Virus record (IMG/VR): IMGVR_UViG_2923350032_000001
Coordinates: 750 to 64,749 of that record
Source of the DNA: a virus
Lineage: Duplodnaviria; Heunggongvirae; Uroviricota; Caudoviricetes
Direction: 5' to 3' (one strand)
DNA length: 64,000 nucleotides
Shown here: one piece after another, positions 1 through 64,000 of the stretch
Position numbering within the stretch: position 1 is the first letter of the stretch
How the letters are laid out: the number at the start of each line of letters is the position of its first letter
Translations under genes and position numbers: made by a program
The notes under the pieces: generated by a model
Told to the model about the DNA's origin: nothing
What the model saw: only the letters and a program-made list of their open reading frames with translations
Databases searched by the model: none

Positions 1-1553
1 ATTGCGTGATTTCCTGAATACGCATGGGATGAAGAAACGCCTGCTGATTTTCAGCCGCACTTAGTTTTTTCTCGTCAGTTTCTGTCTCTAAAGACTTAAA
101 TTGTGGCCGCACATCGTTGTAGTCTACCTTGAATTTGAGCACTTTTTCGTCACGAATCGCATCGGTAATTACATACGAATGCAATTCACGACCAAATACG
201 CTGGCGGTTGTTTCTGAGCCTAAGGCGTTTTCCGGGAAAATAGGGGTACCGGTAAAACCAAACTGATAATAGCGTTTGAATTTCTTCTTCAGGTTTTTCT
301 GCGCTTCTCCAAACTGGCTGCGGTGGCATTCATCAAATATAAACACCACTTGCTGATTGTATACAGGCAGGTCGCTTTCTGCTTTCATCAGGTTATTAAG
401 TTTCTGAATAGTGGTGACGATAATTTGTTATCGTCCTTATCCAGATTTCGTTTAAGACCTGCGGTATTTTCCGAGCCGTTGACGCTGTCTGGCGAAAAAC
501 GCTGATATTCCTTCATGGTCTGGTAATCGAGGTCTTTCCTGTCGACCACGAAGAAGACTTTATCAATAAAGTCCAGTTCAGTTGCCAGACGCGCGGCTTT
601 AAAGCTGGTCAGTGTTTTACCGGAACCGGTGGTGTGCCAGATAAAGCCACCGCTTTCCGGTTTTGACCAGTTCTTCGCTGTAAAGGAACTCTTAATTTTC
701 CACAGAATGCGCTCGGTGGCGGCAATCTGGTACGGTCGCATCACCAGTAGCGTCTGACTACTGTCAAAAACGCTGTAGTTCACCAGAACATTCAGCAGAG
801 TATGTTTCTGGAAAAAGTAGCGGTAAAGTCTTTGAGGTCTTTAATCAGCGTGTTGTCTGATTTCGCCCAGTTCATGGTGAAGTCAAAACTGTTTTTATCG
901 CGCTTTGTCGTGTTGGCAAAATAACGGGTATCGGTGCCGTTAGAAATGACAAACAGTTGCAGATACTTAAACAGGGAATTTTCGCTGTTAAAACTCTCTT
1001 TACTGTAACGATGTATCTGGTTGAAAGCCTCACGAATCGCCACGCCGCGCTTTTTCAGTTCGATTTGCACCAGCGGCAAGCCATTAACCAGGATCGTGAC
1101 GTCATAACGGTTAGCGTGAGAGCCTGCCTGTTCAAATTGCTGGATAATCTGCACCTTATTGCGCATGAGATTCTTTTTATCTATCAAATAGATGTTCTCA
1201 AGTCGCTCGTCATCAAAAATAAAGTCGCAAATATAGTCGATATGGATTTTACGGGTCTTATCCAGAATGCCATCGCTCGGGTTGTCCAGATACTGCTCCG
1301 TGAAACGCCGCCATTCGCTGTCATTAAACACCACACCATTGAGGCTCTGAAGCTGTTCCCGAACATTGGCCAGCATCTCTGACTGAGATTTTACGGCTAT
1401 AAATTCATAGCCCTGATTTTGCAGGTCCTGAATCAGTTCACGTTCCAGGTCCGATTCGCTCTGGTAGCTGTCGCCTGTTGGTTCAGCTTTGATGTACTTA
1501 TCAAGAATGATAAAGTTATTGGATTCAGCAATGGTGTGTGTCTGATGAGTCAT
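1..1553 (-). pseudogene. hsdR: Type I restriction enzyme R subunit (HsdR), N-terminal nuclease domain plus helicase motifs I (GSGKT) and II (DECH); runs off window start; frame broken at two homopolymer runs
   Basis: ORFs 792-1553 and 388-783 plus unlisted frame 1-387 translate to contiguous HsdR-like sequence ([24 protein letters not shown]) only if single-base shifts near 811-815 and 413-420 are allowed. Confidence 0.7.
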
Positions 1554-1674
1554 AGCGCATCCTTTGTGCCGTTTGGCAAGGGCCGGAAGGGGGTTAATGG
1601 TGACTTCCAGCGTGTAAAAAATGGTCTATATACTGACCGGATGTTAAGGTGATCCGGTCGGTAGCAATGGTCAA

Positions 1675-2805
1675 TTAATTACTGACAGTTTCAGGTTTCG
1701 GGAAACTGAACAGTAAATCACGGTAGTATTCGTATTGTTTCTGGCGCAACTCGATTTCACGCGGGAGACCTTCAGTGATGGAGTTGGTCAGGGTGTCGAA
1801 TTTATCGAGTATTTCGACAATGCGAGCTTGTTCTTCTGAAGGTGGTACAGGTATTGGGAATTTTAAAAACATTGGTCGACGAAGTGAGGTAACCGATGAA
1901 CTTACTGATGCTTTTTGAATATAGGTAAAAAAATATGCTGTTATATAGTGATATACAAATCGCGGATTCATAAATGCATTTGGGACAATACGATATGCTC
2001 TCTGATGCAAAGCATATTTACCTTTAGCATAATGAAATACCTTCCCCACCCCGGCGCCATCTCCAGCCGTAATGATTGCTGTTTCATCAAAATCAAATAC
2101 ATTTAACTTTAATGGTTCACGTCCACGTGCATAAAAAATATATTTGCCATGTTCTATAGCATCTTGCGTATCATGGTTACCTGTTCCTATAACAGCCACT
2201 TCCCCCAAAGTCTTCCACTCAACCTCACCCTCTTTAAAACTCAACAACTGGTCGCGATAGTAATTGTACTGTTTTTTACGCATGTTAAGCTCAGCGGTAA
2301 GCTCAGCGGTAAGTGCAGTAAATTTATCCAGAATCCGAACGATTTCAGACTGGATGGCAAGGGATTTTTCTGGGGTATCCGGGCAGGGGATTGGTATCAA
2401 AATAGGTGATACATCACGTGGATAAACATGCGGAACACCACCACCACTCTTAAACTCATGGAGTTGTTGTTGCATATTCATCAAAAAATGATAGCAATAT
2501 CGTGGTAACAAAATATTATGAGGTTTTACAGTAAATGCATCCGATACGAAAATTGGTTCCTCCCACCAACTAACGAATCCCGCATACGCACCAGAACCTG
2601 CGATAACAATTGTTTGTCCGTCGCGATTACTAGTATTATGATAATAAGCTGGTGTACGTCCGCCAGCGACTACGGGGATGGTTCCATCAATAACATCTTT
2701 TTTTGTAATTGATGTGCCTCGCTTTAGTTCAGCTATACTGCCTAGTGTTTTCCACTCAACCTCAACCCCATCCAGCAATTTTTCCAGATAACTCATCTCG
2801 CTCAT
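1675..2805 (-). CDS. hsdS: Type I RM specificity subunit HsdS
   Basis: 376-aa ORF between hsdM and hsdR with two TRD-like halves and central conserved TAEL-TAEL repeat; overlaps hsdM stop. Confidence 0.9.
2289..2312. repeat. two tandem 12-bp units (GCTCAGCGGTAA) encoding TAEL-TAEL in the hsdS central region
   Basis: direct repeat read in sequence; a degenerate third unit follows. Confidence 0.8.
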
Positions 2806-4364
2806 TTCTGCACCTCGCAGCCTTCAATTTCAGCCACAATCGCATCAATATCTTTGCGCAACTGGTCGATTTTGCTGACCGTGATTTTCAGCTCTGCATT
2901 CAACTCAGCGATATCGATAATTTCGCGAGTATCTTTCGCTTCAACATAGCTGCTCACCGACAGGTTATAGTCATTAGCGACAACGGCTTCAAACGCGACA
3001 GATTTCGCCAGATGGGCAACATCTTCCTTGCTGGCAAATACCTGCATAATCTGTTCGATATGAGCATCGGTCAGAATGTTGTTGTTAGTCTCTTTTTTGA
3101 ACAGTTCGCTGGCATCAATAAACTGAACTTTGGTATCCGTTTTATGTTTAGACAGCACCAGAATATTGACGGCAATAGTGGTGCCAAAGAACAGATTCGG
3201 TGCCAGTGAAATCACGGTTTCGACATAGTTATTATCAACCAGATACTGACGGATTTTCTGCTCCGCGCCGCCACGGTAAAAAATACCCGGGAAGCAAACA
3301 ATCGCAGCACGACCTTTGGCAGAAAGATAGTTCAGCGCATGTAGTACAAAGGCGAAGTCAGCTTTTGATTTGGGGGCCAGAACGCCAGCCGGGGCAAAAC
3401 GCTCATCGTTAATCAGAGTCGGGTCATCGCTGCCAATCCATTTCACCGAATACGGCGGGTTAGAAACGATGGCATCAAACGGTTTTTCATCTCTGAAGTG
3501 CGGTTCAGTCAGCGTATTGCCCAGCTTGATATCAAACTTGTCGTAGTTGATGTTGTGCAAAAACATGTTCATACGCGCCAGGTTATAGGTCGTATGGTTG
3601 ATTTCCTGACCAAAAAAACCTTCTTCGATGATATGGTCATCAAACTGTTTTTTAGCCTGCAACAACAGCGAACCGGAGCCTGCTGCCGGGTCGTAGATTT
3701 TGTTAACGTGGGTCTGCCCGTGCATAGCCAGTTGTGCAATCAGCTTAGAGACGTGCTGCGGTGTAAAGAACTCGCCGCCTGACTTACCGGCATTCGCCGC
3801 ATAGTTAGAAATCAGGAACTCATAGGCGTCACCGAACAGGTCAATCTGATGTTCGTGGAAGTCACCAAGTTTTAGCCCTTCAACCCCTTTCAGAACTGCA
3901 GCCAGGCGGGCATTTTTATCTTTAACGGTGTTACCCAGGCGGTTACTGGTAGTATCGAAATCAGCAAACAAACCTTTGATGTCAGCTTCTGAAGGGTAAC
4001 CGTAAGCAGAACTTTCGATAGCAACGAAGATGCTGTTTAAATCCGCATTCAGTCTGTCATTGGTATTTGCTTTCGCAGCTACGTTGCAGAAAAGCTGACT
4101 GGGGTAGATGAAGTAACCTTTGGTTTTGATGGCATCGTCTTTAATGTCATCAGTAATTACGCTGTCATCCAGTTTCGCATAACAGATACTGTCATCACCG
4201 GCTTCAATATAGCTGGAAAAATTTTCGCTGATAAAACGGTAAAAAAGCGCGCCCAAAACGTACTGCTTAAAATCCCATCCATCGACTGAACCCCTGACAT
4301 CGTTAGCAATTTGCCAGATTTGACGATGAAGCTCTGCACGTTGTTGAATACTTGTCATTTTCAT
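2802..4364 (-). CDS. hsdM: Type I RM N6-adenine DNA methyltransferase HsdM
   Basis: 520-aa ORF with NPPY catalytic motif ([10 protein letters not shown]) and AdoMet-binding region ([10 protein letters not shown]). Confidence 0.92.
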
Positions 4365-4540
4365 CCACTTATTTCAGGTTTATGTAATTGGCGGTGATTC
4401 TACAGCAACTTGGATGCTTTAGCAGTTCGGACATTAGGCTACGAATGACCTGCCTAGAGGTTTGTTAAGCCGCAAAGTGCTGGTGCTTTATGTCTGTGAA
4501 GTTTATAATTGTGTACACATAACGAGTACACGAGGTGTTT

Positions 4541-4762
4541 ATGCAATCCATTAACTTCCGTACCGCGCGCGGCAACCTTTCTGAAGTGCTCAACAATGTT
4601 GAGGCCGGGGAAGAGGTTGAAATCACCCGCAGAGGCCGTGAGCCAGCAGTAATTGTCAGCAAGGCTACTTTCGAAGCCTACAAAAAAGCGGCGCTGGATG
4701 CTGAATTTGCATCCCTGTTTGACACCCTGGACTCCACCAACAAGGAACTGGTTAACCGATAA
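4541..4762 (+). CDS. phd: Phd antitoxin (prevent host death)
   Basis: 73-aa product [32 protein letters not shown]... recognised as P1 Phd; stop overlaps doc start. Confidence 0.95.
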
Positions 4763-5142
4763 TGAGGCATATATCACCGGAAGAACTTATTGCGCTTCAT
4801 GATGCGAATATAAACCGCTACGGCGGCCTGCCGGGAATGTCTGATCCGGGTAGGGCAGAGGCCATTATCGGGAGAGTTCAGGCCAGAGTTGCCTACGAAG
4901 AGATCACCGACCTTTTCGAAGTCTCCGCCACCTACCTGGTGGCTACAGCGAGAGGGCATATATTCAATGATGCCAATAAGCGTACCGCGCTAAACAGTGC
5001 GCTGTTATTTCTACGCCGTAACGGGGTGCAGGTATTTGATTCACCTGAACTGGCAGACCTTACCGTAGGGGCTGCGACCGGAGAGATATCTGTATCTTCT
5101 GTCGCCGCCACGTTACGTAGATTGTATGGTTCTGCGGAGTAG
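4762..5142 (+). CDS. doc: Doc toxin (death on curing, Fic-fold kinase)
   Basis: 126-aa product [25 protein letters not shown]... recognised as P1 Doc. Confidence 0.95.
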
Positions 5143-5146
5143 ATTA

Positions 5147-5326
5147 ATGGCACGCAAATACAACAAATTGTCCCGTGAAGCGTTAAAGATGCTTCTTGAT
5201 GGCGTGAGTCGCCGCAAGGTAAAGCAATACCTGGTTGGTAAGCAAATTGGTGCTAGGACCGCTATTGCTGTGTTATGCCGTCAGGAAATGGTTGTGCTTA
5301 AACAGAGAATGCCGGGCAGCAGATAA
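5147..5326 (+). CDS. hypothetical small basic protein downstream of doc
   Basis: ORF 5126-5326, internal ATG at 5147; position matches the P1 post-doc region. Confidence 0.25.
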   Translation: MARKYNKLSREALKMLLDGVSRRKVKQYLVGKQIGARTAIAVLCRQEMVVLKQRMPGSR

Positions 5327-5353
5327 AGCCCAATCAGTGATGAAAGGTGTGAT

Positions 5354-6397
5354 GTGAAAGCCATTATTACTCCCTTTGTACAAAAAGAGCTTGGCGTCGC
5401 CACATTCAAAGTGGATCAGGAAGTCAGAAAGCTGGTGGAGGCTGGCCGTAAATTTATTATGGAGCCGGTGCCGCGTGAGTTAATCGAGCACATGGACGAC
5501 GGCCTCGTTGTTTCCGAGCAAACTATGGCAACAAATGAGGCGTTGCAGCCGTTTTTTAACAGCGATGAACTGTTTCGCCGTATTGGTGGAATTGACTCGC
5601 TGGTGGCGTGGTTGCGCAGGAAAGAGGGGCAATGCCAGGCCGCAGATCGTAGTTGGTGTGACAACCATATTGTCCACGCTAAACGAGACAATAGCGCGGT
5701 GTTGCTGTGCTGGCATCACGATAACCATTACCGGATGCGTGGTTTTAATGAGCTGAAAGAAACGCTGCATAATAATCGCGTTAACTGGATACTGGATGTC
5801 GCCCGTCAGGAAATGGGCCTTTCAAATAGCCATGATTTAAGTATTCAGGAGCTGTGCTGGTGGGCTTTCATGCGCAACATGATGCACCTGATGCCGGAAG
5901 AAGTCTGCCGCATATCAATAAATAAGATGAAGGCTGCTCCGCAGGATAGCGGACCTTTGAAAGAGGCGGATATTCGCCCGTATGACGATCGTGCTACAGC
6001 ATATGTTCAGATGATGGAAGAACGCGCCGCGCCGATGCGTGCAAAAGTATGCCCTGTGGATGTTGACTCCGACCCTGGCACGGCGCATTTCAAAATACCA
6101 AAACTGCAATCGCTAAAATTACCCGAGTACATGGACTTTGTTGCTTCCCGTCCGTGCTGTGGATGTGGAGCTGCGGGAGCTGGCGCTCGCATTACGCCTT
6201 ATATCGTTCGTCATAGTCGATTATGCGCGCATGACATTTACGCAATTCCTCTGTGCCAGTCATGCCAGCGTGATATTGAGCGTGACCGCGATAATTGGGA
6301 GAAGACGCACGGCAGGCTGGCGATGCATCAACGATTGTTCTTTGATTACGCGCTTGGAGTCGGCGCTATCACAAGTCACTCGTCGAGCGTTAGATAA
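5354..6397 (+). CDS. hypothetical protein, post-doc region, Cys-rich C-terminus
   Basis: 347-aa ORF with GTG start; position equivalent to pdcB in P1 gene order. Confidence 0.5.
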
Positions 6398-6398
6398 A

Positions 6399-6415
6399 AT
6401 TGCTCTAATGTATTG
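6399..6415 (+). promoter_or_regulatory. C1 operator (ATTGCTCTAATgtaTTg) upstream of lpa
   Basis: match to the 17-bp asymmetric P1 C1 operator consensus ATTGCTCTAATAAATTT. Confidence 0.6.
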
Positions 6416-6485
6416 CTATTTCTTTAATCGAGGGTATTATATTCGTCGTTGATTAGTTGACATGGGCTAATCAGTAGGTGACAGG

Positions 6486-6938
6486 ATGTTACTTAACTGG
6501 CAGGGACGCCACTTCATGGAAATAAATCACTCACGAATTACATCGTATGAGATTGCGGATTACATGATTCGCACTAAATCTCTTCTATCAGCGAAAGAAC
6601 TCGCAGCAATCCTTGAAAAGGAATACCCGCATCTGGATGTCGATAAGCGCGATGTTTATCTGCGCTTAAAGGCTATCGCTGTGTCTAAGTATTCGTCTGT
6701 TTTGATTGATGACAGTACACGCCCACGTAGATTTCAGATCCACTCTCTGAATCCTGAATTCTTTCGCCGTAGCCGCGCTCCGCGCCGGTTTGATGAAAAA
6801 CTCCAGAACGAACTCTATATGACGCAGGACGAAAAGGAACGCCGGGAGCACCAGCCTTGGGTAATGGCGCGTCAACTTTTCAATAAGGTGGCCCGTCAGC
6901 ACCGTCATTACGGTAATGCCACATCCGCACGTATCTGA
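6486..6938 (+). CDS. lpa: late promoter activator Lpa-like protein (true start may be the internal Met at about 6516)
   Basis: 150-aa ORF directly upstream of pacA and downstream of a C1 operator, as in P1. Confidence 0.55.
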   Translation: MLLNWQGRHFMEINHSRITSYEIADYMIRTKSLLSAKELAAILEKEYPHLDVDKRDVYLRLKAIAVSKYSSVLIDDSTRPRRFQIHSLNPEFFRRSRAPRRFDEKLQNELYMTQDEKERREHQPWVMARQLFNKVARQHRHYGNATSARI

Positions 6939-7023
6939 TTGATTGCTTGCCCGTTCCGGGCCTTTTGACATGTGACTTTCGTTACCCTCGCGTCAAAAAG
7001 AGTTTTTACGAAAGGAAGCATAA

Positions 7024-8217
7024 GTGACCTGGGACGATCACAAGAAGAATTTTGCTCGCCTGGCGCGAGATGGTGGTTACACCATCGCACAGTATGCCGC
7101 CGAGTTTAATCTTAACCCTAATACCGCACGTCGTTATCTCCGTGCCTTCAAAGAAGACTCCAGGACTGCGGACAGCCGCAAGCCAAATAAGCCAGTCAGG
7201 AAGCCACTAAAAAGCATGATCATTGATCACTCTAATGATCAACATGCAGGTGATCATATTGCGGCTGAAATAGCGGAAAAACAGAGAGTTAATGCCGTTA
7301 TCAGTGCCGCAGTCGAGAATGCGAAGCGCCAAAATAAGCGCATAAATGATCGTTCAGATGATCATGACGTGATCACCCGCGCCCACCGGACCTTACGTGA
7401 TCGCCTGGAACGCGACACCCTGGATGATGATGGTGAACGCTTTGAATTCGAAGCTGGCGATTACCTGATAGATAACGTTGAAGCGCGGAAGGCCGCGCGC
7501 GCTATGTTGCGTCGGTCCGGGGCCGATGTTCTGGAAACCACTCTTCTTGAAAAGTCTCTTTCTCATCTCCTTATGCTGGAGAACGCCAGGGATACGTGTA
7601 TTCGCCTGGTGCAGGAAATGCGCGATCAGCAAAAAGACGATGATGAAGGTACTCCGCCTGAATACCGTATCGCGAGCATGCTAAACAGCTGTTCCGCGCA
7701 GATAAGCAGCCTGATCAACACCATTTACAGCATCCGGAATAACTATCGAAAAGAAAGCCGGGAGGCGGAAAAGCACGCTTTGTCTATGGGGCAAGCTGGC
7801 ATTGTTAAGCTGGCATACGAACGAAAGCGTGAAAATAACTGGTCAGTGCTGGAAGCAGCTGAATTCATCGAGGCGCATGGCGGGAAAGTGCCGCCCCTGA
7901 TGCTGGAGCAAATCAAAGCCGATCTGCGTGCTCCTAAGACCAATACCGATGATGAGGAAAGGCAAACAGCCGTCGGTGGCCCTTCTCTTGAAGATCTGGA
8001 CAAAGTTGCGCGAGAACGGGCCGCCAACCGCCGCGCCGATGCCGCATTGTGGATTGAGCAGCGTAGGGAAGAAATCGCCGATATCGTTGATACAGGCGGT
8101 TATGGAGATGTTGATACTGAAGGTGTATCAAACGACCCATGGCTGGAACAAGACCTGGACGAAGACGAGGAGGAAGACGAAGAAGTTACCCGCAAGCTAT
8201 ACGGGGATGATGATTAA
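7024..8217 (+). CDS. pacA: terminase small subunit / pac-recognition protein PacA
   Basis: 397-aa ORF with GTG start; contains the pac site; acidic C-terminus; recognised as P1 PacA. Confidence 0.92.
7208..7375. other. P1-type pac packaging site: four TGATCA hexamers (7208-7247) and three TGATCR hexamers (7347-7375) flanking the cleavage region
   Basis: hexamers with embedded GATC Dam sites read directly in sequence inside pacA. Confidence 0.9.
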
Positions 8218-9701
8218 TGGCCAGAAGTTGCGTAACGGATCCACGTTGGCGCGAGCTGGTGGCGCTATATCGTTATGACTGGATTGCTGCCGCTGATGTT
8301 TTGTTCGGCAAAACACCTACCTGGCAGCAGGATCTGATTATTGAGTCTGTGCAGGAACAGGGTAGCAAGACATCTGTTTCGTCTGGTCACGGTACCGGGA
8401 AATCAGACATGACTTCTATCATGATCATGTTGTTCATAATCATGTATCCCGGTGCCCGCGCCATTATCGTTGCGAACAAAATTCAGCAGGTAATGACCGG
8501 TATATTCAAGTACATCAAGATAAACTGGGCTACTGCCACCAGCCGTTTCCCATGGCTTGCTGATTATTTTGTTCTGACAGAAACCGCTTTCTATGAGGTT
8601 ACAGGTAAAGGTGTATGGACTGTAGTACCGAAGGGCTTTCGTCTGGGAAGTGAAGAAGCTCTCGCCGGTGAACACGCAGATCATCTTCTGTATATTATCG
8701 ATGAAGCCTCCGGTGTCAGTGATAGAGCTTTCGGTATCATCACCGGTGCTCTTACCGGACAGGATAACCGCATCTTATTACTGTCACAGCCTACACGCCC
8801 AAGCGGCTATTTCTACGATACACACCATAAACTGGCCAAGCGTCCTGGTAACCCTGATGGCGTTTATACGGCGATCACGCTTAACAGTGAGGAATCACCG
8901 TTGGTAACGCCAGCATTTATCAAAATGAAGCTGGCGGAGTACGGCGGGCGTGATAACCCTATGTACATGATTAAGGTACGCGGCCTATTCCCTAAATCAC
9001 AGGATGGCTTCCTTCTTGGACGTGATGAGGTTGAACGTGCAACGCGGCGGAAAGTCAAGATTGCCAAAGGATGGGGCTGGCTTGCATGTGTGGACGTTGC
9101 TGGTGGTACGGGACGGGATAAGTCCGTTATCAATATCATGATGGTGTCCGGCCAGCGAAATAAACGCCGTGTAATCAACTATCGAATGCTGGAATACACA
9201 GACGTTACAGAAACGCAGCTTGCCGCCAAAATTTTCGCAGAATGTAATCCTGAGCGATTCCCAAATATCACCATAGCGATAGACGGCGATGGGCTGGGTA
9301 AAGCAACGGCGGATCTGATGTACGAGTATTATGGTATTACCGTACAGCGTATACGCTGGGGTAAAAAGATGCATAGCCGTGAAGATAAGAGCCTGTACTT
9401 TGATAAACGTGCTTATGCCAACGTTCAAGCCGCAGAGGCCGTAAAATCTGGTCGTATGAGACTGGATAAGGGTAATGAAACTATTGAGGAAGCGTCGAAA
9501 ATCCCTGTAGGGATTAACTCCGCAGGTCAATGGAAGGTGATGAGTAAGGAGGATATGAAGAAAAAACTCAACCTGCACTCACCAGACCATTGGGATACAT
9601 ATTGTTTCGCTATGCTGGCGGATTATGTTCCCCAGGATGAAGTGCTTAGCGTCGAAGACGAAGCGCAGGTTGATGAAGCTCTGGCATGGCTTAATGAATG
9701 A
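8217..9701 (+). CDS. pacB: terminase large subunit PacB
   Basis: 494-aa ORF overlapping pacA stop; recognised as P1 PacB. Confidence 0.92.
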
Positions 9702-9703
9702 AT

Positions 9704-9720
9704 ATTTGCTCTAATAAATT
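9704..9720 (+). promoter_or_regulatory. C1 operator (ATTTGCTCTAATAAATT) heading the c4-icd-ant-like module
   Basis: consensus match immediately after pacB stop. Confidence 0.65.
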
Positions 9721-9789
9721 GTGTTTTTTAACTGCCGATGTTACATTGAACCTGACCTCTTGCGCCTTGAGGCATTTTCGGTTTATGCT

Positions 9790-9885
9790 TATCAGGCACC
9801 TCATTAAAACGGGTGCCGGGATTGAGACCCCGGATAATGCAAAAGGCGACACAGACGCCAAAAGCGTCTTTTTTTTGTGTCATGC
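9790..9885 (+). ncRNA. candidate c4-like antisense immunity RNA ending at hairpin GACGCcaaaaGCGTC + T-run
   Basis: structured untranslated leader between operator and icd-like ORF; terminator-like hairpin at 9862-9885; segments complementary to sequence near the icd RBS. Confidence 0.3.
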
Positions 9886-10061
9886 CATCGCACAGCCATA
9901 CGTAGCGTTTAGCTCAGAGATCAATGGTAGTGCTGGCTGGGCTGCCGAAAGGCAGGCCGGTTCCCTTTTGCGCCGGTAGTCTCAACCCAGTCAGTGCTAC
10001 CGCCATTGAGATTGAGACCTCACGCGGTAGCTCCTTAAATTAGCAAAAGGAGGCTGCCATT

Positions 10062-10283
10062 GTGGCTACTATCCCTACCCCTGCTCATCCTGAATTTATC
10101 TGGCGCTTTTACTCCTGCCAAAAACGTCACTATCACTTCGTTATTGCACCGACAGAAGATGAGGCACGTTCTCAGCTTCCTGACGCCCCATGTATTTTCT
10201 CTGCCCGTTTTTCCACTGATTCACGCAATTCTCTCAGTTACTGGTGCCTCCCTGTTAACGCTTCTGCTCAGGAGGGACTATGA
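10062..10283 (+). CDS. icd: Icd-like protein (interference with cell division)
   Basis: 73-aa ORF (EFIWRFYSCQKRHYHFVIAPTEDEARSQLPD...) overlapping start of downstream ant-like gene; paralog of ORF 23512-23733. Confidence 0.7.
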   Translation: MATIPTPAHPEFIWRFYSCQKRHYHFVIAPTEDEARSQLPDAPCIFSARFSTDSRNSLSYWCLPVNASAQEGL

Positions 10284-11392
10284 GAACATCGTTAGTTACC
10301 CGTGAAGAGATGATCGAGGCAATTGAACAGCACACTGCCTGTATCAGTACCAGGGATATACCTGGCGTTATTGCCAACTACTTCATGATCACCAAACAAC
10401 TTTACCGGAGAAAGGACAAGAACGCGGTTCACCGTATCCTGCTGTCTGATATCCGCGAATACCTGCTCGAACAGGGGCATCTGAATTACGCAACCGTCGC
10501 AGCCGAAGCACGCAAGGAGGCACACAGAATGAAAGCAACTAACGTTAAATCAGAAAAAATTTATGCACCTTCAGTTCAGGAATCGGAACTGGTGGTTGTT
10601 CAGAATCAGCCGGATGAAATTCCCGTTCTGGAATGGCAGGGAGTACGTGTCGTGACAACCGAAACTCTTGCTAGAGGGTATGGGGTCGATGAAGCCAATA
10701 TTCGCAACAATTTGTCTCGCAACCTTGACCGCTTTGAAGAAGGTAAGCATTACTTTCTTCTAACAGGTTTAAAATTAAGAGAATTTAAGAACAGAGTAAC
10801 CGGAAGTTACTCTGTTGGTAAGAACGCCAGAAGCCTTACACTCTGGACAGAGCGCGGCGCTGCACGCATGTCTAAGATCGTGGACACAAATGAAGCATGG
10901 GCATTCTTTGAAAAACTGGAAGACAGCTACTTCCGACAAAAAGAACAGCAACCGATCGCAATCCCCCAGACGCTTCCTGAAGCCCTACGCCTGGCTGCCG
11001 AACTGGCTGAACAAAAGCAGCTTCTGGAACAGAAAGCCCACCAGCTAAATCAGCAGCTGGTGGCCGCCGCTCCTAAGGTCGATTTTGCCGACCGGGTATC
11101 AGTAGCTAAAGGGATCCTGATTGGGAATTTTGCAAAGGTTGTTGGACTTAAGCAAAACGCGCTGTTTGCCTGGTTACGGGAGAACGGCATTCTGATAGCG
11201 TCCGGCGGGCGTAAAAATGTGCCGTTCCAGCAGTACATAAACGCCGGATATTTCACAGTGAAAGAAGTGGTGCTGGATGATGAAGATGGCTACCAGATAC
11301 GGCTGACGCCCCAATTAACGGGGAAAGGACAACAGTGGTTGACGCGTAAACTGCTCGATGCTGGCTTGTTAAAACCGGTGGCGGCTGAATAA
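10280..11392 (+). CDS. antirepressor-like protein with Bro-N-like middle region and KilA-C/ANT-type C-terminal domain
   Basis: 370-aa ORF; C-terminal 130 aa closely parallel the C-terminus of KilA (25415-26215). Confidence 0.7.
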   Translation: MRTSLVTREEMIEAIEQHTACISTRDIPGVIANYFMITKQLYRRKDKNAVHRILLSDIREYLLEQGHLNYATVAAEARKEAHRMKATNVKSEKIYAPSVQESELVVVQNQPDEIPVLEWQGVRVVTTETLARGYGVDEANIRNNLSRNLDRFEEGKHYFLLTGLKLREFKNRVTGSYSVGKNARSLTLWTERGAARMSKIVDTNEAWAFFEKLEDSYFRQKEQQPIAIPQTLPEALRLAAELAEQKQLLEQKAHQLNQQLVAAAPKVDFADRVSVAKGILIGNFAKVVGLKQNALFAWLRENGILIASGGRKNVPFQQYINAGYFTVKEVVLDDEDGYQIRLTPQLTGKGQQWLTRKLLDAGLLKPVAAE

Positions 11393-11424
11393 TGGAAGAA
11401 TGCCCGGTTGATGCCGGGCATAAT

Positions 11425-12276
11425 TTATTGCGCGCTTTCGGGGTTGTCGTTTACTGGCTGCCCCTTCTTAGTTTTACGACTGCGCGTAACTGATGCGGCT
11501 GATTTGACCTTTTTCTCTTCGCGAGTGATGGCAATTTGTTTTTTTACATTTTCAATATCTGCCAGGCGATATATTTTTGCCTGCGGCCAGCGGTCGCAGA
11601 TGATCGGTTCTATGGAGTCATAAAGGCTAAATTTTGCTTTTTCGAATTCACCGTTGATGATAATTCCATCACGGAGAGTTTCATCGCAGATAAACACGCC
11701 ACACAGTGGCACATGGTAACTAACTGATTTACCATCATTGTAGTTAGGGCTACTGGAAATGTAGTGGACGCGCAGCATTGTTTCGCTAAAGCCGTGTACG
11801 CGCATACGGAATTTTTCATCCTCCGGGTACTGCTTCATTAGCTCTTTTGTTGCTTCCAGGTTCTCTATGTATTTCGCACTGTGCTCATTGATCCCCGCGC
11901 TTTTTTGGATGCGAATGTCCTTATCAATCAGATGAATAATGCGGCCAGCGGTCATGTTGACGCTGTTCACAGCCTCTGTCTGATAAGTTGTAACCTTACG
12001 CACACCGCGAAGGATGTTAGGCACTGGATATAAAATAGTCTTTGGGATATTGAGGTCTGGGTACTGTTCCAGTTCCCGCGCCATTAAAGTCCATTTATCA
12101 ATTTCAGCCTGAATGCTGTCAGTTTCTTTGAACGGTAGAACGACAACCGGGCGTACAGGACGACCGTCGCTGGCTGTATCAACGTGTTGGGCGCGTGCAA
12201 CAGCTTTTTTTAGAAAGAGATCCCTGAAGCTGACGAACTCCTGGTACAGTTGTTCGCCGTAGACATAATTTATCAT
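11425..12276 (-). CDS. c1: C1 repressor of lysis
   Basis: 283-aa product MINYVYGEQLYQEFVSFRDLFLKKAVARAQ... recognised as P1 C1. Confidence 0.95.
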   Translation of the reverse strand: MINYVYGEQLYQEFVSFRDLFLKKAVARAQHVDTASDGRPVRPVVVLPFKETDSIQAEIDKWTLMARELEQYPDLNIPKTILYPVPNILRGVRKVTTYQTEAVNSVNMTAGRIIHLIDKDIRIQKSAGINEHSAKYIENLEATKELMKQYPEDEKFRMRVHGFSETMLRVHYISSSPNYNDGKSVSYHVPLCGVFICDETLRDGIIINGEFEKAKFSLYDSIEPIICDRWPQAKIYRLADIENVKKQIAITREEKKVKSAASVTRSRKTKKGQPVNDNPESAQ

Positions 12277-12386
12277 TGATCCTCCTCCAGAATTGACATG
12301 GCCAATAACGCCCGGCTGAGAAAACCGGTCATTACTGACCTATATTATAGAGGGATCAAACAAAAATAATAGATTTATTAGTGCAT

Positions 12387-12596
12387 TTATTGTGAGTCTA
12401 ACTGGTTAGTTGCCATGAGATATTCGATTGTGTCAGTGAGGTCATCCAGGTCGTCTTGGGTGATGCGGTACTCCTGATTGGATATCTTTGAGTAGTGTTC
12501 AGCAATGGCGCGGGCAGCGTCGGTTTCGGCAGGGTCTACAGATAAAGCGTTAGAGCAATGTCTAACGTCGTCGATGGTTGGTTGAATGAAAGCCAT
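12387..12596 (-). CDS. coi: Coi (C1 inactivator)
   Basis: 69-aa ORF immediately upstream of c1 on the same strand. Confidence 0.8.
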   Translation of the reverse strand: MAFIQPTIDDVRHCSNALSVDPAETDAARAIAEHYSKISNQEYRITQDDLDDLTDTIEYLMATNQLDSQ

Positions 12597-12835
12597 AATT
12601 ATGCCTCACTGTATTGACAACACAGAGCCTGAAGCTCTGACCTACTGTTTCACCCATGATCCATGCTGGGGTAATCTAACAACATTGCGCTGTGTGTAAG
12701 ATGAGCAATGCATAGCTGTAATGCCGTTGTATAAGGTTTCCCTGTTTGCTCATTTCCTTCTGAGCCGCTCTACAACGCTGAAGACACATTAAATAGTGAA
12801 TCCAAAGTCGTATTACGTAACGGCGGCAAAACTAT

Positions 12836-12851
12836 AATTTATTAGAGCAAT
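12836..12851 (-). promoter_or_regulatory. C1 operator (inverted orientation)
   Basis: AATTTATTAGAGCAAT is the reverse complement of the consensus. Confidence 0.65.
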
Positions 12852-12917
12852 TGTCAAACAACTATGAAAAACAATCCAGTTTTTGGTTGGTGGAGTGGGA
12901 TTTTTCTCTCAAAATTT

Positions 12918-12934
12918 ATTGCTCTAATAATTCT
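12918..12934 (+). promoter_or_regulatory. C1 operator (ATTGCTCTAATAATTCT)
   Basis: consensus match; forms a divergent pair with 12836-12851 upstream of coi/c1. Confidence 0.65.
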
Positions 12935-12977
12935 TGATTTTTATGCGCAGCTGGACGTAAACTCCTCTTCAGACCTA

Positions 12978-13011
12978 ATAACTTCGTATAGCATACATTA
13001 TACGAAGTTAT
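12978..13011. other. loxP site (ATAACTTCGTATA-GCATACAT-TATACGAAGTTAT)
   Basis: exact 34-bp loxP sequence read in the window. Confidence 0.97.
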
Positions 13012-13429
13012 CTTAAGGGTTATTGAACATGATCAATTTACCTGTAAATCCATACAGTTCAATACCTTATCAGGTCAAATAGTGATCACTTGATCATTTG
13101 ATCAAGGTTGCGCTACGTAAAATCTGCGAAATGTTGGCAGTGTTAGTGCTCCAGATTTTGCGTAGCGCACTTAGCACCACCAATCAATCAGAGGTGAAAA
13201 ATGGGATATTCAGCTGCTAAAGTGTCCACTCATATTGAGCTTGAGAAAAACCGTGGTTACTGGCGGGCAAAAGGGTTTGATCGTGATAGTTGTCAACTGT
13301 CATTATCGCGCGGTGAAGAGAAAATAGAGCGCACGCGCGGTCGCTGGCGTTTCTATGACGAGAACCATAAACAGGTAAAGGCAGAGCCGATCCTGTACAC
13401 TTTACTTAAAACCATTATCTGAGTGTTAA

Positions 13430-14461
13430 ATGTCCAATTTACTGACCGTACACCAAAATTTGCCTGCATTACCGGTCGATGCAACGAGTGATGAGGTTCG
13501 CAAGAACCTGATGGACATGTTCAGGGATCGCCAGGCGTTTTCTGAGCATACCTGGAAAATGCTTCTGTCCGTTTGCCGGTCGTGGGCGGCATGGTGCAAG
13601 TTGAATAACCGGAAATGGTTTCCCGCAGAACCTGAAGATGTTCGCGATTATCTTCTATATCTTCAGGCGCGCGGTCTGGCAGTAAAAACTATCCAGCAAC
13701 ATTTGGGCCAGCTAAACATGCTTCATCGTCGGTCCGGGCTGCCACGACCAAGTGACAGTAATGCTGTTTCACTGGTCATGCGACGGATCCGAAAAGAAAA
13801 CGTTGATGCCGGTGAACGTGCAAAACAGGCTCTAGCGTTCGAACGCACTGATTTCGACCAGGTTCGTTCACTCATGGAAAATAGCGATCGCTGCCAGGAT
13901 ATACGTAATCTGGCATTTCTGGGGATTGCTTATAACACCCTGTTACGTATAGCCGAAATTACCAGGATCAGGGTTAAAGATATCTCACGTACTGACGGTG
14001 GGAGAATGTTAATTCATATTGGCAGAACGAAAACGCTGGTTAGCACCGCAGGTGTAGAGAAGGCACTTAGCCTGGGGGTAACTAAACTGGTCGAGCGATG
14101 GATTTCCGTCTCTGGTGTAGCTGATGATCCGAATAACTACCTGTTTTGCCGGGTCAGAAAAAATGGTGTTGCCGCGCCATCTGCCACCAGCCAGCTATCA
14201 ACTCGCGCCCTGGAAGGGATTTTTGAAGCAACTCATCGATTGATTTACGGCGCTAAGGATGACTCTGGTCAGAGATACCTGGCCTGGTCTGGACACAGTG
14301 CCCGTGTCGGAGCCGCGCGAGATATGGCCCGCGCCGGAGTTTCAATACCGGAGATCATGCAAGCTGGTGGCTGGACCAACGTAAATATTGTCATGAACTA
14401 TATCCGTAACCTGGATAGTGAAACAGGGGCAATGGTGCGCCTGCTGGAAGATGGCGATTAG
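13430..14461 (+). CDS. cre: Cre tyrosine recombinase
   Basis: 343-aa product MSNLLTVHQNLPALPVDATSDEVRKNLMDMFRDRQAFSEHTWKMLLSVCRSWAAWCKLNN... Confidence 0.97.
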   Translation: MSNLLTVHQNLPALPVDATSDEVRKNLMDMFRDRQAFSEHTWKMLLSVCRSWAAWCKLNNRKWFPAEPEDVRDYLLYLQARGLAVKTIQQHLGQLNMLHRRSGLPRPSDSNAVSLVMRRIRKENVDAGERAKQALAFERTDFDQVRSLMENSDRCQDIRNLAFLGIAYNTLLRIAEITRIRVKDISRTDGGRMLIHIGRTKTLVSTAGVEKALSLGVTKLVERWISVSGVADDPNNYLFCRVRKNGVAAPSATSQLSTRALEGIFEATHRLIYGAKDDSGQRYLAWSGHSARVGAARDMARAGVSIPEIMQAGGWTNVNIVMNYIRNLDSETGAMVRLLEDGD

Positions 14462-14477
14462 CCATTAACGCGTAAAT

Positions 14478-14494
14478 GATTGCTCTAATTCTTT
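14478..14494 (+). promoter_or_regulatory. C1 operator-like site upstream of cra
   Basis: ATTGCTCTAATtcTTTg. Confidence 0.5.
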
Positions 14495-14511
14495 GATATT
14501 TATGGTGACAT

Positions 14512-14823
14512 ATGAGAAAGGATTTCAACATCGACGGAAAATATGTAGTGCTGTCTGTAAGCACTAATATTCAGTCGCCAGCCGTCATTGTCACTGTAAA
14601 GCTGAGCGATAGAATGCCTGATATTGATTCAATATCCATTGCGTTCCCTGTCAAAAGTATGCGTGGTGCTGAACATTTCGTGATGAATGCCACCGAGGAA
14701 GAAGCACGGCGCGGTTTTGCTAAAGTGATGTCTGAGTTTGGCGAATTTTTGGGGCACGTTGACAAAGCCCTTTCAATCAGTTCAGCAAGATCCAAAGCGT
14801 TAACAGCTTCCATGATGAAATAA
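14512..14823 (+). CDS. cra: Cra (cre-associated function)
   Basis: 103-aa ORF immediately downstream of cre, as in P1. Confidence 0.75.
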   Translation: MRKDFNIDGKYVVLSVSTNIQSPAVIVTVKLSDRMPDIDSISIAFPVKSMRGAEHFVMNATEEEARRGFAKVMSEFGEFLGHVDKALSISSARSKALTASMMK

Positions 14824-14848
14824 AAAAAAGCCTGGCAAGGAGCCAGGC
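14822..14848 (-). terminator. hairpin GCCTGGC-aagga-GCCAGGC with U-tract on the minus strand
   Basis: 7-bp perfect stem flanked by an A8 run on the plus strand; canonical for minus-strand transcripts, weak for plus. Confidence 0.5.
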
Positions 14849-14955
14849 TGCACAAAAGAGCGGGTTTGTATTCCGCATCCAATCAATCAAGAAGGAGTAT
14901 AGCACACAGGTACTGAAGTGAAAAAATGTGATTCGCGATAAACAAAATATCTACC

Positions 14956-14972
14956 ATTGCTCTAATTGATTG
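14956..14972 (+). promoter_or_regulatory. C1 operator upstream of ref followed by a TATAAT -10
   Basis: ATTGCTCTAATtgATTg then TATAAT at about 14974. Confidence 0.6.
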
Positions 14973-15039
14973 TTATAATTGAGCCGCAGTTTTTGTCAAC
15001 TACGAAGACGTTGCCATTACTTCACTCCTTGACATCATT

Positions 15040-15065
15040 GGCGGCCATTAGGCCGCCTTTTTTTT
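15040..15065 (+). terminator. terminator/attenuator-like hairpin GGCGGCC-atta-GGCCGCC + T8 just upstream of ref ATG
   Basis: perfect 7-bp GC stem followed by TTTTTTTT, 7 nt before the ref start codon. Confidence 0.45.
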
Positions 15066-15071
15066 GACCAT

Positions 15072-15647
15072 ATGAAAACAATCGAACAAAAAATTGAACA
15101 GTGCCGCAAGTGGCAGAAGGCAGCCAGAGAACGAGCGATCGCTCGGCAACGGGAGAAGTTGGCTGATCCGGTCTGGCGAGAATCTCAATATCAGAAAATG
15201 CGGGATACTATCGACCGCCGTATCGCTAAACAGAAAGAGCGCCCACCAGCCAGCAAAACGCGGAAAAGTGCGGTAAAAATAAAATCTCGTGGCTTGAAGG
15301 GACGAACACCGACGGCAGAGGAACGGCACATAGCCAATGCTCTTGGCGCTCTCCCCTGCATTGCGTGCTATATGCATGGAGTAATATCTGAAGAGGTGTC
15401 TCTGCACCATATTTCCGGTCGTACCGCGCCTGGTTGTCACAAAAAGCAATTGCCACTTTGTAGATGGCACCACCAGCATGCAGCACCGGCTGAAGTAAGA
15501 GCAAAATACCCCTGGCTGGTCCCTGTTCATGCCGATGGTGTGGTTGGAGGCAAGAAAGAATTCACCCTGCTGAACAAGTCAGAGATGGAGTTACTGGCTG
15601 ACGCCTATGAGGGGTCGTCTCAGAAAACGGAAAATAAAGCACGCTAA
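15072..15647 (+). CDS. ref: Ref (recombination enhancement function, HNH-type); last 11 codons supplied by the transposon inverted repeat
   Basis: 191-aa ORF matching P1 Ref through ...ELLADAYE; the Tn21-type IR starts at 15611 inside the ORF. Confidence 0.85.
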
Positions 15648-18610
15648 GCCGGTTGCAGAGGCCGTAGCGGCCTGAACTTCCCCGCGCCGATCTTGGCGCT
15701 GCTGCGCCATAGGTAATCACCGGTCAGGTTGATGTGCTCCCAGCCGAGTGGCGACAGGTACTGCAATAGCGAGTCATCGACGGCATGACCATTGCCGCGC
15801 AACGCATGCGCCGCACGCTCCAGGTAGACCGTGTTCCACAGCACGATGGCCGCCGTCACCAGGTTGAGGCCGCTGGCCCGGTAGCGCTGCTGCTCGAAAC
15901 TGCGGTCACGGATTTCACCAAGGCGGTTGAAGAACACGGCACGGGCCAGCGCATTGCGCGCCTCGCCCTTGTTCAGCCCGGCATGCACGCGGCGGCGTAG
16001 CTCGACGCTTTGCAGCCAGTCGAGGATGAACAGCGTGCGCTCGATGCGGCCCAACTCGCGCAGCGCGACGGCCAAGCCGTTCTGGCGCGGGTAGCTGCCG
16101 AGTTTCCTGAGCATCAGCGAGGCCGTCACCGTGCCCTGCTTGATCGAGGTGGCCAGCCGCAGGATTTCGTCCCAATGGGCGCGGACGTGCTTGATGTTGA
16201 GCGTGCCGCCGATCATCGGCTTGAGCGCGTCATAGGCGGCATCGCCCTTCGGGATGTAGAGCTTGGTGTCGCCCAGGTCGCGGATGCGCGGCGCGAAGCG
16301 GAAGCCCAAGAGGTGCATCAGGGCGAAGACGTGATCGGTGAAGCCCGCCGTGTCGGTGTAGTGCTCCTCGATCCGCAGGTCGGATTCGTGGTACAGCAGG
16401 CCGTCGAGCACGTAGGTTGAGTCGCGCAGGCCGACATTGACCACCTTGGTGTGGAATGGCGCGTATTGGTCGGAGATGTGGGTGTAGAAAGTCCGTCCTG
16501 GGCTGCTGCCATATTTTGGGTTGATGTGCCCCGTGCTCTTTGCCTTGCTAGCGGTTCGGAAATTCTGTCCGTCCGATGATGATGTGGTGCCATCGCCCCA
16601 GTGCCCGGCAAAGGGATGCCGAAACTGAGCGTTGACCAGTTCAGCCAACGCTGTCGAGTACGTTTCGTCGCGGGTATGCCAGGCTTGCAGCCAAGCGAGC
16701 TTCGCGTAGGTCGTGCCGGGGCAGGACTCGGCCATCTTGGTCAGGCCCAGGTTGATCGCGTCGGCCAGGATCGTGGTCAACAACAGGTTCTTGTCCTTGG
16801 CCAGATCGCCCGATTTCAAGTGCGTGAAGTGCCGGGTGAAGCCCGTCCACTCATCGACTTCGAGCAGCAGTTCGGTGATCTTGACGTGCGGCAGGACCAT
16901 GGCTGTCTGGTCTATCAGCGCCTGCGCGGTGTCGGGCACCGCCGCATCCAGCGGCGTGATCTTCAAGCCCGACTCGGTGATGATGGCATCCGGCAGGTCG
17001 TTGGCTGCCGCCATGCGGTTGACGGTGGCAAGTTGTGCTTCCAGCAGCGTCAGCCGCTCATGCAGATATTGTTCGCAGTCGGTGGCCACGGCCAGCGGCA
17101 ATTCGCTGGACTGCTTGAGGCTGGTGAACTTCTCGGGCGGTACCAGGTAGTCCTCGAAGTCCTTGAACTGGCGTGAACCCTGCACCCAGATGTCGCCCGA
17201 GCGCAGGGAGTTCTTCAACTCGGACAGCGCGCACAGTTCGTAGTAGCGCCGGTCGATGCCGGCGTCGGTCATCACCAGTTTCTGCCAGCGCGGCTTGATG
17301 AAGCCGGTCGGTGCATCGGCTGGCAGCTTGCGGGCGTTGTCGGTGTTCATGCCGCGCAGCACCTCAATGGCATCAAGCACGTTTTTGGCGGCGGGCGCGG
17401 CCCGCAGCTTGAGCACGGCAAGGAATTCCGGTGCATAGCGGCGCAGGGTGGCGTAGCTCTCGCCGATGCGATGCAGGAAATCGAAGTCATCGGGTTGCGC
17501 GAGCTTCTGCGCCTCGGTGACGCTCTCGGCAAAGGAATCCCAGGACATGACGGCCTCGATGGCGGCAAACGCATCGCGGCCTGATTGCTTGGCGTCGATC
17601 AGCGCCTGACCGATGCGCCCGTACAGACGTACCTTGGCGTTGATGGCCTTGCCTGACGCCTGGAACTGCTGCTGATGCTTATTCTTGGCAGCGTTAAACA
17701 GCTTACCCAGGATGCGGTCGTGCAGGTCGATGATTTCGTCGGTGACGGTGGCCATGCCCTCGGTGGCCAGCGCCACGAGAGTGGCGTAGCGCCGTTGCGG
17801 CTCGAATTTGGCCAGGTCGGCGGGTGTCATCTGGCCGCCCTCGCGGGCAATCTTGAGCAGGCGGTTCTGGTGAACCAGCCGCTCGATGCCGGTAGGCAGA
17901 TCGAGTGCCTGCCATGCCTTGAGGCGTTCGATGTGTTCCAGCATATGCCGCGAATTTGGCTTGGCCGGAGACTGGCGCAACCAAGCCAACCAGGTCGTCT
18001 TGCCGTTGTCCCGGCGCTTGAGCAGATCGTCGAGGCGGCGGCGATGCGCGTCCGCCAGTGGTTCGGCCAAGGCGTCGTAGATGCGCCGGTTAGCACGGGT
18101 GATCGCCTCTGCACTCGCCCGCTCGACGGCGTTGAGGGCGGGCAGAATGACCGACTGCCGCCGCAGGTGCCCGATCAAGGCGCTGGCCAGCACGATGCCT
18201 TTGTCGGTTTGCATCGCCAGCTCGGTCAGCATCTGGACGGCCTGCCGGTAATGGCTCATGGTGAAGGGCCGGAAACCGAACACGGTTTGCAGCTCGCTCA
18301 GGTGCTCGCGCCGGGTCTGCTCCCGCTGGCCGTACTCGTTCCAGCTTTCGACGCCGACCTTGAGCTGGTCGGCGACCAGCTTCAACAAGGGCGGGAACGG
18401 TAGTTCATCGACGCCCAGGATGACGCCGGGAAAGCGCAGGTAACAGAGCTGCACCGCGAAGCCCAGCCGATTGGCTGGCCCGCGCCGCTGTCGGATGATC
18501 GAGAGGTCGGTATCGTTGAATGTGTAATGTCGGATCAGGTCGTCCTTGGAGTCCGGCAACGCCAGCAGGCTTTCCCGCTCGGCGGCGGACAGGATGGAAC
18601 GACGTGGCAT
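15644..18610 (-). CDS. tnpA: Tn3-family transposase TnpA (Tn21 type)
   Basis: 988-aa [42 protein letters not shown]... Confidence 0.95.
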
Positions 18611-18612
18611 AT

Positions 18613-19173
18613 TTACTGATCCGTTCTCAAGTATTGATACAGGGTTTCGCGACTGATTCCGAATTCACGAGCAAGCTTGGTCTTTTGCTCGCCAGCCTCG
18701 ATACGTTGGCGCAGTTCGGCAATACGCTCAGACGACAGGGATTTCTTCCTGCCACGGTAAGCCCCGCGTTGCTTGGCGAGCGCAATACCCTCGCGCTGAC
18801 GCTCGCGGATCAGGGCGCGCTCGAACTCGGCGAACGCGCCCATCACCGAGAGCATCAGGTTCGCCATCGGAGAGTCTTCGCCAGTAAAACTGAGGTGTTC
18901 CTTGACGAATTCGATATGCACGCCGCGTTGTGTCAGCGTTTGCACGATCCGGCGCAAATCATCGAGATTGCGCGCCAGGCGATCCATGCTATGCACCACC
19001 ACGGTGTCGCCGGTGCGGGCGAAGCTTATCAGCGCTTCCAGTTGCGGACGCTTGACATCCTTGCCGGATGCCTTGTCGCTAAAAGCGCGATCAACCTTGA
19101 CGCCTTCCAGTTGCCGTTCCGGGTTCTGGTCGAAGGTGCTGACCCTGATATACCCAATGCGCTGTCCAGTCAT
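18613..19173 (-). CDS. tnpR: serine resolvase TnpR
   Basis: 186-aa [24 protein letters not shown]... with catalytic Ser and C-terminal HTH. Confidence 0.95.
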
Positions 19174-19300
19174 GGAATTCCCTGCAAAATGTCAGGGAAG
19201 ACTCTATGACCTTCAACGAGATATGTCAATAAATTCAAAATTCAATCCTATCCTGACGCAATTTACACATGGCATCTGACATCAGGTTAGGGTATGCCTC
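19174..19300. other. probable res (resolution) site upstream of tnpR
   Basis: position relative to tnpR; subsites not mapped. Confidence 0.4.
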
Positions 19301-19405
19301 AACCTGACGGCGGCGAATCACAAGCGTCCGGTTTGACGCTGGTTTCGGTCGCAGTGCTGGCCCGCGCCTGGAAGCGCTGATAGCACTCCAGCCCGCAGAA
19401 ATGCT

Positions 19406-19683
19406 GGCACTGTTGCAAATAGTCGGTGGTGATAAACTTATCATCCCCTTTTGCTGATGGAGCTGCACATGAACCCATTCAAAGGCCGGCATTTTCAGCG
19501 TGACATCATTCTGTGGGCCGTACGCTGGTACTGCAAATACGGCATCAGTTACCGTGAGCTGCAGGAGATGCTGGCTGAACGCGGAGTGAATGTCGATCAC
19601 TCCACGATTTACCGCTGGGTTCAGCGTTATGCGCCTGAAATGGAAAAACGGCTGCGCTGGTACTGGCGTAACCCTTCCGATCT
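19406..19683 (+). mobile_element. partial IS26 (left IR and first 70 or so codons of tnp26), abutting a complete inverted IS26
   Basis: IR GGCACTGTTGCAAA at 19406; Tnp26 N-terminus [18 protein letters not shown]...; ends at the IR of the next copy. Confidence 0.85.
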
Positions 19684-20503
19684 GGCACTGTTGCAAAGTT
19701 AGCGATGAGGCAGCCTTTTGTCTTATTCAAAGGCCTTACATTTCAAAAACTCTGCTTACCAGGCGCATTTCGCCCAGGGGATCACCATAATAAAATGCTG
19801 AGGCCTGGCCTTTGCGTAGTGCACGCATCACCTCAATACCTTTGATGGTGGCGTAAGCCGTCTTCATGGATTTAAATCCCAGCGTGGCGTTGATTATCCG
19901 TTTCAGTTTGCCATGATCGCATTCAATCACGTTGTTCCGGTACTTAATCTGTCGGTGTTCAACGTCAGACGGGCACCGGCCTTCGCGTTTGAGCAGAGCA
20001 AGCGCGCGACCATAGGCGGGCGCTTTATCCGTGTTGATGAATCGTGGGATCTGCCACTTCTTCACGTTGTTGAGGATTTTACCCAGAAACCGGTATGCAG
20101 CTTTGCTGTTACGACGGGAGGAGAGATAAAAATCGACAGTGCGGCCCCGGCTGTCGACGGCCCGGTACAGATACGCCCAGCGGCCATTGACCTTCACGTA
20201 GGTTTCATCCATGTGCCACGGGCAAAGATCGGAAGGGTTACGCCAGTACCAGCGCAGCCGTTTTTCCATTTCAGGCGCATAACGCTGAACCCAGCGGTAA
20301 ATCGTGGAGTGATCGACATTCACTCCGCGTTCAGCCAGCATCTCCTGCAGCTCACGGTAACTGATGCCGTATTTGCAGTACCAGCGTACGGCCCACAGAA
20401 TGATGTCACGCTGAAAATGCCGGCCTTTGAATGGGTTCATGTGCAGCTCCATCAGCAAAAGGGGATGATAAGTTTATCACCACCGACTATTTGCAACAGT
20501 GCC
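19684..20503 (-). mobile_element. IS26 (complete, 820 bp)
   Basis: 14-bp terminal IRs GGCACTGTTGCAAA at 19684 and its complement ending at 20503. Confidence 0.95.
19736..20440 (-). CDS. tnpA: IS26 transposase Tnp26
   Basis: 234-aa DDE transposase [54 protein letters not shown]... Confidence 0.95.
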   Translation of the reverse strand: MNPFKGRHFQRDIILWAVRWYCKYGISYRELQEMLAERGVNVDHSTIYRWVQRYAPEMEKRLRWYWRNPSDLCPWHMDETYVKVNGRWAYLYRAVDSRGRTVDFYLSSRRNSKAAYRFLGKILNNVKKWQIPRFINTDKAPAYGRALALLKREGRCPSDVEHRQIKYRNNVIECDHGKLKRIINATLGFKSMKTAYATIKGIEVMRALRKGQASAFYYGDPLGEMRLVSRVFEM

Positions 20504-20517
20504 CCATATCAGCCCCC

Positions 20518-21108
<591 letters not shown>

Positions 21109-21214
21109 TTAACTGATTCTACGAGATGTCATTTGTCCATTGTGCCAACTGTTATTATGGATATCGTAATTCGTACGAATCGCGCTGTTACAGGATGTAT
21201 AGCAACCTTAATAA

Positions 21215-22447
21215 TTATTTGAATATATCGGTTATAGTTGGGTAATTATACATCTTAAGCTTATCTCTAAATTTCATAGAAAATATAGGGTCTACCTTAC
21301 ATCTCTGTGAGAGCTTTGCAAGCCTTAGCTCCCTCTCTTTCATAATATCTTTGTATTCTCTATCAATACTCTCCTGAATTTGCTGATTCTCAACAGGAGA
21401 CGGTTTTGTAATTTTATCCCATTGATAAGTTGGATTCTCAGTGTAATTTAAATCATCATTTTGAAGTAATTTCTCAAGATGAGACATAGCATTTTCATAT
21501 AGCATTCTATCTTGGGGCAACATACTTGCAACACGCACTTCGCTTTCAATTTCCGATACTATCATTTCAAGTTGACGTTTTTCCATCGCTATAGCTACAC
21601 GGAATGGAAACAGGGCTTCTTGCTTAATCATTTGACAATTCACATTATTGTTTATGTCACTAAGTAATTTTACAAATGAGAACTTCGCTAAAGGCTGCTG
21701 ATTTATGACACTCTGTCTAACTGGCATTGTGTAGCTCGGTGTTTTTTCAAGTGTTTTCTTCACTTGCTCTATAGCAACATTAGGAGTTTTGAGAACAGTC
21801 TTTGCTGGAATACGTAGCACCATAAACCCCTCCTTTATTGAATATTCATCACGAATACGATCTCGCTCTATTTGTTCAGGGGATGAATGCCATGCTGCAC
21901 CATCAATTTCTATAATTTGGCGTCCATTTACGACAAAATCAAAACGATAACGCTTATAGGGCACTTGCATTTCAAGCACTAAGTCAGGAGAAACTAACAT
22001 TCCAGATTTAGGTTTAAGATTAAACTCTGCAACCATTTTACGAAGAAATGCCTCCTCAGCCGGAGATTCGCAACCTTTGCAAAATATATCAAGCCAGTTT
22101 TCTGCGTCAGCGTCAACAGTTTGCCACCATGCTAACAGTCCGCGTCGGTGTCCATATAATCGTTCATCTGACGGTTTTGTTAATGGCTTTGTTAACGGTT
22201 TAATTAAGGGTTCATTTAACGGCTTATTTAACGGATTTAATAACGATTCATTTAATGGTTTGATTGACGGTCTATTTGACGACTCAATCGGTGGTTTAGA
22301 TGATGATTTGTTTTTTTTATCAAAACCTACGATAGTTATATATGCTACATATAGCATCATGCCTGCAACAGGCCATACACATGGATAAATCACGTAACAC
22401 AACAGTAATAGAACAATAGTCCCAAAAAATGTTAACTTCTTCCGCAT
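21215..22447 (-). CDS. membrane-anchored protein with DUF559/Vsr-like (PD-(D/E)xK-type) endonuclease-like domain
   Basis: 410-aa ORF in an AT-rich segment: two N-terminal hydrophobic helices, proline-rich KPLxx repeats, then RFDFVVNGRQIIEIDGAAWHSSPEQIERDRIRDEYSIKEGFMVLRI, then an unassigned C-terminal domain. Confidence 0.6.
   Translation of the reverse strand: MRKKLTFFGTIVLLLLCYVIYPCVWPVAGMMLYVAYITIVGFDKKNKSSSKPPIESSNRPSIKPLNESLLNPLNKPLNEPLIKPLTKPLTKPSDERLYGHRRGLLAWWQTVDADAENWLDIFCKGCESPAEEAFLRKMVAEFNLKPKSGMLVSPDLVLEMQVPYKRYRFDFVVNGRQIIEIDGAAWHSSPEQIERDRIRDEYSIKEGFMVLRIPAKTVLKTPNVAIEQVKKTLEKTPSYTMPVRQSVINQQPLAKFSFVKLLSDINNNVNCQMIKQEALFPFRVAIAMEKRQLEMIVSEIESEVRVASMLPQDRMLYENAMSHLEKLLQNDDLNYTENPTYQWDKITKPSPVENQQIQESIDREYKDIMKERELRLAKLSQRCKVDPIFSMKFRDKLKMYNYPTITDIFK
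22168..22300. repeat. tandem 15-nt repeats encoding the proline-rich KPLxx linker of ORF 21215-22447
   Basis: ttaa(c/t)ggNtt(g/a)tt-type units read in sequence. Confidence 0.6.
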
Positions 22448-22499
22448 ACCAAACTCTTTGCATCAATAAAGGGGGCTGGCTTATATAATCAAATCACAT

Positions 22500-22891
22500 G
22501 CCCGAAATAAAAGATGACCAACACCAACGGAAATAACACTCTAAAGCTCCACCGCCAGCACCACCAGCACCACCAGCACCACCAGCACCACCAGCACCAC
22601 CAGCAACTGCACCCAAGGTAGAAGTTCCTTTAATATTATATCCAGTAACACTACCAGCTACTGCACCGAGAACAGCACCGAAAGTCTGAGCTGCTTATTT
22701 ATTAGCTGTATTATCAACTTTTACTTTGGCTGGGAGAACAGAGATTATATTTACTACTCTTGTTTTGAATTAAGTTGGGCTGTGTCGTACACATCTGCCG
22801 CATATTCAGCACCATTAGACTGACACCCTGAGAGAAAAATTGCAGAAACAACCATGACGCATAAAGAAGAAATTTTAGCCATTAGAATCAT
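22500..22891 (-). pseudogene. possible disrupted glycine-zipper lipoprotein gene (lipobox signal peptide, then out-of-frame Gly/Ala-rich segment)
   Basis: MAKISSLCVMVVSAIFLSGC lipobox ORF stops at 22754; an adjacent frame encodes AAQTFGAVLGAVAGSVTGY...GAGGAGGAGG without a start codon. Confidence 0.3.
22548..22614. repeat. tandem hexanucleotide repeat (CACCAG/GCACCA), about 10 units
   Basis: ccaccagcaccaccagcacc... read in sequence; encodes a Gly-Ala run on the minus strand. Confidence 0.85.
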
Positions 22892-23182
22892 CCCAGAAAA
22901 AAATATAATCCAAGAAAATCTATCACATAAGCCAAATACAAACAAGATTACAAACAAGATTAATCCTATTGATGTATATCAATTATTATAAAAAATACGA
23001 TCTTCATTGCTGAAGCTGCGTTATATTAAGTCTAAAAAAATCAACCATCGATATTATATGCTCTGCTAATAATTTATACTTGATTTAGTTGAATTGGATT
23101 AATATTGACACTTACTCACTCTCTAATTATATATAATTTCCAATTTTATATGCGCATATATAGAAACCTATACCAATAGCAC

Positions 23183-23199
23183 TTCGCTCTAATAAATTT
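23183..23199 (+). promoter_or_regulatory. C1 operator-like site heading the second c4-icd-ant module
   Basis: cTTcGCTCTAATAAATTT. Confidence 0.55.
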
Positions 23200-23259
23200 G
23201 TATTTTTAAGTCGCGAATGCTATCTTTTCGCATCATATTGACCTTTTAATCGTTCAGGC

Positions 23260-23352
23260 TTGTAGTTCCGCCGTCGTAGCAAATTCTGCGACCGGGTTTA
23301 GCAGCCTGAATACTTACGCGGACAACCGCAGATTTCCGATATTGCGGTATTT
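23260..23352 (+). ncRNA. candidate c4-like antisense RNA of the second immunity module
   Basis: untranslated region with hairpin ACCGCAGATTTCCGATATTGCGGT + T-run, arranged like 9790-9885. Confidence 0.25.
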
Positions 23353-23511
23353 TTGTGTCCGTAAACCACGTTACGCCCGAATTATGGTGGGGCGTGATGG
23401 GGAGGCTTCGGCCTGCTGGTTTCGTAAGTGCCAGTCTGCTAACCCCGTCACGTCCTGCCACCTGTTTAGCAGCGGGTCGCAGGTTGTTTATCAACTTACG
23501 AGGCCGTAACT

Positions 23512-23733
23512 ATGGTTAATGCCAATCCTTGCGCACGCCAAGAATTCATCTGGCGTTTCTATTCCTGTAAAAAACACCACTATCACTTCGTTATCGCAGC
23601 AACAGAAGACGAAGCACGCTCTCAATTGCCTGATGGCCCCTGCATTTTTACTGCCCGTTTTTCAACTAACTCGCGCAATTCACTTAGTTACTGGAGCCTC
23701 CCCTTCTCTGCCGACGTTCAGGGGGGTTTATGA
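23512..23733 (+). CDS. icd: Icd-like protein (second copy)
   Basis: 73-aa ORF MVNANPCARQEFIWRFYSCKKHHYHFVIAATEDEARSQLPDGPC... Confidence 0.75.
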   Translation: MVNANPCARQEFIWRFYSCKKHHYHFVIAATEDEARSQLPDGPCIFTARFSTNSRNSLSYWSLPFSADVQGGL

Positions 23734-24775
23734 AAACACCTCTCGTCACCCGTAATGAAATAGCCGAAGCGATCGCCTTGCATACTGCCTGTATGCCGAC
23801 ACGGGAGACCCCCGGCGCAATTGCCAACTATTTCATGATAACCAGACGTTTTTATACCCGAACAGATAAGGCTGTGATCAACAGGCTACTGATAGCCGAG
23901 ATCAGGGATTATTTGATTGAACAAGGACGTCTACGTTACGCAACAGTGGCAGCAGAAATGAGAAAGGAGGCGCGCAGAATGACCGGTAATAATTTGAATG
24001 TTGAAAAACCAGCACCTGTTGCTTCAGCTACGCCATCACCAGCTGTGAATGTTATCTCCAACACTGGAGACACAATCGACAGCCAGACACTGTTAAAGAT
24101 GGTCAATGAAGCGCGTAAGTTATGTGTGGAACCAGAGGTTCGGAACAACAAATTCATCGAAAAAATACTCGACGAATTAGAAGGTGAGGACGGTTACACA
24201 AAAAGTGCAACCGTGCCGCCAGGTGGCGGTACGCCTATGGTTGTCATAACCATGACCTACAAACAAGCCCTGCGAGTCGCGCGCGCGAGTCAAAAGCGGT
24301 CCGCCGTTCGCTGATCGACAAACTGGAAGAATTGCAGCAGGCATACTCCCCTGCCCCATCGATCCCCCAAACATTACCAGAAGCTCTACGCATGGCTGCC
24401 GAGTTGGCAGAGCAGAAAATGCAGTTGGAACAGCAGCTGGTGGCCGCAGCCCCTAAAGTCGATTTTGCCGACCGGGTATCAGTGGCCAATGGAATCCTGA
24501 TCGGGAACTTTGCAAAGGTCGTTGGACTTAAGCAAAACGCCCTTTTCTCATGGTTGCGCCAGAACGGCATTCTCATGGCTTTTGGAGCGCGCAAAAACGT
24601 ACCGCGCCAACAGTACATCAATGCGGGGTATTTCACGGTGAAAGAAGTGGTGCTGGATGATGAAAATGGCTACCAGATACGGCTGACGCCCCAATTAACG
24701 GGTAAAGGCCAGCAGTGGTTAACTCGCAAGCTACTTGATGCTGGTTTGTTAAAACCAGTGGCGTCCTTGTCTTAA
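23730..24775 (+). pseudogene. antirepressor-like gene split into two frames (194-aa N-part, 147-aa KilA-C-type C-part)
   Basis: ORF 23730-24314 ends ...SQKRSAVR*; an overlapping frame continues ...KAVRRSLIDKLEELQQAYSPAPSIPQTLPEALRMAAELAEQK, parallel to the intact paralog 10280-11392. Confidence 0.6.
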
Positions 24776-25327
24776 CGTATTCAGACCAGGATTTGCCATA
24801 AATTACAGGCATGTGTACGATATGCCCAACCCTGTTTTTCAGGGGAGGCGCAACGTTATGCGGGGGTTATGAACTCCTGGATGCGTAGCCTCCAGACAGA
24901 AAAAACCCTCGCCACAACGTTGCATGGAGGCAACCAGCGAGGGCATTCCTTATGTCTGATCAACAAGAGGATAGCCGCAAGCAGTTGCTGTTGCAAGTGT
25001 GCGGAGCTTCGTAATGACTCTTCAAAAAGCTTGCAAGTGGATTGTGACCAACATCATTGTTCCTGTCATCATCGGAGCTTCAAGTTCTGTGTTGGCATCA
25101 GTGATTGCCTCACTTCTCCACATTGCATAACAACATTGAAGGGCGTTAGTTCGCAGTGTAACAGCAGCGCGTTGCGCCCGAACAGGCCACAGGGTAAAAC
25201 CTGTGGCCTTTTTCGTTTTAGCCAGCCACAAATCCACATTGAAAAACGCCTTATACAAAAAAACCTGCCAGCAAACTGGCAGGTTTCTGAGCAGTTCGAC
25301 CAACCCGATCTGGATCGAGTCAGAAAA

Positions 25328-25344
25328 ATTTGCTCTAATAAATT
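25328..25344 (+). promoter_or_regulatory. C1 operator upstream of kilA-repL
   Basis: ATTTGCTCTAATAAATT about 70 bp upstream of the kilA ATG. Confidence 0.7.
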
Positions 25345-25414
25345 TTGTTTTCTGAGTGCAAAGAATCACCATTTCGAGCTGGTGATTGAAGGTTGATGCA
25401 AATTTGGAGAAAAA

Positions 25415-26215
25415 ATGCAACAAACATTCAATGCGGATATGAATATATCAAACCTTCATCAAAATGTCGATCCTTCAACCACTCTGCCTGTTATTTGTGG
25501 TGTTGAAATTACGACCGACCGCGCTGGCCGTTACAACCTTAATGCTCTACACAGAGCGAGCGGACTCGGTGCCCATAAAGCGCCAGCTCAATGGCTAAGA
25601 ACGCTGTCAGCCAAACAGCTCATCGAAGAGCTTGAAAAAGAAACTATGCAGAATTGCATAATTTCGTTCGAAGGCCGTGGCGGCGGCACTTTTGCCCATG
25701 AATTGCTCGCAGTGGAGTACGCTGGTTGGATTTCTCCCGCGTTTCGGCTGAAGGTAAACCAGACATTTATCGACTATCGAGCTGGAAGATTACAACCTGC
25801 TATTCCGAAGAGCCTCCCAGAAGCTCTCCGTTTGGCTGCCGACCTGGCAGAGCAAAAGCAACGGCTGGAGCAAAAAATGCTTATGGATGCACCTAAAGTC
25901 GAATTCGCCGAACGCGTTGCTACCGCCAGCGGGGTTCTAATCGGCAACTATGCCAAAGTGCTCGGCCTGGGCCAAAACTATCTCTTCACCTGGTTGCGTG
26001 ATAACGGAATTCTGATCGCAACCGGTGAACGCAGGAACGTCCCCAAACAAGAATACATATCCCGTGGGTATTTCACCCTTAAAGAAACCGTGATCGATAC
26101 AAGCAATGGAAGCAGGATTTCTTTCACGACTCGTATAACCGGCAAAGGTCAGCAGTGGCTGATGAAGCGATTGCTTGATGCTGGTGTGCTGGTACCTGTC
26201 GCGGCAACGCGCTAA
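25415..26215 (+). CDS. kilA: KilA (KilA-N plus KilA-C/ANT domains)
   Basis: 266-aa ORF directly upstream of repL. Confidence 0.9.
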   Translation: MQQTFNADMNISNLHQNVDPSTTLPVICGVEITTDRAGRYNLNALHRASGLGAHKAPAQWLRTLSAKQLIEELEKETMQNCIISFEGRGGGTFAHELLAVEYAGWISPAFRLKVNQTFIDYRAGRLQPAIPKSLPEALRLAADLAEQKQRLEQKMLMDAPKVEFAERVATASGVLIGNYAKVLGLGQNYLFTWLRDNGILIATGERRNVPKQEYISRGYFTLKETVIDTSNGSRISFTTRITGKGQQWLMKRLLDAGVLVPVAATR

Positions 26216-26244
26216 CAGACGTAGTAAGAACCACCAGCATTGTA

Positions 26245-27090
26245 ATGCTGGCTAAAGTCACTTTCCTGAGCTGTATAACGATGAGCGATTTTACTTTTTC
26301 TGGCTATGAATTGGCCTGCTTTGTAACACACTCCGGTCTATCCCGTAGCGCCGGGCATATCCTGTCGCAATGTGCAAATCTCGCGGCAACAACCAGTGAA
26401 TACTTCATTCACAAGCCTCACCGCCTGATCGCGGCAGAAACTGGTTATAGTCAATCAACCGTCGTTCGTGCATTCCGTGAAGCTGTAAACAAAGGAATCC
26501 TGTCTGTAGAGATTGTTATCGGCGATCACCGTGAACGTCGCGCTAACCTGTACCGGTTTACACCATCCTTTTTGGCCTTCGCACAACAAGCCAAAAATGC
26601 GCTGATTGAAAGCAAATTAAAGATCTCTTCAGCGGCAACTAAGGTTAAAGCTGTTCTCGCTAAGACATTAGCTTTATTTAATTTTTTATCCACACCCCCA
26701 TGTCAAAATGATACCCCCTCCCCCTGTCAGGATGACGTGGCAATAAAGAATAAGAAGTCACAAGTTAAAAAAACAAAAAGATCAGTTTCCGGCGGTGCCG
26801 GAACGATCAGACTCAAAAAATTGACTTCATGGATCGCTGAGACAAAAGCAAAGGCTGACAATCTGCGGTTATCCAAAAAACGCGCTCAAAAACATGAGTT
26901 CAAGCAGAAAGTAGAGGCGGCAGCGCGGAAATATGCTTACCTGAAGAACAAGCGTTCTCCTGATATTGGCGGGGTATCAAACTTCGATAATCTGCCGCAT
27001 TGCATGACGGTAAACGAAGCTCTTAATGCGGTTTTAGCCAAAAATAAAGATAACGAACAATGGGGTATACCGGCAGGATTCAGAGGGTGA
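26245..27090 (+). CDS. repL: RepL lytic replication initiator (oriL expected inside the gene)
   Basis: 281-aa ORF following kilA, as in P1. Confidence 0.9.
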   Translation: MLAKVTFLSCITMSDFTFSGYELACFVTHSGLSRSAGHILSQCANLAATTSEYFIHKPHRLIAAETGYSQSTVVRAFREAVNKGILSVEIVIGDHRERRANLYRFTPSFLAFAQQAKNALIESKLKISSAATKVKAVLAKTLALFNFLSTPPCQNDTPSPCQDDVAIKNKKSQVKKTKRSVSGGAGTIRLKKLTSWIAETKAKADNLRLSKKRAQKHEFKQKVEAAARKYAYLKNKRSPDIGGVSNFDNLPHCMTVNEALNAVLAKNKDNEQWGIPAGFRG

Positions 27091-27092
27091 TA

Positions 27093-27109
27093 GATTGCTC
27101 TAATCTGGA
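27093..27109 (+). promoter_or_regulatory. C1 operator half-site-like sequence
   Basis: ATTGCTCTAATctggag directly after repL stop. Confidence 0.35.
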
Positions 27110-27140
27110 GTCACCTGGCGTTTTCAGTTTGAGGTCGGAG

Positions 27141-27386
27141 ATGCAATCTGATTTTTTACAGTTAGCGATCGCTTTTGCAGGATATGTTTGTATTGGCTTC
27201 TGTGTATACATGATCAGCCGAAAAATGCTTGTCGATATCGACCGCAAAGAACAAGCAGAGGAGATCTTAGTATGGATTTTCTTTGGCGCGGTCTGGCCAT
27301 TAGGGATCATGTTTGCTGCAACATTTCTTCTGATGTGGATATTCACCCTTCCAGGTGATTTCTATAGAAAAAAAGCCAGACATTGA
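27141..27386 (+). CDS. small predicted membrane protein (two hydrophobic helices)
   Basis: MQSDFLQLAIAFAGYVCIGFCVYMISRK...ILVWIFFGAVWPLGIMFAATFLLMWIF. Confidence 0.35.
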   Translation: MQSDFLQLAIAFAGYVCIGFCVYMISRKMLVDIDRKEQAEEILVWIFFGAVWPLGIMFAATFLLMWIFTLPGDFYRKKARH

Positions 27387-27568
27387 TACAATCGTTGCGG
27401 GTGCTTGAGGCTATCTGCTTCAGGCATTACCCGAAAAGCAGATAGAAGAAAGCCCCAGATAACATTACGCGTCCTGCAAGACGCTTAACATTAATCTGAG
27501 GCCATATCTATGCTTAGCATACGTAGATTAGCCTCTTACCGACCAAAAGGTCAAGGAGAAGCAGGCTA

Positions 27569-27724
27569 TGAAGCAGCAAAAAGCGATGTTAATCGCTCTG
27601 ATCGTCATCTGTTTAACCGTCATTGTGACGGCACTGGTAACGAGGAAAGACCTCTGCGAGGTACGAATCCGAACCGGCCAGACGGAGGTCACTGTCTTCA
27701 CAGCCTACGAATCTGAAAGGTAAG
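27569..27724 (+). CDS. hok: Hok/Gef-family type I toxin (51 aa)
   Basis: MKQQKAMLIALIVICLTVIVTALVTRKDLCEVRIRTGQTEVTVFTAYESER fits the Hok/Gef pattern; overlapping mok-like frame 27510-27716. Confidence 0.8.
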
Positions 27725-27744
27725 AGACCTGGCGGGGAGAGATC

Positions 27745-29086
27745 CCATAAGCGCTAACTTAAGGGTTGAACCATCTGAAGAATGCGACGCCTCGGTGCCT
27801 CGTTAAGACGATGCCTCGCGTTCTTCAATTGCGTTTTGTAGGCTGTCAGGGATACTGTCCCACGAATGGCCACCTGTAAGCTCCAGATGACCATTTTTGT
27901 TATTCTCCACAACGAGTTAGTTCTTCTTTTCGGATCCGGCACTTCTGGGGGGGAAATCCAGCGATGGCTGGATTATGTCGTCAATTAAAAATGCGGCGAG
28001 TAGATTAGCAAATATCCACGCTTTCGCGAGTTCAGGTTCCTTTGCACGCAAAGCATCCAGGTGCAGCAAACTTTTGAGCCGCTTAAAAGCCAGTTCAATT
28101 TGCCATCGCAGACGGTAACAATCAGCCACTTGCTCTGCTGAATATTCATCTTCCGGTAATGATGTTAGCAATAGCACATGGCCCGCTGCTTCCAGCGTTT
28201 CCGCCTGAACTACTCGTCCTTTTCGACGATTCTCGCTGAGCAGTCGGGTTTTACTGATTAATGCTTTTTCGGGAGGAAGTGATACGGCAATGAGACGTGC
28301 CGGAAAGGGAGCTCCGGCTTTTTTATTACCTGAATTGCCTATCATTACAGTGGTTTCACCGTTCTTACCGCAATCCAGCCCGCGCAGAAAACCCATCATG
28401 TCAAAGCGCATTCCTTCTGCAGTTAACCAGCGCAATCCTCGCCAGTGAACCCGGACGATATAATCAGCTTCTCCAAAAGCAAGTGAGCGGATACATTCGG
28501 GACGCGAACCGAATCCCCGGTCAGCAATGCGTATCTCGTCTGCCGTTTGCGCAAATCGGTCCAGCCGTTCAGCGTCTCTGCTGTCGGTTAGCTCAAAATC
28601 AGTGAACTGACAGGTATGAGGATCATATCCCATATGTAGTCGCCATTCAGCGCTGCCGCCCCCGGGCGCACTGATTGCTGTTCCATCGACAAGACGCAAT
28701 CTCTTTCCGCTTGTACAACCCGTAACTGCGGCGCGTACAGCAAGTGTTTGTGCGGCAAGTATGCCAAACCAGTCGGCGGCATTCCGCAGCCGCTTCAGGA
28801 GAGCCACGTCAGATAATGTTGCAACGTCATGGAGCTGAGCCCATGCAGTGACTTCACGTAATGACATCCCCCCGGGGCCGTAAGCCAGCCCCAGACGTAG
28901 CAGAGTTGCAGCATCACGAATTTCGCGGCGGCGGGTTAGAGCCCCGGCATTACGTGCCGAAGTATCCAGTTCTTCGGGCTTACCAATATGGGCCAGAATT
29001 GCTGACCAGTTATCGTGAGAGTAATTCATCGGCACGTTAAATCATATCAGGCGTAATACCACAACCCTTAAGTTAGCGCTTATGGG
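27745..29086 (-). mobile_element. IS186 (IS4 family)
   Basis: terminal inverted repeats CCCATAAGCGCTAACTTAAGGGTTG at both ends; 370-aa transposase inside. Confidence 0.88.
27917..29029 (-). CDS. IS186 transposase
   Basis: MNYSHDNWSAILAHIGKPEELDTSARNAGALTRRR... Confidence 0.9.
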   Translation of the reverse strand: MNYSHDNWSAILAHIGKPEELDTSARNAGALTRRREIRDAATLLRLGLAYGPGGMSLREVTAWAQLHDVATLSDVALLKRLRNAADWFGILAAQTLAVRAAVTGCTSGKRLRLVDGTAISAPGGGSAEWRLHMGYDPHTCQFTDFELTDSRDAERLDRFAQTADEIRIADRGFGSRPECIRSLAFGEADYIVRVHWRGLRWLTAEGMRFDMMGFLRGLDCGKNGETTVMIGNSGNKKAGAPFPARLIAVSLPPEKALISKTRLLSENRRKGRVVQAETLEAAGHVLLLTSLPEDEYSAEQVADCYRLRWQIELAFKRLKSLLHLDALRAKEPELAKAWIFANLLAAFLIDDIIQPSLDFPPRSAGSEKKN

Positions 29087-29426
29087 AGTGATCCCCGCCA
29101 CTCTTCGTGTGTCTGGTAACCTCAATGCACCCTTTTCTCCCCAATAGTGTAAAACACAATGAAGTAGAAGGAGTTATTTCACATCATGCAAAGATTCAGA
29201 CCATATCTCCCAATAGCCTTCGCGACATGATGACTTTCAGAAATATCTAGCTGTTAACAAAATTCCATACTTGCTTTGCTAATACCACCTAGATTATATA
29301 TGGAAAAATACACCTAAAACTTAAACAAATTATATCCACAACAAACATCCATCTATTAGGATTAAAATTAATTTAATAATAAATAATACAACACCGGTTC
29401 ATTTTCTAACAAACCGGTGGGCACCA

Positions 29427-30419
29427 TTATTGGAATAACTTACTGATTACATTAAAAACATTAAGGGCGTTACTTGCCACACTAGACATCTTGGCTGAAT
29501 TTTTTTCGATTGAGTCAAGAACACTTTCGACTTCCGATAAAGTTCTTCTGCTATCTGCATCTTTTCCTGAGTCTATCGCATCTTTAATTGCAGATATAGC
29601 AGACTCTAAATTCTCCTTAAACTCACCTGTCGTCTCATCCTTCAAGAGAAGTTCTAACTCTTGTTTAAGTTTTTCCAATGATGCTCTTTTCTCATCAGTT
29701 TTACTAATCTTCCCTGAATAACTGACACAAACACATTCTCTTTTATTGCAGACAGGACAACCATTTAGATAATAACTTTCAAACGCCTCGCCAAGATCAT
29801 CATCTTTAAAAATAATCCCCCATAAAGAAAACAACCAAGCATATATATCAGCACACTCTTCATGAAGATTTTCTTTGTTGTAATTTTTATCTTCAATTGA
29901 TTTAGCATAAGCCTCTTGCAACTCACCCAACTCTTCGAATAACCTGGATGAATGATAAAACCCACCAAAAGTAGACCAAATGGTTCTATTCGACGGATAG
30001 ATGTCATTAATCATTCGTGGCGCATAAGGCGGAAATTGCATAGGTTTAATAGCGTTATATTTATTGAAAAGCTCATCTTTAATTCCTTTTGCGCTTCTTA
30101 TTTTCTCTGGCTTTCTGTGTGTTTGAGAACAGGAACAAGGCGCCCCTAAGCAATAAGGACAGCAACTAGGAAATTTTTTATAAAATGCTTCCTGTGGTTG
30201 TATTTCAAGTTTATCACAGATTGCAAAAAGCCAAGACAATGCTTCTATATAGGTATTTTTTAATAATTCTTTATCCTGATTACCATCACGAATAAACTCA
30301 CGTGTTAAATAAGCTGTTTTCCTTGTCAGATAAGAGTACATATACTCAAATGATTTTTCTTCATTTTTTTTGCTGTAAATACCTACAATAATATTGCTCA
30401 TATCATTGATACGTAACAT
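29427..30419 (-). CDS. tandem MazG-like (all-alpha NTP pyrophosphohydrolase-like) protein with two Cys-rich zinc-ribbon-like motifs
   Basis: AT-rich ORF; start likely Met with AAGAGG RBS at about 30419; FEELGELQEAYAKSIEDKNYNKENLHEECADIYAWLFSL; CCPYCLGAPCSC and CPVCNKRECVC. Confidence 0.55.
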   Translation of the reverse strand: MLRINDMSNIIVGIYSKKNEEKSFEYMYSYLTRKTAYLTREFIRDGNQDKELLKNTYIEALSWLFAICDKLEIQPQEAFYKKFPSCCPYCLGAPCSCSQTHRKPEKIRSAKGIKDELFNKYNAIKPMQFPPYAPRMINDIYPSNRTIWSTFGGFYHSSRLFEELGELQEAYAKSIEDKNYNKENLHEECADIYAWLFSLWGIIFKDDDLGEAFESYYLNGCPVCNKRECVCVSYSGKISKTDEKRASLEKLKQELELLLKDETTGEFKENLESAISAIKDAIDSGKDADSRRTLSEVESVLDSIEKNSAKMSSVASNALNVFNVISKLFQ

Positions 30420-30716
30420 GACATTCCTCTTAAATAAGCCAATACTTCCTAGAACCATATATGCTTCGACAAAGATTAACGGACATCTTGCCTTCACAAA
30501 CTTTGACGCTACATAAATTTAACCATGTGCATACTAAATATTTAAGGTAGAAAAGTATAGGAGTATTTATTAATAGGTAACTGTTAGTTTACACTCACTT
30601 CATACCAGAGTATTTACAAGATGTTATTTTACTCTATTCGCTAGGCGGTGGAATGCGGTTGTATCAAGGGGAGGTAAACCTCCCCCGAAGAAGATTAAAA
30701 GTACAAGGGATAACAC

Positions 30717-31226
30717 TTAATCCCACTCAATCCAGTTGTAGACGATACGAAGTGACGGGCGCACAGCGGCAGTCACATCTTCGGTACTAAAGTCGATTGC
30801 ATCACTGTAGATTTTGCAGTCCAACATTTCAATTGTTGTAGCAGCTTTTGTCACAGCGTTAACCCCGGAAGATTTGGATTCAGGGGTAGCAGCCATCGTG
30901 ATATCAACATAGTCCTTCGCCGCAATGCGATCTTTAATGAACTGAAGAATATCGCCTTCGATAGTCTCCACGCACTGGACCTGGATTTCCCCAGAGTTTC
31001 GAATTGGACCGTGCTGGTTGAACTTCACACCATTCGGACCATAGTCCTCCACATCCTCGCGGGTCATTTCAGGAATTTGCGACGTGCGAACCAGTACGCT
31101 GATATCTTCATGGCCTGCAAAAGTGAGCTGGAATTCAGAAGATACCAGTCGTTCGCCTTTGGCCGCGTTGGCAGTATAGCGGCCCTTAATAAATTTACGG
31201 TTTCCCTTAGTGTTATTGTGCCCCAT
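30717..31226 (-). CDS. phage structural-cluster protein, tail tube-sized
   Basis: 169-aa ORF in a co-directional cluster with the sheath-sized gene. Confidence 0.35.
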   Translation of the reverse strand: MGHNNTKGNRKFIKGRYTANAAKGERLVSSEFQLTFAGHEDISVLVRTSQIPEMTREDVEDYGPNGVKFNQHGPIRNSGEIQVQCVETIEGDILQFIKDRIAAKDYVDITMAATPESKSSGVNAVTKAATTIEMLDCKIYSDAIDFSTEDVTAAVRPSLRIVYNWIEWD

Positions 31227-31237
31227 ATAAAATCCTT

Positions 31238-31819
31238 TTACTGGAACGCCCGAACAATATCGGAGCTGTTATATATCGAAGAACCGGTCAACTGGAGGTT
31301 GACGGTGTTTTTCAGGAAATGCCCATTGCTGTCCCTGGGCGCATCGAGATCGAAACTTATGTCCTGGATAGCGACATCAATGATGTTGATCCGGCGACCA
31401 ATGTTTAGCGTCACGCGCTCCGGGATTCGACCACCAATACTGGCATCTTTAAGTTCCGGGCTAATCATCGCTGACAATGCGGCGATAGCTCCTGAAACCT
31501 CCGTGAATGGGTCAAACAAAGCGATGAAAGTTACTGGCAGCGTGAAAGTCGGCGGTGTTCCCCCTTCCCAAACCATTAAGCTGTTCCAACGGGCAACCGA
31601 CGTTGTTTCAGTACCAACCTGCGCAAAACCACTGAAGGCACCAGCAACAGATCCCATGGACATACCGGTAAACGGCGCTTCCCAATTCTGGGCCATGTTC
31701 ATTGCCGCCCCCTGGCTGATATATCCGGTAACCTGGTACTGAGAGTTCGTTAAAGTAACTTTCAGAAATGGCGATACACCGTCAGCCTGGCTGTAAACCC
31801 CATAAGGTATAGGTGCCAT
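31238..31819 (-). CDS. phage structural-cluster hypothetical protein
   Basis: 193-aa ORF, tight spacing within the minus-strand cluster. Confidence 0.4.
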   Translation of the reverse strand: MAPIPYGVYSQADGVSPFLKVTLTNSQYQVTGYISQGAAMNMAQNWEAPFTGMSMGSVAGAFSGFAQVGTETTSVARWNSLMVWEGGTPPTFTLPVTFIALFDPFTEVSGAIAALSAMISPELKDASIGGRIPERVTLNIGRRINIIDVAIQDISFDLDAPRDSNGHFLKNTVNLQLTGSSIYNSSDIVRAFQ

Positions 31820-31854
31820 TCAAGTTAAAGGCCGGAGTTCTCCGGCCTCCTCCT

Positions 31855-32670
31855 TTAGCCAAGGCGCTTACGGCGCAGTTTCATTGACTTTTTGCGGGCA
31901 AGTTTTGCCGCGCCGGTCTGGGCTTTTCGACGCGCTTTTTTCAGCGCCGATTTTTGAGCCGCAGTCAGACGTTTTTTACGCAGGCGTTTACGGATGAGTT
32001 TGATCTCACCGTTACGAACAACCTTCTTAAATGCTTCAGTCAGCATTTCATCAGAAGTGCCAGCAACAACAAACGCCGCTTCCAGTTCGTCACGGTCGTC
32101 GCTATCTAAACCAGCGATAGAGGCACCAACATCAGCAGCTGCGTCGTCGTCTTCATCATCAGCCAGTGCTTCGATCAGGTCATCATCTACACCGCATGCT
32201 GCGAGGAAGTCAGCAACATTTGCCCATGCTTCGTTATAGGCATCGTCCTGTTCTTCTGTAACTTCGGAGTCGTCGTCATCAGAGATACCAGCGATAGCCT
32301 GAACGAAACCATCAAGGGAGTCGAAAGTCAGATCACCGCTATCAGCCCAGGCGAAAACGGCGTCGGCCGCATCACTCAACGCATTCTGCATAGCACTTCG
32401 ATTTGCAGCTTCCAGAATCATCTGGTGCGCCTGTTCGACGGTCCATTCTTTACCGTCTTTCCCTTCCAGGATTTGCTCAGGAGCCGGGGCAGATGGAACG
32501 TTATCGTTAGTCTGTGCCGCCGGTTCCGGATTATTATTAATAACCGGGTCTGTTGGCGGTTCGGCGCTTGCTCGGGCAGACTCCATCAGCTGCACAGGAT
32601 CAGAGTTCAAAGCGAAACGAGACAGTCCATTCCCCAAAAATGCCCCGGATTGAAAAAAGTTTTTGCTCAT
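31855..32670 (-). CDS. highly acidic protein with basic C-terminal tail
   Basis: 271-aa ORF with D/E-rich runs and a K/R-rich C-terminus. Confidence 0.4.
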   Translation of the reverse strand: MSKNFFQSGAFLGNGLSRFALNSDPVQLMESARASAEPPTDPVINNNPEPAAQTNDNVPSAPAPEQILEGKDGKEWTVEQAHQMILEAANRSAMQNALSDAADAVFAWADSGDLTFDSLDGFVQAIAGISDDDDSEVTEEQDDAYNEAWANVADFLAACGVDDDLIEALADDEDDDAAADVGASIAGLDSDDRDELEAAFVVAGTSDEMLTEAFKKVVRNGEIKLIRKRLRKKRLTAAQKSALKKARRKAQTGAAKLARKKSMKLRRKRLG

Positions 32671-32679
32671 TGTATTCCC

Positions 32680-34269
32680 TTACTTAATAAGCAGCGGTAC
32701 GCCCTGGATACGACGGGCTACGCCAGTCGGGCAGCAGGCCCAGACTACTTCCCATTTATCGAATTCCGCCTGCGTAACTTTCAGCACATACGGTTCTGTA
32801 CCGTCAGCATCAGGATCACGAGGAGCCACCAGAGCGCCGGAGGCGACAAAGCGATCCAAAAGTTTGGTCATCCCTTTAGTCAGACCAGCGGCAGTAATAC
32901 CGTCAGGGCTATGCTTCATCTGGCGGGCTAACTGGACAAAGAAACGGCTGATTGCATTCATCAGGGATGGGACGTGCTGGAAGTGCAGATAGTTATCCTG
33001 CGTGCAGCAAGTTAAAGCATCGTCGATGATCATCTGGCCAGAGGTGCCAACAGATACTTTATTGAGGCGGCCCTTAACCATTGCTTCTTCGTCCGGGGTA
33101 TCTTCCGGATACAGCGGTTGAATTGACGCACGAGCAATGACGGCACGTTCTTCACCAGCCGGTGAGTAATGCCAACCGCCGACATCAGAGTTTTTCTTGA
33201 CGCCACGAGCTTTCGCCGCATACGCCGCGCCAGACAGACCGAAGACCACACGGGATTGGGTCCATTTGTCTTTGCAGGAGAACGGGAAGTGATAGACAGC
33301 ACAGCTTACATAATCGGTACCAAATAAACCGGTATCTTCAACAGCAGAGAGCGCTTCCGTATACGTCAATGTCGGTTTGACATCAAAGAAGCCATCAATC
33401 AGGCGATCAGAACAAATATTACCTAACGCGGTGATCGCCGCATTGTCATAGCAACCCAGGCCGAGAACAGCGGTGTACATGTACGGCGCATTGTTCAGCA
33501 CTTTCACCGCACGCAGGTACGCAGCGGTTGAGATTTTCGACTGATCACCGTTGGTACCACCAGTGAACGCCAACGATTTTTTATTTGTTACTTTCGCCGT
33601 CGAAATCAGCTCTTCATTAACAACCGCGCGCAGATATTTAGAACGGGCTTCCAGAGCCGTAGGCAGATAACACAAGCGGCCCATGTCATCTTTCGCTTCT
33701 TCCGCCAAAGACACAGTGTGTGTCTCCAGGGTCGTTACCACGCCGAGCGAAGTCGTCTGGGTAAGTTTTAAGAGGAAGCGTTCATTACCCGCGCTGTCCG
33801 CTGTTGCCGTTTCGATGGTTAACTCACGGGTAGGTGAAATACACGGATCACCATCATCAACGTAGATAGCAAAGGCTTCGCCACTATCAAGTTCAATTTC
33901 AGAACCGTATGGCAACGCACTGTAAGCCGGTTCGCCTGATTCATCGAACATAATAATCGGGAACTTCGCATCATCCGGAACAGCACGAACAACATAACCT
34001 GACGTTTGCTGAATAGCTTCGTATACATGGCGAATTGGTTCGAACTGTGAGCCGGAAGACGGCTTCAGCGGTTCGCCGAGAACATCTTCGTAATTGGACT
34101 CAGTAACCGCAAGAACAGTAAACGGCTTGCCACGCGCAAATACGCCAATACCAGCCCACAAGCTGCTATTTAATGCAACACCGGTAGATAACGTCGCATC
34201 GGCATTGATCGGGCTAACCGCGACGCCGGATGCATTACCTAATGACTGTTGAATTGAATATTGAGACAT
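32680..34269 (-). CDS. putative tail sheath-like protein
   Basis: 529-aa ORF; size and position in the cluster next to the par region, as for P1 gene 22. Confidence 0.4.
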   Translation of the reverse strand: MSQYSIQQSLGNASGVAVSPINADATLSTGVALNSSLWAGIGVFARGKPFTVLAVTESNYEDVLGEPLKPSSGSQFEPIRHVYEAIQQTSGYVVRAVPDDAKFPIIMFDESGEPAYSALPYGSEIELDSGEAFAIYVDDGDPCISPTRELTIETATADSAGNERFLLKLTQTTSLGVVTTLETHTVSLAEEAKDDMGRLCYLPTALEARSKYLRAVVNEELISTAKVTNKKSLAFTGGTNGDQSKISTAAYLRAVKVLNNAPYMYTAVLGLGCYDNAAITALGNICSDRLIDGFFDVKPTLTYTEALSAVEDTGLFGTDYVSCAVYHFPFSCKDKWTQSRVVFGLSGAAYAAKARGVKKNSDVGGWHYSPAGEERAVIARASIQPLYPEDTPDEEAMVKGRLNKVSVGTSGQMIIDDALTCCTQDNYLHFQHVPSLMNAISRFFVQLARQMKHSPDGITAAGLTKGMTKLLDRFVASGALVAPRDPDADGTEPYVLKVTQAEFDKWEVVWACCPTGVARRIQGVPLLIK

Positions 34270-34329
34270 AACTTTCCCTGTTATGCGCCCCGCACGGGGG
34301 CGCTATGTTAAACGGAGAACTTCCCCTGA

Positions 34330-36057
34330 TTACTCAGAGTCACCGGCATCAATCGTGTCGCCGCTAATGAAGTTAAGCCCGCCTTTTTTGGCCATTGTCA
34401 GCGTTACACGAGTGAAGTAATCAGCGCCGTTGCGTGGGTGCATATCGTTGATAGCCGAACCCCACAGTGTGGTACGGTTGACCAGCGCCGGAGTGGTCGG
34501 ATGCTGGAACGGGATAGCCGGGACAGCATCACCAGTCACGAAGCCTGCTTTACCCGGATTTTCATCACGGACGTAGCACAGCACATCCATCGAGCTGAAC
34601 TGAATGTTCTCTGTCGTTAAGTTCTTACAAATACCAGCAGGTACTTCGTACACTTTCACGTTACCGAACAGGGTACCGATGTAGTGAACATACGGAGTCT
34701 GGATATAGTCTTCGGCTGGCTGGAAGAAATCCTTCGGCAACTGTTTGAAGAAAGATGCTGCATCAGCACCAGCAAACATCCCCATCGCACCAGAAGATTT
34801 AACGCGCTCAATAATGTCGCGATATACAGTCTGGAATTTGCCACGAATGATGGTTGCCCATACATCAAAGGACTGGTTAACCGGCAGAGCGATGTCAAAG
34901 GTGTCGGTCGCAAGAGTACGCCAGATCATGATGCGAAGACGCAGCATATCCTGTTCATGAGACAGGTATTCCTTCAGGGTGCGGAACTGTAGGGAACCCA
35001 GGTCCAGACCAAATTCACGCTGTGCTTCATACGCCGCCTGTACCGTGTGCTCAGCCGCGATAACGAACTGGCTTGGGAACAGGGTGTATTTCTTCATTTC
35101 GTGGTTGATCAGCGGGATCAGCTCAGGAGCGGCTTCAATATTGATTTCCGTCTCAATTGCGATCTCAGTGCCTTTATCCGGCGCTTTGGAGAACGACAGG
35201 GCAATCTGACCAATGTTGTAGTTCAGAGAGCAGGTAACAGTGATTTGCTCACCAGCAGCATTAGTAAACGAGTGAAGTAGGCTGCCGGAACCGTTATCAA
35301 CAACAGACTTAATACGGTTAACGTAGATATTAGTGCGACCTTTTCGGATTGGTACATTCTGGCCTTCGAAGTCTTCCATCTTGAAGGTTGCGGTTTTGCT
35401 GGTGCCATCGGAGCTTGCCACCAGCACATAGCGGCGGCGTAACTGGCTGTACACACCGACGGATTGCATGTCCAGAACATCACCAGCAGCATAAGAACCA
35501 AAAGAGGAACCTGCCACGTTAAAGACTTCATAGATGTCGGACTGGTCACGCGTAACCGGAATGAAGGTACACGCATCAGCGGTAGCTGCCCCCAACTGAA
35601 CAGGCAGGATCATCGCGAGGAATAAAGGCAGACGCATAACACCGTCAGAAACGCTCATCATCTCTGCTGCAACGGATTCCAGCATCGCTTTATTAGTGGC
35701 ATCCATGCTATTGCGGGTGGACTCAATCAGGCAGTTTTCCAGCGTCTGGTGGCAGGAGGCCAGAATTTCCGGACGCGGCATAGATTTATGTGCTGCGGCG
35801 TAGTCAGCCAGTGCACTTGCCCACGCTGTAGCGATTTGAGCGGTGGCATTATCAGAGATACCCGCAAAAACCGGGTCTTTACGTGCAGCTTCAAGGATAG
35901 ATGCGGCACGCGCGGCATCATCTTTAATGAATTGGTTATCAGTACCGAACTGCGCAGTGCTTGCCCAGCCAAGCACAGCTTTAGAGCGTTTTGCGATATC
36001 TGCAATACGATTCTGGTATTCGCGTAAGTTACTCAATTTACTCTTCCTTAAACACAA
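34330..36057 (-). CDS. phage structural protein (candidate major head protein by position)
   Basis: 575-aa ORF between parS and the sheath-like gene. Confidence 0.35.
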   Translation of the reverse strand: MCLRKSKLSNLREYQNRIADIAKRSKAVLGWASTAQFGTDNQFIKDDAARAASILEAARKDPVFAGISDNATAQIATAWASALADYAAAHKSMPRPEILASCHQTLENCLIESTRNSMDATNKAMLESVAAEMMSVSDGVMRLPLFLAMILPVQLGAATADACTFIPVTRDQSDIYEVFNVAGSSFGSYAAGDVLDMQSVGVYSQLRRRYVLVASSDGTSKTATFKMEDFEGQNVPIRKGRTNIYVNRIKSVVDNGSGSLLHSFTNAAGEQITVTCSLNYNIGQIALSFSKAPDKGTEIAIETEINIEAAPELIPLINHEMKKYTLFPSQFVIAAEHTVQAAYEAQREFGLDLGSLQFRTLKEYLSHEQDMLRLRIMIWRTLATDTFDIALPVNQSFDVWATIIRGKFQTVYRDIIERVKSSGAMGMFAGADAASFFKQLPKDFFQPAEDYIQTPYVHYIGTLFGNVKVYEVPAGICKNLTTENIQFSSMDVLCYVRDENPGKAGFVTGDAVPAIPFQHPTTPALVNRTTLWGSAINDMHPRNGADYFTRVTLTMAKKGGLNFISGDTIDAGDSE

Positions 36058-36059
36058 GG

Positions 36060-36300
36060 CACTTGTGTGAATCCCTTTTCGGAAGAGATTTTATTGAAAG
36101 TCACTTGTTGACTTTCTCGCTAAAAGTAATTTTTTAAATTTTTTGTGCGGGGGAGGGGGCAAGTAAAATAGGCGTGAAACCGTGGGAATTTCAGTCTGAA
36201 ATTTTTCTAAAAAACATATATAAATCATAATGTTAATAATGAAATCGGTGCGGGACATTTTAGGCAGGGGAGGGGCTAACGCCACCTCCCACCAGCAGGT
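36060..36300 (-). other. parS-like partition centromere region downstream of parB
   Basis: AT-rich segment with TTTCAC-type heptamers and G-rich boxes; not mapped in detail. Confidence 0.35.
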
Positions 36301-37266
36301 TTATTTTCCTGCGGACATTTTCTCAATGATTTTTTTTATTGCTTCGTCAATTTCAGTTTGCACTTCAGATGGGAGTCTGGAGAACTCGTAGGCGACTACC
36401 CGTTTTTTCGGATCGGTCTTCTTTCGTGCGTACTGGCGTCGGTCAGAGAAATCTCGCAGCTTCTCTACCACTACAGATTTAACCGGCGCAGGTTTCAGGC
36501 TTTTGCTTTCCGCTTTGAAGATAGCCAGTATCTTCGCTTTATCCTCTTTCGCGCCCTCAGTCTCTGCAATTCGCTCGCGCACCGTATCAACCAGTTCTCC
36601 AATCGGTACGTTTTTAGCGTTAGCATCTTCGGAGATCTGGAGCAGCAACTGGTAATCAGGCAGGGCGAGATCGCTGGCAACAGGGAAGACAGCAATCATC
36701 TCATCCGGCACCGCCGCAGCCTGGAAAGCTCGCGTCACTTTAGCCTTTGAGATGTTCTCAGCTCGGGCGATCTCTTCTTTGGTCATATTCTTGCCGTACA
36801 TAACCTCGAAGCGTTTACCCAGCTCGCGCAGGGTGTGTTCGCGGGCTGTCTGGATATCAATGGCCAGCTGGCGGGCATCTGCCAAGCTGATCTCATCTTT
36901 CGTCACCAGAATCTCAAATTTCGTTTCATTGAAGATACACGCAGCGCGGCGACGTGATCCGTCCAATACCTCAATGCGCTCCCCAACCATACGGCCGATA
37001 GCCGGGAAGAACTGTTGCAATTTAATGGTGCGGGAAATATCGCTTACCGACTCAGGGGTGAGCAGAGACTGATCGCGGCCGTTAACTGCCGGGTCAACGA
37101 ACGTGCGCGACTCAATCTCACCACTCAGCACAACGGTAAGCAAAAATTTAGCCTGGCGGCCAGATTTTAGGGTAAAGGTTTTGGTGCCTTCACTGCCTTC
37201 AAGCATGCGAGCAAACTCGGAGCTATTCTTGCCCAGCACTCGTCCACGGGAAACTATTTTTTTCAT
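36301..37266 (-). CDS. parB: ParB partition protein (P1 ParB family, diverged N-terminus)
   Basis: 321-aa ORF with ParB box (ILDGSRRRAA), overlapping parA stop. Confidence 0.85.
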   Translation of the reverse strand: MKKIVSRGRVLGKNSSEFARMLEGSEGTKTFTLKSGRQAKFLLTVVLSGEIESRTFVDPAVNGRDQSLLTPESVSDISRTIKLQQFFPAIGRMVGERIEVLDGSRRRAACIFNETKFEILVTKDEISLADARQLAIDIQTAREHTLRELGKRFEVMYGKNMTKEEIARAENISKAKVTRAFQAAAVPDEMIAVFPVASDLALPDYQLLLQISEDANAKNVPIGELVDTVRERIAETEGAKEDKAKILAIFKAESKSLKPAPVKSVVVEKLRDFSDRRQYARKKTDPKKRVVAYEFSRLPSEVQTEIDEAIKKIIEKMSAGK

Positions 37267-38474
37267 GCCGCCTCACCCCTAACAAACTCAATTCGATCAA
37301 ACACAGCCTTAGTGAAACGCTCGGCCTCGGTTCGTGCCTTCTTCAGCGCCTCTGCACTGCCTGGATACGATTGCGGGTTGGCACTGATTACGGTGTCGAA
37401 AGACTCGCCGCATCGCTCAAATCCATCCAGACGAGGCAGAGAAGAGTCCAGAATGTTGCTGGCGTAAACCTCACGCGCAAGGCTGTGTGATGTCTCGTGA
37501 TCGCGCTTGCCGGTCATCTTCGACATAAAACCAATGCTGGCGCTTAAACGCGGTTCTACGCCTTCCTCCTCCAGTTGCTCCAGCATTTCTGGCAGACGGG
37601 TGAGATATTTCAGTGTTGAGTGGAAGTCAACCTGGGCTGGTGGGGTAGGGGTAAGCAGCAAATCGCTGGCCGCCAGACCGTTGAGCAGGAACGGATCCAG
37701 GTGTGGACCGGTATCAATAAAGATAAAGTCATAATCATCCGCAACACGATCAATGATATTGCGGCGAAGGATTTCGTACTGATTTTGTCCGGGAAGATGC
37801 TCTTCAACCAGCTCTTTCCATTGGCTGGCAACAAAGCCATCGTCGATAGAGGCTGGAATCACGTCTACGCCAGGAACGATGGTCGGACGAATCACCTCTT
37901 TGCGTAGCGTCTCCGCGTCCAGGTCGTTCAGCATCGCCTGCGCGGCGGTTTCCAGGATGGAACCAATACTGTGAGTATGGTCGAGGAACATTGTGCTGGA
38001 TGCCTGAGGGTCAAGGTCAATTACCAGAATGCGCAGATCGTGACGCAGTAAATCCTGATGCACACGCAGAGCGTGCGCCAACGTGACTGTGGAAACCGTT
38101 TTGGATACGCCACCCTTCAGGTTTACGACAAAAATAACGTAAGGCGATTTGTGAATGTCGCGATATTTGGGGATCTTACGGTGGGCATAGATATCAATGA
38201 CGTTCTGGATGGTCAGCGCGTACTGTTCAACGTTACCGACCTGTTTCTTGTTGAACTGGTACCCATCATCTTCCATCTCTTTGATGGCCTGCTCCACAAT
38301 GCGGCGGCTCAGCTTCGGCAACTTTGCCACAGCGTTACGAGTGAACGTCTGATAATACTCGGTCTGATTGAACTCTTTGCGCTGATCTTCAATATCCTGA
38401 CTCATGGCCTTAAGTAATGCGCTTGCACGAAGAGCTATGGTGCCGACACCGCCGTAATCGCGTTTCATCATCAT
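37263..38474 (-). CDS. parA: ParA partition ATPase (type Ia, with N-terminal HTH extension)
   Basis: 403-aa ORF with deviant Walker A NLKGGVSKT. Confidence 0.9.
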   Translation of the reverse strand: MMMKRDYGGVGTIALRASALLKAMSQDIEDQRKEFNQTEYYQTFTRNAVAKLPKLSRRIVEQAIKEMEDDGYQFNKKQVGNVEQYALTIQNVIDIYAHRKIPKYRDIHKSPYVIFVVNLKGGVSKTVSTVTLAHALRVHQDLLRHDLRILVIDLDPQASSTMFLDHTHSIGSILETAAQAMLNDLDAETLRKEVIRPTIVPGVDVIPASIDDGFVASQWKELVEEHLPGQNQYEILRRNIIDRVADDYDFIFIDTGPHLDPFLLNGLAASDLLLTPTPPAQVDFHSTLKYLTRLPEMLEQLEEEGVEPRLSASIGFMSKMTGKRDHETSHSLAREVYASNILDSSLPRLDGFERCGESFDTVISANPQSYPGSAEALKKARTEAERFTKAVFDRIEFVRGEAA

Positions 38475-38582
38475 CTCCTTATCATTTCGTATGAGTGAAT
38501 TGTACGTTTGATTCTGCTACGTGCAACTTTTTTTGATTCGTGCGTCAATTATTGCACGTAAAGAAATGGCGATGAGGCTATT

Positions 38583-38870
38583 AGATGTGTGCTGGAGGGA
38601 TGATGCAGGACCAGAATGTGCGATAGAGGGAAGTCGCATTGAATTATGTGTTGTGGAGGGATCGCTTGTATCAAATATGTGTGCTGGAGGGAAAGACAGA
38701 GAATTACATGTGCACTGGAGGGAAAAACGGATGGACAGATGTGTGCTGGAGGGAAAGTCTGAGCAAACTGCGGGGCGTCCCCCTCCAGCGCACATCAAAA
38801 ACGGGAAATTGGACAAGCCTTCCCGGCAGCACACATTTTTTGAATGCAGCTGCCCTCCAGCACACACTTA
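38583..38870. repeat. incA iteron array (about nine 19-bp RepA-binding repeats in both orientations)
   Basis: repeated GATGTGTGCTGGAGGGA / TCCCTCCAGCACACAT units downstream of repA. Confidence 0.8.
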
Positions 38871-39728
38871 TTCGGGGAGTTTCAGCTTTGGATTGCGAGA
38901 ATGGACGATTACAAAACTTTCCCGGCCTTTCTTCTCAATTGAACAGTCGAGATAGCCGATTGTTTTAAGCTGTTCTATCGCTTTCTTAATGATACGGTTT
39001 TGCTCGCCAACAGCTGACTGCAAAGCCAGGCGCTCACGGATTCGGGCGAAAGATAGCGGCAACGGATTCTGCGGAAGGCTTTCGATGAAAGTGTAAATGG
39101 CTTGTGCAGCTTCTTTCTTCGGAAGGGCACGCAAGGCGTGGTGTTGCAACAGAACGCGATAATCAAGCTGGAACAGCTCCCACAGCTTCGAATCAGCCTC
39201 CAGCTCTATCAGATCAAGGTCAGCATCAAAACGACCGACCTTTAGCAGACCAGTCTGATAGCCGCCTTTAGCATCTTTTCCGCGCTTAAAAGCGATACCC
39301 TTGTTACGTAAGCGTCCAAGTGATTCATGAATGGTTAAACGCAGTTTCGCATCCAGACGTTTTGAGGGGAAACCACAGGCTTTAGCGAATTCCTGAAACG
39401 ATAACTGGATGGTGTTTGAGGACAAGCCGTATTTGCTGAACGCGTAGATGACACCGATCCACGTTTTGAAATCAGTATCCATATCGAGTCGAGGACCGGT
39501 GATTTTAATATCATCGTAACCCTCGGCTTTAGCTATCTCCAGCTGGGAAAACGCTTTGGTGGCATCAATCTCTTTACTTTCTCCTTTGCTCTTTGATGGC
39601 TTCGGCACGAATACCCCCAAGCGCATCAACGCTACAGGCTGCACAGTGTTGTTTGAATTAACTGTTAGTTCTTTTGCCTTACTTTCAATGTCTGCGTAAA
39701 GAATATCGGAGATAAATGATTGATTCAT
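38868..39728 (-). CDS. repA: RepA plasmid replication initiator
   Basis: 286-aa product MNQSFISDILYADIESKAKELTVNSNNTVQPVALMRLG... recognised as P1 RepA. Confidence 0.95.
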   Translation of the reverse strand: MNQSFISDILYADIESKAKELTVNSNNTVQPVALMRLGVFVPKPSKSKGESKEIDATKAFSQLEIAKAEGYDDIKITGPRLDMDTDFKTWIGVIYAFSKYGLSSNTIQLSFQEFAKACGFPSKRLDAKLRLTIHESLGRLRNKGIAFKRGKDAKGGYQTGLLKVGRFDADLDLIELEADSKLWELFQLDYRVLLQHHALRALPKKEAAQAIYTFIESLPQNPLPLSFARIRERLALQSAVGEQNRIIKKAIEQLKTIGYLDCSIEKKGRESFVIVHSRNPKLKLPE

Positions 39729-39774
39729 ATTACTTTTTCCGAATTGTGTGGATAGTTTTTATAAGTGGTGATAA

Positions 39775-40010
39775 CTACCCAGGCTTTCCCGTCAGCACAC
39801 ATCCTATATCCCGCCAGCACACATTAGCAACCCGTCAGCACACATTTTTATCCCTCCAGCACACATCGTTTTCCCTCCAGCACACATCGCGATACACTTC
39901 TAAGCCAGACGTGGCGCGGCCTGCAACGATCAGGGATCTATATGGATCTAATTGGGATCTATATGGACCTGATTATTGGATCTATCCAGTGGATAATGTG
40001 GATAAGTGAA
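39775..40010. other. oriR: five incC iterons (39780-39890), five GATC sites (39930-39985), tandem DnaA boxes TGTGGATAA (39988-40005)
   Basis: all elements read directly in sequence upstream of repA. Confidence 0.85.
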
Positions 40011-40046
40011 AAACCGGCCAACGTAGCCGGTTGGAAGGGAGTCGTA

Positions 40047-40439
40047 TTATTCTACGCTTTCGATGAGAAGACCATGTTCATAGCATTTAAGCTCATCGCC
40101 CTCGTACAGGAATTGGTATCCAATACCACCATATTCAGGCACATTAGGGAATAACTCATCACTTACCGAAGAACAAATCACACCAATGCAGCGATCAACG
40201 CCTTCTCGTTCTTCAGTGCTGAAAAAATCCTCTTCGGTAAGAACATGAGTACATTGCTCATCAGCATAGGTCAGAAATACATGCTCGATGCAATCCGGGT
40301 GTTTTAAACCAAGCTGATCGGCAAGCTCGAAAGCATGACGGTATTGTTCAGATCCTGGCTTGCCAACAGTGATTTGCTCAATTTTGTAGATTGAAGTCGT
40401 TTTGTTGATAGTTTGCTTTACTGTTACTTTATCAGACAT
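40047..40439 (-). CDS. hypothetical protein
   Basis: 130-aa ORF upstream of oriR. Confidence 0.4.
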   Translation of the reverse strand: MSDKVTVKQTINKTTSIYKIEQITVGKPGSEQYRHAFELADQLGLKHPDCIEHVFLTYADEQCTHVLTEEDFFSTEEREGVDRCIGVICSSVSDELFPNVPEYGGIGYQFLYEGDELKCYEHGLLIESVE

Positions 40440-40450
40440 AAAAATCCCTT

Positions 40451-40783
40451 TTAGTTACCGCTGATAGCGCGGTTGTAATCATTAACGTTGCGATTCTTCC
40501 TGTTAATCCCCATCAGCATCGTTTCTGTATCAAGGATATAGGCTGGCAGATCATCAAAATATTCACTGCTAAACTCTGGCATCCTGCACATAAATGCACT
40601 TTTGGGGGCAGGGTGATTAACCTTTGTCGGCGTCGGCGTTAAATTCGCTGATCGACTCCCGGAGCAACCGCTGAGTGTCAACAGGAATGCGCTGGCGAAC
40701 ACTACCCGACGCAACCAGTTGTTTCTGAACTTCAGCTTTTCGTTCCATTTGTCTGTCTGCATACTTCGCTTGTTCTGATTCAT
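40451..40783 (-). CDS. o-spanin-like outer-membrane lipoprotein (Rz1-like) overlapping the i-spanin gene in another frame
   Basis: lipobox LLTLSGCSG followed by a Pro-rich segment; out-of-frame overlap with 40617-41039. Confidence 0.4.
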   Translation of the reverse strand: MNQNKRSMQTDKWNEKLKFRNNWLRRVVFASAFLLTLSGCSGSRSANLTPTPTKVNHPAPKSAFMCRMPEFSSEYFDDLPAYILDTETMLMGINRKNRNVNDYNRAISGN

Positions 40784-41039
40784 TTTTCACTTCCTGGCTG
40801 TGAAAATGTTGATCCGCTTTATTCATCGTCTCAATGGTCTGGTTAAGATCAATGATTGACTTATCGCGCTCCTTAACAGCCTGATCAAGGCTGCCAATTT
40901 TTTCCAAGGCGTGCTTTAACTGATAACGTTCCCATGCAAACCCAGCACCAACAAGTGCGCAAATCAGGACAAGAACACCAGTAACAGCAAGTTTCTCCTT
41001 CAAAGACAAAGCTGTTTTTAACGTTGAAAAAAACGACAT
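40617..41039 (-). CDS. i-spanin-like protein (Rz-like): N-terminal TM helix plus coiled coil
   Basis: 140-aa ORF, hydrophobic residues 18-36, charged helical remainder. Confidence 0.45.
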   Translation of the reverse strand: MSFFSTLKTALSLKEKLAVTGVLVLICALVGAGFAWERYQLKHALEKIGSLDQAVKERDKSIIDLNQTIETMNKADQHFHSQEVKNESEQAKYADRQMERKAEVQKQLVASGSVRQRIPVDTQRLLRESISEFNADADKG

Positions 41040-41078
41040 TTCTTCCTCCTGAAGAAAAATTATCTGTGAAGTCCTTTG

Positions 41079-41924
41079 TTAAAGTGTCGCCTTGTTTAAT
41101 TCATCAAGAACAGAATCAGGAACCAAAGCGGCAACTGCGCTGGCTGTGCTGGCCTTATTTGCTGATGCTTCCGCAAGCGCGGTACCGATAGCATGGTTAT
41201 AAGCAGTTATGGCTACGCTGGCGCTTTCCTTCGCTCGTTCATACTGCTGTTGCAATGCTGCTACCGGTACTGTTGTCTGGTCGAAAAAAGCACCAAATTG
41301 TTCAGTTGCTTCCTTCAGTGCTTCAACTTGTTGTTCTGTCAGTGCTGGTGGGGGAGTGACTGCGCCGCCACCTGAATCAGAGCCTGACGAGCTTCCTGAG
41401 CCTGTGTTAAGGGTCTGGTTAATGTCCCCCATAACAGCGACTAAACTCGACGTATTAAGCGCATTTACAGCGTCCTCAAGCGATTTCGTTGTAGTCGCGT
41501 CACCAATGGCAATAGAGATCGGCAGTTTTGAAACTTCTCGCTCATTAGCACGACAGTAAACATCCCAACCAATATCGAGTTGAAGGAGCATTGACAGATC
41601 AGCATAACCAGCCAACAGCTCCGCGTGCTGAGTTGCCAGCCCTCCAATATTCGTTAAACCGGTTGTAGTTGTTCTGATCGTTGAAACATAACTGGTAATA
41701 GTGTCGGGATAGACAATTGTATCCAGAATTAATCCGGTCAATTCTTCTGCAAGCAGTTTTGCTGTGTTAGCACTGTTTCGTGCCGATGTTATGGCACCAG
41801 GTGTTTTCATCCCACCGGCGGCGGCCAATTTTTTATATGCGGATAACTGGTAGTCTTTTTCCAGCATGATATCTCCTAACTTACCTGAACCAGGCCGTCT
41901 CCGGACGCTACGGTAGATCCGCAT
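41079..41924 (-). CDS. hypothetical protein with Gly/Ser-rich linker
   Basis: 281-aa ORF; start likely the internal Met near 41865. Confidence 0.4.
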   Translation of the reverse strand: MRIYRSVRRRPGSGKLGDIMLEKDYQLSAYKKLAAAGGMKTPGAITSARNSANTAKLLAEELTGLILDTIVYPDTITSYVSTIRTTTTGLTNIGGLATQHAELLAGYADLSMLLQLDIGWDVYCRANEREVSKLPISIAIGDATTTKSLEDAVNALNTSSLVAVMGDINQTLNTGSGSSSGSDSGGGAVTPPPALTEQQVEALKEATEQFGAFFDQTTVPVAALQQQYERAKESASVAITAYNHAIGTALAEASANKASTASAVAALVPDSVLDELNKATL

Positions 41925-42160
41925 GAAACAGGGTCACCAACGCATACGATCCCTTTACCATTGACGGTAAACCATGCCCTGGTTGATATAGCTTGCCCAC
42001 CGTGCGTACTGTTTCCATCGGTATGCTGTGCATATTGCTTACCATCAACTAACACTTCGACTCCGTTGACTTTAAGTAGTGGTTCACTCTCTACAGGAGG
42101 CCTGGATGGGAATCCTCCGTGCCCCGAACAAATGCTGTCTTTTGTTGCAATACTCGCCAC
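41876..42160 (-). CDS. PAAR-like domain protein
   Basis: 94-aa ORF with CSGHGG...HTDGNSTHGG...GDPVSCG pattern. Confidence 0.5.
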   Translation of the reverse strand: MASIATKDSICSGHGGFPSRPPVESEPLLKVNGVEVLVDGKQYAQHTDGNSTHGGQAISTRAWFTVNGKGIVCVGDPVSCGSTVASGDGLVQVS

Positions 42161-42241
42161 ATCACCACCAATTGTTTGCTCTAAGTTTTGTTATTTTAAC
42201 TTAGGTTTATTGTGGCTTTAGTGTCATTGTCTTTGAGATTA

Positions 42242-42258
42242 ATTGCTCTAATAAATAT
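42242..42258 (+). promoter_or_regulatory. C1 operator upstream of the hrdC-dmt operon
   Basis: ATTGCTCTAATAAATAT. Confidence 0.65.
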
Positions 42259-42330
42259 TGTTTTTTTATATCGTGTTTTCGGTACCATTCAGGCATCGCC
42301 CTTCAATGGGCATTAGTTAGGAGTCGTCAG

Positions 42331-42615
42331 ATGCAGATGGAGCTAATAAGCCGCAAGGAGTTCGATAGTCGGGTAACTAGCGGTGAACTCGACAACTTGC
42401 AGGCTATCAAGGTGAAAGAAGGCTTTTGCCTCATTGGGAATCAGAGCGGAACAAATCGCGTTTTTATGCTTCGCCGTACGGATCTGAAGCCATTTGTCTG
42501 GAAGAACGAAATTGGTCCCAGCTCATACGCTCAAACGAGGGGGTGCCATAACCTAGCCCTTTTCTACAAAGACGAGCTTTCTGTGGTTGATATTCAAGGG
42601 TTACAACATGTTTAA
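42331..42615 (+). CDS. hypothetical protein
   Basis: 94-aa ORF, first gene after the operator. Confidence 0.4.
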
Positions 42616-43513
42616 GCACTGGAAAAACATTACTATTTATAAACTTTCTCGTGAGGCGGATCTGACCGACTTAGAAGATAAAAAGAAAATGATCCTTTTC
42701 ACGCCATGCGGTAGTCAGGATATGGCCAAGTTCGGTTTTGTATCGCCATTTGGTGATAATTCCGAAGTTATCGCTATGCATGGAAATGGTTTTATCCTTG
42801 TTGAAGCAAAGCGCGAAACAAAAATTCTTCCCCCGCCGGTTATCCAGCGAGCTATTCAAGAAAAAATTGAAAAACTTGAGCAAGAACAAGCGCGTAAACT
42901 GAAGAAAACAGAGAAGGACTCCCTGAAAGACGAAGTTCTGCATTCTCTTCTGCCACGGGCTTTTTCAAAGTTTTCTGTTATCCAGGCGATCTACGACGGT
43001 TCAACTAAACGTATCTATATCAATGCCAGCGCGCGGCAGGCAGAGGATATGCTCGCGCTTATGCGTAAATCTCTGGGTTCTCTTCCTGTTGTTCCCCTAA
43101 GTGTTGAAAATCCCATTGAATTAACGCTGACCGACTGGGTACGTGATGGTAGTGCTCCACAGGGATTTCAAATGGGGGATGCGGCAGAACTTAAGGCAGT
43201 GCTTGAGGATGGCGGTATTGCCCGAGTGAAAAAGCAGGACTTGGGAAGTGATGAAATATCCACACACCTGGAAGCTGGCAAGCTCGTCACTAAGTTGGCA
43301 CTCGACTGGCAGAACCGCATTAAATTTACACTGGACCATAACTTCAGCCTTACCAGCGTCAAATTTGCGGATGAATTGCTTGAGCAGAACTCTGATATTG
43401 ATAGTGAAGATGTTGCGCAGCGACTGGACGCAGATTTCTTCCTATTGACCAGTGAAATTTCGTGCCTGGTTGATGCTCTGGTAAATGCCCTTGGTGGAGA
43501 GGCTAAGCAGTGA
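42608..43513 (+). CDS. hrdC: RdgC-like recombination-associated protein
   Basis: RdgC-like sequence ...[13 protein letters not shown]...[21 protein letters not shown]...ALDWQNRI...; start placed at Met 42608. Confidence 0.85.
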
Positions 43514-46500
43514 AAGAGCTGTGCTATGGATCTGTTTGCAGTGGAATTGAAGCCGCGAGTATTGCCTGGGAACCGTTGGGTATGCGTCCGGTTTGGTTTG
43601 CTGAAATCGAGCCTTTTCCATCGGCCGTTCTTGCGCTCCGCTGGCCCCATGTCGCCAACCTTGGCGACATGACAAAACTTGCCAAAAAAGTCTTGGCTGG
43701 GGAAATCGAATCCCCTGACGTGCTCGTCGGGGGAACACCATGTTTTACCGCGGGGCATATGGTTCTTTGTAAAAATGGTTATAAACCAATAGAAGATATT
43801 TGCCCTGGCGATTACGTAGTCAGTCATCTCGGGCGGTTACAACAAGTAAAAAGAGTTGGTTCAAAAATAGCTAATACGGGGTTACTTAATGCCGTTGGGC
43901 AGCCTTTAGGTATAAGAACAACCAATGACCATCCCTTCCTGGCGGTTCGGTGGAAAGCCCAAAACACCCGGAAAAATGGCACATATTTTAAGAGAGAGTT
44001 GTTGTCTGAACCGGAATGGCGAGCAGCATGTGATATGCCGGGATATCAATGGTGCGCTCTAACTAATTTCAATATTGCATCTCCAGATATTTGTTCTCGG
44101 TTCTTGTCTGAAGAACAGGCTATGTATCTTGCGGGCGCTTATGTTGGCGATGGATATATTAGGAGATGGAGAGGTAAATCTAAGAAGGCGGTTGTTTTTG
44201 GCATAAATTGCCAGAAATTGAGAAAGTTTCATTGCCGCATACCAGAAAACATATTTTCCGTGGCAAGCGAAATCCGAGGGAGCATCAAAGTAACCTTGAA
44301 TGATACGTGTTATGCCAATTGGCTTAATGAACATTTTGGCGAGTTAAGCCATGCTAAGCGTATCCCTGCATGGGTGATGTCGCATCCATTGCGTCATGTG
44401 TTTTTACAAGGCTATCTTGATACTGATGGGACACCAAGTGGTAAAGCGGGATTTAGAATTAATAGTGTTAGTCCTGCGCTTGCTTGGGGCGTTGCGGGGT
44501 TGTCACAGACTTGTGGTTATGTTTCTTCGGTCAGCTTTATTGAAGTTGAGCCCAAAAAAGTGATCGAGGATCGCGTGGTAAATCAACGGAATTATTATCA
44601 GGTAACAATCTGCCCGCAGAAATTGTCACGTAAATCAAGATTGGCTCATGGAATGCTTTTACGAACAGTCAAAGAGTTTAAATCGGTAGGCCTAGATACT
44701 GTATACAACATAGAAGTCGAAGGTGATCATTCCTATATCCTCAATGGTGCGGTGGTCCATAACTGTCAGGCATTCAGTATCGCGGGCTTACGTGGTGGGC
44801 TTGATGATGAACGCGGCGCGCTAACTTTGAAGTATGTGGAGCTTGCAAATGCAATTGACGACAAACGGTCTGAGTCCTTCCTCAAACCGACAGTTATCGT
44901 CTGGGAAAATGTCCCAGGAGTCCTGTCATCGGCAGATAACGCCTTCGGATGTTTCCTTGCCGGATTGGCTGGAGAAGATGCGCCATTTGAACCAGGTGAT
45001 CGACCTGAATCAGGAAAAAGTAACGCGTTCTGGCGGTGGGATGGCAAAACCGGTTGCCATGCTCCAAAGTGGCCGCAGTGTGGTTGTATTTATGGACCGC
45101 AGCGAAAGGTGGCCTGGAGAATCCTTGATGCCCAATACTTCGGAGTGGCACAACGACGCCGACGCGTGTTTGTTGTCGCAAGTGCTCGAACAGACCTCGA
45201 TCCCGCAACGGTACTTTTTGAGTTCGAAGGCGAGCGCCGGGATATTGCGCCGAGCAGAGGCGAGGGGAAGGAAACTACCAGATATACTTCAAACATCGCT
45301 ATCAGATCTTGCGATGATACAAACATAATTGCCATGGCACATGGGCAAGGAGGGGCTGAGATAAAAACCGATAATTCGGCACCAACTTTGACATGTAACC
45401 ATGAAGCACCAATTGTATTGCTCGGCGACGATAGAATGCGCCGTCTTACCCCTGTCGAATGTGAAAGGCTGCAAGGTTTTCCTGATTGGCATACGTTGAT
45501 CCCTACGGGAAAGCGTAAAAAAGTTTCTTCAGATGAACTGGCATACCTTCGCAATAACTATCCTGATTTAAACGAAGAAGAGGCCGCGATGCTTGCAGCT
45601 GACGGACCGCGTTACAAAGCGATCGGAAATAGTATGGCAATACCAGTAATGCGCTGGATTGGCGATCGGATTACTAAGGCTGCATGTCGGCAAAAAGAAG
45701 GGAGTGAAACAAAAGAGCGAAAGGTTAAACCAGCGGCAGAATTCGAACGGCCCATATTCAAATGGGCTGGTGGAAAATTTGGTGTTCTGGAACAAATCTT
45801 TCGCTATTTGCCAGAAGGGAAGCGCCTGATTGAACCTTTCGTTGGTGGCGGAGCTGTCTTCATGAATGCCGGATATCAGGAAAATCTGCTAAATGATGTG
45901 AATGCTGACCTGATTAACTTTTACAAGACTCTGCAACGTGAGGCGCATTCACTTATCACTCTGGCACATCGTTTCTTCCTGTACTACAACACCCAGGAGG
46001 GATTCCTGGCAGTACGGAATGCGTTTAACAAACAAGTCTATGATGATTTACATCGCGCAGCGGCGTTTTTGTTCCTGAACCGACATTGTTTTAATGGATT
46101 GACGCGCTACAACCAGGCCGGTGAGTTCAATGTCGGGTATGGGAAGTATAAGTCTACGCATTTTCCATTACAGGAGATGGAAGCCTTCCTCGGTGCGGAA
46201 GGGCGGTCTGAGTTTGTATGCGGTGATTTTGCAGCGGTGATTGAAGCTGCCGGAGAAGGAGATGTCATCTTTTGCGATCCGCCGTATGAACCGCTCCCCA
46301 ATACAGAGGGGTTCACGAACTATTCCGGTCATGACTTTAAGTTTGAAGAGCAAAAACGCCTGGTGTCTCTGTTGACGGATGCTCATCGCCGAGGTGCAAA
46401 GGTTCTCATTACTAACAGTGGCGCGCCAAACATCAGAGAACTTTATCAGGACAGTGGCTTCAGAGTGGAACCTCTTTTTGCCAGACGTTCTGTGTCTTGT

Positions 46501-46551
46501 AAGGGAGACACTCGTGGTGTTGCTCATGACGTTATAGCAATATTGCTCTAA
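43510..46551 (+). CDS. dmt: bifunctional DNA methyltransferase Dmt (N-terminal C5-cytosine MTase interrupted by an intein; C-terminal Dam-like N6-adenine MTase)
   Basis: C5 motifs [28 protein letters not shown]; Dam-like FVGGGAVF and DPPY; GTG start overlapping hrdC stop. Confidence 0.85.
43741..44763 (+). other. intein with LAGLIDADG homing-endonuclease domain, in frame within dmt
   Basis: starts Cys (CFTAGHMVL), block [18 protein letters not shown] and LQGYLDTDG, ends [21 protein letters not shown] followed by Cys; excision restores [12 protein letters not shown]. Confidence 0.8.
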
Positions 46552-46558
46552 TTAATTT
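46542..46558 (+). promoter_or_regulatory. C1 operator-like site overlapping the dmt stop codon
   Basis: ATTGCTCTAATtAATTT; dmt ends ...gca ata ttg ctc taa. Confidence 0.5.
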
Positions 46559-46736
46559 ATTAGTGTAATATCGAATCAATGAATCGTGATTTTTAGAGCG
46601 ATTTAGCTGTTAGCCGCGACAGGCGCGGCGGTAAGCATGGCTGGGCCTAGTCCTCCCAGACAAACCACCGAGTTGCCAGGTTGACCATGCGCCTAAGTGG
46701 CAACTCCGAAGTGCGTAACGAGCTTCCATCCAGTTT

Positions 46737-46762
46737 GCCCATCTTCGGGTGGGCGTTTTTTT
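46737..46762 (+). terminator. rho-independent terminator (GCCCATC-ttcg-GGTGGGC + T7)
   Basis: 7-bp stem with tetraloop followed by GTTTTTTT. Confidence 0.65.
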
Positions 46763-46915
46763 CAGGGGTTTCGTCATGGTTAGCGACTTTGCGGCGGTTT
46801 AGCGAAAAACGCCGTAAACCCTCGCCTAATGCGGGCGGGTATATAAGGCGAAAAGCCAACAGGGCTTTAAAAAAATCATTACGGTGTTAGCATAAAAAGC
46901 CTGTATCAATGAGCA

Positions 46916-48091
46916 GTGACTATGTTAAGAGCAACAAAAGTACGTATATACCCCACTCCTGAACAGGCAGAGTACCTCAATGCCCAGTTCGGTGCAGTGC
47001 GCTTTGCGTACAACAAAGCTCTTCACATCAAAAAACATGCTTACCAGAGACACGGAGTAAATTTAAGTCCGCGTAACGATCTGAAACCGTTGTTGTCTGT
47101 GGCCAAAAAGTCCCGCAGGTATGCCTGGCTCAAAGAGTTTGATTCAATGGCATTGCAACAGGCGGTAATTAATCTTGATGTGGCATTTTCCAACTTTTTT
47201 AATCCGAAGCGGAAAGCGCGGTTCCCGACGTTTAAACGTAAACACGGAAAACAATCGAGCTATCACTGTGTCGGAGTTAAGGTGCTGGATAATGCCATCA
47301 AAATTCCTAAACTGTCCCCAATAGAAGCACGCCTTCATCGTGAACTTCATGGAAAGCTGAAAAGCATCACTATCACCCGTTCAGCAACGGGGAAATACTA
47401 TGCTTCAATTCTCTGTGATGATGGTCTGGAAGCTCCGGTAAAACCCACGTTGATATCAACAGTTACTGGCCTGGATATGGGGCTTGAGCACTACGCCATC
47501 AGGTCTGACGGAGCAAAAATTGCGAATCCCCGCCATCTCATCAATGCCAGCCGTAATCTGCGACGCAAACAAAAAGCGTTATCCCGCAAGCAAAAGGGAA
47601 GCGCGAATCGTAAAAAGGCCAGAATCCGTCTGGCAGCGTTACACGAACGGGTGGCTAATGCCCGTGCTGATTTTCAACACAAGCTCTCTCGTACAATTGT
47701 TGACGAAAACCAAGCGGTAATTGTCGAGACGCTGAAAACAGCCAACATGATGAAAAACCACAATCTGGCAAGAGTGATAGGTGATGCAGGCTGGCATAGC
47801 TTCATCACAAGGCTGGAGTACAAGGCGGCGGAAAAAGGCGCTCACCTGGTAAAACTCGACCAGTGGTTTGCCAGTTCGAAAACGTGTCATTGTTGTGGTT
47901 ACAAGATGTCGGAAATGCCACTTCATAAACGCATCTGGCGATGCTCTGAATGTGGTATTGAACATGACCGCGACATCAATGCGGCGCTCAACATCCGGCA
48001 AAAAGGAATACTGGAACTGAAGGCGGCGGGACTCGTCGTCTCCGCCCATGGAGGCCAGCGTAAATCCGTCGCACAGACGGTTGTGGCCTGA
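46916..48091 (+). CDS. tnpB: TnpB (OrfB) RuvC-like RNA-guided endonuclease family protein
   Basis: 391-aa ORF with OrfB_IS605 organisation, RuvC-like D/E/D positions and C-terminal zinc finger CHCCG...CSECG. Confidence 0.85.
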   Translation: MTMLRATKVRIYPTPEQAEYLNAQFGAVRFAYNKALHIKKHAYQRHGVNLSPRNDLKPLLSVAKKSRRYAWLKEFDSMALQQAVINLDVAFSNFFNPKRKARFPTFKRKHGKQSSYHCVGVKVLDNAIKIPKLSPIEARLHRELHGKLKSITITRSATGKYYASILCDDGLEAPVKPTLISTVTGLDMGLEHYAIRSDGAKIANPRHLINASRNLRRKQKALSRKQKGSANRKKARIRLAALHERVANARADFQHKLSRTIVDENQAVIVETLKTANMMKNHNLARVIGDAGWHSFITRLEYKAAEKGAHLVKLDQWFASSKTCHCCGYKMSEMPLHKRIWRCSECGIEHDRDINAALNIRQKGILELKAAGLVVSAHGGQRKSVAQTVVA

Positions 48092-48935
48092 GAAGTGGGA
48101 AGCCTCGCCCGACAGGGCGGGGAGCAGTCACAAACTGACCATTAAAGTAAATGCAAACGATGATCTGATGATGGTTGCGGCCTAAGAAGCCTGACACCAC
48201 GGGGTTGTCCCCGTCTGTGTATTAGGGAACGAGGAGGCATAACAGGCAGGGGCGCTGGTTTGATTAACCAGATGAACGAGAAGGGGCCATCTTCTGGTCA
48301 GCGTCCTTACCTGTTACGTCCTTTTTCATTCAGCGTAACAGCCGGTTCTTAACAGCCTTTGGGTAGAGTTCCTCGTATTTACGGGTATATTCCGTCATGC
48401 TGAAGGCGCTAATCACGCTGGAAGCTAGGGGGGATCCCCTGTTACCGAATTGCAGCCAGGGCGCGGGTGTAGTGGTTTATTGATTGTTACGGCGCATTCT
48501 GGGCTGTACTAAATTTCTGCGCCTAATACTACTACACTTGCCGTTTACTGATGTGTGGTATGTTGCATATGGGCAACACACTCAAGCCTGATGCAGCACG
48601 GTCAGGTAGGGGACGCCGACCTAATGTCTCGCCCTGCAAGGGCGGACGAAAGTAGATCACTATTCCGCGCAGCTATTTAGAAAGAACAGGTATTGAATTA
48701 CCTGGAGAACAACTTACTTACGTTTCCGCCACACCTTCGCTAGTTACTTTATGATGAATGATGGTAATATTCTGGTATTGTAACGAGTGCTCAGATATAC
48801 TTACATCTAAATAACAATGATATATGTTCAATTTAACCTTGAATATTTTGTAATGTTACACGACTTTAAAATTTAGAAGAAGAGGATTCGGTTGAATCCG
48901 ATATTAAATCTGAGACAGGAATATAAGGTTACACG

Positions 48936-49871
48936 ATGAAGCTTAAAAAACTACAATCTCTTGATTTTGTGAATGATTTTATGAGTCACCTAGAAACTGA
49001 TTTTGAAAAAGAATTATTCACAGCTTGTTTGCGAAATTATGCATCACATGGCAACCCATTACGTTTTCATAACTTTGCATTTTCAATTCGCGAGCTAATA
49101 AAGCATATTATCGAGAAAAAATCTCCGAATGATAAATTATTACAAGCATCGTGGTATAAGAGAGAACATGAACATTACGAAATATCTAGAAGACAGCGTT
49201 TAAAATACTGTTCTCAAGCTAAAATTTCAGATGCGTACTTGGGGGAAGAGTTCCTGGAGGAGTCGAATGAAAGAATAGATGAGATGCTTAAGCTTTATTT
49301 CTTCTTAAATAAATATACGCATATAACAGAGAAATATATGCATCCATCACCTCAAGAGTTCTTCCTGAAGGCCAAACAAATACTGCAGATCGCTACAGAA
49401 ATACTAAATGGTATACATATTTGTAGAGATGAATTAATTCGTACTCTCGAAGATAAAATTAGAAATGCAGTTATTGACACGGCGGTAAGCTCTATGCCTG
49501 AAAACCTAGTGACTATCGCGAATCATGCGTATGTAGATTACACTGAAGTCGAAGAATTTGGAATCACGTCGATTGATGATGAGTACATCAATATATATGC
49601 TTCCGGTACTGTCTATGTTACTCAAGAATATGGTTCTAGGAATGATGGGGTTAGCCTAGAAGAAAGTTATCCGTTCACGTTGCACATGGCTTCTCACTTA
49701 GACTCTCCTGAAACATTTGAAGTCATATCTGAAGCTTTAGAGGTAGACACTTCATCGTGGTACGATGATGGGGAGCAGGAGGATCAAATGATGGATATGG
49801 AAAGAAATGAAATTCATCGAATATCTGTTGCACCCCCAGACTTTGAGATGGATGACAATGTACCATTCTAA
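48936..49871 (+). CDS. hypothetical protein, AT-rich orphan gene with acidic C-terminus
   Basis: 311-aa ORF with strong codon periodicity in a low-GC island; no recognised motif. Confidence 0.55.
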   Translation: MKLKKLQSLDFVNDFMSHLETDFEKELFTACLRNYASHGNPLRFHNFAFSIRELIKHIIEKKSPNDKLLQASWYKREHEHYEISRRQRLKYCSQAKISDAYLGEEFLEESNERIDEMLKLYFFLNKYTHITEKYMHPSPQEFFLKAKQILQIATEILNGIHICRDELIRTLEDKIRNAVIDTAVSSMPENLVTIANHAYVDYTEVEEFGITSIDDEYINIYASGTVYVTQEYGSRNDGVSLEESYPFTLHMASHLDSPETFEVISEALEVDTSSWYDDGEQEDQMMDMERNEIHRISVAPPDFEMDDNVPF

Positions 49872-50014
49872 CATAAAGAAACATAGGCTAGTAGCGATGA
49901 AGTGCGGTAAAAATGGCTAAAACTAGATAAGTAATGGCAATCTGTGCCAATGAGTAAATAACACAACCTATTAGATCTGCATTTATTTTTCAAAGGGATC
50001 ATAATCGCACAGCC

Positions 50015-50041
50015 ACCGGTTCAAGCCCGGTAGGGGACACC
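50015..50041 (+). other. tRNA 3'-end-like fragment (T-arm ACCGG-TTCAAGC-CCGGT plus 7-nt acceptor-like strand)
   Basis: T-loop-like hairpin read in sequence; no matching 5' acceptor strand upstream. Confidence 0.25.
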
Positions 50042-50167
50042 TTATTTGGTAGTTGTACGGCGTATGGCACATGCGTCGATGAAATCAAAACAGACGATGT
50101 TCTGCGTATTTTTGTAGACCACGCGGCATTTGATGTTAGTGGGTTTGATCACTCCTTAAGTATCCTT

Positions 50168-50599
50168 ATGAACCTTCAGCGCCTGACCGTTCCGTATGAG
50201 GCCAGAACGTTGACTGATGACGGATTGGTTACCATTGATCCGGGGAATATTTCGGTAACTCCATACAGGCGGACGCCGGTGCCAGCAACCGAATTTGCAG
50301 CTGAATTGCGTAAGAGTGACGTTTTTATCGTTACGCATCCCGAAAGCCTTGGATTAACTGTTCTTGAGGCGGCAATGTGCGGGGCGTTGGTATTAACGCC
50401 TCCCGATTGCCTTCCGCCAGATCGCCTGGCTTTGGTGAACCATATGGTTATCAAGTCGCGGATTGATTGGGATGAGGTTATTGCTCGCGTTGATCGCGTG
50501 AAAAATGCTGAAAAGGTCCAGTGTCACACCTGGTCGGCAATTGCGGAAAAGATGCTTGAGACGTTTATCACGCAGAAACCGTCGTGCGGTAACGGATAA
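50168..50599 (+). pseudogene. glycosyltransferase (GT1-like) C-terminal fragment
   Basis: 143-aa ORF with ...PESLGLTVLEAAMCGALVLTP... but no N-terminal domain. Confidence 0.35.
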
Positions 50600-50644
50600 A
50601 AATTGAACCCATTATAAAAGAAAAGCCCGATCGCCGGGCTTTTC

Positions 50645-53791
<3,147 letters not shown>

Positions 53792-64000: not shown

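Follow-up and report, generated by a model that had tools for sequence, protein, structure and literature searches.

The window analysed here is a 64,000-nt stretch of DNA in which hsdM, hsdS and hsdR lie on the minus strand in the gene order of Type IC restriction-modification systems, an arrangement proposed in an earlier note on this DNA and borne out by Pfam support for all three genes. That note had placed the locus at 1 to 4364, which holds for hsdM and hsdS; only the first ~1555 nt of hsdR lie there, and the remainder is found at 63189 to 64000 or falls outside the window. The cassette and its surroundings comprise the following features:

63114 to 63188, no strand assigned: cassette-side flank from the hsdR stop to the P1 homology (pap-pmgT spacer)
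63189 to 64000, minus strand: 3' portion of hsdR, its last 270 codons plus stop (812 nt; 100% identical to pL9-1 45215 to 44404)
1 to 1553, minus strand: 5' portion of hsdR, codons 1 to ~518, leaving the window at position 1
1554 to 1674, minus strand: hsdS-hsdR intergenic region (121 nt)
1675 to 2805, minus strand: hsdS, specificity subunit (376 aa; Pfam Methylase_S in two stretches)
2802 to 4364, minus strand: hsdM, Type IC modification subunit (520 aa; Pfam N6_Mtase, E=2.7e-121, and HsdM_N)
4365 to 4464, no strand assigned: cassette-side flank upstream of hsdM
4541 to 4762, plus strand: phd antitoxin gene of the P1 backbone (Pfam PhdYeFM_antitox; RefSeq annotation of pL9-1)
4762 to 5142, plus strand: doc toxin gene of the P1 backbone (Pfam Fic/DOC; pL9-1 annotation)

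RefSeq starts hsdM at 4358, giving a protein of 518 aa, and the hsdS start overlaps the hsdM stop by 4 nt (ATGA). The exact HsdS protein is known as WP_085704300.1 (P0001). Full-length hsdR has 3117 nt, about 750 nt of which fall outside the window between its two parts. By analogy with EcoR124, the hsdS-hsdR gap is presumably the seat of a separate hsdR promoter, and the region upstream of hsdM (4365 to 4464) probably serves as a promoter region as well. A consensus scan for promoters in both intergenic regions found none, the number of hits being no higher than in shuffled sequences.

Homology to P1 extends over window positions 58935 to 63113 (P1 80306 to 84482), breaks off there and returns at 4465 (P1 87970). 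The cassette of ~6.1 kb sits between pap and phd and takes the place of P1 pmgT-humD, which agrees with the earlier description of the locus as accessory cargo at a place where P1 has other genes, upstream of phd. In non-P1 contexts the cassette is shared only up to about window position 4412. Beyond the junction, a Phd/YefM antitoxin gene followed by a Fic/Doc toxin gene constitutes the P1 phd-doc addiction module, and over the stretch that includes it, identity to P1 is 97.5%. The junctions agree with those annotated in the P1 RefSeq record, whose feature notes give the flanks of the hsd loci EcoDXXI and R124/3. Among PLSDB plasmids, 644 carry a contiguous hsdM-phd-doc junction, and matches to the locus occur in 1623 of 5426 complete E. 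coli genomes; EcoR124-family cassettes typically lie next to phd-doc, as here. P1-derived flanks are common to R124/3, pDXX1, pIP1206 and P1-like plasmids, consistent with a P1-like element being the source from which the plasmid-borne Type IC cassettes spread along with phd-doc. The P1 genome annotation contains an earlier hint of such a link.

Type I systems are grouped into families according to subunit exchange, antibody cross-reaction and sequence. HsdM and HsdR are both close in sequence to members of the EcoR124 family: HsdM is identical to EcoR124 HsdM (PDB 7bst_D) at 514 of 520 residues (98.8%), and the intact HsdR of a sister plasmid matches EcoR124 HsdR (2w00) over 1 to 1038 with 2294 bits. 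HsdS has a conserved helix region at both ends and a conserved centre bearing the TAEL repeat, with two TRDs in between:

1822 to 2214, minus strand: TRD2, HsdS aa 198 to 328, for the second half-site (about one quarter identical to EcoR124I TRD2, counted over the aligned part only)
2215 to 2373, minus strand: HsdS central conserved region, aa 145 to 197, with the helix that sets the TRD spacing
2286 to 2313, minus strand: 12-nt tandem repeat, two copies of TACCGCTGAGCT (coding strand) plus 4 nt, encoding TAEL-TAEL
2374 to 2751, minus strand: TRD1, HsdS aa 19 to 144, for the first half-site (~26% identical to EcoR124I TRD1, as in the protein P0099)

The N-terminal 18, central 53 and C-terminal 48 aa of HsdS equal those of EcoR124I HsdS (7bst_A) bar one residue, the sole mismatch of the central region, which lies in the adjoining PCPD(T/N)PEK motif. 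The locus is thus a Type IC (EcoR124-family) restriction-modification cassette, a known kind of system with an uncharacterised specificity allele. Judging from the near-identity of HsdM and HsdR, its subunits would be expected to complement EcoR124 components.

Three-frame translation and alignment to plasmid pL9-1 (E. coli L9, NZ_CP142045.1), which gave 0 mismatches and 2 gaps, revealed two 1-nt deletions that break the hsdR frame, one after position 816 (CC to C on the coding strand) and one after 423 (A4 to A3). Both had been missed in the earlier note. The window copy therefore does not encode an intact restriction subunit unless the deletions are assembly errors; its reading frames run from 1553 to 792, from 783 to 388 and, in the third frame, to position 1. 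Pfam assigns HSDR_N to the first fragment and ResIII plus SWI2_SNF2 to the second. As the first frameshift ends translation beyond the nuclease domain but short of the motor domains, modification without restriction is predicted, and we infer that the window copy should methylate and not restrict, with the same reservation about assembly.

The two deletions are absent from ten other loci, namely pL9-1, eight loci that encode exactly the HsdS of the window and, for the first deletion only, phage vB_EcoM-673R5. At each of those eight loci HsdR has 1038 aa. Neither deletion occurs in pL9-1 or in the EC0885 plasmid, which gave the best database matches. Over ~60 kb the window differs from pL9-1 by three 1-nt indels only, two in hsdR and a third in an intergenic T-run (T6 to T7). 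All three fall in short homopolymer runs (CC, AAAA and the T-run), a pattern that errors of long-read assembly also leave. We give appreciable weight, short of an even chance, to the reading that the system is r+ m+ and that both frameshifts are homopolymer errors of the assembly. It would account for three homopolymer length changes, for an hsdR that is intact in every other copy of this allele, and for the exact database look-up of the truncated 253-aa HsdR fragment, which retrieved no gene product equal to it. Against it, the ~2.4 kb of hsdR in the window make up a small part of the ~60 kb compared and yet contain two of the three indels, for which a rough estimate gives ~0.5% under random placement, and no gene other than hsdR is hit by any of the three. 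In nature, moreover, hsdR is commonly lost while hsdMS are kept, which also counts against assembly error.

The frameshifts may instead be biological. The fuller reading built on this, to which we assign slightly less than even odds, is that of a natural r-m+, P1-derived plasmid of ~64.75 kb that retains just the Type IC methyltransferase (M2S), with an uncharacterised bipartite specificity and a 7-nt interval between methylated positions. If it is true, host DNA would be marked, and hence shielded from sister plasmids with an intact enzyme, while the plasmid would exert no restriction of its own. Such a plasmid would also be shorn of much of the phage genome.

The repeat in HsdS was recovered by Tandem Repeats Finder with period 12, 2.3 copies and 100% matches, and a perfectly periodic stretch of 28 nt is far above chance for 4.8 kb. 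The TAELTAEL codons lie at 2287 to 2310; the two 12-bp units previously placed at 2289 to 2312 are the same array in another register. The repeat is homologous to that of EcoR124, and the TACCGCTGAGCT unit occurs three times in phage vB_EcoM-673R5 and five times in plasmid C of E. coli S30. How far apart the methylated bases lie, 7 versus 8, is fixed by the repeat number (PMC3874165, PMC12707154), so the two-TAEL central helix probably places 7 nt between the methylated positions. The earlier note had equated two repeats with an N6 motif. However, the Type IC HsdS of pIP1206 has three TAEL units and yet recognises the N6 motif CCAGN6RTTG (bioRxiv 10.1101/2020.06.07.138552). This case is consistent with the methylation-interval rule and implies that "two repeats = N6" is not general: what can be predicted from the TAEL count is the methylation interval and not the number of N.

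Natural HsdS variants carry one, two or three TAEL units, two- and three-repeat alleles both being common, and one allele carries five. This range, together with the occurrence of an identical TRD2 with two and with three units and the recorded switch from EcoR124 to EcoR124/3 by unequal crossing-over (PMC3874165), would suit a frequent phase-variation switch that lets a population toggle between two specificities. We consider this very improbable: the array has just two 12-nt copies, exactly two units are present in every locus with the HsdS allele of the window, the best-matching of 5.8 billion proteins include no three-unit form of its TRD pair, and the hsdS of the five-unit allele was already broken by IS1.

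Type I specificity resides in the TRDs. The TRD1 of the window also occurs in other HsdS proteins, joined there to two further types of TRD2, and the identical TRD2 is paired with at least 25 different TRD1 types. P0099 combines the true EcoR124I TRD1 with the TRD2 of the window, which implies that the TRDs of the window and those of EcoR124I are distinct modules. Since both TRDs are only ~25% identical to those of EcoR124I, the recognition site GAAN6RTCG put forward in the earlier note is not expected, and the EcoR124I site should not be copied onto this locus. TRDs unrelated to the EcoR124 family had been named in the earlier note as a finding that would speak against its assignment, and an identity of about one quarter to EcoR124I goes part of the way there. 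The rival reading of an EcoR124I isoschizomer, with GAAN6RTCG methylated and restricted by virtue of two TAEL repeats, would fit the equal repeat number and the near-identical HsdM, HsdR and HsdS framework, but neither TRD is the same as in EcoR124I HsdS and P0099 shows the modules to be separate, which makes this reading very improbable.

The predicted target is a bipartite site of a sequence other than GAAN6RTCG whose methylated positions are separated by 7 nt. The literature consulted (type IC, Cronobacter and E2348/69 methylomes; EcoprrI and EcoDXXI papers) yielded no half-site assignment for either TRD. The ST131 methylome, considered as a source of half-sites, deals with other Type I families, and pIP1206, with its published Type IC motif, was rejected as a key because its TRDs are unrelated to those of the window. 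The DFAST label "EcoprrI subunit S" in AP027478 was weighed as a clue to TRD2 and set aside.

Altogether, we favour, with a probability of about 0.85, a Type IC cassette in a P1-like IncY phage-plasmid that has a site other than that of EcoR124I and is predicted to be r-m+ as sequenced. In such a system HsdM2-HsdS1 would methylate adenines of a bipartite asymmetric site, each half-site being read by one TRD and the spacing being set by the two-TAEL helix, and a complex with intact HsdR would translocate along and cut unmodified DNA. The window copy may be restriction-deficient. Otherwise the significance reaches little past annotation. The Type IC system is of the textbook kind and lies where such systems usually do.

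The Type IC prototypes EcoR124I and EcoR124II (plasmids R124 and R124/3) share with the window the gene order, a near-identical HsdR and HsdS framework and P1-derived sequence just past hsdR, and EcoR124I has the same 12-nt TAEL unit, likewise in two copies. They differ in both TRDs (~25% identical), and thus in their half-sites, and in that hsdR is frameshifted in the window. EcoDXXI (pDXX1), also Type IC, has the P1 flanks seen in the window, with phd-doc ahead of hsdM and the pap-pmgT spacer past hsdR (P1 RefSeq annotation), whereas it carries three TAEL units, against two here, and recognises TCAN7RTTC (PMC3874165). RM.EcoST101IX of the IncF plasmid pIP1206 (Tn6602; CCAGN6RTTG) shares with the window the doc-phd-hsdM-hsdS-hsdR module and its P1-derived flanks, there set in an IS1 composite transposon on a conjugative plasmid (bioRxiv 10.1101/2020.06.07.138552); unlike the window it has three TAEL units, TRDs of 25-26% identity and an intact hsdR. 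In the P1-like phage vB_EcoM-673R5 the corresponding P1 site is likewise occupied by a Type IC cassette, with other TRDs and three TAEL units. Plasmid pL9-1 is identical to window positions 1 to 19405 bar two bases and carries the same hsdS allele, and is set apart by its intact hsdR and ~69 kb more DNA.

The cassette consists of three hsd genes on the minus strand beside phd and doc on the plus strand.

4364..2802, minus strand: hsdM, 520 aa, with Pfam N6_Mtase and HsdM_N
2805..1675, minus strand: hsdS, 376 aa, with Pfam Methylase_S in two stretches
from 1553 and running off the window start, minus strand: 5' part of hsdR, with Pfam HSDR_N, ResIII and SWI2_SNF2 on fragments
63189-64000, minus strand: 3' end of hsdR (last 812 nt); ~750 nt are missing between the window ends
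4541-4762, plus strand: phd, with Pfam PhdYeFM
4762-5142, plus strand: doc, with Pfam Fic/Doc

The hsdS ATG overlaps the hsdM TGA as ATGA, and a 121-nt gap separates hsdS from hsdR. PADLOC models labelled the three hsd proteins as Type I MTase, specificity subunit and REase. The window HsdM differs from EcoR124 HsdM (PDB 7bst_D) at 6 of 520 residues, EcoR124 HsdR (2w00) is matched over residues 1-1038 by the intact HsdR of the sister plasmid pL9-1 (2294 bits), and HsdS is near-perfectly matched to EcoR124I HsdS (7bst_A) over its first 18 and last 48 residues and in the central conserved region. Based on these subunit matches and on the gene order hsdM-hsdS-hsdR, which the earlier note had read correctly, the locus is assigned to the Type IC family.

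The same note had implied GAAN6RTCG as the recognition site, which depends on the two target-recognition domains of HsdS.

HsdS aa 19-144: TRD1, about a quarter identical to EcoR124I in the alignment
HsdS aa 198-328: TRD2, about a quarter identical to EcoR124I in the alignment, part of it unalignable

Given this divergence, and since a literature search found no published half-site for TRD1 or TRD2, GAAN6RTCG is not expected for the window HsdS. Its 120 best HsdS relatives show the two domains as independent modules: TRD2 (99-100% identity) is combined there with 25 or more TRD1 types, among them the genuine EcoR124I TRD1 (protein P0099) and the pIP1206 TRD1 (protein P0102), and TRD1 with a further two kinds of TRD2. 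The exact TRD1-TRD2 pair occurs in PLSDB only in pL9-1, the identical HsdS (WP_085704300.1, P0001) is present on ~22 contigs, and 99% variants were found in Cronobacter sakazakii.

Translation and Tandem Repeats Finder (12-nt unit, 2.3 copies, 100% matches, 2286-2313) confirmed the two TAEL units; the interval 2289-2312 given previously describes this array read in a different register. The TAEL count fixes the distance between both methylated positions, this being 7 with two units (EcoR124I) and 8 with three (EcoDXXI, EcoR124II, EcoprrI), and shifts through unequal crossing-over (PMC3874165, PMC12707154). Two units do not equal N6 as a general rule, because the number of Ns also depends on the length of each half-site: the pIP1206 HsdS has three units and the published motif CCAGN6RTTG (bioRxiv 10.1101/2020.06.07.138552), which by analogy with EcoDXXI would correspond to an interval of 8. 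For the window HsdS, the prediction that can be supported is a distance of 7. Alleles with two units are not unusual: in 40 records taken at even steps from 1313 matching records of complete E. coli genomes, two-unit alleles numbered 19 and three-unit alleles 16, and a single record carried five units. One-unit HsdS proteins also exist (P0038, P0064). In PLSDB the window's TRD2 occurs with two as well as three units; every locus examined with its hsdS allele has two, and no three-unit version of the TRD pair was present among the top protein matches. The five-unit allele of that sample, the Type IC hsdS of E. coli S30 plasmid C (locus L014, NZ_CP010234.1 12808-15367), carries its five perfect units at locus positions 1251-1310 and is already broken by IS1, which shows that the repeat is able to expand once hsdS is no longer constrained.

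In the Type IC family M2S1 binds a bipartite site and methylates one adenine per half-site, and the M2S1 of the window would be expected to do likewise; with HsdR added, the complex would become an endonuclease that translocates at the expense of ATP and cleaves unmodified DNA at distant positions. From the window copy as sequenced, only the methyltransferase would form. Compared to pL9-1, window positions 1-19405 contain no mismatch and two gaps only, both within hsdR and unnoticed in the earlier note: on the coding strand, CC to C at ~816 and AAAA to AAA at ~423. The first breaks the frame after residue ~246, past the nuclease domain and ahead of the helicase motifs, and the second follows ~130 codons beyond. 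Both sites are undeleted in pL9-1 and in all eight places encoding identical HsdS, where HsdR is 1038 aa (8/8). An assembly error could also have produced these frameshifts, as all three 1-nt indels relative to pL9-1, including the sole other one (T6 to T7 in an intergenic run at 42267), are homopolymer changes; however, two of the three sit in ~2.4 kb of the ~60 kb compared, by our own estimate a ~0.5% event under random placement. This clustering favours real inactivation of hsdR, to which we assign a probability of roughly 55-60%.

The window is almost identical to pL9-1 (NZ_CP142045.1), the P1-like IncY plasmid of E. coli L9 (133,989 bp). As hsdR is split across both window ends ~750 nt apart, the source appears to be circular, with a size of ~64.75 kb. 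It lacks ~69 kb of pL9-1 (89300-133989, beginning with a transglycosylase gene, and 1-24246, including the mer/integron resistance region) and so may have arisen by deletion from a P1-like phage-plasmid. The breakpoints of rearrangement relative to pL9-1 are occupied by an IS26 copy and an IS91-family element, at 19680-20504 and 57243-58940. At 22550-22605 lies a 9-nt tandem repeat, CACCACCAG x6.2, with no ORF of at least 60 aa across it; pL9-1 is two units (18 nt) shorter here, which makes it a variable-number repeat. In addition to the Type IC enzyme, the element has a predicted second DNA methyltransferase, a 1013-aa Dam-family adenine methyltransferase ORF (43510-46551); the 391-aa ORF after it (46916-48091) is annotated in pL9-1 as TnpB-family RNA-guided endonuclease.

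The view of the locus as accessory cargo upstream of phd was borne out by comparison with P1. Homology covers window 58935-63113 (P1 80306-84482), ends just before pmgT and resumes at 4465 (P1 87970, the end of humD), so that a ~6.1 kb cassette replaces 3487 bp of P1 with pmgT, pmgU, pmgV, upfM, upfN, upfO, hot, lxr and humD. This arrangement is already known. In the P1 RefSeq notes, 84263-84482 and 84399-84482 are given as matches to DNA lying past the hsd loci of EcoDXXI and R124/3, and 87969-88647 (phd-doc) as a match to the DNA upstream of EcoDXXI hsd. As many as 644 PLSDB plasmids contain hsdM, phd and doc joined contiguously, and matches to the whole locus occur in 1146 plasmids and in 1623 of the 5426 complete E. 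coli genomes; in non-P1 contexts, sharing is limited to the stretch between the hsdR stop and a point ~48 nt upstream of hsdM. The conjugative IncF plasmid pIP1206 (locus L017, NC_010558.1 27139-34181) carries pdcA-doc-phd-hsdM-hsdS-hsdR with the same P1-derived flanks on both sides as the window, and IS1 adjoins its hsdR; here phd-doc and the Type IC cassette appear to have moved out of a P1-like element as a unit. Altogether, the locus is a commonplace Type IC system in the setting where this family is normally found; its specificity allele is uncharacterised, and its restriction gene may have been inactivated.

Follow-up and report, generated by a model that had tools for sequence, protein, structure and literature searches.

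The closest described relatives of the locus considered here are the type IC restriction-modification systems EcoR124I and EcoR124II, and the structures compared below are those of EcoR124I HsdR (PDB 2W00) and of the EcoR124 holoenzyme (7BST). The copy number of a 12-bp repeat in hsdS alters the spacer length of the recognition site. The gene order hsdM-hsdS-hsdR of EcoR124I and EcoR124II is also that of the window (the whole stretch of DNA that was analysed, 64,000 bases of a 64,749-base record), in which all three genes lie on the minus strand (Table 1). Its sequence marks the locus as an ordinary hsdM-hsdS-hsdR cassette of the EcoR124 (type IC) family, probably with a specificity of its own; every feature of the family that can be tested in sequence was found, except hsdR as one open reading frame. 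Unlike that of EcoR124I, hsdR is spread over three frames, and this is so in this one record.

Table 1. Features of the hsd locus and of the two deletion sites (window coordinates)
Feature	Position	Strand	Remarks
hsdR fragment A	792..1553	-	ARM82040.1, 253 aa; Pfam HSDR_N 1.4e-49
Deletion site 1	817..818	-	alignment with relatives
hsdR segment B	427..816	-	second frame; Pfam ResIII/SWI2_SNF2
Deletion site 2	424..426	-	alignment with relatives
hsdR segment C	1..423	-	third frame
hsdR C-terminal piece	63189..64000	-	residues 770-1038 and stop; identical to pL9-1
hsdS	1675..2805	-	376 aa, intact
hsdM	2802..4364	-	520 aa, intact

The nearest relative of the window is the E. coli plasmid pL9-1 (NZ_CP142045.1; IncY, 133,989 bp). 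Its HsdR (1038 aa) was aligned with EcoR124I HsdR over residues 1-1038 (2294 bits, about 98% identity), a score at which the resemblance is not due to chance. Seven differences from EcoR124I HsdR fall within residues 1-401, and the nuclease motif (D151/E165/K167), the Walker A motif (310-314, with K313) and the DECH motif (408) occupy the same positions as in EcoR124I HsdR. The Pfam domains HSDR_N, SWI2_SNF2/ResIII, a T1R_D3-like domain and EcoR124_C were found in the intact sister protein or the repaired HsdR. HsdM (520 aa), which gives a Pfam N6_Mtase match of 2.7e-121 and has the NPPY motif at residue 302, is nearly identical to the M subunit of EcoR124 (1152 bits). HsdS has the N-terminal, central and C-terminal conserved regions in common with EcoR124 HsdS (chain 7BST_A); its central region, TAELTAEL, consists of two repeats as in EcoR124I and aligns to 7BST_A. 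Both target-recognition domains have diverged from those of EcoR124, so that a different DNA specificity is expected. At the nucleotide level, the EcoR124-type 12-bp repeat was present in two copies (encoding TAELTAEL) at about 2290-2313. Note that the hsdS of pYLPI7b, a more distant relative, is only of half length (627 nt; positions 2300-2926 of locus L002). The hsdM and hsdS genes overlap by 4 bp, and the hsdR start codon follows hsdS after a 121-bp gap, in which no sigma-70-like site was found by a consensus scan.

Beyond hsdM, phd/doc (4535-5142) and then lpa and pacA/pacB were found; their presence alongside the cassette identifies the backbone as that of a P1-like phage-plasmid. The cassette thus adjoins phd/doc on a P1-like IncY plasmid, whereas the EcoR124 cassette is carried by the IncFIV plasmid R124. 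P1-like plasmids often have such a cassette beside phd/doc: matches at a coverage of at least 80% were obtained for more than 850 plasmid records. An hsdMSR cassette with a 100% identical HsdS was also observed in another context (loci L008, L009, L012 and L015), together with genes for a dynamin-like GTPase and a patatin and with IS66/IS5-type elements, and the cassette seems to be mobile between P1-like plasmids and other replicons or islands. In a BLAST search with the whole window, two sister plasmids, pL9-1 and pEC85-4-128k (NZ_CP158185.1), showed 99.98-100% identity over the approximately 62 kb that are shared. The hsdM and hsdS genes are identical in the window and in both sisters, and the neighbouring phd/doc, lpa, pacAB and c1 are likewise common to them. 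In hsdR the window differs from both: the gene is uninterrupted (3117 bp) in pL9-1 and pEC85-4-128k, and the window is two bases short there.

Three-frame translation of the window showed that hsdR, which begins with the ATG at 1553, changes frame twice. The first frame runs from M1 to '...DFTATF' and then reads 'SRNILC*', the stop (792-794) being six codons past the first break; the second (about 816 to 427) includes '...TTGSGKT...LDKDDNK'; and the third (about 423 to the window start) includes 'IIVTTIQKL...FDECHRSQ...' and is free of stops up to the window edge. The first break follows residue 247, where the nuclease domain ends, and the second follows residue 377, within the first RecA-like motor domain. 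Global alignment of window positions 1-1600 with pL9-1 gave exactly two differences, both of them 1-bp deletions in the window, and both gaps were also seen in the alignment with pYLPI7b (97.4% identity). At the first site, AAAAAGGTAG on the plus strand is replaced by AAAAAGTAG: one G of a GG pair is lost at 817/818, directly beside an A5 run (812-816; T5 on the coding strand), and the coding strand is changed from ACC-TTT-TTC to ACT-TTT-TC (the C of ACC, codon 246). At the second site, AATTTTGTT is replaced by AATTTGTT, a T4 run (424-427), which all relatives have, being shortened to T3 (424-426); on the coding strand AAC-AAA-ATT becomes AAC-AAA-TT, that is, AAAA becomes AAA at codons K377/I378.

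When both bases were restored, 518 stop-free codons were obtained, identical to the corresponding prefix of pL9-1 HsdR. The sequence-only reading had described the gene as an hsdR with two -1 breaks, whose N-terminal region becomes continuous after the addition of two bases, and in both respects it agrees with the alignment. Its placement of the first break near the T5 run at 811-815 was accurate to within 2-3 bases; the missing base is a C beside the run, not a T inside it, and the addition of a T to the run instead gives an identical protein. The second break, which it had assigned to an A/T run at 413-420, is likewise present, but lies 6-10 bases away, in the run at 424-426. A single uninterrupted hsdR frame, which is needed for a restriction-proficient system, is absent from the deposited sequence and was found in every relative examined; no functional HsdR can come from the sequence as written.

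Fragment A consists of native residues 1-247, with the whole PD-(D/E)xK nuclease domain (D151...E165-L-K167), followed by six out-of-frame residues (SRNILC). Segment B corresponds to native residues 248-377 and contains the Walker A motif GSGKT (K313); the mechanically defined ORF at 388-783 within this segment is ARM82039.1 (131 aa). Segment C corresponds to native residues 378-518, with the DECH (DEAH-box) motif at 408, and leaves the left end of the window without a stop. Since the source is circular, the right end of the window runs on into the left end after 749 unseen bases; this unseen segment, between window positions 64000 and 1, holds hsdR codons from about 519 to about 769. As a separate observation, the second deletion site is the loop of a perfect 8-bp hairpin, GACGATAA-CAAA(A)-TTATCGTC (window 413-433, minus strand), with a predicted stability of about -6.7 kcal/mol as DNA and a z value of about -4 against shuffled sequences. 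The hairpin is kept in the intact relatives, and it may therefore be either a local cause of miscalling or a chance feature.

The differences among the window, pL9-1 and pEC85-4-128k were sorted according to which of the three was the odd one out. In unique DNA, the private differences of the window were three single-base indels (at 427, 818 and 42267) and no substitutions, whereas the two sisters together had about six private substitutions and no indels (Fisher's exact test for the indel/substitution split, p = 0.012). In the 19.4 kb around the locus, the window differed from pL9-1 by the two 1-bp gaps and by no substitution. The sisters thus differ by substitutions and the record by 1-bp length changes in or beside short runs, which indicates that natural divergence in this lineage proceeds by substitution. 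The third private indel is a change from T6 to T7 at 42261-42267, in an intergenic position about 63 bp upstream of a small CDS (according to the pL9-1 annotation); T7 was absent from 552 plasmid records, and the change is probably one more consensus error. Slippage during replication acts preferentially on the longest runs. The runs affected here are short (2, 4 and 6 bases) despite the presence of 28 runs of 7-8 bases in the window; because longer runs were available, this is not the pattern that slippage prefers. The overall density of such differences is low (3 in 64 kb), and by eye none of the three sites was linked to a Dam (GATC) or Dcm (CCWGG) motif. Single-base length changes in or beside short runs are the known signature of long-read consensus errors: these are mainly indels of 1 bp associated with homopolymers, and their deletions usually come after runs of 2-8 bases, in most cases of 4-5 (PMC12007338). 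As in this hsdR, the long-read errors described there (Kastor) are homopolymer-associated single-base indels that break up a conserved gene into neighbouring ORFs (PMC12007338).

The position of the locus within the record was also considered. The last base of the window corresponds to position 44404 of pL9-1 and the first base to position 43653, so that the two ends are 750 bp apart on the circle. As the window comprises 64,000 bases of a 64,749-base record, it can begin only at one of record positions 1-750, and the linear ends of the record must be located within the unseen 749 bp of hsdR. The record therefore ends inside hsdR, and from the left end of the contig it is no more than 1,176 bp to one deletion and 1,567 bp to the other. 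Under uniform placement, the probability that at least two of three indels fall so close to the origin is 0.007, and the chance that an arbitrary origin falls in hsdR is 0.048. The unseen segment is 749 bp long, as compared with exactly 750 bp in all 11 of the relatives that have both anchors (11/11), which points to one more base missing at or near the junction; hsdR would then have a third 1-bp deletion, or else a base was lost at the circularisation junction. Errors, missing bases included, are described to cluster at the original start and end of circular contigs, because polishers ignore circularity (Trycycler, PMC8442456).

Other carriers of the deletions were sought by megablast among plasmids, phages and complete E. 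coli genomes, and none was found. Counting the records that cover at least 80% of window positions 380-860, the deletions were absent from 834 plasmid records and from 1,349 complete E. coli genome records; in each of the two sets the best match had 99.6% identity and both bases present. Exact 32-mers across each deletion had no match in viral, genome or metagenome contigs, and no intermediate with a single deletion was found among the records searched. The truncated products are present in the protein collection as ARM82040.1/WP_085704297.1 (253 aa, B9W17_25975) and ARM82039.1 (131 aa, B9W17_25970), and each of ARM82040.1 and ARM82039.1 is recorded on one contig only, an E. coli plasmid of 64,749 bp. 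No second assembly of the isolate was found, including by a search for contigs encoding the 253-aa or 131-aa fragments, and a literature search yielded no paper describing the plasmid or the locus. The identical HsdS protein occurs on 22 contigs, from which 10 places were fetched; nine of these reach both sites, and all nine have the intact sequence and a 1038-aa HsdR.

From these data, we infer that the EcoR124-family system is intact and that the two hsdR deletions are errors of assembly or consensus, with a probability of about 0.78. This is favoured over a methylase-only system because the deletions are private to one assembly, because the private differences are all indels (1-bp, homopolymer-associated), because the deletions are near the contig end, as deduced from the record length, and because the unseen 749-bp segment is one base short. 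Under this explanation, 1-bp deletions associated with short homopolymers would have been introduced no more than about 1.6 kb from the linear end of the circular contig, where read coverage and polishing are poorest and where bases are often lost or duplicated on circularisation. A single cause, namely poor consensus near the point at which a circular contig ends, in an assembly with occasional homopolymer indels, would then account for all of this, and hsdR in the cell would probably be a single 1038-codon gene and the system r+m+. The indel at 42267 is remote from both ends of the contig, which means that proximity to an end cannot be the whole explanation. What also counts against an artefact is that two of the three private indels are in one non-essential gene with hsdM and hsdS untouched, that an r-m+ variant would look alike, and that the loss of HsdR is often tolerated or selected; moreover, in a lineage represented by a degraded derivative of P1, the decay of a gene is plausible. 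The sequence-only reading had left the choice between an inactivated restriction subunit (a methylase-only M+S system) and homopolymer sequencing errors. That alternative was aptly drawn, and the evidence now favours sequencing or assembly error.

If they are genuine, the clustered -1 deletions (two or three) in hsdR would have left an orphan type IC methyltransferase (M2S1) with an r-m+ phenotype, accompanied at most by a free 253-aa PD-(D/E)xK nuclease-domain fragment unable to dock on the methylase; the clustering could possibly be the result of a single error-prone repair tract. This we regard as unlikely, though it deserves weight. The deposited sequence has both frameshifts in hsdR, its hsdM and hsdS being identical to those of the sisters, and the first break halts translation six codons on. 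Loss of HsdR with retention of M and S is a common and viable state, and the loss of about a third of the backbone of this defective P1-like plasmid at an IS26 junction implies that decay is under way. However, one frameshift suffices for inactivation, and in a lineage whose 64 kb show no private substitution a second, neutral hit at a distance of 391 bp is very improbable; slippage finds poor substrates in runs of 2 and 4 bases, and neither deletion was found in any other record, even singly. Genuine inactivation would call for two, perhaps three, independent -1 mutations in hsdR, and also for the coincidences that the contig origin falls in the same gene (prior about 0.048) and that another base is missing in the unseen 749 bp. 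Far less probable still, to the point of being nearly negligible, is that the breaks are regulatory, being bypassed by ribosomal or transcriptional slippage or subject to repeat-length switching as in contingency-locus R-M systems. At the first site the coding strand, ACT-TTT-TCC, would permit -1 re-pairing of tRNA-Phe on T5, giving T-F-F-Q, the native sequence, but at the second (AAC-AAA-TTA) no -1 re-pairing is possible and no slippery sequence exists, and one round of translation would have to get past both breaks. Phase variation depends on runs far longer than the 2-5 bases present here, and no length variation was seen at either site among more than 2,000 homologue records (about 830 plasmid and 1,350 E. 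coli). Thus, a programmed ribosomal frameshift was rejected, as a slippery site exists at the first site only and all homologues have the gene in one frame, and so was a phase-variable R-M gene, as the ORF has no long simple-sequence repeat and the runs are of 2 and 4 bases. An Rfam search of window positions 1-6000 gave no match, no RNA structure was found at the first site, and promoter and terminator counts were at the level of shuffled sequences and offered no regulatory explanation.

Neither assembly error nor genuine inactivation is new in kind: an intact cassette is a routine member of its family, and a real r-m+ state is a familiar kind of decay. The main relevance of the result is to data quality and annotation hygiene. 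ARM82039.1 and ARM82040.1/WP_085704297.1 ('hypothetical protein') are most likely fragments of an intact HsdR, and ARM82039.1 and ARM82040.1 should not be counted as evidence for loss of restriction, for an orphan methylase or for a new small nuclease protein. Should the deletions be real, a well-studied type IC system would have yielded a further r-m+ derivative, here on a defective phage-plasmid, which would be unsurprising, although useful for the transformation or phage biology of the strain.

Several further observations concern the plasmid as a whole. The 64.7-kb source has arisen from a P1-like IncY plasmid by deletion. Compared with pL9-1, it lacks the stretch that begins at 89.3 kb and, passing the origin, extends to 24.2 kb (sit, tail fibres, cin, lysis genes, darB, ssb and the resistance island), so that the window has neither the resistance island of the sisters nor their tail-fibre, lysis and darB region; an IS26 copy (19684-20503) is situated at the deletion junction (window 19405-21477). 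The element is probably a defective phage-plasmid that has lost particle formation. In a search for a sister plasmid sharing the IS26 deletion junction, which was swamped by IS26 matches, no record spanned it. At window positions 22570-22605, an 18-bp gain relative to pL9-1 was observed, consisting of two extra copies of the 9-bp unit CCACCAGCA; the copy number differs in pEC85-4 too, and there is no long ORF there. Use of this private gain (at 22588) as a protein-level marker by which to recognise independent assemblies from the lineage was considered and rejected, there being no usable ORF. An IS91-family element is present at 57243-58938, where the site is uninterrupted in pL9-1; related IS91-family copies are found elsewhere in pL9-1 and pEC85-4, which indicates active IS movement among the sister plasmids.

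Follow-up and report, generated by a model that had tools for sequence, protein, structure and literature searches.

The window analysed here, a stretch of 64,000 nucleotides of a P1-like phage-plasmid, carries a complete immI-type cassette between pacB and c1 (positions 9705–11421; module 2 below). We consider it likely that this cassette is an intact second immI module of the isrK/C4 type, regulated and acting like immI of P1 and housed in a polymorphic pacB-c1 slot. In E. coli and Salmonella, ESBL and other resistance genes often travel on P1-like phage-plasmids, and coexistence, exclusion and induction among them depend on immunity modules of such a kind. Module 2 is a complete c4-icd-ant unit with the P1-like order operator, c4, icd and ant, a coupling overlap of icd and ant and overlapping frames of the ant1/ant2 type, and all its parts were found at family-level significance (Rfam, Pfam, phrog and operator statistics). 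The first-pass annotation had described two sets of operator, leader, icd and antirepressor in the window, one of them in the canonical place upstream of kilA-repL (23183–24775), and every part of both is present. The canonical slot, upstream of kilA-repL and by the sim genes, holds a separate module, and module 2 lies elsewhere.

The borders of module 2 are sharp. On its 5′ flank pacB ends at 9701 and on its 3′ flank c1, on the minus strand, ends at 11425, giving a stop-to-stop distance of 1723 bp compared with 24 bp in P1 (AF234172); P7 likewise has a 24-bp gap, so that the short P1 gap given in the first-pass annotation is borne out. In an alignment of the window to P1, homology breaks exactly at the stop codons of both genes, so that the module takes the place of exactly the 24-bp spacer, and neither a target-site duplication nor terminal repeats were found at its borders. 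The module opens, 4 bp after the pacB stop codon, with a C1-operator-like site (TTTGCTCTAATAAATTG; 9705–9721, plus strand, as are the promoters, RNAs, motifs and genes of module 2 given below) that matches the consensus ATTGCTCTAATAAATTT at 15 of 17 positions and would be bound by C1; at up to three mismatches the window holds 15 such sites where 0.39 are expected by chance. At the other end a GC-rich hairpin lies between the ant and c1 stop codons (11400–11421; 9-bp stem with six GC pairs, followed by AATTTATT) and is probably a terminator shared by the two genes.

Two putative promoters follow the operator-like site. The first, at 9719–9747 (−35 TTGTGT, 17-nt spacer, −10 TACATT), would be controlled by C1, a reading suggested by its sequence and by analogy with P1 immI, where the −35 element of P2c4/P51a overlaps the operator in the same manner. 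The second, at 9760–9789 (−35 TTGCGC, 18-nt spacer, −10 TATGCT), would direct initiation near 9796, the 5′ end of an isrK match; the aligned −10 element of D6 is TATATT, while Gifsy-1 has TTGACA-17-TATATT at an equal distance from isrK. A sigma-70 scan ahead of the leader returned nothing above threshold, both candidates being weak matches to the consensus placed by alignment to D6, P1 and Gifsy-1 only. The leader RNA itself (9796–9877) matches the Rfam isrK model (RF01394) over 9796–9874 with 59 bits (E 4e-10; gathering score 50), is strongly structured (z −5.4) and ends in an intrinsic terminator of its own (stem 9853–9869 plus a T run). The c4-a1b1 model (RF03163) falls on the leader in the same register as isrK, with 22.3 bits (E 0.002), below its threshold of 46.7. 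Within this RNA lie two copies of C4 target motifs, a1 (TTGAGAC; 9822–9828) in the loop of the second hairpin and b1 (GCAAAAGG; 9839–9846).

Downstream of the terminator is a C4-type antisense RNA of 79 nt (9926–10004), which matches the Rfam C4 model (RF01695) at 9920–10007 over its full length (model positions 1–87) with 75 bits (E 8e-13), well above the gathering threshold of 45 bits. Its minimum free energy fold (−46.6 kcal/mol) reproduces the family structure, with a long closing stem, two inner hairpins and a single-stranded junction. The recognition motif b′ (CCTTTTGC; 9964–9971) occupies the loop of hairpin 2 and a′ (GTCTCAA; 9979–9985) the junction, and the pairing that characterizes the family is found here, b′ being complementary to b2 (GCAAAAGG; 10043–10050) and a′ to a2 (TTGAGAC; 10012–10018), both upstream of icd. 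Moreover, b2 overlaps the icd Shine–Dalgarno sequence AAGGAGG (10047–10053), and a1 and b1 of the leader are identical to a2 and b2 and co-vary with them. A 39-aa ORF annotated by PGAP as an ‘ash family protein’ (9924–10043) sits atop the C4 RNA.

The icd-like gene (10062–10283) begins with GTG, where RCS47 and D6 have ATG, encodes 73 aa and belongs to phrog_1426 (E 2e-45); its stop codon overlaps the ant start as ATGA. The 370-aa product of ant (10280–11392; phrog_63 ‘anti-repressor Ant’, E 1.6e-136) combines an N-terminus like that of P1 Ant1, an ORF6N middle domain (PF10543; 66.6 bits against a cutoff of 27.8, E 2.5e-18) and an ANT/KilAC C-terminus (PF03374; 109.3 bits against a cutoff of 25.3, E 1.6e-31). 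An internal in-frame start at 10529, preceded by the Shine–Dalgarno sequence AAGGAGG (10514–10520), corresponds to that of P1 ant2.

The canonical module of the window, also on the plus strand, presents the same arrangement: an operator (23183–23199), a c4-a1b1 match (23260–23312, with a1 at 23298 and b1 at 23312), C4 (23386–23462; Rfam match 23380–23465), a2 at 23466 and b2 at 23494, icd (23512–23733) and an ant that a 1-bp deletion relative to P1 splits into two frames (23730–24314 and 24332–24775). This frameshift is not a feature of the lineage, as only pL9-1 shares the 161-bp stretch exactly, the best-matching other records having one extra base. The paralogy and divergence proposed in the first-pass annotation hold, the two Icd proteins, each of 73 aa, being 79% identical (E 3e-40) and the N-terminal regions of the two Ant proteins 46% identical over 162 aa. 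Their KilAC ends are 86% identical, while the middle domains are unrelated as claimed, a Pfam search giving no match for the canonical Ant where module 2 has ORF6N. A diverged tandem or segmental duplication of the canonical module was considered as the source of module 2 and rejected, given that beyond the C4 core the two leaders can hardly be aligned, that nucleotide identity is just 71–79% in the coding parts and that the leader is of the isrK type, 95% shared with D6.

The recognition motifs separate the two modules completely. The pair in module 2 (a TTGAGAC, b GCAAAAGG) has nothing in common with its canonical counterpart (a TTAGCAG, b ACTTACG); each module has one set of a1/a′/a2 and b1/b′/b2, and neither set is present in the other module. 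Cognate duplexes between C4 and target are predicted at −29.6 to −35.6 kcal/mol (z −2.7 to −4.7), in contrast to −13.6 to −16.4 kcal/mol (z +0.5 to +1.1) for the cross pairs, which is no better than shuffled sequence. With motifs so wholly different, each C4 should silence only its own ant, and these predictions support a specificity of module 2 that differs from that of the canonical module, as had been suggested. A set of isrK-type loci comprising the window, RCS47, JL22, D6, pIso00270_01 and 70 IMG/VR loci extends the pattern: each motif is consistent across its three copies in 73 of the 74, the sole exception (L051) being a pacB-module-kilA-repL recombinant with its junction between a1 and C4. 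Four allele combinations occur, a being TTGAGAC or TTGGAAC and b being GCAAAAGG or GTCAAAGG, and modules of the P1 type co-vary likewise, with two a and six b alleles. Such co-variation across dozens of loci in four combinations argues for selection on pairing.

Comparison with immI of P1 and P7 (Op51/Oc4, a1 b1, c4, a2 b2, icd, ant1/ant2), which the first-pass annotation had proposed, reveals a shared layout. The order of parts is the same, with a C1 operator at the head (operator-like in module 2), a C4 of the same Rfam family and fold, copies of the a and b targets on both sides of C4 with b2 on the icd Shine–Dalgarno sequence, an Icd of 73 aa that is 79% identical, the ATGA overlap, the internal ant start and a KilAC end of 86% identity. 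Module 2 differs in lying between pacB and c1 and not upstream of kilA-repL, in an isrK-type a1/b1 region that ends in an intrinsic terminator, in motifs that are related neither to the P1 and P7 sets nor to that of the canonical module of the window, and in the ORF6N middle of its Ant. The closest relatives have the same site and gene order at 92–100% nucleotide identity, namely RCS47 (FO818745), JL22 (ON018986), vB_EcoM-673R5, pTZ20_1P and pL9-1 (NZ_CP142045), the last being 100% identical to the window over 2.8 kb, while RCS47 differs from the window in its b allele, which is GTCAAAGG in all of b1, b′ and b2. D6, to be grouped with the D6-like plasmids, also has two modules, one of the P1 type and one of the isrK type (the second icd/antirepressor region, orf83-orf82). 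Along most of the leader the latter is 86% identical to module 2, rising to 95% in the isrK-C4 core, and its a and b alleles are those of the window; however, this module lies between ref and pmgF, lacks a C1-operator-like head and encodes a different, Rha/Roi/KilA-like antirepressor.

A more distant parallel is provided by the isrK-orf45-anrP locus of Gifsy-1, in which a C4 homologue (69 bits) comes immediately after isrK and precedes an antirepressor-like gene, with a1/b1 within isrK, a′/b′ within C4 and b2 on the Shine–Dalgarno sequence of the downstream gene, as in module 2. Here the isrK and c4-a1b1 models match the same element, both above threshold. The Gifsy-1 locus has no icd, the antirepressor gene coming directly next, and belongs to a lambdoid prophage with a different repressor. 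When supplied in trans, IsrK paired with the region downstream of it and raised translation of the antirepressor ~140-fold (Hershko-Shalev et al., 2016; PMC4825925); the published model treats this stretch as a translated orf45 and not as a C4 RNA. Judged by sequence, module 2 is a member of an isrK-type variant of the C4/antirepressor system that occurs in D6, Stx phages, APSE and Gifsy-1 as well.

Homology to P1 immI and Gifsy-1 isrK suggests how module 2 would work. It would be transcribed from the C1-operated promoter and from a second promoter ahead of the isrK-like RNA. Most transcripts would stop at the isrK terminator, and those that read through would carry C4, icd and ant; because the terminator lies upstream of C4, the supply of C4 would need read-through or another promoter. 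C4 would be excised from the transcript, as expected of its family by RNase P, and its exposed b′ and a′ would pair with b2 and a2 and mask the icd ribosome-binding site, thereby blocking the translationally coupled icd and ant. The isrK-like RNA would present a1 and b1 as decoy copies of the C4 targets and so could hold or titrate C4, a sponge role that we infer from the Rfam and motif matches. Should C4 run short, Icd and the Ant1/Ant2-like proteins would be made, and Ant would inactivate the C1 repressor; this last step is assumed, because Ant has a middle domain unlike that of P1 Ant and an N-terminus of just 46% identity. An element with both modules would possess two independent antirepressor locks, repressing incoming relatives of either specificity and escaping the immunity of lysogens without either C4. 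If the modules are orthogonal as their sequences predict, such an element would be immune to more relatives and would break the immunity of more lysogens. If the deletion in the canonical ant is real, the picture of two locks may not apply to the element in the window.

Prophage cross-talk has been described for the Gifsy antirepressors, and module 2 could be a moron, regulated as proposed here, whose Ant, as a trans-acting antirepressor or another kind of effector, targets the repressors of other resident prophages in place of C1. The same isrK-C4 leader type does precede Rha/BRO/ORF6N-type proteins in unrelated lambdoid Stx phages, phiP27, APSE and Gifsy-1, and the ORF6N middle is not only unrelated to that of P1 Ant but also variable among loci at the pacB-c1 site (64–100% identity, and absent in L045). 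We nevertheless regard this reading as improbable: a C1-operator-like site stands at the head of the module, and its Ant has the N-terminus, internal Ant2 start and KilAC end of P1 Ant. In pIso00270_01, moreover, where the pacB/c1 site is empty, the canonical slot upstream of kilA-repL has an isrK-type module encoding a related Ant as its sole cassette, and such modules fill the canonical slot in ~9 IMG/VR loci as well; it would seem that the isrK type is able to act as the sole immI in a P1-like element. That module 2 is a decaying, non-functional duplicate we find scarcely credible. Nothing specific speaks for decay beyond the GTG start of icd, set against two intact ORFs, RNAs well above the Rfam thresholds and recognition motifs that co-vary across dozens of loci, and the broken ant of the window is the canonical one.

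As regards its distribution, the arrangement described in the first-pass annotation is not unusual: in PLSDB the pacB-c1 site is occupied in 258 plasmids and empty, as in P1, in 314, and the module is also found there in the phages RCS47, JL22 and vB_EcoM-673R5. An ant insertion at pacB-c1 is thus already known and largely ordinary among P1-like plasmids. A search of the open-access literature for a second immI in P1-like elements brought up a statement by Venturini et al. (2019; PMC6906374) that in pTZ20_1P two short ORFs and an ant separate pacB from c1 ‘as in RCS47’, and a comment concerning a D6-like plasmid, while the JL22 paper leaves its pacB-c1 module unmentioned.

The first-pass annotation had also named, as the finding that would count against an acquired cassette, P1-family genomes in which the module at pacB-c1 is the ancestral arrangement. 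Its presence in such genomes, though not its ancestry, is borne out by the phages and the 258 plasmids. Were the occupied site the older state, with the module lost by P1, P7 and SJ46, then ‘inserted’ and ‘acquired’ would be the wrong words. Consistent with loss, occupied and empty sites are nearly equally common in PLSDB, both states occur with near-identical flanks (those of the empty-site SJ46, 813R1 and phiW39 are 98–99% identical to the flanks in the window) and no target-site duplication or other insertion scar is seen. On the other hand, the module fits exactly between two stop codons, its leader type is widespread outside P1-like elements, and like cassettes elsewhere in relatives (ref-pmgF in D6, RD-1 in pSvP1) look like the outcome of repeated acquisition; no single point here is decisive, and we judge loss unlikely, though well short of negligible.

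A broader generalization can be put forward tentatively, at somewhat under even chances. Individual P1-like phage-plasmids may carry a stack of two to four orthogonal C4/antirepressor modules, for which the pacB-c1 gap would provide a regular second socket, and their recognition alleles would come from a freely recombining pool (two a by six b alleles for the P1 type, two by two for the isrK type). The network of heteroimmunity among these carriers of antibiotic resistance could then be read from a few motifs of 7–8 nt. The terminated isrK-type leader would then be a C4 decoy or sponge in general, ‘orf45’ of Gifsy-1 would be a C4 RNA gene, and IsrK would activate the antirepressor by titration. 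The records of RCS47 and JL22 leave the RNA genes at pacB-c1 unannotated and name the genes ‘ant’, ‘roi’ or hypothetical. What databases list at this site as ant plus hypothetical ORFs corresponds to a full immI unit with two RNA genes, and the ‘ash family protein’ ORF listed there overlies the C4 RNA.

The window derives from a P1-like (Punavirus, IncY) phage-plasmid in which a second operator, leader, icd and antirepressor (ant) module lies between pacB and c1. On the plus strand pacA (7024–8217) is followed by pacB (8217–9701), while c1 (11425–12276) and the adjacent coi are on the minus strand, with cre following from 13430. The stop codons of pacB and c1 are 1723 bp apart in the window as against 24 bp in P1, which agrees with the short P1 gap given in the first-pass annotation, and similarity to P1 reaches up to the pacB stop codon, breaks off there, and picks up again from the stop codon of c1. 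The plasmid pL9-1 (NZ_CP142045.1; E. coli, chicken) is 100% identical to the window over 2.8 kb around this module and probably represents its origin.

The second module opens with a C1-operator-like 17-mer (9705–9721; 15/17 matches), and the window holds 15 such sites with at most three mismatches versus 0.39 expected. Its head, including this operator (9701–9735), shares 86% identity over 35 bp with the operator region preceding kilA (25325–25359), where the operator reads TTTGCTCTAATAAATTT at 25329–25345. There follow an isrK-like RNA (Rfam isrK match, 9796–9874) ending in an intrinsic terminator, a C4 RNA (Rfam C4 match, 9920–10007, 75 bits), an icd homologue of 73 aa (10062–10283), an antirepressor gene of 370 aa (10280–11392) beginning in an ATGA shared with the icd stop, and a GC-rich hairpin (11400–11421). 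An in-frame internal ATG at 10529, with AAGGAGG ahead of it, has the position of the P1 ant2 start. RefSeq/PGAP records (pL9-1 and other plasmids) carry a 39-aa ‘ash family protein’ ORF at 9924–10043, which lies almost wholly on the C4 RNA (9926–10004) and is therefore probably an RNA gene miscalled as a protein.

The window also contains the canonical module ahead of kilA-repL, with operator (23183–23199), c4-a1b1 (23260–23312), C4 (23380–23465), icd (23512–23733) and ant (23730–24775, in two ORFs), and every detail of the observation made at first pass proved correct. Just 3′ of repL, an Rfam match to the sok antitoxin RNA (27399–27573, 115 bits) indicates a hok/sok-type addiction locus. The two Icd proteins are 79% identical and the N-terminal parts of the two Ant proteins 46% identical over 162 residues, and the KilAC ends of Ant are 86% identical. 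The second Ant has an ORF6N domain in its middle, a part for which a domain search with the canonical Ant gave no Pfam match. Outside the C4 core the two leaders show little alignment. D6 carries one module of each type, P1-type and isrK-type, and the leader of its second icd/antirepressor region is 95% identical to the second-module leader over the isrK-C4 core. The canonical ant1/ant2 is split into ORFs of 194 aa and 147 aa by a 1-bp deletion relative to P1, located in a CG run near 24283. This deletion is common to pL9-1 only, the best-matching other plasmid records spanning one extra base, and represents either a sequencing error or a very recent inactivating mutation, in which case the only full-length Ant of the element is that of the second module.

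In the P1 annotation, C4 RNA pairs through short a′ and b′ stretches with a2/b2 targets before icd; copies further upstream, a1/b1, are likewise marked. Motif alleles were read from an alignment of P1, P7, RCS47, D6 and the window, and the six elements occur in identical order in both modules, starting at 9822 (a1), 9839 (b1), 9964 (b′), 9979 (a′), 10012 (a2) and 10043 (b2) in the second and at 23298, 23312, 23423, 23436, 23466 and 23494 in the canonical module. The b2 of the second module overlaps the icd Shine–Dalgarno sequence. Its alleles are TTGAGAC (a) and GCAAAAGG (b). P1 has TTGACAG and GTTAGTG and P7 TTAGCAG and GATTGTG; the canonical module of the window pairs the P7 a allele, TTAGCAG, with the b allele of D6 orf19, ACTTACG, a combination of neither P1 nor P7. 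No motif of either module was found in the other. Pairing the exposed part of each C4 with the target regions gives predicted duplexes of −29.6 to −35.6 kcal/mol for cognate pairs (z −2.7 to −4.7 versus shuffled targets) and of −13.6 to −16.4 kcal/mol for non-cognate ones, the latter no better than shuffles. With separate motif sets and strong predicted duplexes for cognate pairs only, the two modules would on sequence grounds be orthogonal in recognition, in line with the different specificity proposed for the second cassette.

In RCS47, which has this cassette at the pacB-c1 site too, all three b elements have changed in concert: b1 and b2 read GTCAAAGG, and b′ reads CCTTTGAC. We assembled an isrK-type set of 70 IMG/VR loci sharing the second-module C4 stem together with the window and reference loci, 74 of which were analysable. 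Four allele combinations were found, a being TTGAGAC or TTGGAAC and b being GCAAAAGG or GTCAAAGG, and in 73/74 loci a1 equals a2 and the complement of a′, and b1 equals b2 and the complement of b′. The sole exception (L051, IMGVR_UViG_2778261639_000014) has a1 of one allele and a′/a2 of the other and is evidently a recombinant with its junction between isrK-like RNA and C4. Its gene order runs from pacB through an isrK-type module directly to kilA-repL, as if two isrK-type modules had recombined and so deleted c1 and everything else between both slots. Among the P1-type leaders (more than 100 loci, L082–L199 from IMG/VR, compared with window 23298–23500) every parsed target copy matches; there are at least two a alleles (TTGACAG, TTAGCAG) in many combinations with at least six b alleles (GTTAGTG, GATTGTG, ACTTACG, ACGAATG, GTACATG, ACTTGTG). 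The three-place co-variation is evidence that pairing between C4 and its targets is under selection. It also identifies the isrK-like element as the a1/b1 element of isrK-type modules; the Rfam c4-a1b1 model falls on it in register, scoring only 22.3 bits.

Gifsy-1 (NC_010392; 34131–34329, minus strand) has a C4 homologue (69 bits) directly after isrK, in the region published as ‘orf45’. Here an above-threshold hit of the c4-a1b1 model overlaps isrK, and a1/b1, b′/a′ and a2/b2 can be read as in the second module, b2 falling on the ribosome-binding site ahead of anrP, an antirepressor-like gene. Transcription of Gifsy-1 isrK partially reads through the terminator into downstream genes, the mRNA downstream of isrK is untranslated by itself, and IsrK in trans raises anrP translation ∼140-fold via pairing with the orf45 region, which is conserved in nucleotide but not in amino-acid sequence (Hershko-Shalev et al., PMC4825925). 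Neither P1 nor icd is named in that paper, and a link of IsrK to an a1/b1 decoy of a C4 system was not found in it. Since the orf45 region with which IsrK pairs is the site of the C4 homologue, we infer that the isrK-like RNA is a decoy holding or titrating C4; this suggests that Gifsy-1 IsrK is itself such an a1/b1 decoy.

The second module has the parts, the conservation and the predicted pairing of an immI cassette; by analogy with P1 and Gifsy-1, its operator would be occupied, its promoter used, its C4 processed by RNase P, translation repressed and C1 acted on by its Ant. In a lysogen C1 and C4 would jointly silence icd and ant, and Icd and Ant would be made once C1 is lost or the decoy RNA is in surplus; each C4 would guard its own ant only, because recognition is predicted to be orthogonal. 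The main alternative is that the second Ant acts on the repressors of other prophages and not on C1, which we regard as unlikely. In pIso00270_01 the canonical slot is filled by an isrK-type module alone, the pacB/c1 junction being empty, and about nine IMG/VR loci have such a module in that slot, which supports the view that an isrK-type module could serve as a true immI.

The reading as a second immI cassette is thus supported by the sequence, yet the arrangement is common and previously recorded, and the gain is a modest one in annotation. The full arrangement occurs in RCS47, JL22 and vB_EcoM-673R5 in the phage collection, where P1, P7, SJ46, phiW39 and others have an empty site; in PLSDB, 258 records have an occupied site versus 314 with the P1-like empty junction, or about 45% occupied among elements with a scorable site. 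The RCS47 record annotates the second-module gene as ‘ant’, a passage in Venturini et al. (2019, PMC6906374) describes two short hypothetical ORFs and ant between pacB and c1 of pTZ20_1P as in RCS47, and a second antisense-RNA/icd region has been noted in a D6-like plasmid. The open-access literature searched gave no description of the insert as a full immI unit of distinct specificity that has C4 and a1/b1 RNAs of its own, and the RCS47 and JL22 records carry no RNA annotation at the site.

The pacB-c1 site is found with each of the four isrK-type allele combinations, and the Ant middle domain differs among loci. Occupied and empty sites share flanks of 98–99% identity, no insertion scar was found at the module borders, and the module may have been either gained or lost at this site. 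Repeated acquisition is suggested because cassettes of the same kind occupy other positions in relatives (ref-pmgF in D6, RD-1 in pSvP1 and several places on certain IMG/VR contigs). As assembled, single IMG/VR contigs of ∼97–103 kb each have three or four C4 modules at separate places: 2703718869_000013 (L096, L130, L177, L198), 651053023_000001 (L093, L155, L181) and 2713896909_000009 (L061, L145, L199). The readable alleles of any one contig all differ. Where the sequence continues long enough past C4 it always contains icd, and in most cases ant can be seen as well. Phage phi456 has a stretch (OR339795.1, 70652–71622; 97.6% identical to window 11030–12000) that matches c1 and, of the second ant, just the KilAC end; it is annotated ‘Ant2’ beside c1, suggesting a truncated or rearranged pacB-c1 module.

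Follow-up and report, generated by a model that had tools for sequence, protein, structure and literature searches.

A Tn21 remnant in ref of a P1-like phage-plasmid, bounded by IS26

Results

The hybrid ref gene and the transposon end

The window, which is the entire 64,000-nucleotide stretch that we analyzed, is of P1 type (Punavirus/IncY). It has kept repA/parAB, phd-doc, cre-lox, and the c1 immunity gene, which together with pacAB lie in P1 gene order, and it is colinear with the IncY P1-like plasmids p204A1-114K (CP100027.1) and pL9-1 (NZ_CP142045.1) and, over cre-c8-ref, with P1 itself. Ref is the RecA-dependent HNH nuclease of P1, and in the window it is encoded as a hybrid of 191 amino acids by an ORF at positions 15072–15647 on the plus strand. 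Residues 1–180 are P1-type Ref, whereas residues 181–191 come, with the stop codon, from the inverted repeat of a Tn21 transposon. The alignment to P1 Ref (PDB 3PLW) runs over residues 1–181 of the hybrid (E = 5e-118), and the similarity to P1 Ref is full-length, the nuclease core included. Native P1 Ref has 186 residues and ends in ...ADAYEMANIMH, so that its tail, (E)MANIMH, has been exchanged for one of 11 residues, with only the final six native residues replaced. The first-pass annotation had assigned the last 11 residues to a transposon end, and both the reading of the ORF into the repeat and the failure of the native C terminus to match this tail bear that out.

The terminal inverted repeat itself (IRtnp, 15611–15648, plus strand) reads GGGGTCGTCTCAGAAAACGGAAAATAAAGCACGCTAAG, an exact match at all 38 positions to nucleotides 19693–19730 of R100. 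This sequence occurs once in the window, at the place inside ref where it had been reported to begin, and its chance expectation is 0 even when up to three mismatches are allowed; there is no other Tn21-type repeat within the window. Immediately to its left lies TATGA (15606–15610), spanning ref codons 178–180, which comparison with p204A1-114K and pL9-1 identifies as the surviving left copy of a 5-bp target-site duplication. In both of those plasmids we find TATGA on either side of the transposon, as ..CCTATGA|GGGGTCGTC.. at one end and ..GGTGCCCCC|TATGAGATGG.. at the other.

The remnant and what it encodes

From IRtnp, the transposon sequence continues without interruption to position 19405. 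Aligned with Tn21 of R100, window positions 15611–19405 correspond to Tn21 nucleotides 15878–19672, the tnp end of the element, and are identical at 3793 of 3795 positions (99.95%), the sole mismatches being at 18110 and 18702. The remnant thus amounts to 3.8 kb of the 19.7 kb of Tn21, a well-known transposon for mercury and antibiotic resistance, and comprises IRtnp, tnpA, tnpR, res, and the final 107 bp of tnpM. The tnpA gene (15644–18610, minus strand) is intact and encodes a transposase of 988 residues that is 100% identical in translation to TnpA of R100 Tn21. The intact tnpR gene (18613–19173, minus strand) has the same orientation and encodes a resolvase of 186 residues that matches the serine-recombinase family and differs from its R100 counterpart by one substitution, V158I. 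Upstream of tnpR lies the 125-bp tnpM–tnpR intergenic region (19174–19298, minus strand), with no mismatches to R100 Tn21; from what is established for Tn21, we take this to be the resolution site, res. The remaining 107 bp (19299–19405, minus strand) are the 3′ end of tnpM (urf2M), ended by IS26 at Tn21 nucleotide 15878; in relatives, the place of this stump carries an annotated DUF3330 CDS. The initial description had allowed only for tnpA, tnpR, and res ahead of IS26, which is right for the intact genes but leaves out the tnpM stump.

That description had also placed the element no more closely than in the Tn21 family. The alignment refines this: judged by sequence identity, the element is Tn21 proper. 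Tn1696 and other relatives of Tn21 are ruled out by the 99.95% identity to R100 Tn21, and the integron of pL9-1, placed in tnpM as in Tn21, also speaks against them. Compared with Tn21 of R100/NR1, the window has the same IRtnp, TnpA, res, and tnpM 3′ end, and the same TnpR apart from V158I, but lacks IRmer, the mer operon, the In2-type integron, and most of tnpM, and is therefore not a transposable unit. IRmer and the second copy of TATGA are present in pL9-1 and p204A1-114K and absent from the window; with IRtnp as its only end, the element is a remnant rather than a complete Tn21. Neither the mer operon nor the class 1 integron in urf2/tnpM was found within the window, and both are in pL9-1.

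A stump with a single inverted repeat presumably cannot transpose as a unit. Because full-length TnpA and TnpR are encoded and res is carried, it could nevertheless, from what is established for the Tn3 family, supply these functions in trans, and it might also serve in the resolution of multimers or, on rare occasions, in one-ended transposition.

Relatives with the same junction in ref

The junction between ref and IRtnp, together with a whole transposon, is found in three public IncY P1-like plasmids: pL9-1, pEC85-4-128k (NZ_CP158185.1), and p204A1-114K. The junction sequence is 100% identical in pL9-1 and pEC85-4-128k and is also found in p204A1-114K; the TATGA duplication was verified in pL9-1 and p204A1-114K. 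All three differ from the window in that neither end of the transposon is missing and the mer operon, resistance genes, and complete phage gene set are still in place; the position of IS26 within Tn21 varies from one plasmid to the next. The window, unlike them, has its own unique pair of IS26 boundaries and is missing 69 kb. A search of the literature returned no paper on Tn21 in ref of P1-like plasmids, only cases of Tn1721 and Tn2/Tn3.

In pL9-1, the Tn21 derivative measures 29.3 kb, with a class 1 integron among its resistance modules. Positions 1–19405 of the window correspond to pL9-1 43653–24247 at 99.99% identity, and the sequence from 20504 onward corresponds to pL9-1 from 89296 down to 44404 at 99.7–100%. 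Mobile elements excluded, the two are 99.7–100% identical, reaching 99.99–100% in the longest blocks of backbone, and from 20504 onward their colinearity is broken only by IS91-family copies. Since these copies sit at different places, pL9-1 is, on this comparison, a sibling of the window replicon and not its parent. Around the junction, p204A1-114K is nearly identical to the window for about 4.7 kb, and it diverges in the backbone farther out (about 98.6% overall), which points to a single ancestral insertion on a mosaic backbone.

The same contrast in p204A1-114K indicates that segments bearing the junction do move between P1-like backbones by recombination, and it could be argued that the stump arrived together with ref from another P1-like plasmid, the transposon having inserted on a different backbone. 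We consider this quite unlikely for the present lineage, as identity to pL9-1 stands at 99.99% across the 19.4 kb that end at the IS26 boundary, all of the DNA to the left of the junction included, and the transposon of pL9-1 still has its two ends, flanked by the TATGA duplication. Such a transfer would in any case alter only the place of the single ancestral transposition and not what the structure is.

The IS26 boundary

An IS26 terminal repeat begins at position 19406, as had been annotated, but what follows is not a single IS26. It is a truncated copy (19406–19683, plus strand), recognized by its terminal repeat and consisting of IRL and the first 278 bp, with the 5′ part of tnp26. Directly against it lies a complete IS26 of 820 bp in the opposite orientation (19684–20503, minus strand), with 14-bp terminal inverted repeats, GGCACTGTTGCAAA, at 19684–19697 and 20490–20503 and a tnp26 ORF of 240 residues (19736–20458, minus strand). 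The complete copy is 100% identical to the annotated IS26 at pL9-1 6773–7592, and the fragment is identical at 278 of 278 positions to its reverse complement. An intact IS26 would continue with TTGCCCGTGG after position 278; instead, the fragment meets the complete copy precisely at the outermost base of IRR. All of the IS26 copies resident in pL9-1 share one orientation, that of the complete copy in the window. Beyond this copy lies the right-hand deletion endpoint (20504–21084, minus strand), made up of the first four bases of tub, a 10-base spacer, and an intact pmgC (20518–21084); the names PmgC and Tub are taken from phage records. Position 20504 corresponds to pL9-1 89296, and tub, the tail tube gene, occupies 89293–89904 in that plasmid.

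We looked for an 8-bp target duplication around the complete IS26 and found none: the left flank, TCCGATCT, is neither identical to the right flank, CCATATCA, nor its reverse complement. The lack of a duplication agrees better with an intramolecular event than with a simple insertion, and a truncated IS26 abutting a complete inverted one requires more than one IS26 event. Simple insertion of one IS26 into another was considered and rejected, as there is no 8-bp duplication and the remainder of the interrupted copy does not follow. In intramolecular replicative transposition (adjacent deletion or inversion) as described for IS26 in resistance plasmids, new joins likewise form without 8-bp direct repeats, copies end up inverted, and adjacent DNA is lost, and IS26-mediated inversions in a P1-like backbone are on record for plasmid pTZ20_1P (PMC6906374). 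The window differs from the described cases in that one target was itself another IS26 copy, of which a 278-bp fragment is left, and in that the deletion also took phage structural and lysis genes.

The full arrangement of Tn21, IS26 fragment, complete IS26, and pmgC was found in no record of PLSDB or of the RefSeq complete Escherichia coli genomes. When the two novel junctions were used as 100-bp queries against PLSDB, the best 12 matches for each were all in two pieces, and none was contiguous. One plasmid, pYZ_2_2_2, was taken up as a possible carrier of the arrangement and rejected, as separate matches had been joined by chance.

The absence of the full arrangement from these records, the three IS26 copies in the resistance island of pL9-1, and the 278-bp perfect inverted repeat (19406–19683 against 20226–20503), of a kind sometimes made by chimeric long reads, would be compatible with an assembly artifact, in which the region and the large deletion arose from the merging or wrong linking of IS26 repeats in a pL9-1-like plasmid of about 134 kb. 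We judge this very improbable. The novel joins fall exactly at IS26 terminal bases (19406, 19684, and 20503), the signature of transposase chemistry, unlike a misjoin within a repeat. No IS26 adjoins tub in pL9-1, so repeat collapse could not make the join between IS26 and tub, and the remainder of the window can be closed neatly as a circle.

Homologous recombination deserves more weight, though we still think it unlikely to have been the main route of loss. In such a scenario, IS26 would have inserted separately in tnpM and tub, and recombination between the directly repeated copies would have removed the intervening DNA. Deletion between direct repeats is common, IS26 copies are numerous in this lineage with boundaries that differ in each relative, and an earlier insertion in tub could explain the join of the complete IS26 to that gene. 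But a 278-bp IS26 fragment that abuts the outermost base of an inverted complete IS26 is not something that recombination between full-length copies can produce, so that for this join, if for no other, a transposase must have attacked an IS26 target, and the 8-bp duplications are absent.

DNA lost relative to pL9-1

Loss of the P1 genes downstream of ref had been noted earlier and attributed to IS26. Everything from mat onward is indeed missing and the attribution to IS26 is supported, but the extent is far larger than had been described, at about 43.5 kb of backbone and 25.5 kb of transposon. Relative to pL9-1, the transposon has lost 25,460 bp, all of the resistance genes included: the integron with arr-3, dfrA27, aadA16, and sul1, followed by chrA, IS6100, mph(A), aac(3)-IId, and mer. 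The phage backbone has lost 43,479 bp, from mat to codon 2 of tub. This stretch takes in mat, lxc, ulx, darB, portal, head protease, lysozyme, ssb, and the darA operon, as well as the lysis genes, cin with the tail fiber genes, the baseplate genes, sit, pmgB, and tub; the mat-to-tub interval has no counterpart in the window. The earlier remark that no resistance gene is present in the window agrees with what we find, as none is predicted in the parts of p204A1-114K that match it, and the large ORFs in the segments not matching p204A1-114K encode HsdS, a DUF559-type protein, ParA/ParB, TnpB, an IS91 transposase, and unknowns.

The two ends of the window map 750 bp apart in pL9-1, the gap falling in hsdR. 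This spacing makes it probable that the replicon is circular, with a size of about 64.75 kb, and that the window is all of it but about 750 bp. The same spacing means that the virion and lysis genes are probably absent from the whole replicon, and that looking elsewhere in it for the rest of the transposon would probably be futile. What remains is probably a plasmid no longer able to make virions.

Discussion

Proposed history

The best explanation of the locus, and one that we hold to be very probable, is that Tn21 inserted in ref and that IS26 then removed most of the transposon together with the phage genes. A Tn21 derivative first transposed into an IncY P1-like phage-plasmid at TATGA, duplicating it; in this step, which is shown by the sequences, Ref kept 180 of its native residues and gained 11 from IRtnp, and ref was separated from the mat operator and promoter. 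A resident IS26 may then have moved into tnpM by intramolecular replicative transposition in inversion mode, as the 278-bp fragment is opposite in orientation to all of the pL9-1 IS26 copies and its IRL touches Tn21 nucleotide 15878. An IS26 variant identical to pL9-1 6773–7592 would subsequently have deleted adjacent DNA twice: at its IRR, the deletion would have reached into the inverted IS26, sparing the first 278 bp of that copy, and at its IRL, a second deletion would have extended up to the fourth base of tub.

How many IS26 events there were, and in what order, is a reconstruction from the sequence, and the 8-bp signatures of the proposed inversion would have been lost; no intermediates were found in the collections searched. 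One of the two deletions could instead have come about by homologous recombination between directly oriented IS26 copies. The structure is a historical scar rather than a working system, of an ordinary kind that is already known and understood, and nothing about it is mechanistically new.

Its practical value is interpretive. A P1-like phage-plasmid that formerly carried a multiresistance Tn21 island would have had its resistance genes and its particle-forming genes removed by IS26, leaving a plain low-copy plasmid with an orphan transposase, a resolvase, and a res site. The window serves as a concrete case of a phage-plasmid decaying into a plasmid, with resistance lost rather than gained.

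The end of ref as an insertion site

The insertion points of Tn21 in the window, Tn3 in P7, and Tn1721 in SJ46 lie no more than 2 bp apart. Both ref::Tn3 (Tn2/Tn902) of P7 and ref::Tn1721-blaCTX-M-27 of SJ46 share with the window a Tn3-family insertion at the end of ref and a foreign C-terminal tail on Ref, but they involve other transposons, which are complete, and their genomes are still those of full-length phages. The transposon of SJ46 is also reversed in orientation relative to that of the window. The target duplications are TGAAA in P7, TATGAA in SJ46, and TATGA in the window lineage, and the one in SJ46 is also given in PMC11117986. The site, GCCTATGAGATGGC, has the form GCC-TATGARAT-GGC and sits roughly 10–30 bp upstream of the C1 operator of mat. 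Scans of IMG/VR, the GTDB genomes, and the JGI metagenomes for the end of ref followed by GGGG, or for CCCC followed by the mat side, recovered only SJ46, with zero matches in the JGI metagenomes; a GTDB match in a MAG of Deinococcaceae (L012) was unrelated and due to chance.

We put at even odds the idea that the end of ref is a genuine hotspot, targeted by Tn3-family transposases from three different subgroups. If so, this site would be a preferred gate of entry for resistance transposons into P1-like phage-plasmids, and the repeated use of a few bases by three Tn3-family transposons offers a modest lead on where resistance genes enter such elements. At least four further insertions of Tn1721/Tn1722 lie at other sites within about 0.6 kb across ref and mat.

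The end of ref is encoded by a Tn21 remnant

In the window, the P1-type genes cre (13430-14461), c8 (14512-14823) and ref (15072-15647) retain P1 order, and ref ends within the only exact copy in the window of the Tn21-type 38-bp repeat GGGGTCGTCTCAGAAAACGGAAAATAAAGCACGCTAAG (15611-15648), for which 0 occurrences are expected by chance. The first base of the repeat serves as third position of the Glu-180 codon. Whereas native P1 Ref, read from ...GACGCCTATGAGATGGCAAACATCATGCACTAA, comprises 186 aa with the C terminus ...ADAYEMANIMH (PDB 3PLW), the Ref of the window comprises 191 aa with a different tail, in agreement with the earlier proposal that its last 11 residues are read from the transposon end. 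Foreign C-terminal tails are also present on the Ref proteins of P7 and SJ46, two P1-like phage genomes with other Tn3-family transposons in ref.

On the minus strand lie tnpA (15644-18610; 988 aa, 100% identical to Tn21 TnpA) and tnpR (18613-19173; 186 aa, with the single change V158I relative to Tn21), followed by the 125-bp tnpM-tnpR intergenic region with res (19174-19298), identical to that of Tn21, and, from comparison with the Tn21 of plasmid R100, the last 107 bp of tnpM (19299-19405). A gap-free alignment pairs window 15611-19405 with R100 (NC_002134.1) 19730-15936, corresponding to Tn21 nt 15878-19672, and shows 2 mismatches in 3795 bp. By this alignment, the remnant is Tn21 itself. 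The first-pass annotation had placed the start of the repeat (15611) and the IS26 junction (19406) correctly; its assignment to the Tn21 family can be narrowed to Tn21 proper, and its description of only tnpA, tnpR and res as remaining holds for those three, with the tnpM stump to be added. With these refinements, the ref::Tn21 remnant is real and was correctly interpreted.

By what is established for the Tn3 family, the stump with its one inverted repeat would be no transposon. Its intact TnpA, TnpR and res could serve other Tn21-type elements in trans, help to resolve multimers or allow rare one-ended transposition.

A probable single ancestral insertion

The same ref::Tn21 junction occurs in three public IncY P1-like plasmids, p204A1-114K (CP100027.1), pL9-1 (NZ_CP142045.1) and pEC85-4-128k (NZ_CP158185.1); the junction is thus already on public record, and all components and processes involved are well known. 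Both transposon ends are kept in p204A1-114K and pL9-1, with TATGA on each side, and transposition of a Tn21 derivative into TATGA is the one step of the reconstructed history that we regard as demonstrated. The 29,255-bp derivative in pL9-1 reads IRmer (the mer-end repeat), mer, urf2, three IS26 copies, aac(3)-IId, mph(A), IS6100, chrA, sul1, the cassettes aadA16-dfrA27-arr-3, intI1, tnpM, res, tnpR, tnpA and IRtnp (the tnp-end repeat). For ~4.7 kb on and about the junction, the window hardly differs from p204A1-114K; farther out the two diverge. This pattern points to a single ancestral Tn21 insertion now carried on mosaic backbones.

IS26 and the loss of phage genes

Terminal repeats of IS26 are present at 19406, 19684 and 20490-20503. 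The first 278 bp of an IS26 from its IRL (19406-19683, tnp26 reading rightward) directly abut the outermost IRR base (19684) of a complete, oppositely oriented 820-bp IS26 (19684-20503), and the remainder of the interrupted copy does not come after the complete one. The 8-bp flanks of the complete IS26, TCCGATCT and CCATATCA, differ, and neither is the reverse complement of the other. Position 20503 is followed directly by the four initial bases of tub, as recognized by comparison with pL9-1, and then by pmgC (20518-21084). An 83-aa ORF (19451-19702), in which truncated tnp26 runs into the inverted repeat of the adjoining IS26, is almost certainly no gene but a by-product of the rearrangement.

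The complete IS26 shows 100% identity to the variant at pL9-1 6773-7592, and all three pL9-1 copies share its orientation. The 278-bp fragment points the other way from these copies and has its IRL against tnpM. This is the geometry expected if a resident IS26 entered tnpM by inversion-mode intramolecular replicative transposition, which is the probable route. Two deletion-mode events, one from each end of the complete IS26, would then have ended at position 278 of the inverted IS26 and at base 4 of tub. Homologous recombination between direct IS26 copies could have replaced one of these steps. An assembly artefact behind the IS26 region and the deletion is unlikely, as every novel join sits exactly at an IS26 terminal base and no IS26 adjoins tub in pL9-1.

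Window 1-19405 matches pL9-1 43653-24247 at 99.99% identity, and the window from 20504 matches pL9-1 89296 down to 44404 at 99.7-100%, broken only by IS91-family copies at differing places. The IS91-family element of the window (57250-58938; 399-aa transposase) occupies a site different from those of the two pL9-1 copies and the pEC85-4-128k copy; it, too, seems to be active in the lineage. Since its IS91-family copies lie elsewhere, pL9-1 is not the parent but a sibling. In both pL9-1 and p204A1-114K, the ends of the window map to one hsdR gene with 750 bp between them, so the source replicon is most likely a circle of ~64.75 kb, of which the window is all but 750 bp.

Relative to pL9-1, 25,460 bp of the Tn21 derivative, including every resistance gene, and 43,479 bp of backbone are absent. 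The latter held mat, lxc, ulx, darB, portal, head protease, lysozyme, ssb, the darA operon, lysis genes, cin and the tail fibre genes, baseplate genes, sit, pmgB and tub. Judged by gene content, a replicon without these virion and lysis genes is unable to form phage particles; repA/parAB, phd-doc, cre-lox, c1 and the pac genes are kept. We found no resistance gene in the window, as the first-pass annotation had stated: the p204A1-114K parts matching it carry none, and the large ORFs of the non-matching segments encode hsdS, a DUF559-type protein, parA/parB, TnpB, an IS91 transposase and unknowns.

Three Tn3-family transposons inserted near the last codons of ref

The Tn21 site (15606-15612; duplication TATGA) lies within 2 bp of those of two other transposons. 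P7 (L004 in our set) carries Tn3 at the matching spot (2610-2625 and 7560-7575; duplication TGAAA) with its tnpA end facing ref, as for Tn21, whereas SJ46 (L002) carries Tn1721-blaCTX-M-27 (10100-10120 and 18740-18760; duplication TATGAA) in reverse orientation. As the three transposons differ, and their duplications too, the insertions are independent; on a ~94 kb genome, it is implausible that they lie so close together by coincidence. This suggests that the end of ref, just upstream of the mat C1 operator, is a target hotspot. The shared site, ~10-30 bp upstream of that operator, consists of an AT-rich core flanked by GCC and GGC; its repeated use may reflect either target preference or survival of harmless insertions.

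Further Tn1721/Tn1722 copies occupy four other ref/mat sites (flanks ...TTCAT, ...AAGTA, ...TTTAT and ...AAATA) in the E. coli plasmids pLR-46_1 (2278; L017), pTB-nb1 (2362; L018), pP136-6 (1782; L019) and pUTME-12-1 (1749; L020). These insertions are independent, and in all four the tnpA end faces the beginning of ref; additional copies are seen in the opposite orientation. The ref-mat region thus resembles a regional sink for such transposons. Among RefSeq complete E. coli genomes, the SJ46-type junction occurs in a few and the P7-type junction in none. The Tn1721 case with the TATGAA duplication (PMC11117986) and insertions near the P7 Tn2 site (PMC6906374) are on record. We found no statement in the literature of the convergence of three transposons, and this common target is the sole mildly novel element here.

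Other features of the window

A 391-aa TnpB of the IS200/IS605 type (RNA-guided endonuclease family; 46916-48091) lies in a segment missing from p204A1-114K. Between pmgC and the icd/ant region, a 410-aa ORF (21215-22447) combines an N-terminal membrane-like segment with a proline/leucine-rich repeat (KPLN/KPLT units); it has no NCBIfam match, is annotated in relatives as a DUF559 endonuclease-domain protein, and is interrupted by an IS91 copy in pL9-1. A second icd/antirepressor-like module (~10000-11500), between pacB and c1, has ~86% identity to the immI copy at 24431-24763 and forms the most divergent stretch relative to p204A1-114K.

Follow-up and report, generated by a model that had tools for sequence, protein, structure and literature searches.

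The antirepressor gene at the immI position of the phage element studied here is divided between two reading frames, and the question is whether this division is a genuine inactivation, an indel error or a programmed shift. The original prediction, which reported the split, offered all three as causes. The sequence analysed, called the window below, is a 64,000-nt stretch of DNA that is a P1-like phage-plasmid of the Punavirus type. Its region 23400-24900 matches P1, P7, SJ46, RCS47 and 20 other phage records, and the stretch with c4, icd and ant1/ant2 has 93.5% DNA identity to the P1 ant1 region. In P1, Ant1 and a shorter in-frame product, Ant2, form a complex that binds and inactivates C1, and synthesis of the complex is coupled to the translation of icd. 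It is as this complex that Ant1 and Ant2 antagonise C1, and C4 RNA prevents the complex from being made (PMC8546580; P1 record annotation).

The features of the locus are listed in Table 1. In the P1 reference the order is Oc4, promoters, a1/b1, c4, a2/b2, icd, ant1 (with ant2 in frame inside it), kilA and repL, and the window has the same order across immI, which confirms the canonical immI position. The identity to P1, this position and a match to Pfam ANT all bear out the prediction that the gene is the immI antirepressor with a KilAC domain at its C-terminus. As in P1, where ant1/ant2 occupies 48688-49731 of NC_005856, the icd stop overlaps the ant1 start as ATGA, and the Ant2 start and the KilAC C-terminus have their counterparts. 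Pairing with the anti-Shine-Dalgarno sequence is strong at both starts, at -10.9 kcal/mol for ant1 and -11.6 kcal/mol for ant2. Thus the locus has the position after c4 and icd, the full-length homology to Ant1 and the internal Ant2 start with a ribosome-binding site that a P1-type ant has; what it does not have is a single frame joining the N-terminal and central part to KilAC. The truncated ant1 ORF begins with ATG and ends with a TGA at 24312-24314, and Ant2, starting from the ATG at 23979, is shortened to 111 aa by that frameshift as well. The -1 frame stays open between 24188 and 24775, where the second ORF ends, and its translation from 24281 yields the full Pfam ANT/KilAC domain at residues 50-152 (E 2.4e-31). 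The ORF list and Pfam therefore agree with the original description, in which the N-terminal ORF ends at 24314 and KilAC continues in another frame. The locus is accordingly classed with the P1 ant1/ant2 family as a pseudogene, not as a functional member.

Table 1. Features of the immI locus and of the second immI-like module in the window
Feature	Position	Strand	Basis or remark
Second immI-like module, intact, between pacB and c1	9920-11392	+	Rfam, ORFs, Pfam
C4-like RNA with its own loop sequences	9920-10007	+	RF01695, 75 bits
icd-like gene, GTG start	10062-10283	+	ORF list
ant paralogue, 370 aa, ORF6N and ANT (KilAC) domains	10280-11392	+	ORF list, Pfam
C1 operator (Oc4/Op51 equivalent) ahead of the immI operon	23183-23199	+	Aligns with P1 operator 48140-48156
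C4 targets a1 (23298-23304) and b1 (23312-23319)	23260-23319	+	Rfam c4-a1b1 RF03163, 51.4 bits, 23260-23312
C4 antisense RNA (mature RNA about 23386-23462)	23380-23465	+	Rfam RF01695, 70.8 bits, E 8.7e-12
C4 targets a2 (23466-23472) and b2 (23494-23501), overlapping the icd ribosome-binding region	23466-23501	+	
icd, intact, 73 aa	23512-23733	+	ORF list; Icd-like protein WP_000245712.1 in plasmids identical here
ant1/ant2 antirepressor, probable pseudogene, whole extent	23730-24775	+	1046 nt, against 1047 nt for intact alleles of the same type
Truncated Ant1 frame	23730-24314	+	194 aa: 184 native and 10 out-of-frame residues, then TGA
Ant2 internal in-frame start with strong SD AAGGAGG	23979-23981	+	Corresponds to P1 ant2 start 48937
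1-nt deletion site, C of codon 184 (GCC in all intact alleles compared)	24279-24281	+	
Stranded C-terminal part, -1 frame, KilAC (ANT) at about 24428-24736	24281-24775	+	Pfam PF03374, E 2.4e-31
A_AAG tetramer in the truncated frame, between deletion and stop	24293-24296	+	
kilA (KilA-N and KilAC), intact, downstream neighbour as in P1	25415-26215	+	

The regulatory part of the operon is complete. The core GCTCTAATAAATTT is conserved in the operator at 23183-23199, and the positions of a1 and b1 were taken from the alignment to the P1 annotation. The C4 of the window itself is a perfect complement of target a1 and also of a2 and b2, and for these last two the C4 of P1 is not. Specifically, a1 and a2 both read TTAGCAG, opposite CTGCTAA in C4, and b2 reads ACTTACGA, opposite TCGTAAGT. 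Compared with P1, both C4 recognition loops and all four targets (23298-23501) have changed in a compensatory way, and no cross-match was found either between the window's targets and P1 C4 or between the P1 targets and the window's C4. This pattern implies an immI immunity specificity that is probably distinct from that of P1.

To locate the break we aligned the gene with seven intact homologues: P1, MH422554, Ro157c2YLVW, E. albertii p06-3542, pRHB25-C13_2, pTB502 and pSvP1_F. All seven are single ORFs, and the sole gap that separates the window from them is one nucleotide within a conserved stretch, at which the homologues read GTCGCCGCGCGCGAG and the window reads GTCGCGCGCGCGAG. The seven intact alleles have GTCGCCGCG here (GTTGCTGCT in pTB502), while the window and two further records (L009 and L010) have GTCG-CGCG; with more of the flanking sequence, the intact alleles read ...GAGTCGCCGCGCGCGAGTC... 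or synonymous variants of it, and the window reads ...GAGTCG-CGCGCGCGAGTC.... Because the alignment with P1 ant1 is unbroken except for this 1-nt gap, chance is not in question. The comparison with homologues that the original prediction proposed for finding the indel thus leads to a single missing C in codon 184, at 24279-24281, close to the point (about 24290) from which the second frame had been said to continue. With this C missing, the upstream frame stops at 24314. If the C is re-inserted, the result is a 348-aa protein collinear with all seven aligned homologues.

The window therefore differs from P1 in lacking one C of codon 184, with both Ant products truncated. The break interrupts a conserved helix (YKQALRVAARESKAVRRSLIDKLEEL) and does not coincide with a linker, and the truncated Ant1 and Ant2 are left without the last helix of the central domain and without the whole KilAC domain. 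The full length of the repaired protein is covered by a match to PHROG 63 ('anti-repressor Ant'; E 3.8e-104). For its central domain, a Pfam search of the repaired protein returned ANT alone; PHROG 1726 and PHROG 12199 cover the central part, and neither adds a specific function. A further difference from P1 lies at the end of the gene, where the last four ant codons and about 478 nt after them diverge (VASLS in the window, VAIG in P1).

Apart from the deletion, the window allele carries eight private substitutions relative to the seven intact alleles, four of them non-synonymous and four synonymous, and the three located in 24330-24440 are absent from all the others among 330 E. coli records. 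Counts of four against four do not show clear neutral drift, a point that counts against a loss of function. We also considered relaxed selection as a means of dating the mutation and discarded it, as the probability of four or fewer non-synonymous changes among eight is about 0.11 (binomial, with approximately 75% non-synonymous sites), which is uninformative either way.

The 90%-identity cluster that contains the 194-aa truncated Ant also includes many 469-aa proteins annotated as 'phage antirepressor KilAC domain-containing'. There is thus a longer Ant variant that shares its N-terminal part with the window's truncated Ant.

An independent check on the deletion is its presence in other sequences. 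A segment of 1501 nt that includes the deletion is 100% identical in two complete plasmids, pEC85-4-128k (NZ_CP158185.1, from human urine, China) and pL9-1 (NZ_CP142045.1, from chicken, Henan), in both of which PGAP labels the gene 'phage antirepressor KilAC domain-containing protein, frameshifted' (ABRY29_RS25440; VPJ62_RS23525). The window and these two plasmids are mutually distinct, being separated by IS and Tn insertions and large rearrangements; the differences involve insertions of IS91 (one of them upstream of immI), IS26 and TnAs3, and the window is without the tail-gene region. In a large protein collection, the exact 194-aa product was called on seven public contigs. Its carriers include LVLU01000038.1, JBAOQF010000016.1 and a Logan contig of SRR32878100, with DNA 99.98-100% identical around the gene. 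At least five public sequences besides the window thus reproduce the deletion, and they differ in isolate, host and project.

The allele is also uncommon. The window's 81-nt stretch across the site was matched exactly by 2 of 458 E. coli records and by 1 of 461 PLSDB plasmids; of the 458 E. coli records containing the segment, at least 456 thus have a different allele. The next-best E. coli records listed (n = 13) all have the extra base and span 82 nt. A search for the exact deletion pattern gave no matches in viral contigs, species-representative genomes or metagenome contigs, while the exact intact pattern gave 19 in viral contigs. The ant deletion allele is a distinct, inherited and rare one.

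These results weigh on each of the explanations that could be given for the split. If it were a sequencing or assembly error, the true sequence would have the extra C and one continuous ant1 ORF. The sequence around the deletion is indeed rich in G+C and includes a CC doublet (GTCGCCGCGCGCG), and such a context can give rise to indel errors; pEC85-4-128k also has other genes labelled 'frameshifted'; moreover, the backing for the window's base call consists of its identity with other assemblies, and a context-specific systematic error is conceivable. A random indel error is nevertheless rejected because the allele recurs across independent records, at least five in number as described above, and a systematic one is made unlikely by the extra base in every listed E. 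coli record that shares the local sequence. The eight private point substitutions also indicate a distinct allele, not a miscalled copy of the common one. A corrected sequence with one continuous ORF, the outcome that would have spoken for an error, has effectively not been obtained: independent assemblies repeat the deletion. Of the causes originally offered, an indel error is therefore extremely unlikely. A second way to keep a full-length Ant would be a programmed or 'savior' -1 frameshift at the A_AAG tetramer. The shift needed is indeed -1, A_AAG stands in the right frame, and a slip there would give a 348-aa product differing from native Ant in four residues (VARASQK/AVRR in place of VAARESK/AVRR). 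In E. coli, A_AA.G is the most efficient tetramer, with up to 5.6% frameshifting, only when combined with a strong pseudoknot (PMC4066793). Of the elements that can stimulate such a shift (an SD-like sequence upstream, or a hairpin or pseudoknot 5-9 nt downstream), only a modest hairpin is predicted directly 3' of A_AAG, at 24297-24317; this hairpin is weak and has zero spacer. Within 24188-24314, where both frames are open, the tetramers are A_AAA (24200) and A_AAG (24293), with no others, and there is no X_XXY_YYZ heptamer. Intact alleles read the A_AAG bases in a different frame, so that the motif is there by coincidence, and the two-frame split is absent from the listed homologues and unconserved, given that only 2 of the 458 E. 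coli records and 1 of the 461 PLSDB records match the split allele. Because the split is unconserved and the heptamer is lacking, a programmed shift is rejected as a cause, and rescue at A_AAG is highly improbable; slippage there is possible as a trace-level leak, not as a mechanism.

The two halves might also have become separate polypeptides, with KilAC made from the TTG at 24332 or the ATG at 24392 and antirepressor function kept. The change of CTG to ATG at 24392 (L222M) is lineage-specific, being absent from the seven intact alleles and from 330 E. coli records, and gene callers predict a 127-aa ANT-domain ORF from this ATG. In addition, the TGA at 24312 is just 17 nt upstream of the TTG, which makes reinitiation conceivable. 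However, L222M is one of the eight private substitutions and may be a hitch-hiker, and the downstream KilAC frame is without a usable ribosome-binding site: neither restart codon has a Shine-Dalgarno sequence, with pairing energies of -3.3 kcal/mol at TTG 24332 and -0.2 kcal/mol at ATG 24392. The exact 147-aa product initiated at the TTG was not found in the protein collection. Since the restarts lack Shine-Dalgarno pairing and the break cuts through the conserved helix instead of a linker, gene fission is unlikely, and we give it almost no credence. A milder version of these last two ideas is that the deletion is an attenuated allele, through low-level slippage at A_AAG or a separate KilAC product from ATG 24392, for which we see a slight chance. 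In that case the immI antirepressor would be turned down and not off, and the second, orthogonally C4-controlled module would take over induction.

By far the most probable explanation is a genuine loss of function, in which one C was deleted in codon 184 of ant1/ant2 and the change was inherited in one plasmid lineage. Among the causes named in the original prediction, genuine inactivation is the one that the recurrence and rarity of the allele support. The promoter, the operator, C4, the four target sites, icd and both ant starts are intact, and the operon is presumably still transcribed and regulated. Both Ant products would end at 24314 without KilAC, and the antirepressor activity of immI has most likely been lost; the loss of the domain suggests that the truncated proteins are inactive. 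The intact regulatory part and icd fit a mutation that arose recently in an operon still functional in other respects. The element retains Icd, KilA and the second antirepressor module, with its independent C4 control.

Such a loss may be tolerated since ant is dispensable in P1 or is backed by the paralogue. In the work of Heinrich, Velleman and Schuster on the tripartite immunity of P1, ant is reportedly not essential for lytic growth or for lysogeny. Natural plasmids offer a parallel. In the P7-like plasmid pMCR_SCKP-LL83 and its relatives, ant1 is disrupted by ISApl1-mcr-1 (PMC5786510); the same gene has been lost in a circulating P1/P7-like phage-plasmid, by insertion of a resistance module and not by a point deletion. 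Because ant1 is inactivated in naturally circulating plasmids of this type, loss of ant is tolerated. In the E. coli plasmid NZ_CP044439.1, too, an ISApl1 lies under the match.

The paralogue belongs to the second immI-like module in Table 1. As originally described, it occupies one uninterrupted frame, of 370 aa. Its product shares 56% identity with the repaired immI protein and departs from it in the central domain, which is ORF6N here, so that it is a diverged paralogue, not a duplicate. A C1 operator-like sequence, TTGCTCTAATAAATT, occurs at 9705-9720 in this module, and an isrK-like RNA at 9796-9874 (RF01394, 59 bits). The arrangement of an IsrK-like and a C4-like RNA upstream of an antirepressor (9705-11392) recalls the Gifsy-1 isrK/anrP locus. 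The segment with the second module is identical in pEC85-4-128k, where it is annotated. RCS47, pTZ20_1P and similar plasmids are described as having an additional ant module between pacB and c1 (PMC6906374), the place that the module occupies in the window, where the copy is intact and has the ORF6N central domain. The second module may make the ant gene of immI redundant.

The ant frameshift is already known, in that RefSeq labels the identical sequence as a frameshifted pseudogene, and the finding is correct but ordinary. The correct annotation of the locus is one frameshifted ant1/ant2 pseudogene, not two genes. The deletion provides a single-base marker for one P1-like phage-plasmid lineage in human and poultry E. 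coli, and it joins the published cases showing that natural P1-like plasmids can do without the immI antirepressor. Should this loss prove to stabilise the plasmid state, it would be of modest interest for the drift of phage-plasmids toward plain plasmids.

We also compared the overall structure of the window with its relatives. In pEC85-4-128k and pL9-1 the two ends of the window (1 and 64000) lie 750 nt apart in the same orientation, and about 64 kb of pEC85-4-128k, including sit, tail tube, tail fibre and lysis genes among others, is missing from the window. The junction of the missing segment adjoins TnAs3 and IS26 near 20501 (region 19683-20507). The source is probably a circular deletion derivative of about 64.75 kb, i.e. 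a defective phage-plasmid. Because full-size relatives share the ant frameshift, it is older than the deletion of about 64 kb. Among the phage genes toward hsdR there is a 1.7-kb IS91-family element (57250-58938); pL9-1 has no insertion at this site and carries copies of the same element elsewhere, one of them upstream of immI.

Relative to P1, the window has an insert of about 478 nt at about 24760-25240, which separates the last four ant codons from the PkilA/Op53 region; its first 340 nt or so are common to E. albertii plasmids. The insert contains a 43-aa hydrophobic ORF at 24999-25130 (38 aa if counted from MTLQK), followed by a strong terminator-like hairpin at 25184-25209, a combination that is reminiscent of a small membrane toxin. 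The small ORFs of the insert have no Pfam or NCBIfam matches; the PGAP annotation at this place is a 132-aa hypothetical protein on the minus strand (25022-25423).

Upstream of the operon, at 22494-22650, lies a trinucleotide tandem repeat, (GGA)n on one strand, which reads as GAG or His-Gln runs depending on the frame. Its copy number differs among the window, pEC85-4-128k and pL9-1 (variable near 22578), and PGAP annotates the region as a frameshifted, incomplete hypothetical pseudogene. Finally, a hok/sok type I toxin-antitoxin locus is present at 27399-27573 (sok RF01794, 114.9 bits). It sits between repL, on its upstream side, and IS421; the identical plasmids have hokD annotated here, and P1 has the rlf genes in its place.

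Follow-up and report, generated by a model that had tools for sequence, protein, structure and literature searches.

IS186 within the 3' control region of a hok/mok/sok locus on a P1-like phage-plasmid

The window (the whole stretch of viral DNA analysed here, 64,000 nucleotides) carries a short gene of the Hok/Gef toxin family, and a copy of IS186 begins just beyond its stop codon, in the part of the transcript where hok mRNAs carry 3' regulatory elements. Two readings of this arrangement had been offered in an original prediction made from the same DNA: either the insertion altered or silenced the toxin, or it was tolerated because the locus was already inactive. The question is therefore which of them the sequence around the insertion favors, and what the element has taken away from the toxin mRNA.

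The hok/mok/sok locus and its setting

According to its gene content, the window is part of a P1-like phage-plasmid: it has the lytic replicon kilA-repL together with backbone genes of P1. Upstream of hok lie kilA (25415-26215), whose product has KilA-N and ANT domains, and repL (26245-27090), and the segment that holds both genes (25415-27090) is 98-99% identical to phages P1 and P7. Moreover, IncY P1-like plasmids match the whole region, C4 antisense RNAs were found in the window, and the complete Escherichia coli plasmid NZ_CP142045.1 shows 100% identity over 5.2 kb around the locus and over 25 kb downstream. The hok locus belongs to the variable region of this phage-plasmid, which extends between repL and the baseplate genes. 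A small unannotated ORF of membrane-like character (27060-27386) lies between repL and the hok module.

A 51-aa Hok/Gef ORF with an overlapping mok frame after repL had been proposed, and all of it was borne out. The elements upstream of the insertion are as follows.

27365-27392, + strand: candidate hok/mok promoter from a promoter scan (-35 TAGAAA, 16-nt spacer, TG-extended -10 TACAAT)
27399-27410, + strand: tac element GGGTGCTTGAGG, 5' end of the hok mRNA, which pairs with fbi in the minimum free energy (MFE) fold of the intact allele
27399-27573, + strand: hok mRNA leader including the Sok target region (Rfam RF01794)
27440-27518, - strand: predicted Sok antisense RNA, its 5' end placed by homology to annotated sokC and both ends putative
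27510-27716, + strand: mok leader ORF, 68 aa, overlapping hok; Shine-Dalgarno (SD) sequence GAGG at 27498-27501, 8 nt upstream; arrangement as in annotated mokC
27525-27554, - strand: candidate sok promoter (-35 TTGACC at 27554-27549, -10 TAATCT at 27530-27525), assigned by eye and homology
27568-27723, + strand: hok toxin ORF, 51 aa; SD AGGAG at 27554-27558; Pfam HOK_GEF PF01848 over the full-length model, E=2.4e-22

The locus is a true type I toxin-antitoxin system of the hok/mok/sok kind, and its closest counterpart is the chromosomal hokC/gef. The leader matches the Rfam family RF01794 ('sok') over the full length of the model (114.9 bits; gathering score, 59), and the start of this match coincides with the hok/mok +1 position (∼27399) given by the promoter scan. 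The predicted Sok RNA, as drawn from the sequence, would cover the mok translation start and would have its own promoter and terminator, the latter being a long hairpin with a U-rich tail in a predicted fold of -33.6 kcal/mol. The sok promoter fell below the threshold of the consensus promoter scan, and its assignment is by eye and homology only. Two further Rfam matches, one to ceN48 (25.7 bits; gathering score, 70) and one to 'sok' on the minus strand at 27308-27456 (21 bits), were also below threshold and were treated as chance.

The hokC (gef)/mokC/sokC locus of K-12 has the same toxin family and layout and is collinear with the window, including the mok frame, which aligns with annotated mokC, and its tac is identical to that of the window. 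In a three-sequence alignment of the window, the K-12 hokC locus and one intact plasmid allele, mean column identity was 86%. The two loci differ in that hokC is chromosomal, whereas the window locus is carried by a P1-like phage-plasmid, with repL on one side and a MazG-like gene on the other, and in the Sok terminator hairpin, which is 18 nt longer in the window owing to an insertion at 27467-27484 relative to both hokC and the Rfam model.

The insertion, its target and the mismatched duplication

IS186 had been placed about 21 bp past the hok stop codon; the position just downstream of hok holds, and the exact spacing is 22 nt, as the stop codon ends at 27723 and the element starts at 27746. 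The IS186 of the window is identical to K-12 IS186A at 1339 of 1339 bases, and its DDE transposase ORF (27917-29035, - strand) converges on hok. The insertion and the elements around it are listed below.

27730-27745, + strand: 5' arm of the terminal stem-loop, TGGCGGGGA (27730-27738), and loop; the left duplication copy is 27736-27745
27746-29084, - strand: IS186 (= IS421), 1339 bp, with perfect 23-bp terminal inverted repeats
27776-27827, + strand: strong hairpin within the IS186 end, part of any hok read-through transcript (-25.1 kcal/mol)
29085-29100, + strand: right duplication copy and displaced 3' arm of the terminal stem, TCCCCGCCA (29092-29100)
29120-29132, + strand: displaced fbi (fold-back inhibition) element CCTCAATGCACCC, complementary to tac (6 bp, 1-nt bulge, 6 bp)

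The uninterrupted alleles of related loci read TAAGAGACCTGGCGGGGAG(T/A)GATCCCCGCCACTCTTCGTGTGTC.GGTA.CCTCAATGCACCC, which gives the ancestral order TAA-GAGACC-TGGCGGGGA-G(A/T)GA-TCCCCGCCA-CTCTTCGTGTGTC.GGTA.-CCTCAATGCACCC. Because these relatives show the ancestral sequence, the element can be placed in the 4-nt loop of a 9-bp GC-rich terminal hairpin, with GGGG-AGAGAT-CCCC as the reconstructed target. The published target preference of IS186 is GGGG(N6/N7)CCCC (PMC6925257), so the DNA of the terminal stem-loop is a perfect target, and the element has the features of IS186/IS421 (IS4 family), with the mismatch in its duplication put down to recombination. IS186 thus recognized the palindrome that encodes the terminal stem-loop, entered the loop and duplicated 10 bp. 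IS186 insertions at a promoter follow the same preference and likewise comprise recurrent independent insertions at a single site in both orientations; those insertions are often selected, whereas in the window the site hit encodes a structural element of a toxin mRNA. The hairpin at 27776-27827 may act as the 3' end of the transcript or as an exonuclease barrier; at -25 kcal/mol it could shield the 3' end of a read-through RNA, and some translatable hok mRNA may persist.

The same event has long been described for K-12 hokC/gef and hokE, a point absent from the original prediction. In hokC, IS186A occupies the loop of the equivalent terminal hairpin with a duplication of GGAGTGATCC, its transposase gene is convergent with hok and fbi is displaced beyond the element, all as in the window. 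In hokE/sokE, IS186B lies in the terminal hairpin 18-22 nt after the stop codon, flanked by a 10-bp duplication (GGAGTAATCC) and with fbi beyond the element; its orientation is opposite to that of the window, so that the transposase gene is co-directional with hok. The hokE toxin and leader are also more divergent from the window, and its tac/fbi helix carries a compensatory U-A to C-G change.

The two copies of the 10-bp target duplication in the window, GGAGAGATCC on the left (27736-27745) and GGAGTGATCC on the right (29085-29094), differ at one base, the left copy being one base off that of hokC, probably through later recombination. Related loci fall into two lineages, one with a GAGA loop and bplB directly downstream and the other with a GTGA loop and the MazG-like gene downstream, and each of them contains uninterrupted alleles as well as alleles that carry IS186 between perfect duplications (GAGA, L018 and L046; GTGA, L003 and L032). 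Over its left 415 nt, the hok locus of the window is identical to the class-B locus L018, whereas its IS186 and right flank match the class-A locus L003 at every base, and a second marker in the left flank, T at 27428, also belongs to the GAGA lineage. A simple point mutation was rejected as the source of the mismatch, given this marker, the GTGA/MazG character of the element with its right flank, and the existence of both parental IS-bearing classes. The mismatched duplication is best explained, on these sequence matches, as the mark of recombination over IS186 between a left flank of the GAGA lineage and an IS plus right flank of the GTGA/MazG lineage; because the flanks match L018 and L003 respectively, the window would be a recombinant whose crossover fell on the left end of the element or a little way into it. 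The likeliest cause would be homologous recombination between two phage-plasmids, both of which already had an insertion at this hot spot. IS186 serves in this way as a mobile tract of homology through which P1-like phage-plasmids recombine their variable region.

Expected effect on the toxin mRNA

The reference for what the displaced elements do is the hok/sok (parB) locus of plasmid R1, which has the same overlapping mok and hok, an antisense Sok, end-pairing of tac and fbi, and a terminal stem-loop, rich in GC, by which the truncated mRNA is protected. In R1, the tac/fbi helix holds the full-length mRNA in an inert and long-lived form, and slow trimming from the 3' end yields a truncated mRNA that is translatable and binds Sok (PMC9841398). 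Moreover, 19 of 22 loss-of-toxicity substitutions in the R1 3' UTR disrupt a C-G pair of the terminal stem, with loss of the truncated mRNA (PMC9841398). The R1 locus is uninterrupted and its post-segregational killing is experimentally proven, whereas in the window the 3' module is split and the effect is argued from homologues.

An intact allele of the window type (L001:2500-2884, 385 nt) is predicted to fold in the way described for R1. Its MFE is -154.8 kcal/mol (z = -8.1 vs shuffles), with the first 12 nt (tac, GGGUGCUUGAGG) paired with the last 13 nt (fbi, CCUCAAUGCACCC) in a duplex of -23.5 kcal/mol, and with a terminal hairpin that in intact alleles has 9 bp and -19.3 kcal/mol. In the window, just a 4-bp remnant of this GC-rich stem-loop can form locally, and fbi has been moved 1,349 bp further from tac, that is, by the 1339-bp element and the 10-bp duplication. 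Both tac and fbi are thus present and complementary but cannot pair within one transcript, and in the folded read-through transcript of the window tac is engaged only in a local 5' hairpin. The original prediction had proposed a comparison with intact loci for the 3' fold-back element, and this comparison located fbi, which pairs with tac in the uninterrupted alleles and has been split off in the window. In addition, the loop of the terminal stem-loop is the very site hit, in agreement with the proposed position of IS186 among 3' regulatory elements, and both the 3' arm (29092-29100) and fbi (29120-29132) lie beyond the insertion, which is not the arrangement that had been named as speaking against the claim, with every hok regulatory element intact upstream of 27745. 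Because tac and fbi are kept but split by IS186, the ancestral locus is taken to have been a full member of the hok/sok family and the window copy to be a disrupted one. A surrogate fbi was also sought within the IS186 part of the read-through transcript and rejected: its best duplex with tac (-17.9 kcal/mol, compared with -18.0 ± 1.7 on average for shuffled sequences and -23.5 kcal/mol for the true fbi) sits in the own hairpin of the element.

The view that hokA, hokC and hokE are inactivated by insertion elements reportedly originated with Pedersen and Gerdes in 1999. These three genes are held to be inactivated in this way (PMC12214031), and for K-12 gef, that is, hokC with IS186, it has been reported that fbi is disrupted and that the gene is still transcribed, with a transcript that ends within the element and remains under antisense control (PMC3562002). 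By extension from the R1 model and K-12 gef, hok transcripts of the window would enter IS186 antisense to the transposase gene and terminate there. Such an mRNA would be unable to adopt the closed tac/fbi fold-back, the inert and long-lived form, and could not be trimmed to the exonuclease-protected truncated form; instead, it would be open to Sok at once and be degraded. Post-segregational killing would then be lost because no stable reservoir of toxin mRNA would outlast Sok, while the toxin ORF would still be potentially lethal when over-expressed and Sok control would be kept.

Overall, the best explanation, and in our judgment a probable one, is that IS186 split an intact hok/sok locus and that the stable mRNA reservoir and post-segregational killing were lost with it, the silencing being drawn from the homologues. 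An insertion that is neutral or mildly attenuating is rather unlikely by comparison. In that case the hairpin at the IS186 end would stand in for the terminal stem, the metastable and closed 5' structures would silence the mRNA, and plasmid-free or phage-infected cells would still be killed. The strong hairpin 30-80 nt within the element fits such a scheme, as do the persistence of IS186 in ∼43% of plasmid copies, the lack of decay of the hok ORF and sok region in every IS-bearing copy examined, and the continued transcription and regulation of K-12 gef (PMC3562002). However, the R1 model needs fbi for the inert, long-lived form, and even single base-pair breaks in the R1 terminal stem abolish toxicity (PMC9841398); furthermore, no segment of IS186 is complementary to tac beyond chance, and the K-12 loci that IS186 has hit in this way are considered inactive (PMC12214031).

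A further alternative is a locus that was dead before IS186 arrived, and in which the insertion was tolerated for this reason. Many intact alleles do have weakened terminal hairpins, but the promoter, tac, SD sequences, mok, hok and sok region of the window equal the consensus of 53 related loci, and in each of the 30 variable columns within the 346 nt from promoter to hairpin the window has the majority base; the intact allele adopts the canonical closed fold (z = -8.1), and neither fbi nor the displaced 3' arm differs from its counterpart in uninterrupted alleles. Prior death of the locus is thus very improbable. Because the upstream 346 nt carry the majority base at every polymorphic column, the 'already inactive' half of the original alternative has no support, and the 'altered or silenced' half is favored, with silencing as the likely outcome by analogy to the homologues. 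It is scarcely credible, finally, that the order hok-IS186-MazG with its mismatched duplication is an assembly mis-join over a repeated IS. Some metagenome contigs do link this hok through IS186 to unrelated flanks and may be assembly chimeras (in L079 the far side is the hokE flank, in L098 a different site), but the complete plasmid NZ_CP142045.1 is 100% identical over 5.2 kb and 25 kb downstream, several complete plasmids have the identical left junction, and both parental classes are known as complete records.

Frequency of the insertion and variation of the hairpin

The insertion of IS186 at this hok is common in plasmids. PLSDB contains 447 plasmids with this hok 3' half, in 255 of which the 3' region is intact, and because the window-type junction occurs in 160 and IS186 at the same position in opposite orientation in 34, about 43% of the plasmids bearing this hok are interrupted, in both orientations. 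Orientation by itself was discarded as proof of independence, since the interior of the element could flip between the 23-bp inverted repeats. Because perfect duplications of two loop alleles are found on two haplotypes, the sequences as read here prove that there must have been at least two independent IS186 insertions. The insertion explains a common annotation of P1-like (IncY/p0111) phage-plasmids, in which 'hokD' adjoins an 'IS421 transposase'; we found no description of this junction in the literature on hok or IS186 in P1-like phage-plasmids. The hok/sok stability or defense module is probably crippled in roughly four out of ten such elements, and this matters for predictions of plasmid persistence made from toxin-antitoxin content.

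The uninterrupted alleles were also compared at the hairpin, in two independent samples of 52 IMG/VR loci and 37 metagenome loci. A perfect GGGG-N6-CCCC is kept in about 14 of 62 uninterrupted alleles of the GAGA lineage; the remaining ones have CCTC, CTCC, CCCT, TCCC or the loss of a single C or a single G, and these variant types, at least six in number, all break the G4 or the C4 run and so destroy the IS186 target motif. Most of these variants are C-to-T changes in which the stem is kept through G-U pairs (-16 to -17 vs -19.3 kcal/mol). Non-singleton polymorphic sites of the IMG/VR sample are ∼13 times denser in the hairpin (6 of 20) than upstream (8 of 320), with a Fisher p of 4e-5 that ignores phylogeny. 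In the GTGA lineage no hairpin variants were seen (0 of 11), and the IS-bearing loci with the hok 3' flank at their right junction all have CCCC. One possible reading, which we advance only tentatively, is that the hairpin is a site of recurrent conflict with IS186, at which alleles refractory to the element that keep the function of the toxin mRNA have either survived or been selected; selection for a weaker terminal stem also fits the variants. If the selection is real, the polymorphism would provide a clear case from nature in which a host sequence evolves out of the target of an IS while RNA structure is kept, and, if true, escape of a target site from an IS would here be resolved to single nucleotides. 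This population pattern of the hairpin is the sole part of the present analysis that might be new, as the insertion itself is a textbook case placed on a phage-plasmid. On the chromosome, 3,814 of 5,425 complete E. coli genomes have an intact hokC 3' region, and for roughly 1,600 the match ends at the same position of the hairpin.

Variation in the terminal hairpin and in fbi
We compared the terminal hairpin of the hok mRNA (equivalents of window positions 27730-27745 and 29092-29100) among related loci from the IMG/VR (L006-L057) and metagenome (L062-L098) samples. Its G4/C4 runs carry at least six distinct mutations in uninterrupted alleles of the GAGA lineage, one of the two hairpin-loop alleles of the locus. 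The variants (CCTC, CTCC, CCCT, TCCC, ΔC and ΔG) are all confined to these runs, and every one of them loses the IS186 target motif, while most maintain the RNA stem through G-U pairs. Counting non-singleton sites in the IMG/VR sample, polymorphism is ∼13 times higher in the hairpin than in the 320 nt upstream (Fisher p = 4e-5, uncorrected for phylogeny).

The 3' element fbi, which pairs with the 5' end of the mRNA (tac), also varies among relatives. In the IS-interrupted locus of CP085518.1 (L059) GCACCC has become GCCCCC and pairing with tac is broken, whereas in the uninterrupted locus L014 it has become GTACCC and pairing is retained as G-U. This contrast is anecdotal, although it would be consistent with relaxed constraint after displacement of fbi. 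As for the chromosomal relative hokC, its 3' region is intact in 3,814 of 5,425 complete E. coli genomes, and in roughly 1,600 of the 5,425 the match ends exactly at the hairpin position, presumably due to IS186.

Target duplications and joins through IS186
In the window, the target duplication is imperfect: its left (27736-27745) and right (29085-29094) copies differ by one base (A/T). Comparisons of the flanks and of the IS show the window to be a recombinant of two lineages, each independently hit by IS186. In NZ_CP019216.3 (L060/L061) the copies are GGAGAGATCC on the left and GGATCACTCC on the right. Read as its reverse complement, the right copy matches the GTGA-type one, which suggests that the loop was inverted, or that inversion/recombination took place, at the palindromic target. 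Two metagenome contigs contain joins through IS186, one running from the phage-plasmid hok across IS186 into the chromosomal hokE flank (L079) and the other linking the phage-plasmid hok via IS186 to an unrelated IS186 site (L098). These joins are either plasmid integrations through IS186 homology or chimeric assemblies.

hok coding sequence and Sok RNA
The Tyr47 codon of hok is TAC followed by G (27706-27709), the context of the A-to-I editing (Tyr to Cys) reported for the mRNAs of hokB and further chromosomal hok genes (PMC12214031). An 18-nt insertion (ACGCGTCCTGCAAGACGC, 27467-27484), absent from hokC and from the Rfam model, makes the predicted terminator hairpin of Sok longer; this RNA is predicted to be ∼79 nt long, compared to 59 nt for sokC.

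Surroundings of the locus
The following features were found in the window:
27060-27386, small ORF just upstream of the hok promoter
29427-30497, minus strand, MazG-like gene (356 aa) downstream of the hok locus
9796-10007 and 23260-23465, two C4 antisense RNA genes

The small ORF has no match in Pfam. The MazG-like gene marks one of two downstream haplotypes in a variable region that in P1 is occupied by rlfA, rlfB and pmgF. The best-matching complete plasmid, NZ_CP142045.1, is 100% identical to window 25400-30600; as it spans ∼1.7 kb more across the equivalent region, where an IS91-family transposase is annotated, the source of the window is without that extra insertion. The window also holds an isrK-like RNA as well as an a1/b1 target element, which together with the two C4 antisense RNA genes imply that the phage-plasmid carries two putative immI/antirepressor-type modules.

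Follow-up and report, generated by a model that had tools for sequence, protein, structure and literature searches.

IS186 within a palindromic hairpin downstream of hokD in a P1-like phage-plasmid, flanked by an imperfect and apparently recombinant target duplication

The 64-kb window considered here, meaning the whole stretch of 64,000 nucleotides that was analyzed, includes a hok/sok locus into which a copy of IS186 is inserted (Table 1). The locus lies just after the icd-ant-kilA-repL genes of a P1-like (Punavirus) phage-plasmid, a placement with which the annotations of related plasmids agree. The immI (c4-icd-ant), kilA and repL block is present, the C4 RNA and its a1/b1 targets were found, and related records carry repA, parA/parB-like genes, tail fibre genes and a recombinase. 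Over window positions 22500 to 27400, P1-named phage records cover 76% of the sequence at 98.3% identity; for record AF234173.1 the figures are 70% and 96.0%. Plasmid pEC85-4-128k is 99.86 to 99.98% identical to the window over positions 20493 to 39728 (99.98% over 22577 to 39728), but the content to the left of approximately 20493 (positions 1 to 20492) is unrelated, and the window is therefore another mosaic P1-like plasmid. A scan of the whole window found no tRNA genes.

Two other features of the phage-plasmid backbone were observed. First, the window holds two C4 antisense-RNA loci. One is in the expected immI region (c4-a1b1 at 23260 to 23312, C4 at 23380 to 23465). The second (9796 to 11392) is composed of isrK (9796 to 9874), a C4 RNA (9920 to 10007) and an antirepressor ORF with ANT/KilAC and ORF6N (10280 to 11392), and sits between ORFs of 397 and 494 aa (7024 to 9701) and a 283-aa ORF on the minus strand (11425 to 12276), with a 343-aa tyrosine recombinase further on (13430 to 14461). 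Among these neighbors Pfam supports only the recombinase; in size and order they presumably correspond to pacA, pacB, c1 and cre of P1. Only one c4 locus is known from canonical P1. Second, the 281-aa protein beside kilA (26245 to 27090) is annotated inconsistently: phage records and one RefSeq plasmid call it RepL, but in most other RefSeq plasmids the name is either "MarR family transcriptional regulator" or "helix-turn-helix domain-containing protein".

Table 1. Features of the interrupted hok/sok locus (window coordinates)
Feature	Position	Strand	Basis
Promoter-like site (TAGAAA-16-TACAAT, with TG), placed for a hok mRNA start near 27399	27365..27392	+	Consensus scan
hok mRNA leader and Sok-complementary region	27399..27573	+	Rfam RF01794 sok
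mok-like overlapping reading frame, 68 aa	27510..27716	+	ORF list
hokD-type Hok toxin gene, 51 aa, intact	27568..27723	+	NCBIfam Hok matches below cut-off; RefSeq naming
Left arm of palindromic target (TGGCGGGG), 5′ half of hairpin stem	27730..27737	.	Adjoins right arm in L001-L003 and L012
Left 6-bp core copy AGAGAT (A allele at 27740)	27738..27743	.	Repeat search and allele comparison
IS186 (also called IS421), 1343 bp including CCC/GGG ends	27744..29086	-	Repeats and K-12 comparison
IS186 invariant core, 1337 bp	27747..29083	-	0 mismatches to K-12 IS186A and IS186C
IS186 terminal inverted repeats	27744..27768 and 29062..29086		Repeat search
IS186 transposase InsL, 370 aa, intact, antisense to hok	27917..29029	-	IS4-family match; identical to K-12 InsL1
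Right 6-bp core copy AGTGAT (T allele at 29089)	29087..29092	.	Repeat search and allele comparison
Right arm of palindromic target (CCCCGCCA), 3′ half of hairpin stem	29093..29100	.	Empty sites and fold
Predicted fbi-like 3′ element (CCTCAATGCACCC), complementary to hok mRNA 5′ end	29120..29132	+	MFE folds

The hok leader matches sok with 114.9 bits, where the gathering score is 59 (E = 8.8e-27), and the position of the promoter-like site agrees with the start of this match. The Hok ORF itself matches the NCBIfam profiles NF007279 (E = 2.8e-13) and NF007290 (E = 1.2e-9), with scores of 49.5 and 38.1 bits that fall under the curated cut-offs of 73 and 89, respectively. In related plasmids, a gene of equal size at the corresponding position, and matched by these two properties, is named hokD in RefSeq (WP_001313475.1). 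The overlapping frame is a putative mok, given a layout like that of mokC/hokC in K-12.

A palindrome starts 7 nt past the hok stop codon, and IS186 begins 20 nt past it. When uninterrupted homologues and the transcript rebuilt from the window were folded by minimum free energy (MFE), the palindrome was predicted to form a 9-bp stem capped by a GNRA tetraloop (-18.6 kcal/mol). We considered this hairpin as a terminator and rejected it: a scan for terminators detected none of the canonical intrinsic kind there, since no T-run follows, and the hairpin was therefore treated as an internal mRNA stem-loop. In the same folds, the first 12 nt of the hok mRNA (27399 to 27410, tac-like) are predicted to pair with the fbi-like element, as in the tac/fbi fold-back model of hok mRNAs (PMC9841398). 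Because IS186 lies between them, the mRNA body is now parted from this predicted 3′ partner by 1.34 kb. The resemblance to hok/sok of plasmid R1 extends to the Hok ORF, the overlapping mok-like frame, the Rfam match in the Sok region and the predicted pairing of the mRNA ends. Unlike the R1 locus, the one in the window has its 3′ element split from the mRNA body by IS186.

Rightward of the hairpin (window 29101 to 30497 and beyond), the DNA exists in two versions that diverge approximately 58 bp after the IS. The window has the rare version, with a 356-aa ORF (29427 to 30497, minus strand) that is MazG-like according to RefSeq and that gave no Pfam or NCBIfam match in profile scans. In the common version, a terminator-like hairpin (AAAAAAGCTCCCGAAGGAGCTTT) comes after the fbi-like element. 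No obvious terminator for hok was seen in the right-hand version present in the window.

By sequence, the inserted element is an intact, canonical IS186. This identification had been made in a preliminary description of the region, and it is confirmed by the identity of the core to K-12 IS186A and IS186C and of the transposase to InsL1. The transposase also matches the IS4-family profile NF033592 (133.2 bits against a cutoff of 115). A search of the 64-kb window with the perfect terminal inverted repeat of IS186 (...ATAAGCGCTAACTTAAGGGTTG) returned exactly two matches, at 27747 to 27768 (+) and 29062 to 29083 (-), with 0 expected by chance. RefSeq labels the element as IS421 family. Within IS186, the strand that is sense for hok bears a terminator-like hairpin followed by TTTTTT (28299 to 28318, +), and a 19-nt inverted repeat is located near the IS end (27776 to 27794 with 27809 to 27827). 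Either of these structures could stop transcripts that read through from hok.

Direct reading gave ...CCTGGCGGGGAGAGAT/CCCATAAGCGC... for the left junction and ...GCGCTTATGGG/AGTGATCCCCGCCACT... for the right one or, written across the IS, ...TAAGAGACCTGGCGGGGAGAGAT/CCCATAAGCGCTAACTTAAGGGTTG...(IS)...CAACCCTTAAGTTAGCGCTTATGGG/AGTGATCCCCGCCACTCTTCG..., which exactly reproduces the flanks reported in the preliminary description. That description took them to be inverted with respect to each other rather than a clean direct duplication. The inversion is real. A repeat search recovered an inverted repeat of 39 nt (27730 to 27768 versus 29062 to 29100, 90% complementary) that is made up of the IS186 terminal repeat plus nine perfectly complementary flank bases (TGGCGGGGA / TCCCCGCCA), and by our own arithmetic a symmetric inverted flank of 9 bp has a chance probability of about 4^-9. 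However, the lack of a direct repeat does not hold, since the core copies AGAGAT and AGTGAT had been overlooked. The repeat search aligned GGGAGAGATCCC (27735 to 27746) with GGGAGTGATCCC (29084 to 29095) at 11 of 12 positions, 1349 bp apart, and within these segments a 6-bp core is copied directly on both sides of the IS with five of its six bases matching. Inverted versus direct duplication is thus a false choice: the arms are inverted, and the core between them is directly duplicated.

The comparison proposed in the preliminary description, with an uninterrupted homologue, was made by joining both flanks into one query and searching complete E. coli genomes. Ten records hold the joined flanks uninterrupted at 98.6 to 99.3% identity, and are 5 to 6 bp shorter than the sum of the two flanks. 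Three empty sites (L001-L003) read TGGCGGGGAGTGATCCCCGCCA, contiguous with both flanks, and plasmid pO111_2 (L012) has ...AGAGAT... at this place. No unrelated sequence was seen at the site. The layout in the uninterrupted relatives is TGGCGGGG-AGTGAT-CCCCGCCA, and the wider reading in L001-L003 is GACCTGGCGGGG-AGTGAT-CCCCGCCACTCTTCG. Empty sites are therefore GGGG-AGTGAT-CCCC or GGGG-AGAGAT-CCCC, with the core found on both sides of the IS in the occupied state. Both forms fit the published IS186 target 5′-GGGG(N6/N7)CCCC-3′, in which the core of 6 to 7 bp is the duplicated part (Lee et al. 2016, PMC5009759), and the preference for a GC-rich palindromic target that the preliminary description gave for IS186 was correct. 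GGGGN6CCCC occurs nowhere else in the 64-kb window, where 0.43 occurrences are expected by chance.

From these comparisons, the G-run and the C-run are evidently the two arms of one palindromic target that were parted by the insertion of IS186, and the flanks are inverted to each other because this palindrome was split at its center. Two other origins for the flanks were weighed against the empty sites. The runs might belong to the mobile element as part of longer terminal inverted repeats, given that the inverted repeat reaches 14 nt past the canonical IS186 ends and that GGGG/CCCC stand beside the ends in all three K-12 copies. We give this almost no credence, as it is refuted by empty sites in which both arms are adjacent with a single core between them, and the bases past GGGG/CCCC vary among the K-12 copies (GGCGGGG, GCCGGGG, GCGGGG). 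Alternatively, the flanks might be unrelated DNA, joined when IS186 caused a deletion or an inversion or when two copies of it lying far apart recombined, with no true duplication. The MazG-like right neighborhood is indeed rare, and only five records match the full right junction. Nevertheless, this origin is highly improbable and is refuted by the ten records with joined flanks; moreover, the variable region begins approximately 58 bp beyond the right-hand end of the IS and not at that end.

Note that the CCC/GGG at the IS tips are indistinguishable from the GGG/CCC of the target itself. Therefore, the duplication can be written as 6 bp, as 10 bp (GGAGAGATCC) or as up to 12 bp. All three readings give an identical product, and the sequence alone fixes no length. 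The 6-bp convention is that of Lee et al. 2016, wherein the IS ends are CCC...GGG, and the 10-bp convention is that of the paper on plasmid pSvP1 discussed below. Three things together account for why the duplication does not look clean: the palindromic target, this ambiguous boundary between IS and target, and the recombinant allele described below.

One uninterrupted plasmid (L011, NZ_CP151646.1) reads GGCGGGGAGAGATTCCCGCC at the site matching window positions 27731 to 27743/29087 to 29099. The C-to-T change in this GATTCCC allele disrupts the C-run half (CCCC) of the IS186 motif as well as one pair of the stem, and could be a target-destroying variant.

The two core copies differ at a single base, A at 27740 and T at 29089. 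This base sits second in the GNRA loop, which is either GUGA or GAGA; the two forms have equal predicted stability. Both alleles exist at empty sites: L001-L003 combine the T allele with the MazG-type right flank, and pO111_2 combines the A allele with the other right flank, which bears the terminator-like hairpin. Occupied sites show all four left/right combinations: A/T in the window and in pEC85-4-128k (L007), A/A in pWL164-2 (L008), T/A in p1540-3 (L009) and T/T in pUTAK-22-3 (L010), and the duplications in L008, L010 and L014 are perfect. As insertion always makes two identical core copies, the A/T chimera must have arisen afterwards.

Linkage to neighboring variation bears on how this occurred. 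On the left flank, the window shares its SNPs (27058C, 27084A, 27253A, 27428T and 27740A) with two empty sites of the A allele, L011 and L012, and on the right flank it agrees with L001 and L002, which are empty sites of the T-allele, MazG type. The left-flank haplotypes are mosaic themselves, with mixed states in L003, for example. This pattern favors a left flank derived from an A-allele plasmid and a right flank derived from a T-allele plasmid, joined by homologous recombination or gene conversion inside IS186. The simpler proposal is that the mismatch is a point mutation, an error of repair synthesis or a sequencing error following a single insertion into a T allele. Only one base differs, and a change in a hairpin loop that leaves a GNRA sequence of equal predicted stability would likely be neutral. 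However, the A allele is already present in uninterrupted plasmids such as L012, the A in the window is accompanied on the left flank by four or more other SNPs that characterize A-allele plasmids, and reciprocal T/A chimeras exist along with both parental types (A/A and T/T). The independent record of pEC85-4-128k, which is also A/T, speaks against a sequencing error. The haplotype linkage thus favors recombination, and we regard a mutation or error as improbable. Three SNPs were seen inside IS186, but each is private to another plasmid and hence uninformative for the crossover position, which is not mappable inside the IS because the copies are nearly identical.

Plasmid pL9-1 (L015, NZ_CP142045.1) was considered as a second A/T recombinant and rejected, because its left junction and hok have been destroyed by other IS elements. 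In this plasmid, the left part of the IS186 copy and hok are replaced by an IS91-family region, which shows further IS-driven decay at the hok locus.

A census of complete E. coli genomes with 55-nt junction searches centered on the allele returned 169 records for the left junction with A, 12 plasmids for the left junction with T, 8 plasmids for the right junction with T on the flank of the window, and 231 records for the right junction with A. Comparison of the accession lists yielded six T/T, six T/A and one A/T plasmid, the last being pEC85-4-128k, and an estimated total of about 167 for A/A. A junction constructed with the opposite end of the IS was found at 100% identity in at least 25 plasmids. 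The one plasmid of this orientation that was checked, p276M-CTX-M-55, has IS186 reversed at exactly this position, flanked by a perfect A/A duplication. Because both orientations occur at the identical position, the site must have been hit at least twice independently. For the A allele there are 169 occupied sites versus approximately 189 flank-only matches, and for the T/MazG type there are 8 versus 10, the flank-only figures being raw search matches; roughly half of the plasmids with the hok locus would thus be occupied. These counts show that the hairpin is a recurrent hot spot for IS186 on P1-like phage-plasmids, including many with resistance genes.

Closely similar insertions are known from E. 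coli K-12. In hokC (gef)::IS186A (MG1655 15387 to 16731), the target is identical (GGCGGGGAGTGATCCCCGCC), the junctions are GGCGGGGAGTGATCCC-IS-GGGAGTGATCCCCGCC and likewise 20 nt past the stop codon, the IS has the same orientation relative to hok, and the IS core is 100% identical. This insertion differs in being chromosomal, in lying beside the paralogue hokC with another upstream flank, and in having a perfect T/T duplication. The hokC::IS186 junction is present in approximately 1,475 of 5,426 complete E. coli genomes, on chromosomes. The target of K-12 IS186C is GCCGGGGATAATTCCCCGG, and hokE::IS186B has the left junction GCGGGGAGTAATCCC-IS. Pedersen and Gerdes reportedly described the hok loci of K-12, in 1999, as inactivated by IS elements. 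Work on the IS186 hot spot at the lon promoter by SaiSree et al. in 2001 is said to have provided the original consensus target. The hot spots reported by Lee et al. 2016 (PMC5009759) share with the window the GGGG/CCCC 4-mer palindrome, the 6-bp core and the use of either orientation at one site. Those hot spots are on the K-12 chromosome in mutation-accumulation lines, whereas the site in the window belongs to a phage-plasmid found in natural isolates.

Insertion of IS186 at this hok site has already been reported by Venturini et al. (2019, PMC6906374) in the P1-like plasmid pSvP1, where the copy, named IS186B, comes with a direct repeat of 10 bp, GGATCTCTCC, and lies next to the lytic-replication module. 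This repeat is the reverse complement of GGAGAGATCC, that is, of the A-allele core with two flanking bases on each side. The replicon type and the location beside the lytic-replication (repL) module are shared with the window. In pSvP1, which we know from its published description, the repeat is perfect (A/A), in contrast to the A/T chimera of the window.

The observations are brought together by the following account, to which we assign a probability of roughly 92%. An intact IS186 would have transposed into its preferred GGGG-N6-CCCC palindrome, the GNRA-looped hairpin after hokD in the hok/sok locus beside repL of a P1-like phage-plasmid, duplicating the central 6-bp core and leaving each flank with one palindrome arm and one core copy. 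The loop base would be naturally T or A, with IS186 having hit both alleles, and a crossover within the 1.3 kb of identical IS186 would have joined an A-allele left flank to a T-allele right flank. The hok transcript would then run into IS186 and lose its fbi-like 3′ fold-back partner together with its normal 3′ end.

The functional consequence is drawn by analogy with published work (PMC3562002 and PMC9841398). In K-12, the insertion is believed to impair the fbi element of hokC and the processing of the mRNA; nevertheless, transcription of gef and its regulation by antisense RNA persist in K-12 (PMC3562002), which counts against a loss of hok expression. The killer module in the window is probably disabled or deregulated, as has been proposed for hokC/gef of K-12.

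A broader and more doubtful idea is that the GGGG-N6-CCCC hairpin of the hok family acts as a built-in trap for IS186, such that insertion is recurrent, and possibly selected as a means of silencing hok, on chromosomes and P1-like phage-plasmids alike. We consider this rather unlikely, although each of its elements has been published: the IS186 motif, the presence of IS186 at hok loci of K-12, and the role of hok as a hot spot for MGE insertion (bioRxiv 10.1101/527788). If true, the GATTCCC allele of L011 could be an escape mutation that destroys the target.

The insertion itself was already known, each component of the account has been published before, and the understanding of IS186 and of hok/sok is unchanged. 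For annotation, the boundaries of the IS are now fixed, and the hokD locus can be described as interrupted in its 3′ control region and probably non-functional. The locus also illustrates how homologous recombination between two occupied alleles, and not mutation, may produce a target duplication that is imperfect.
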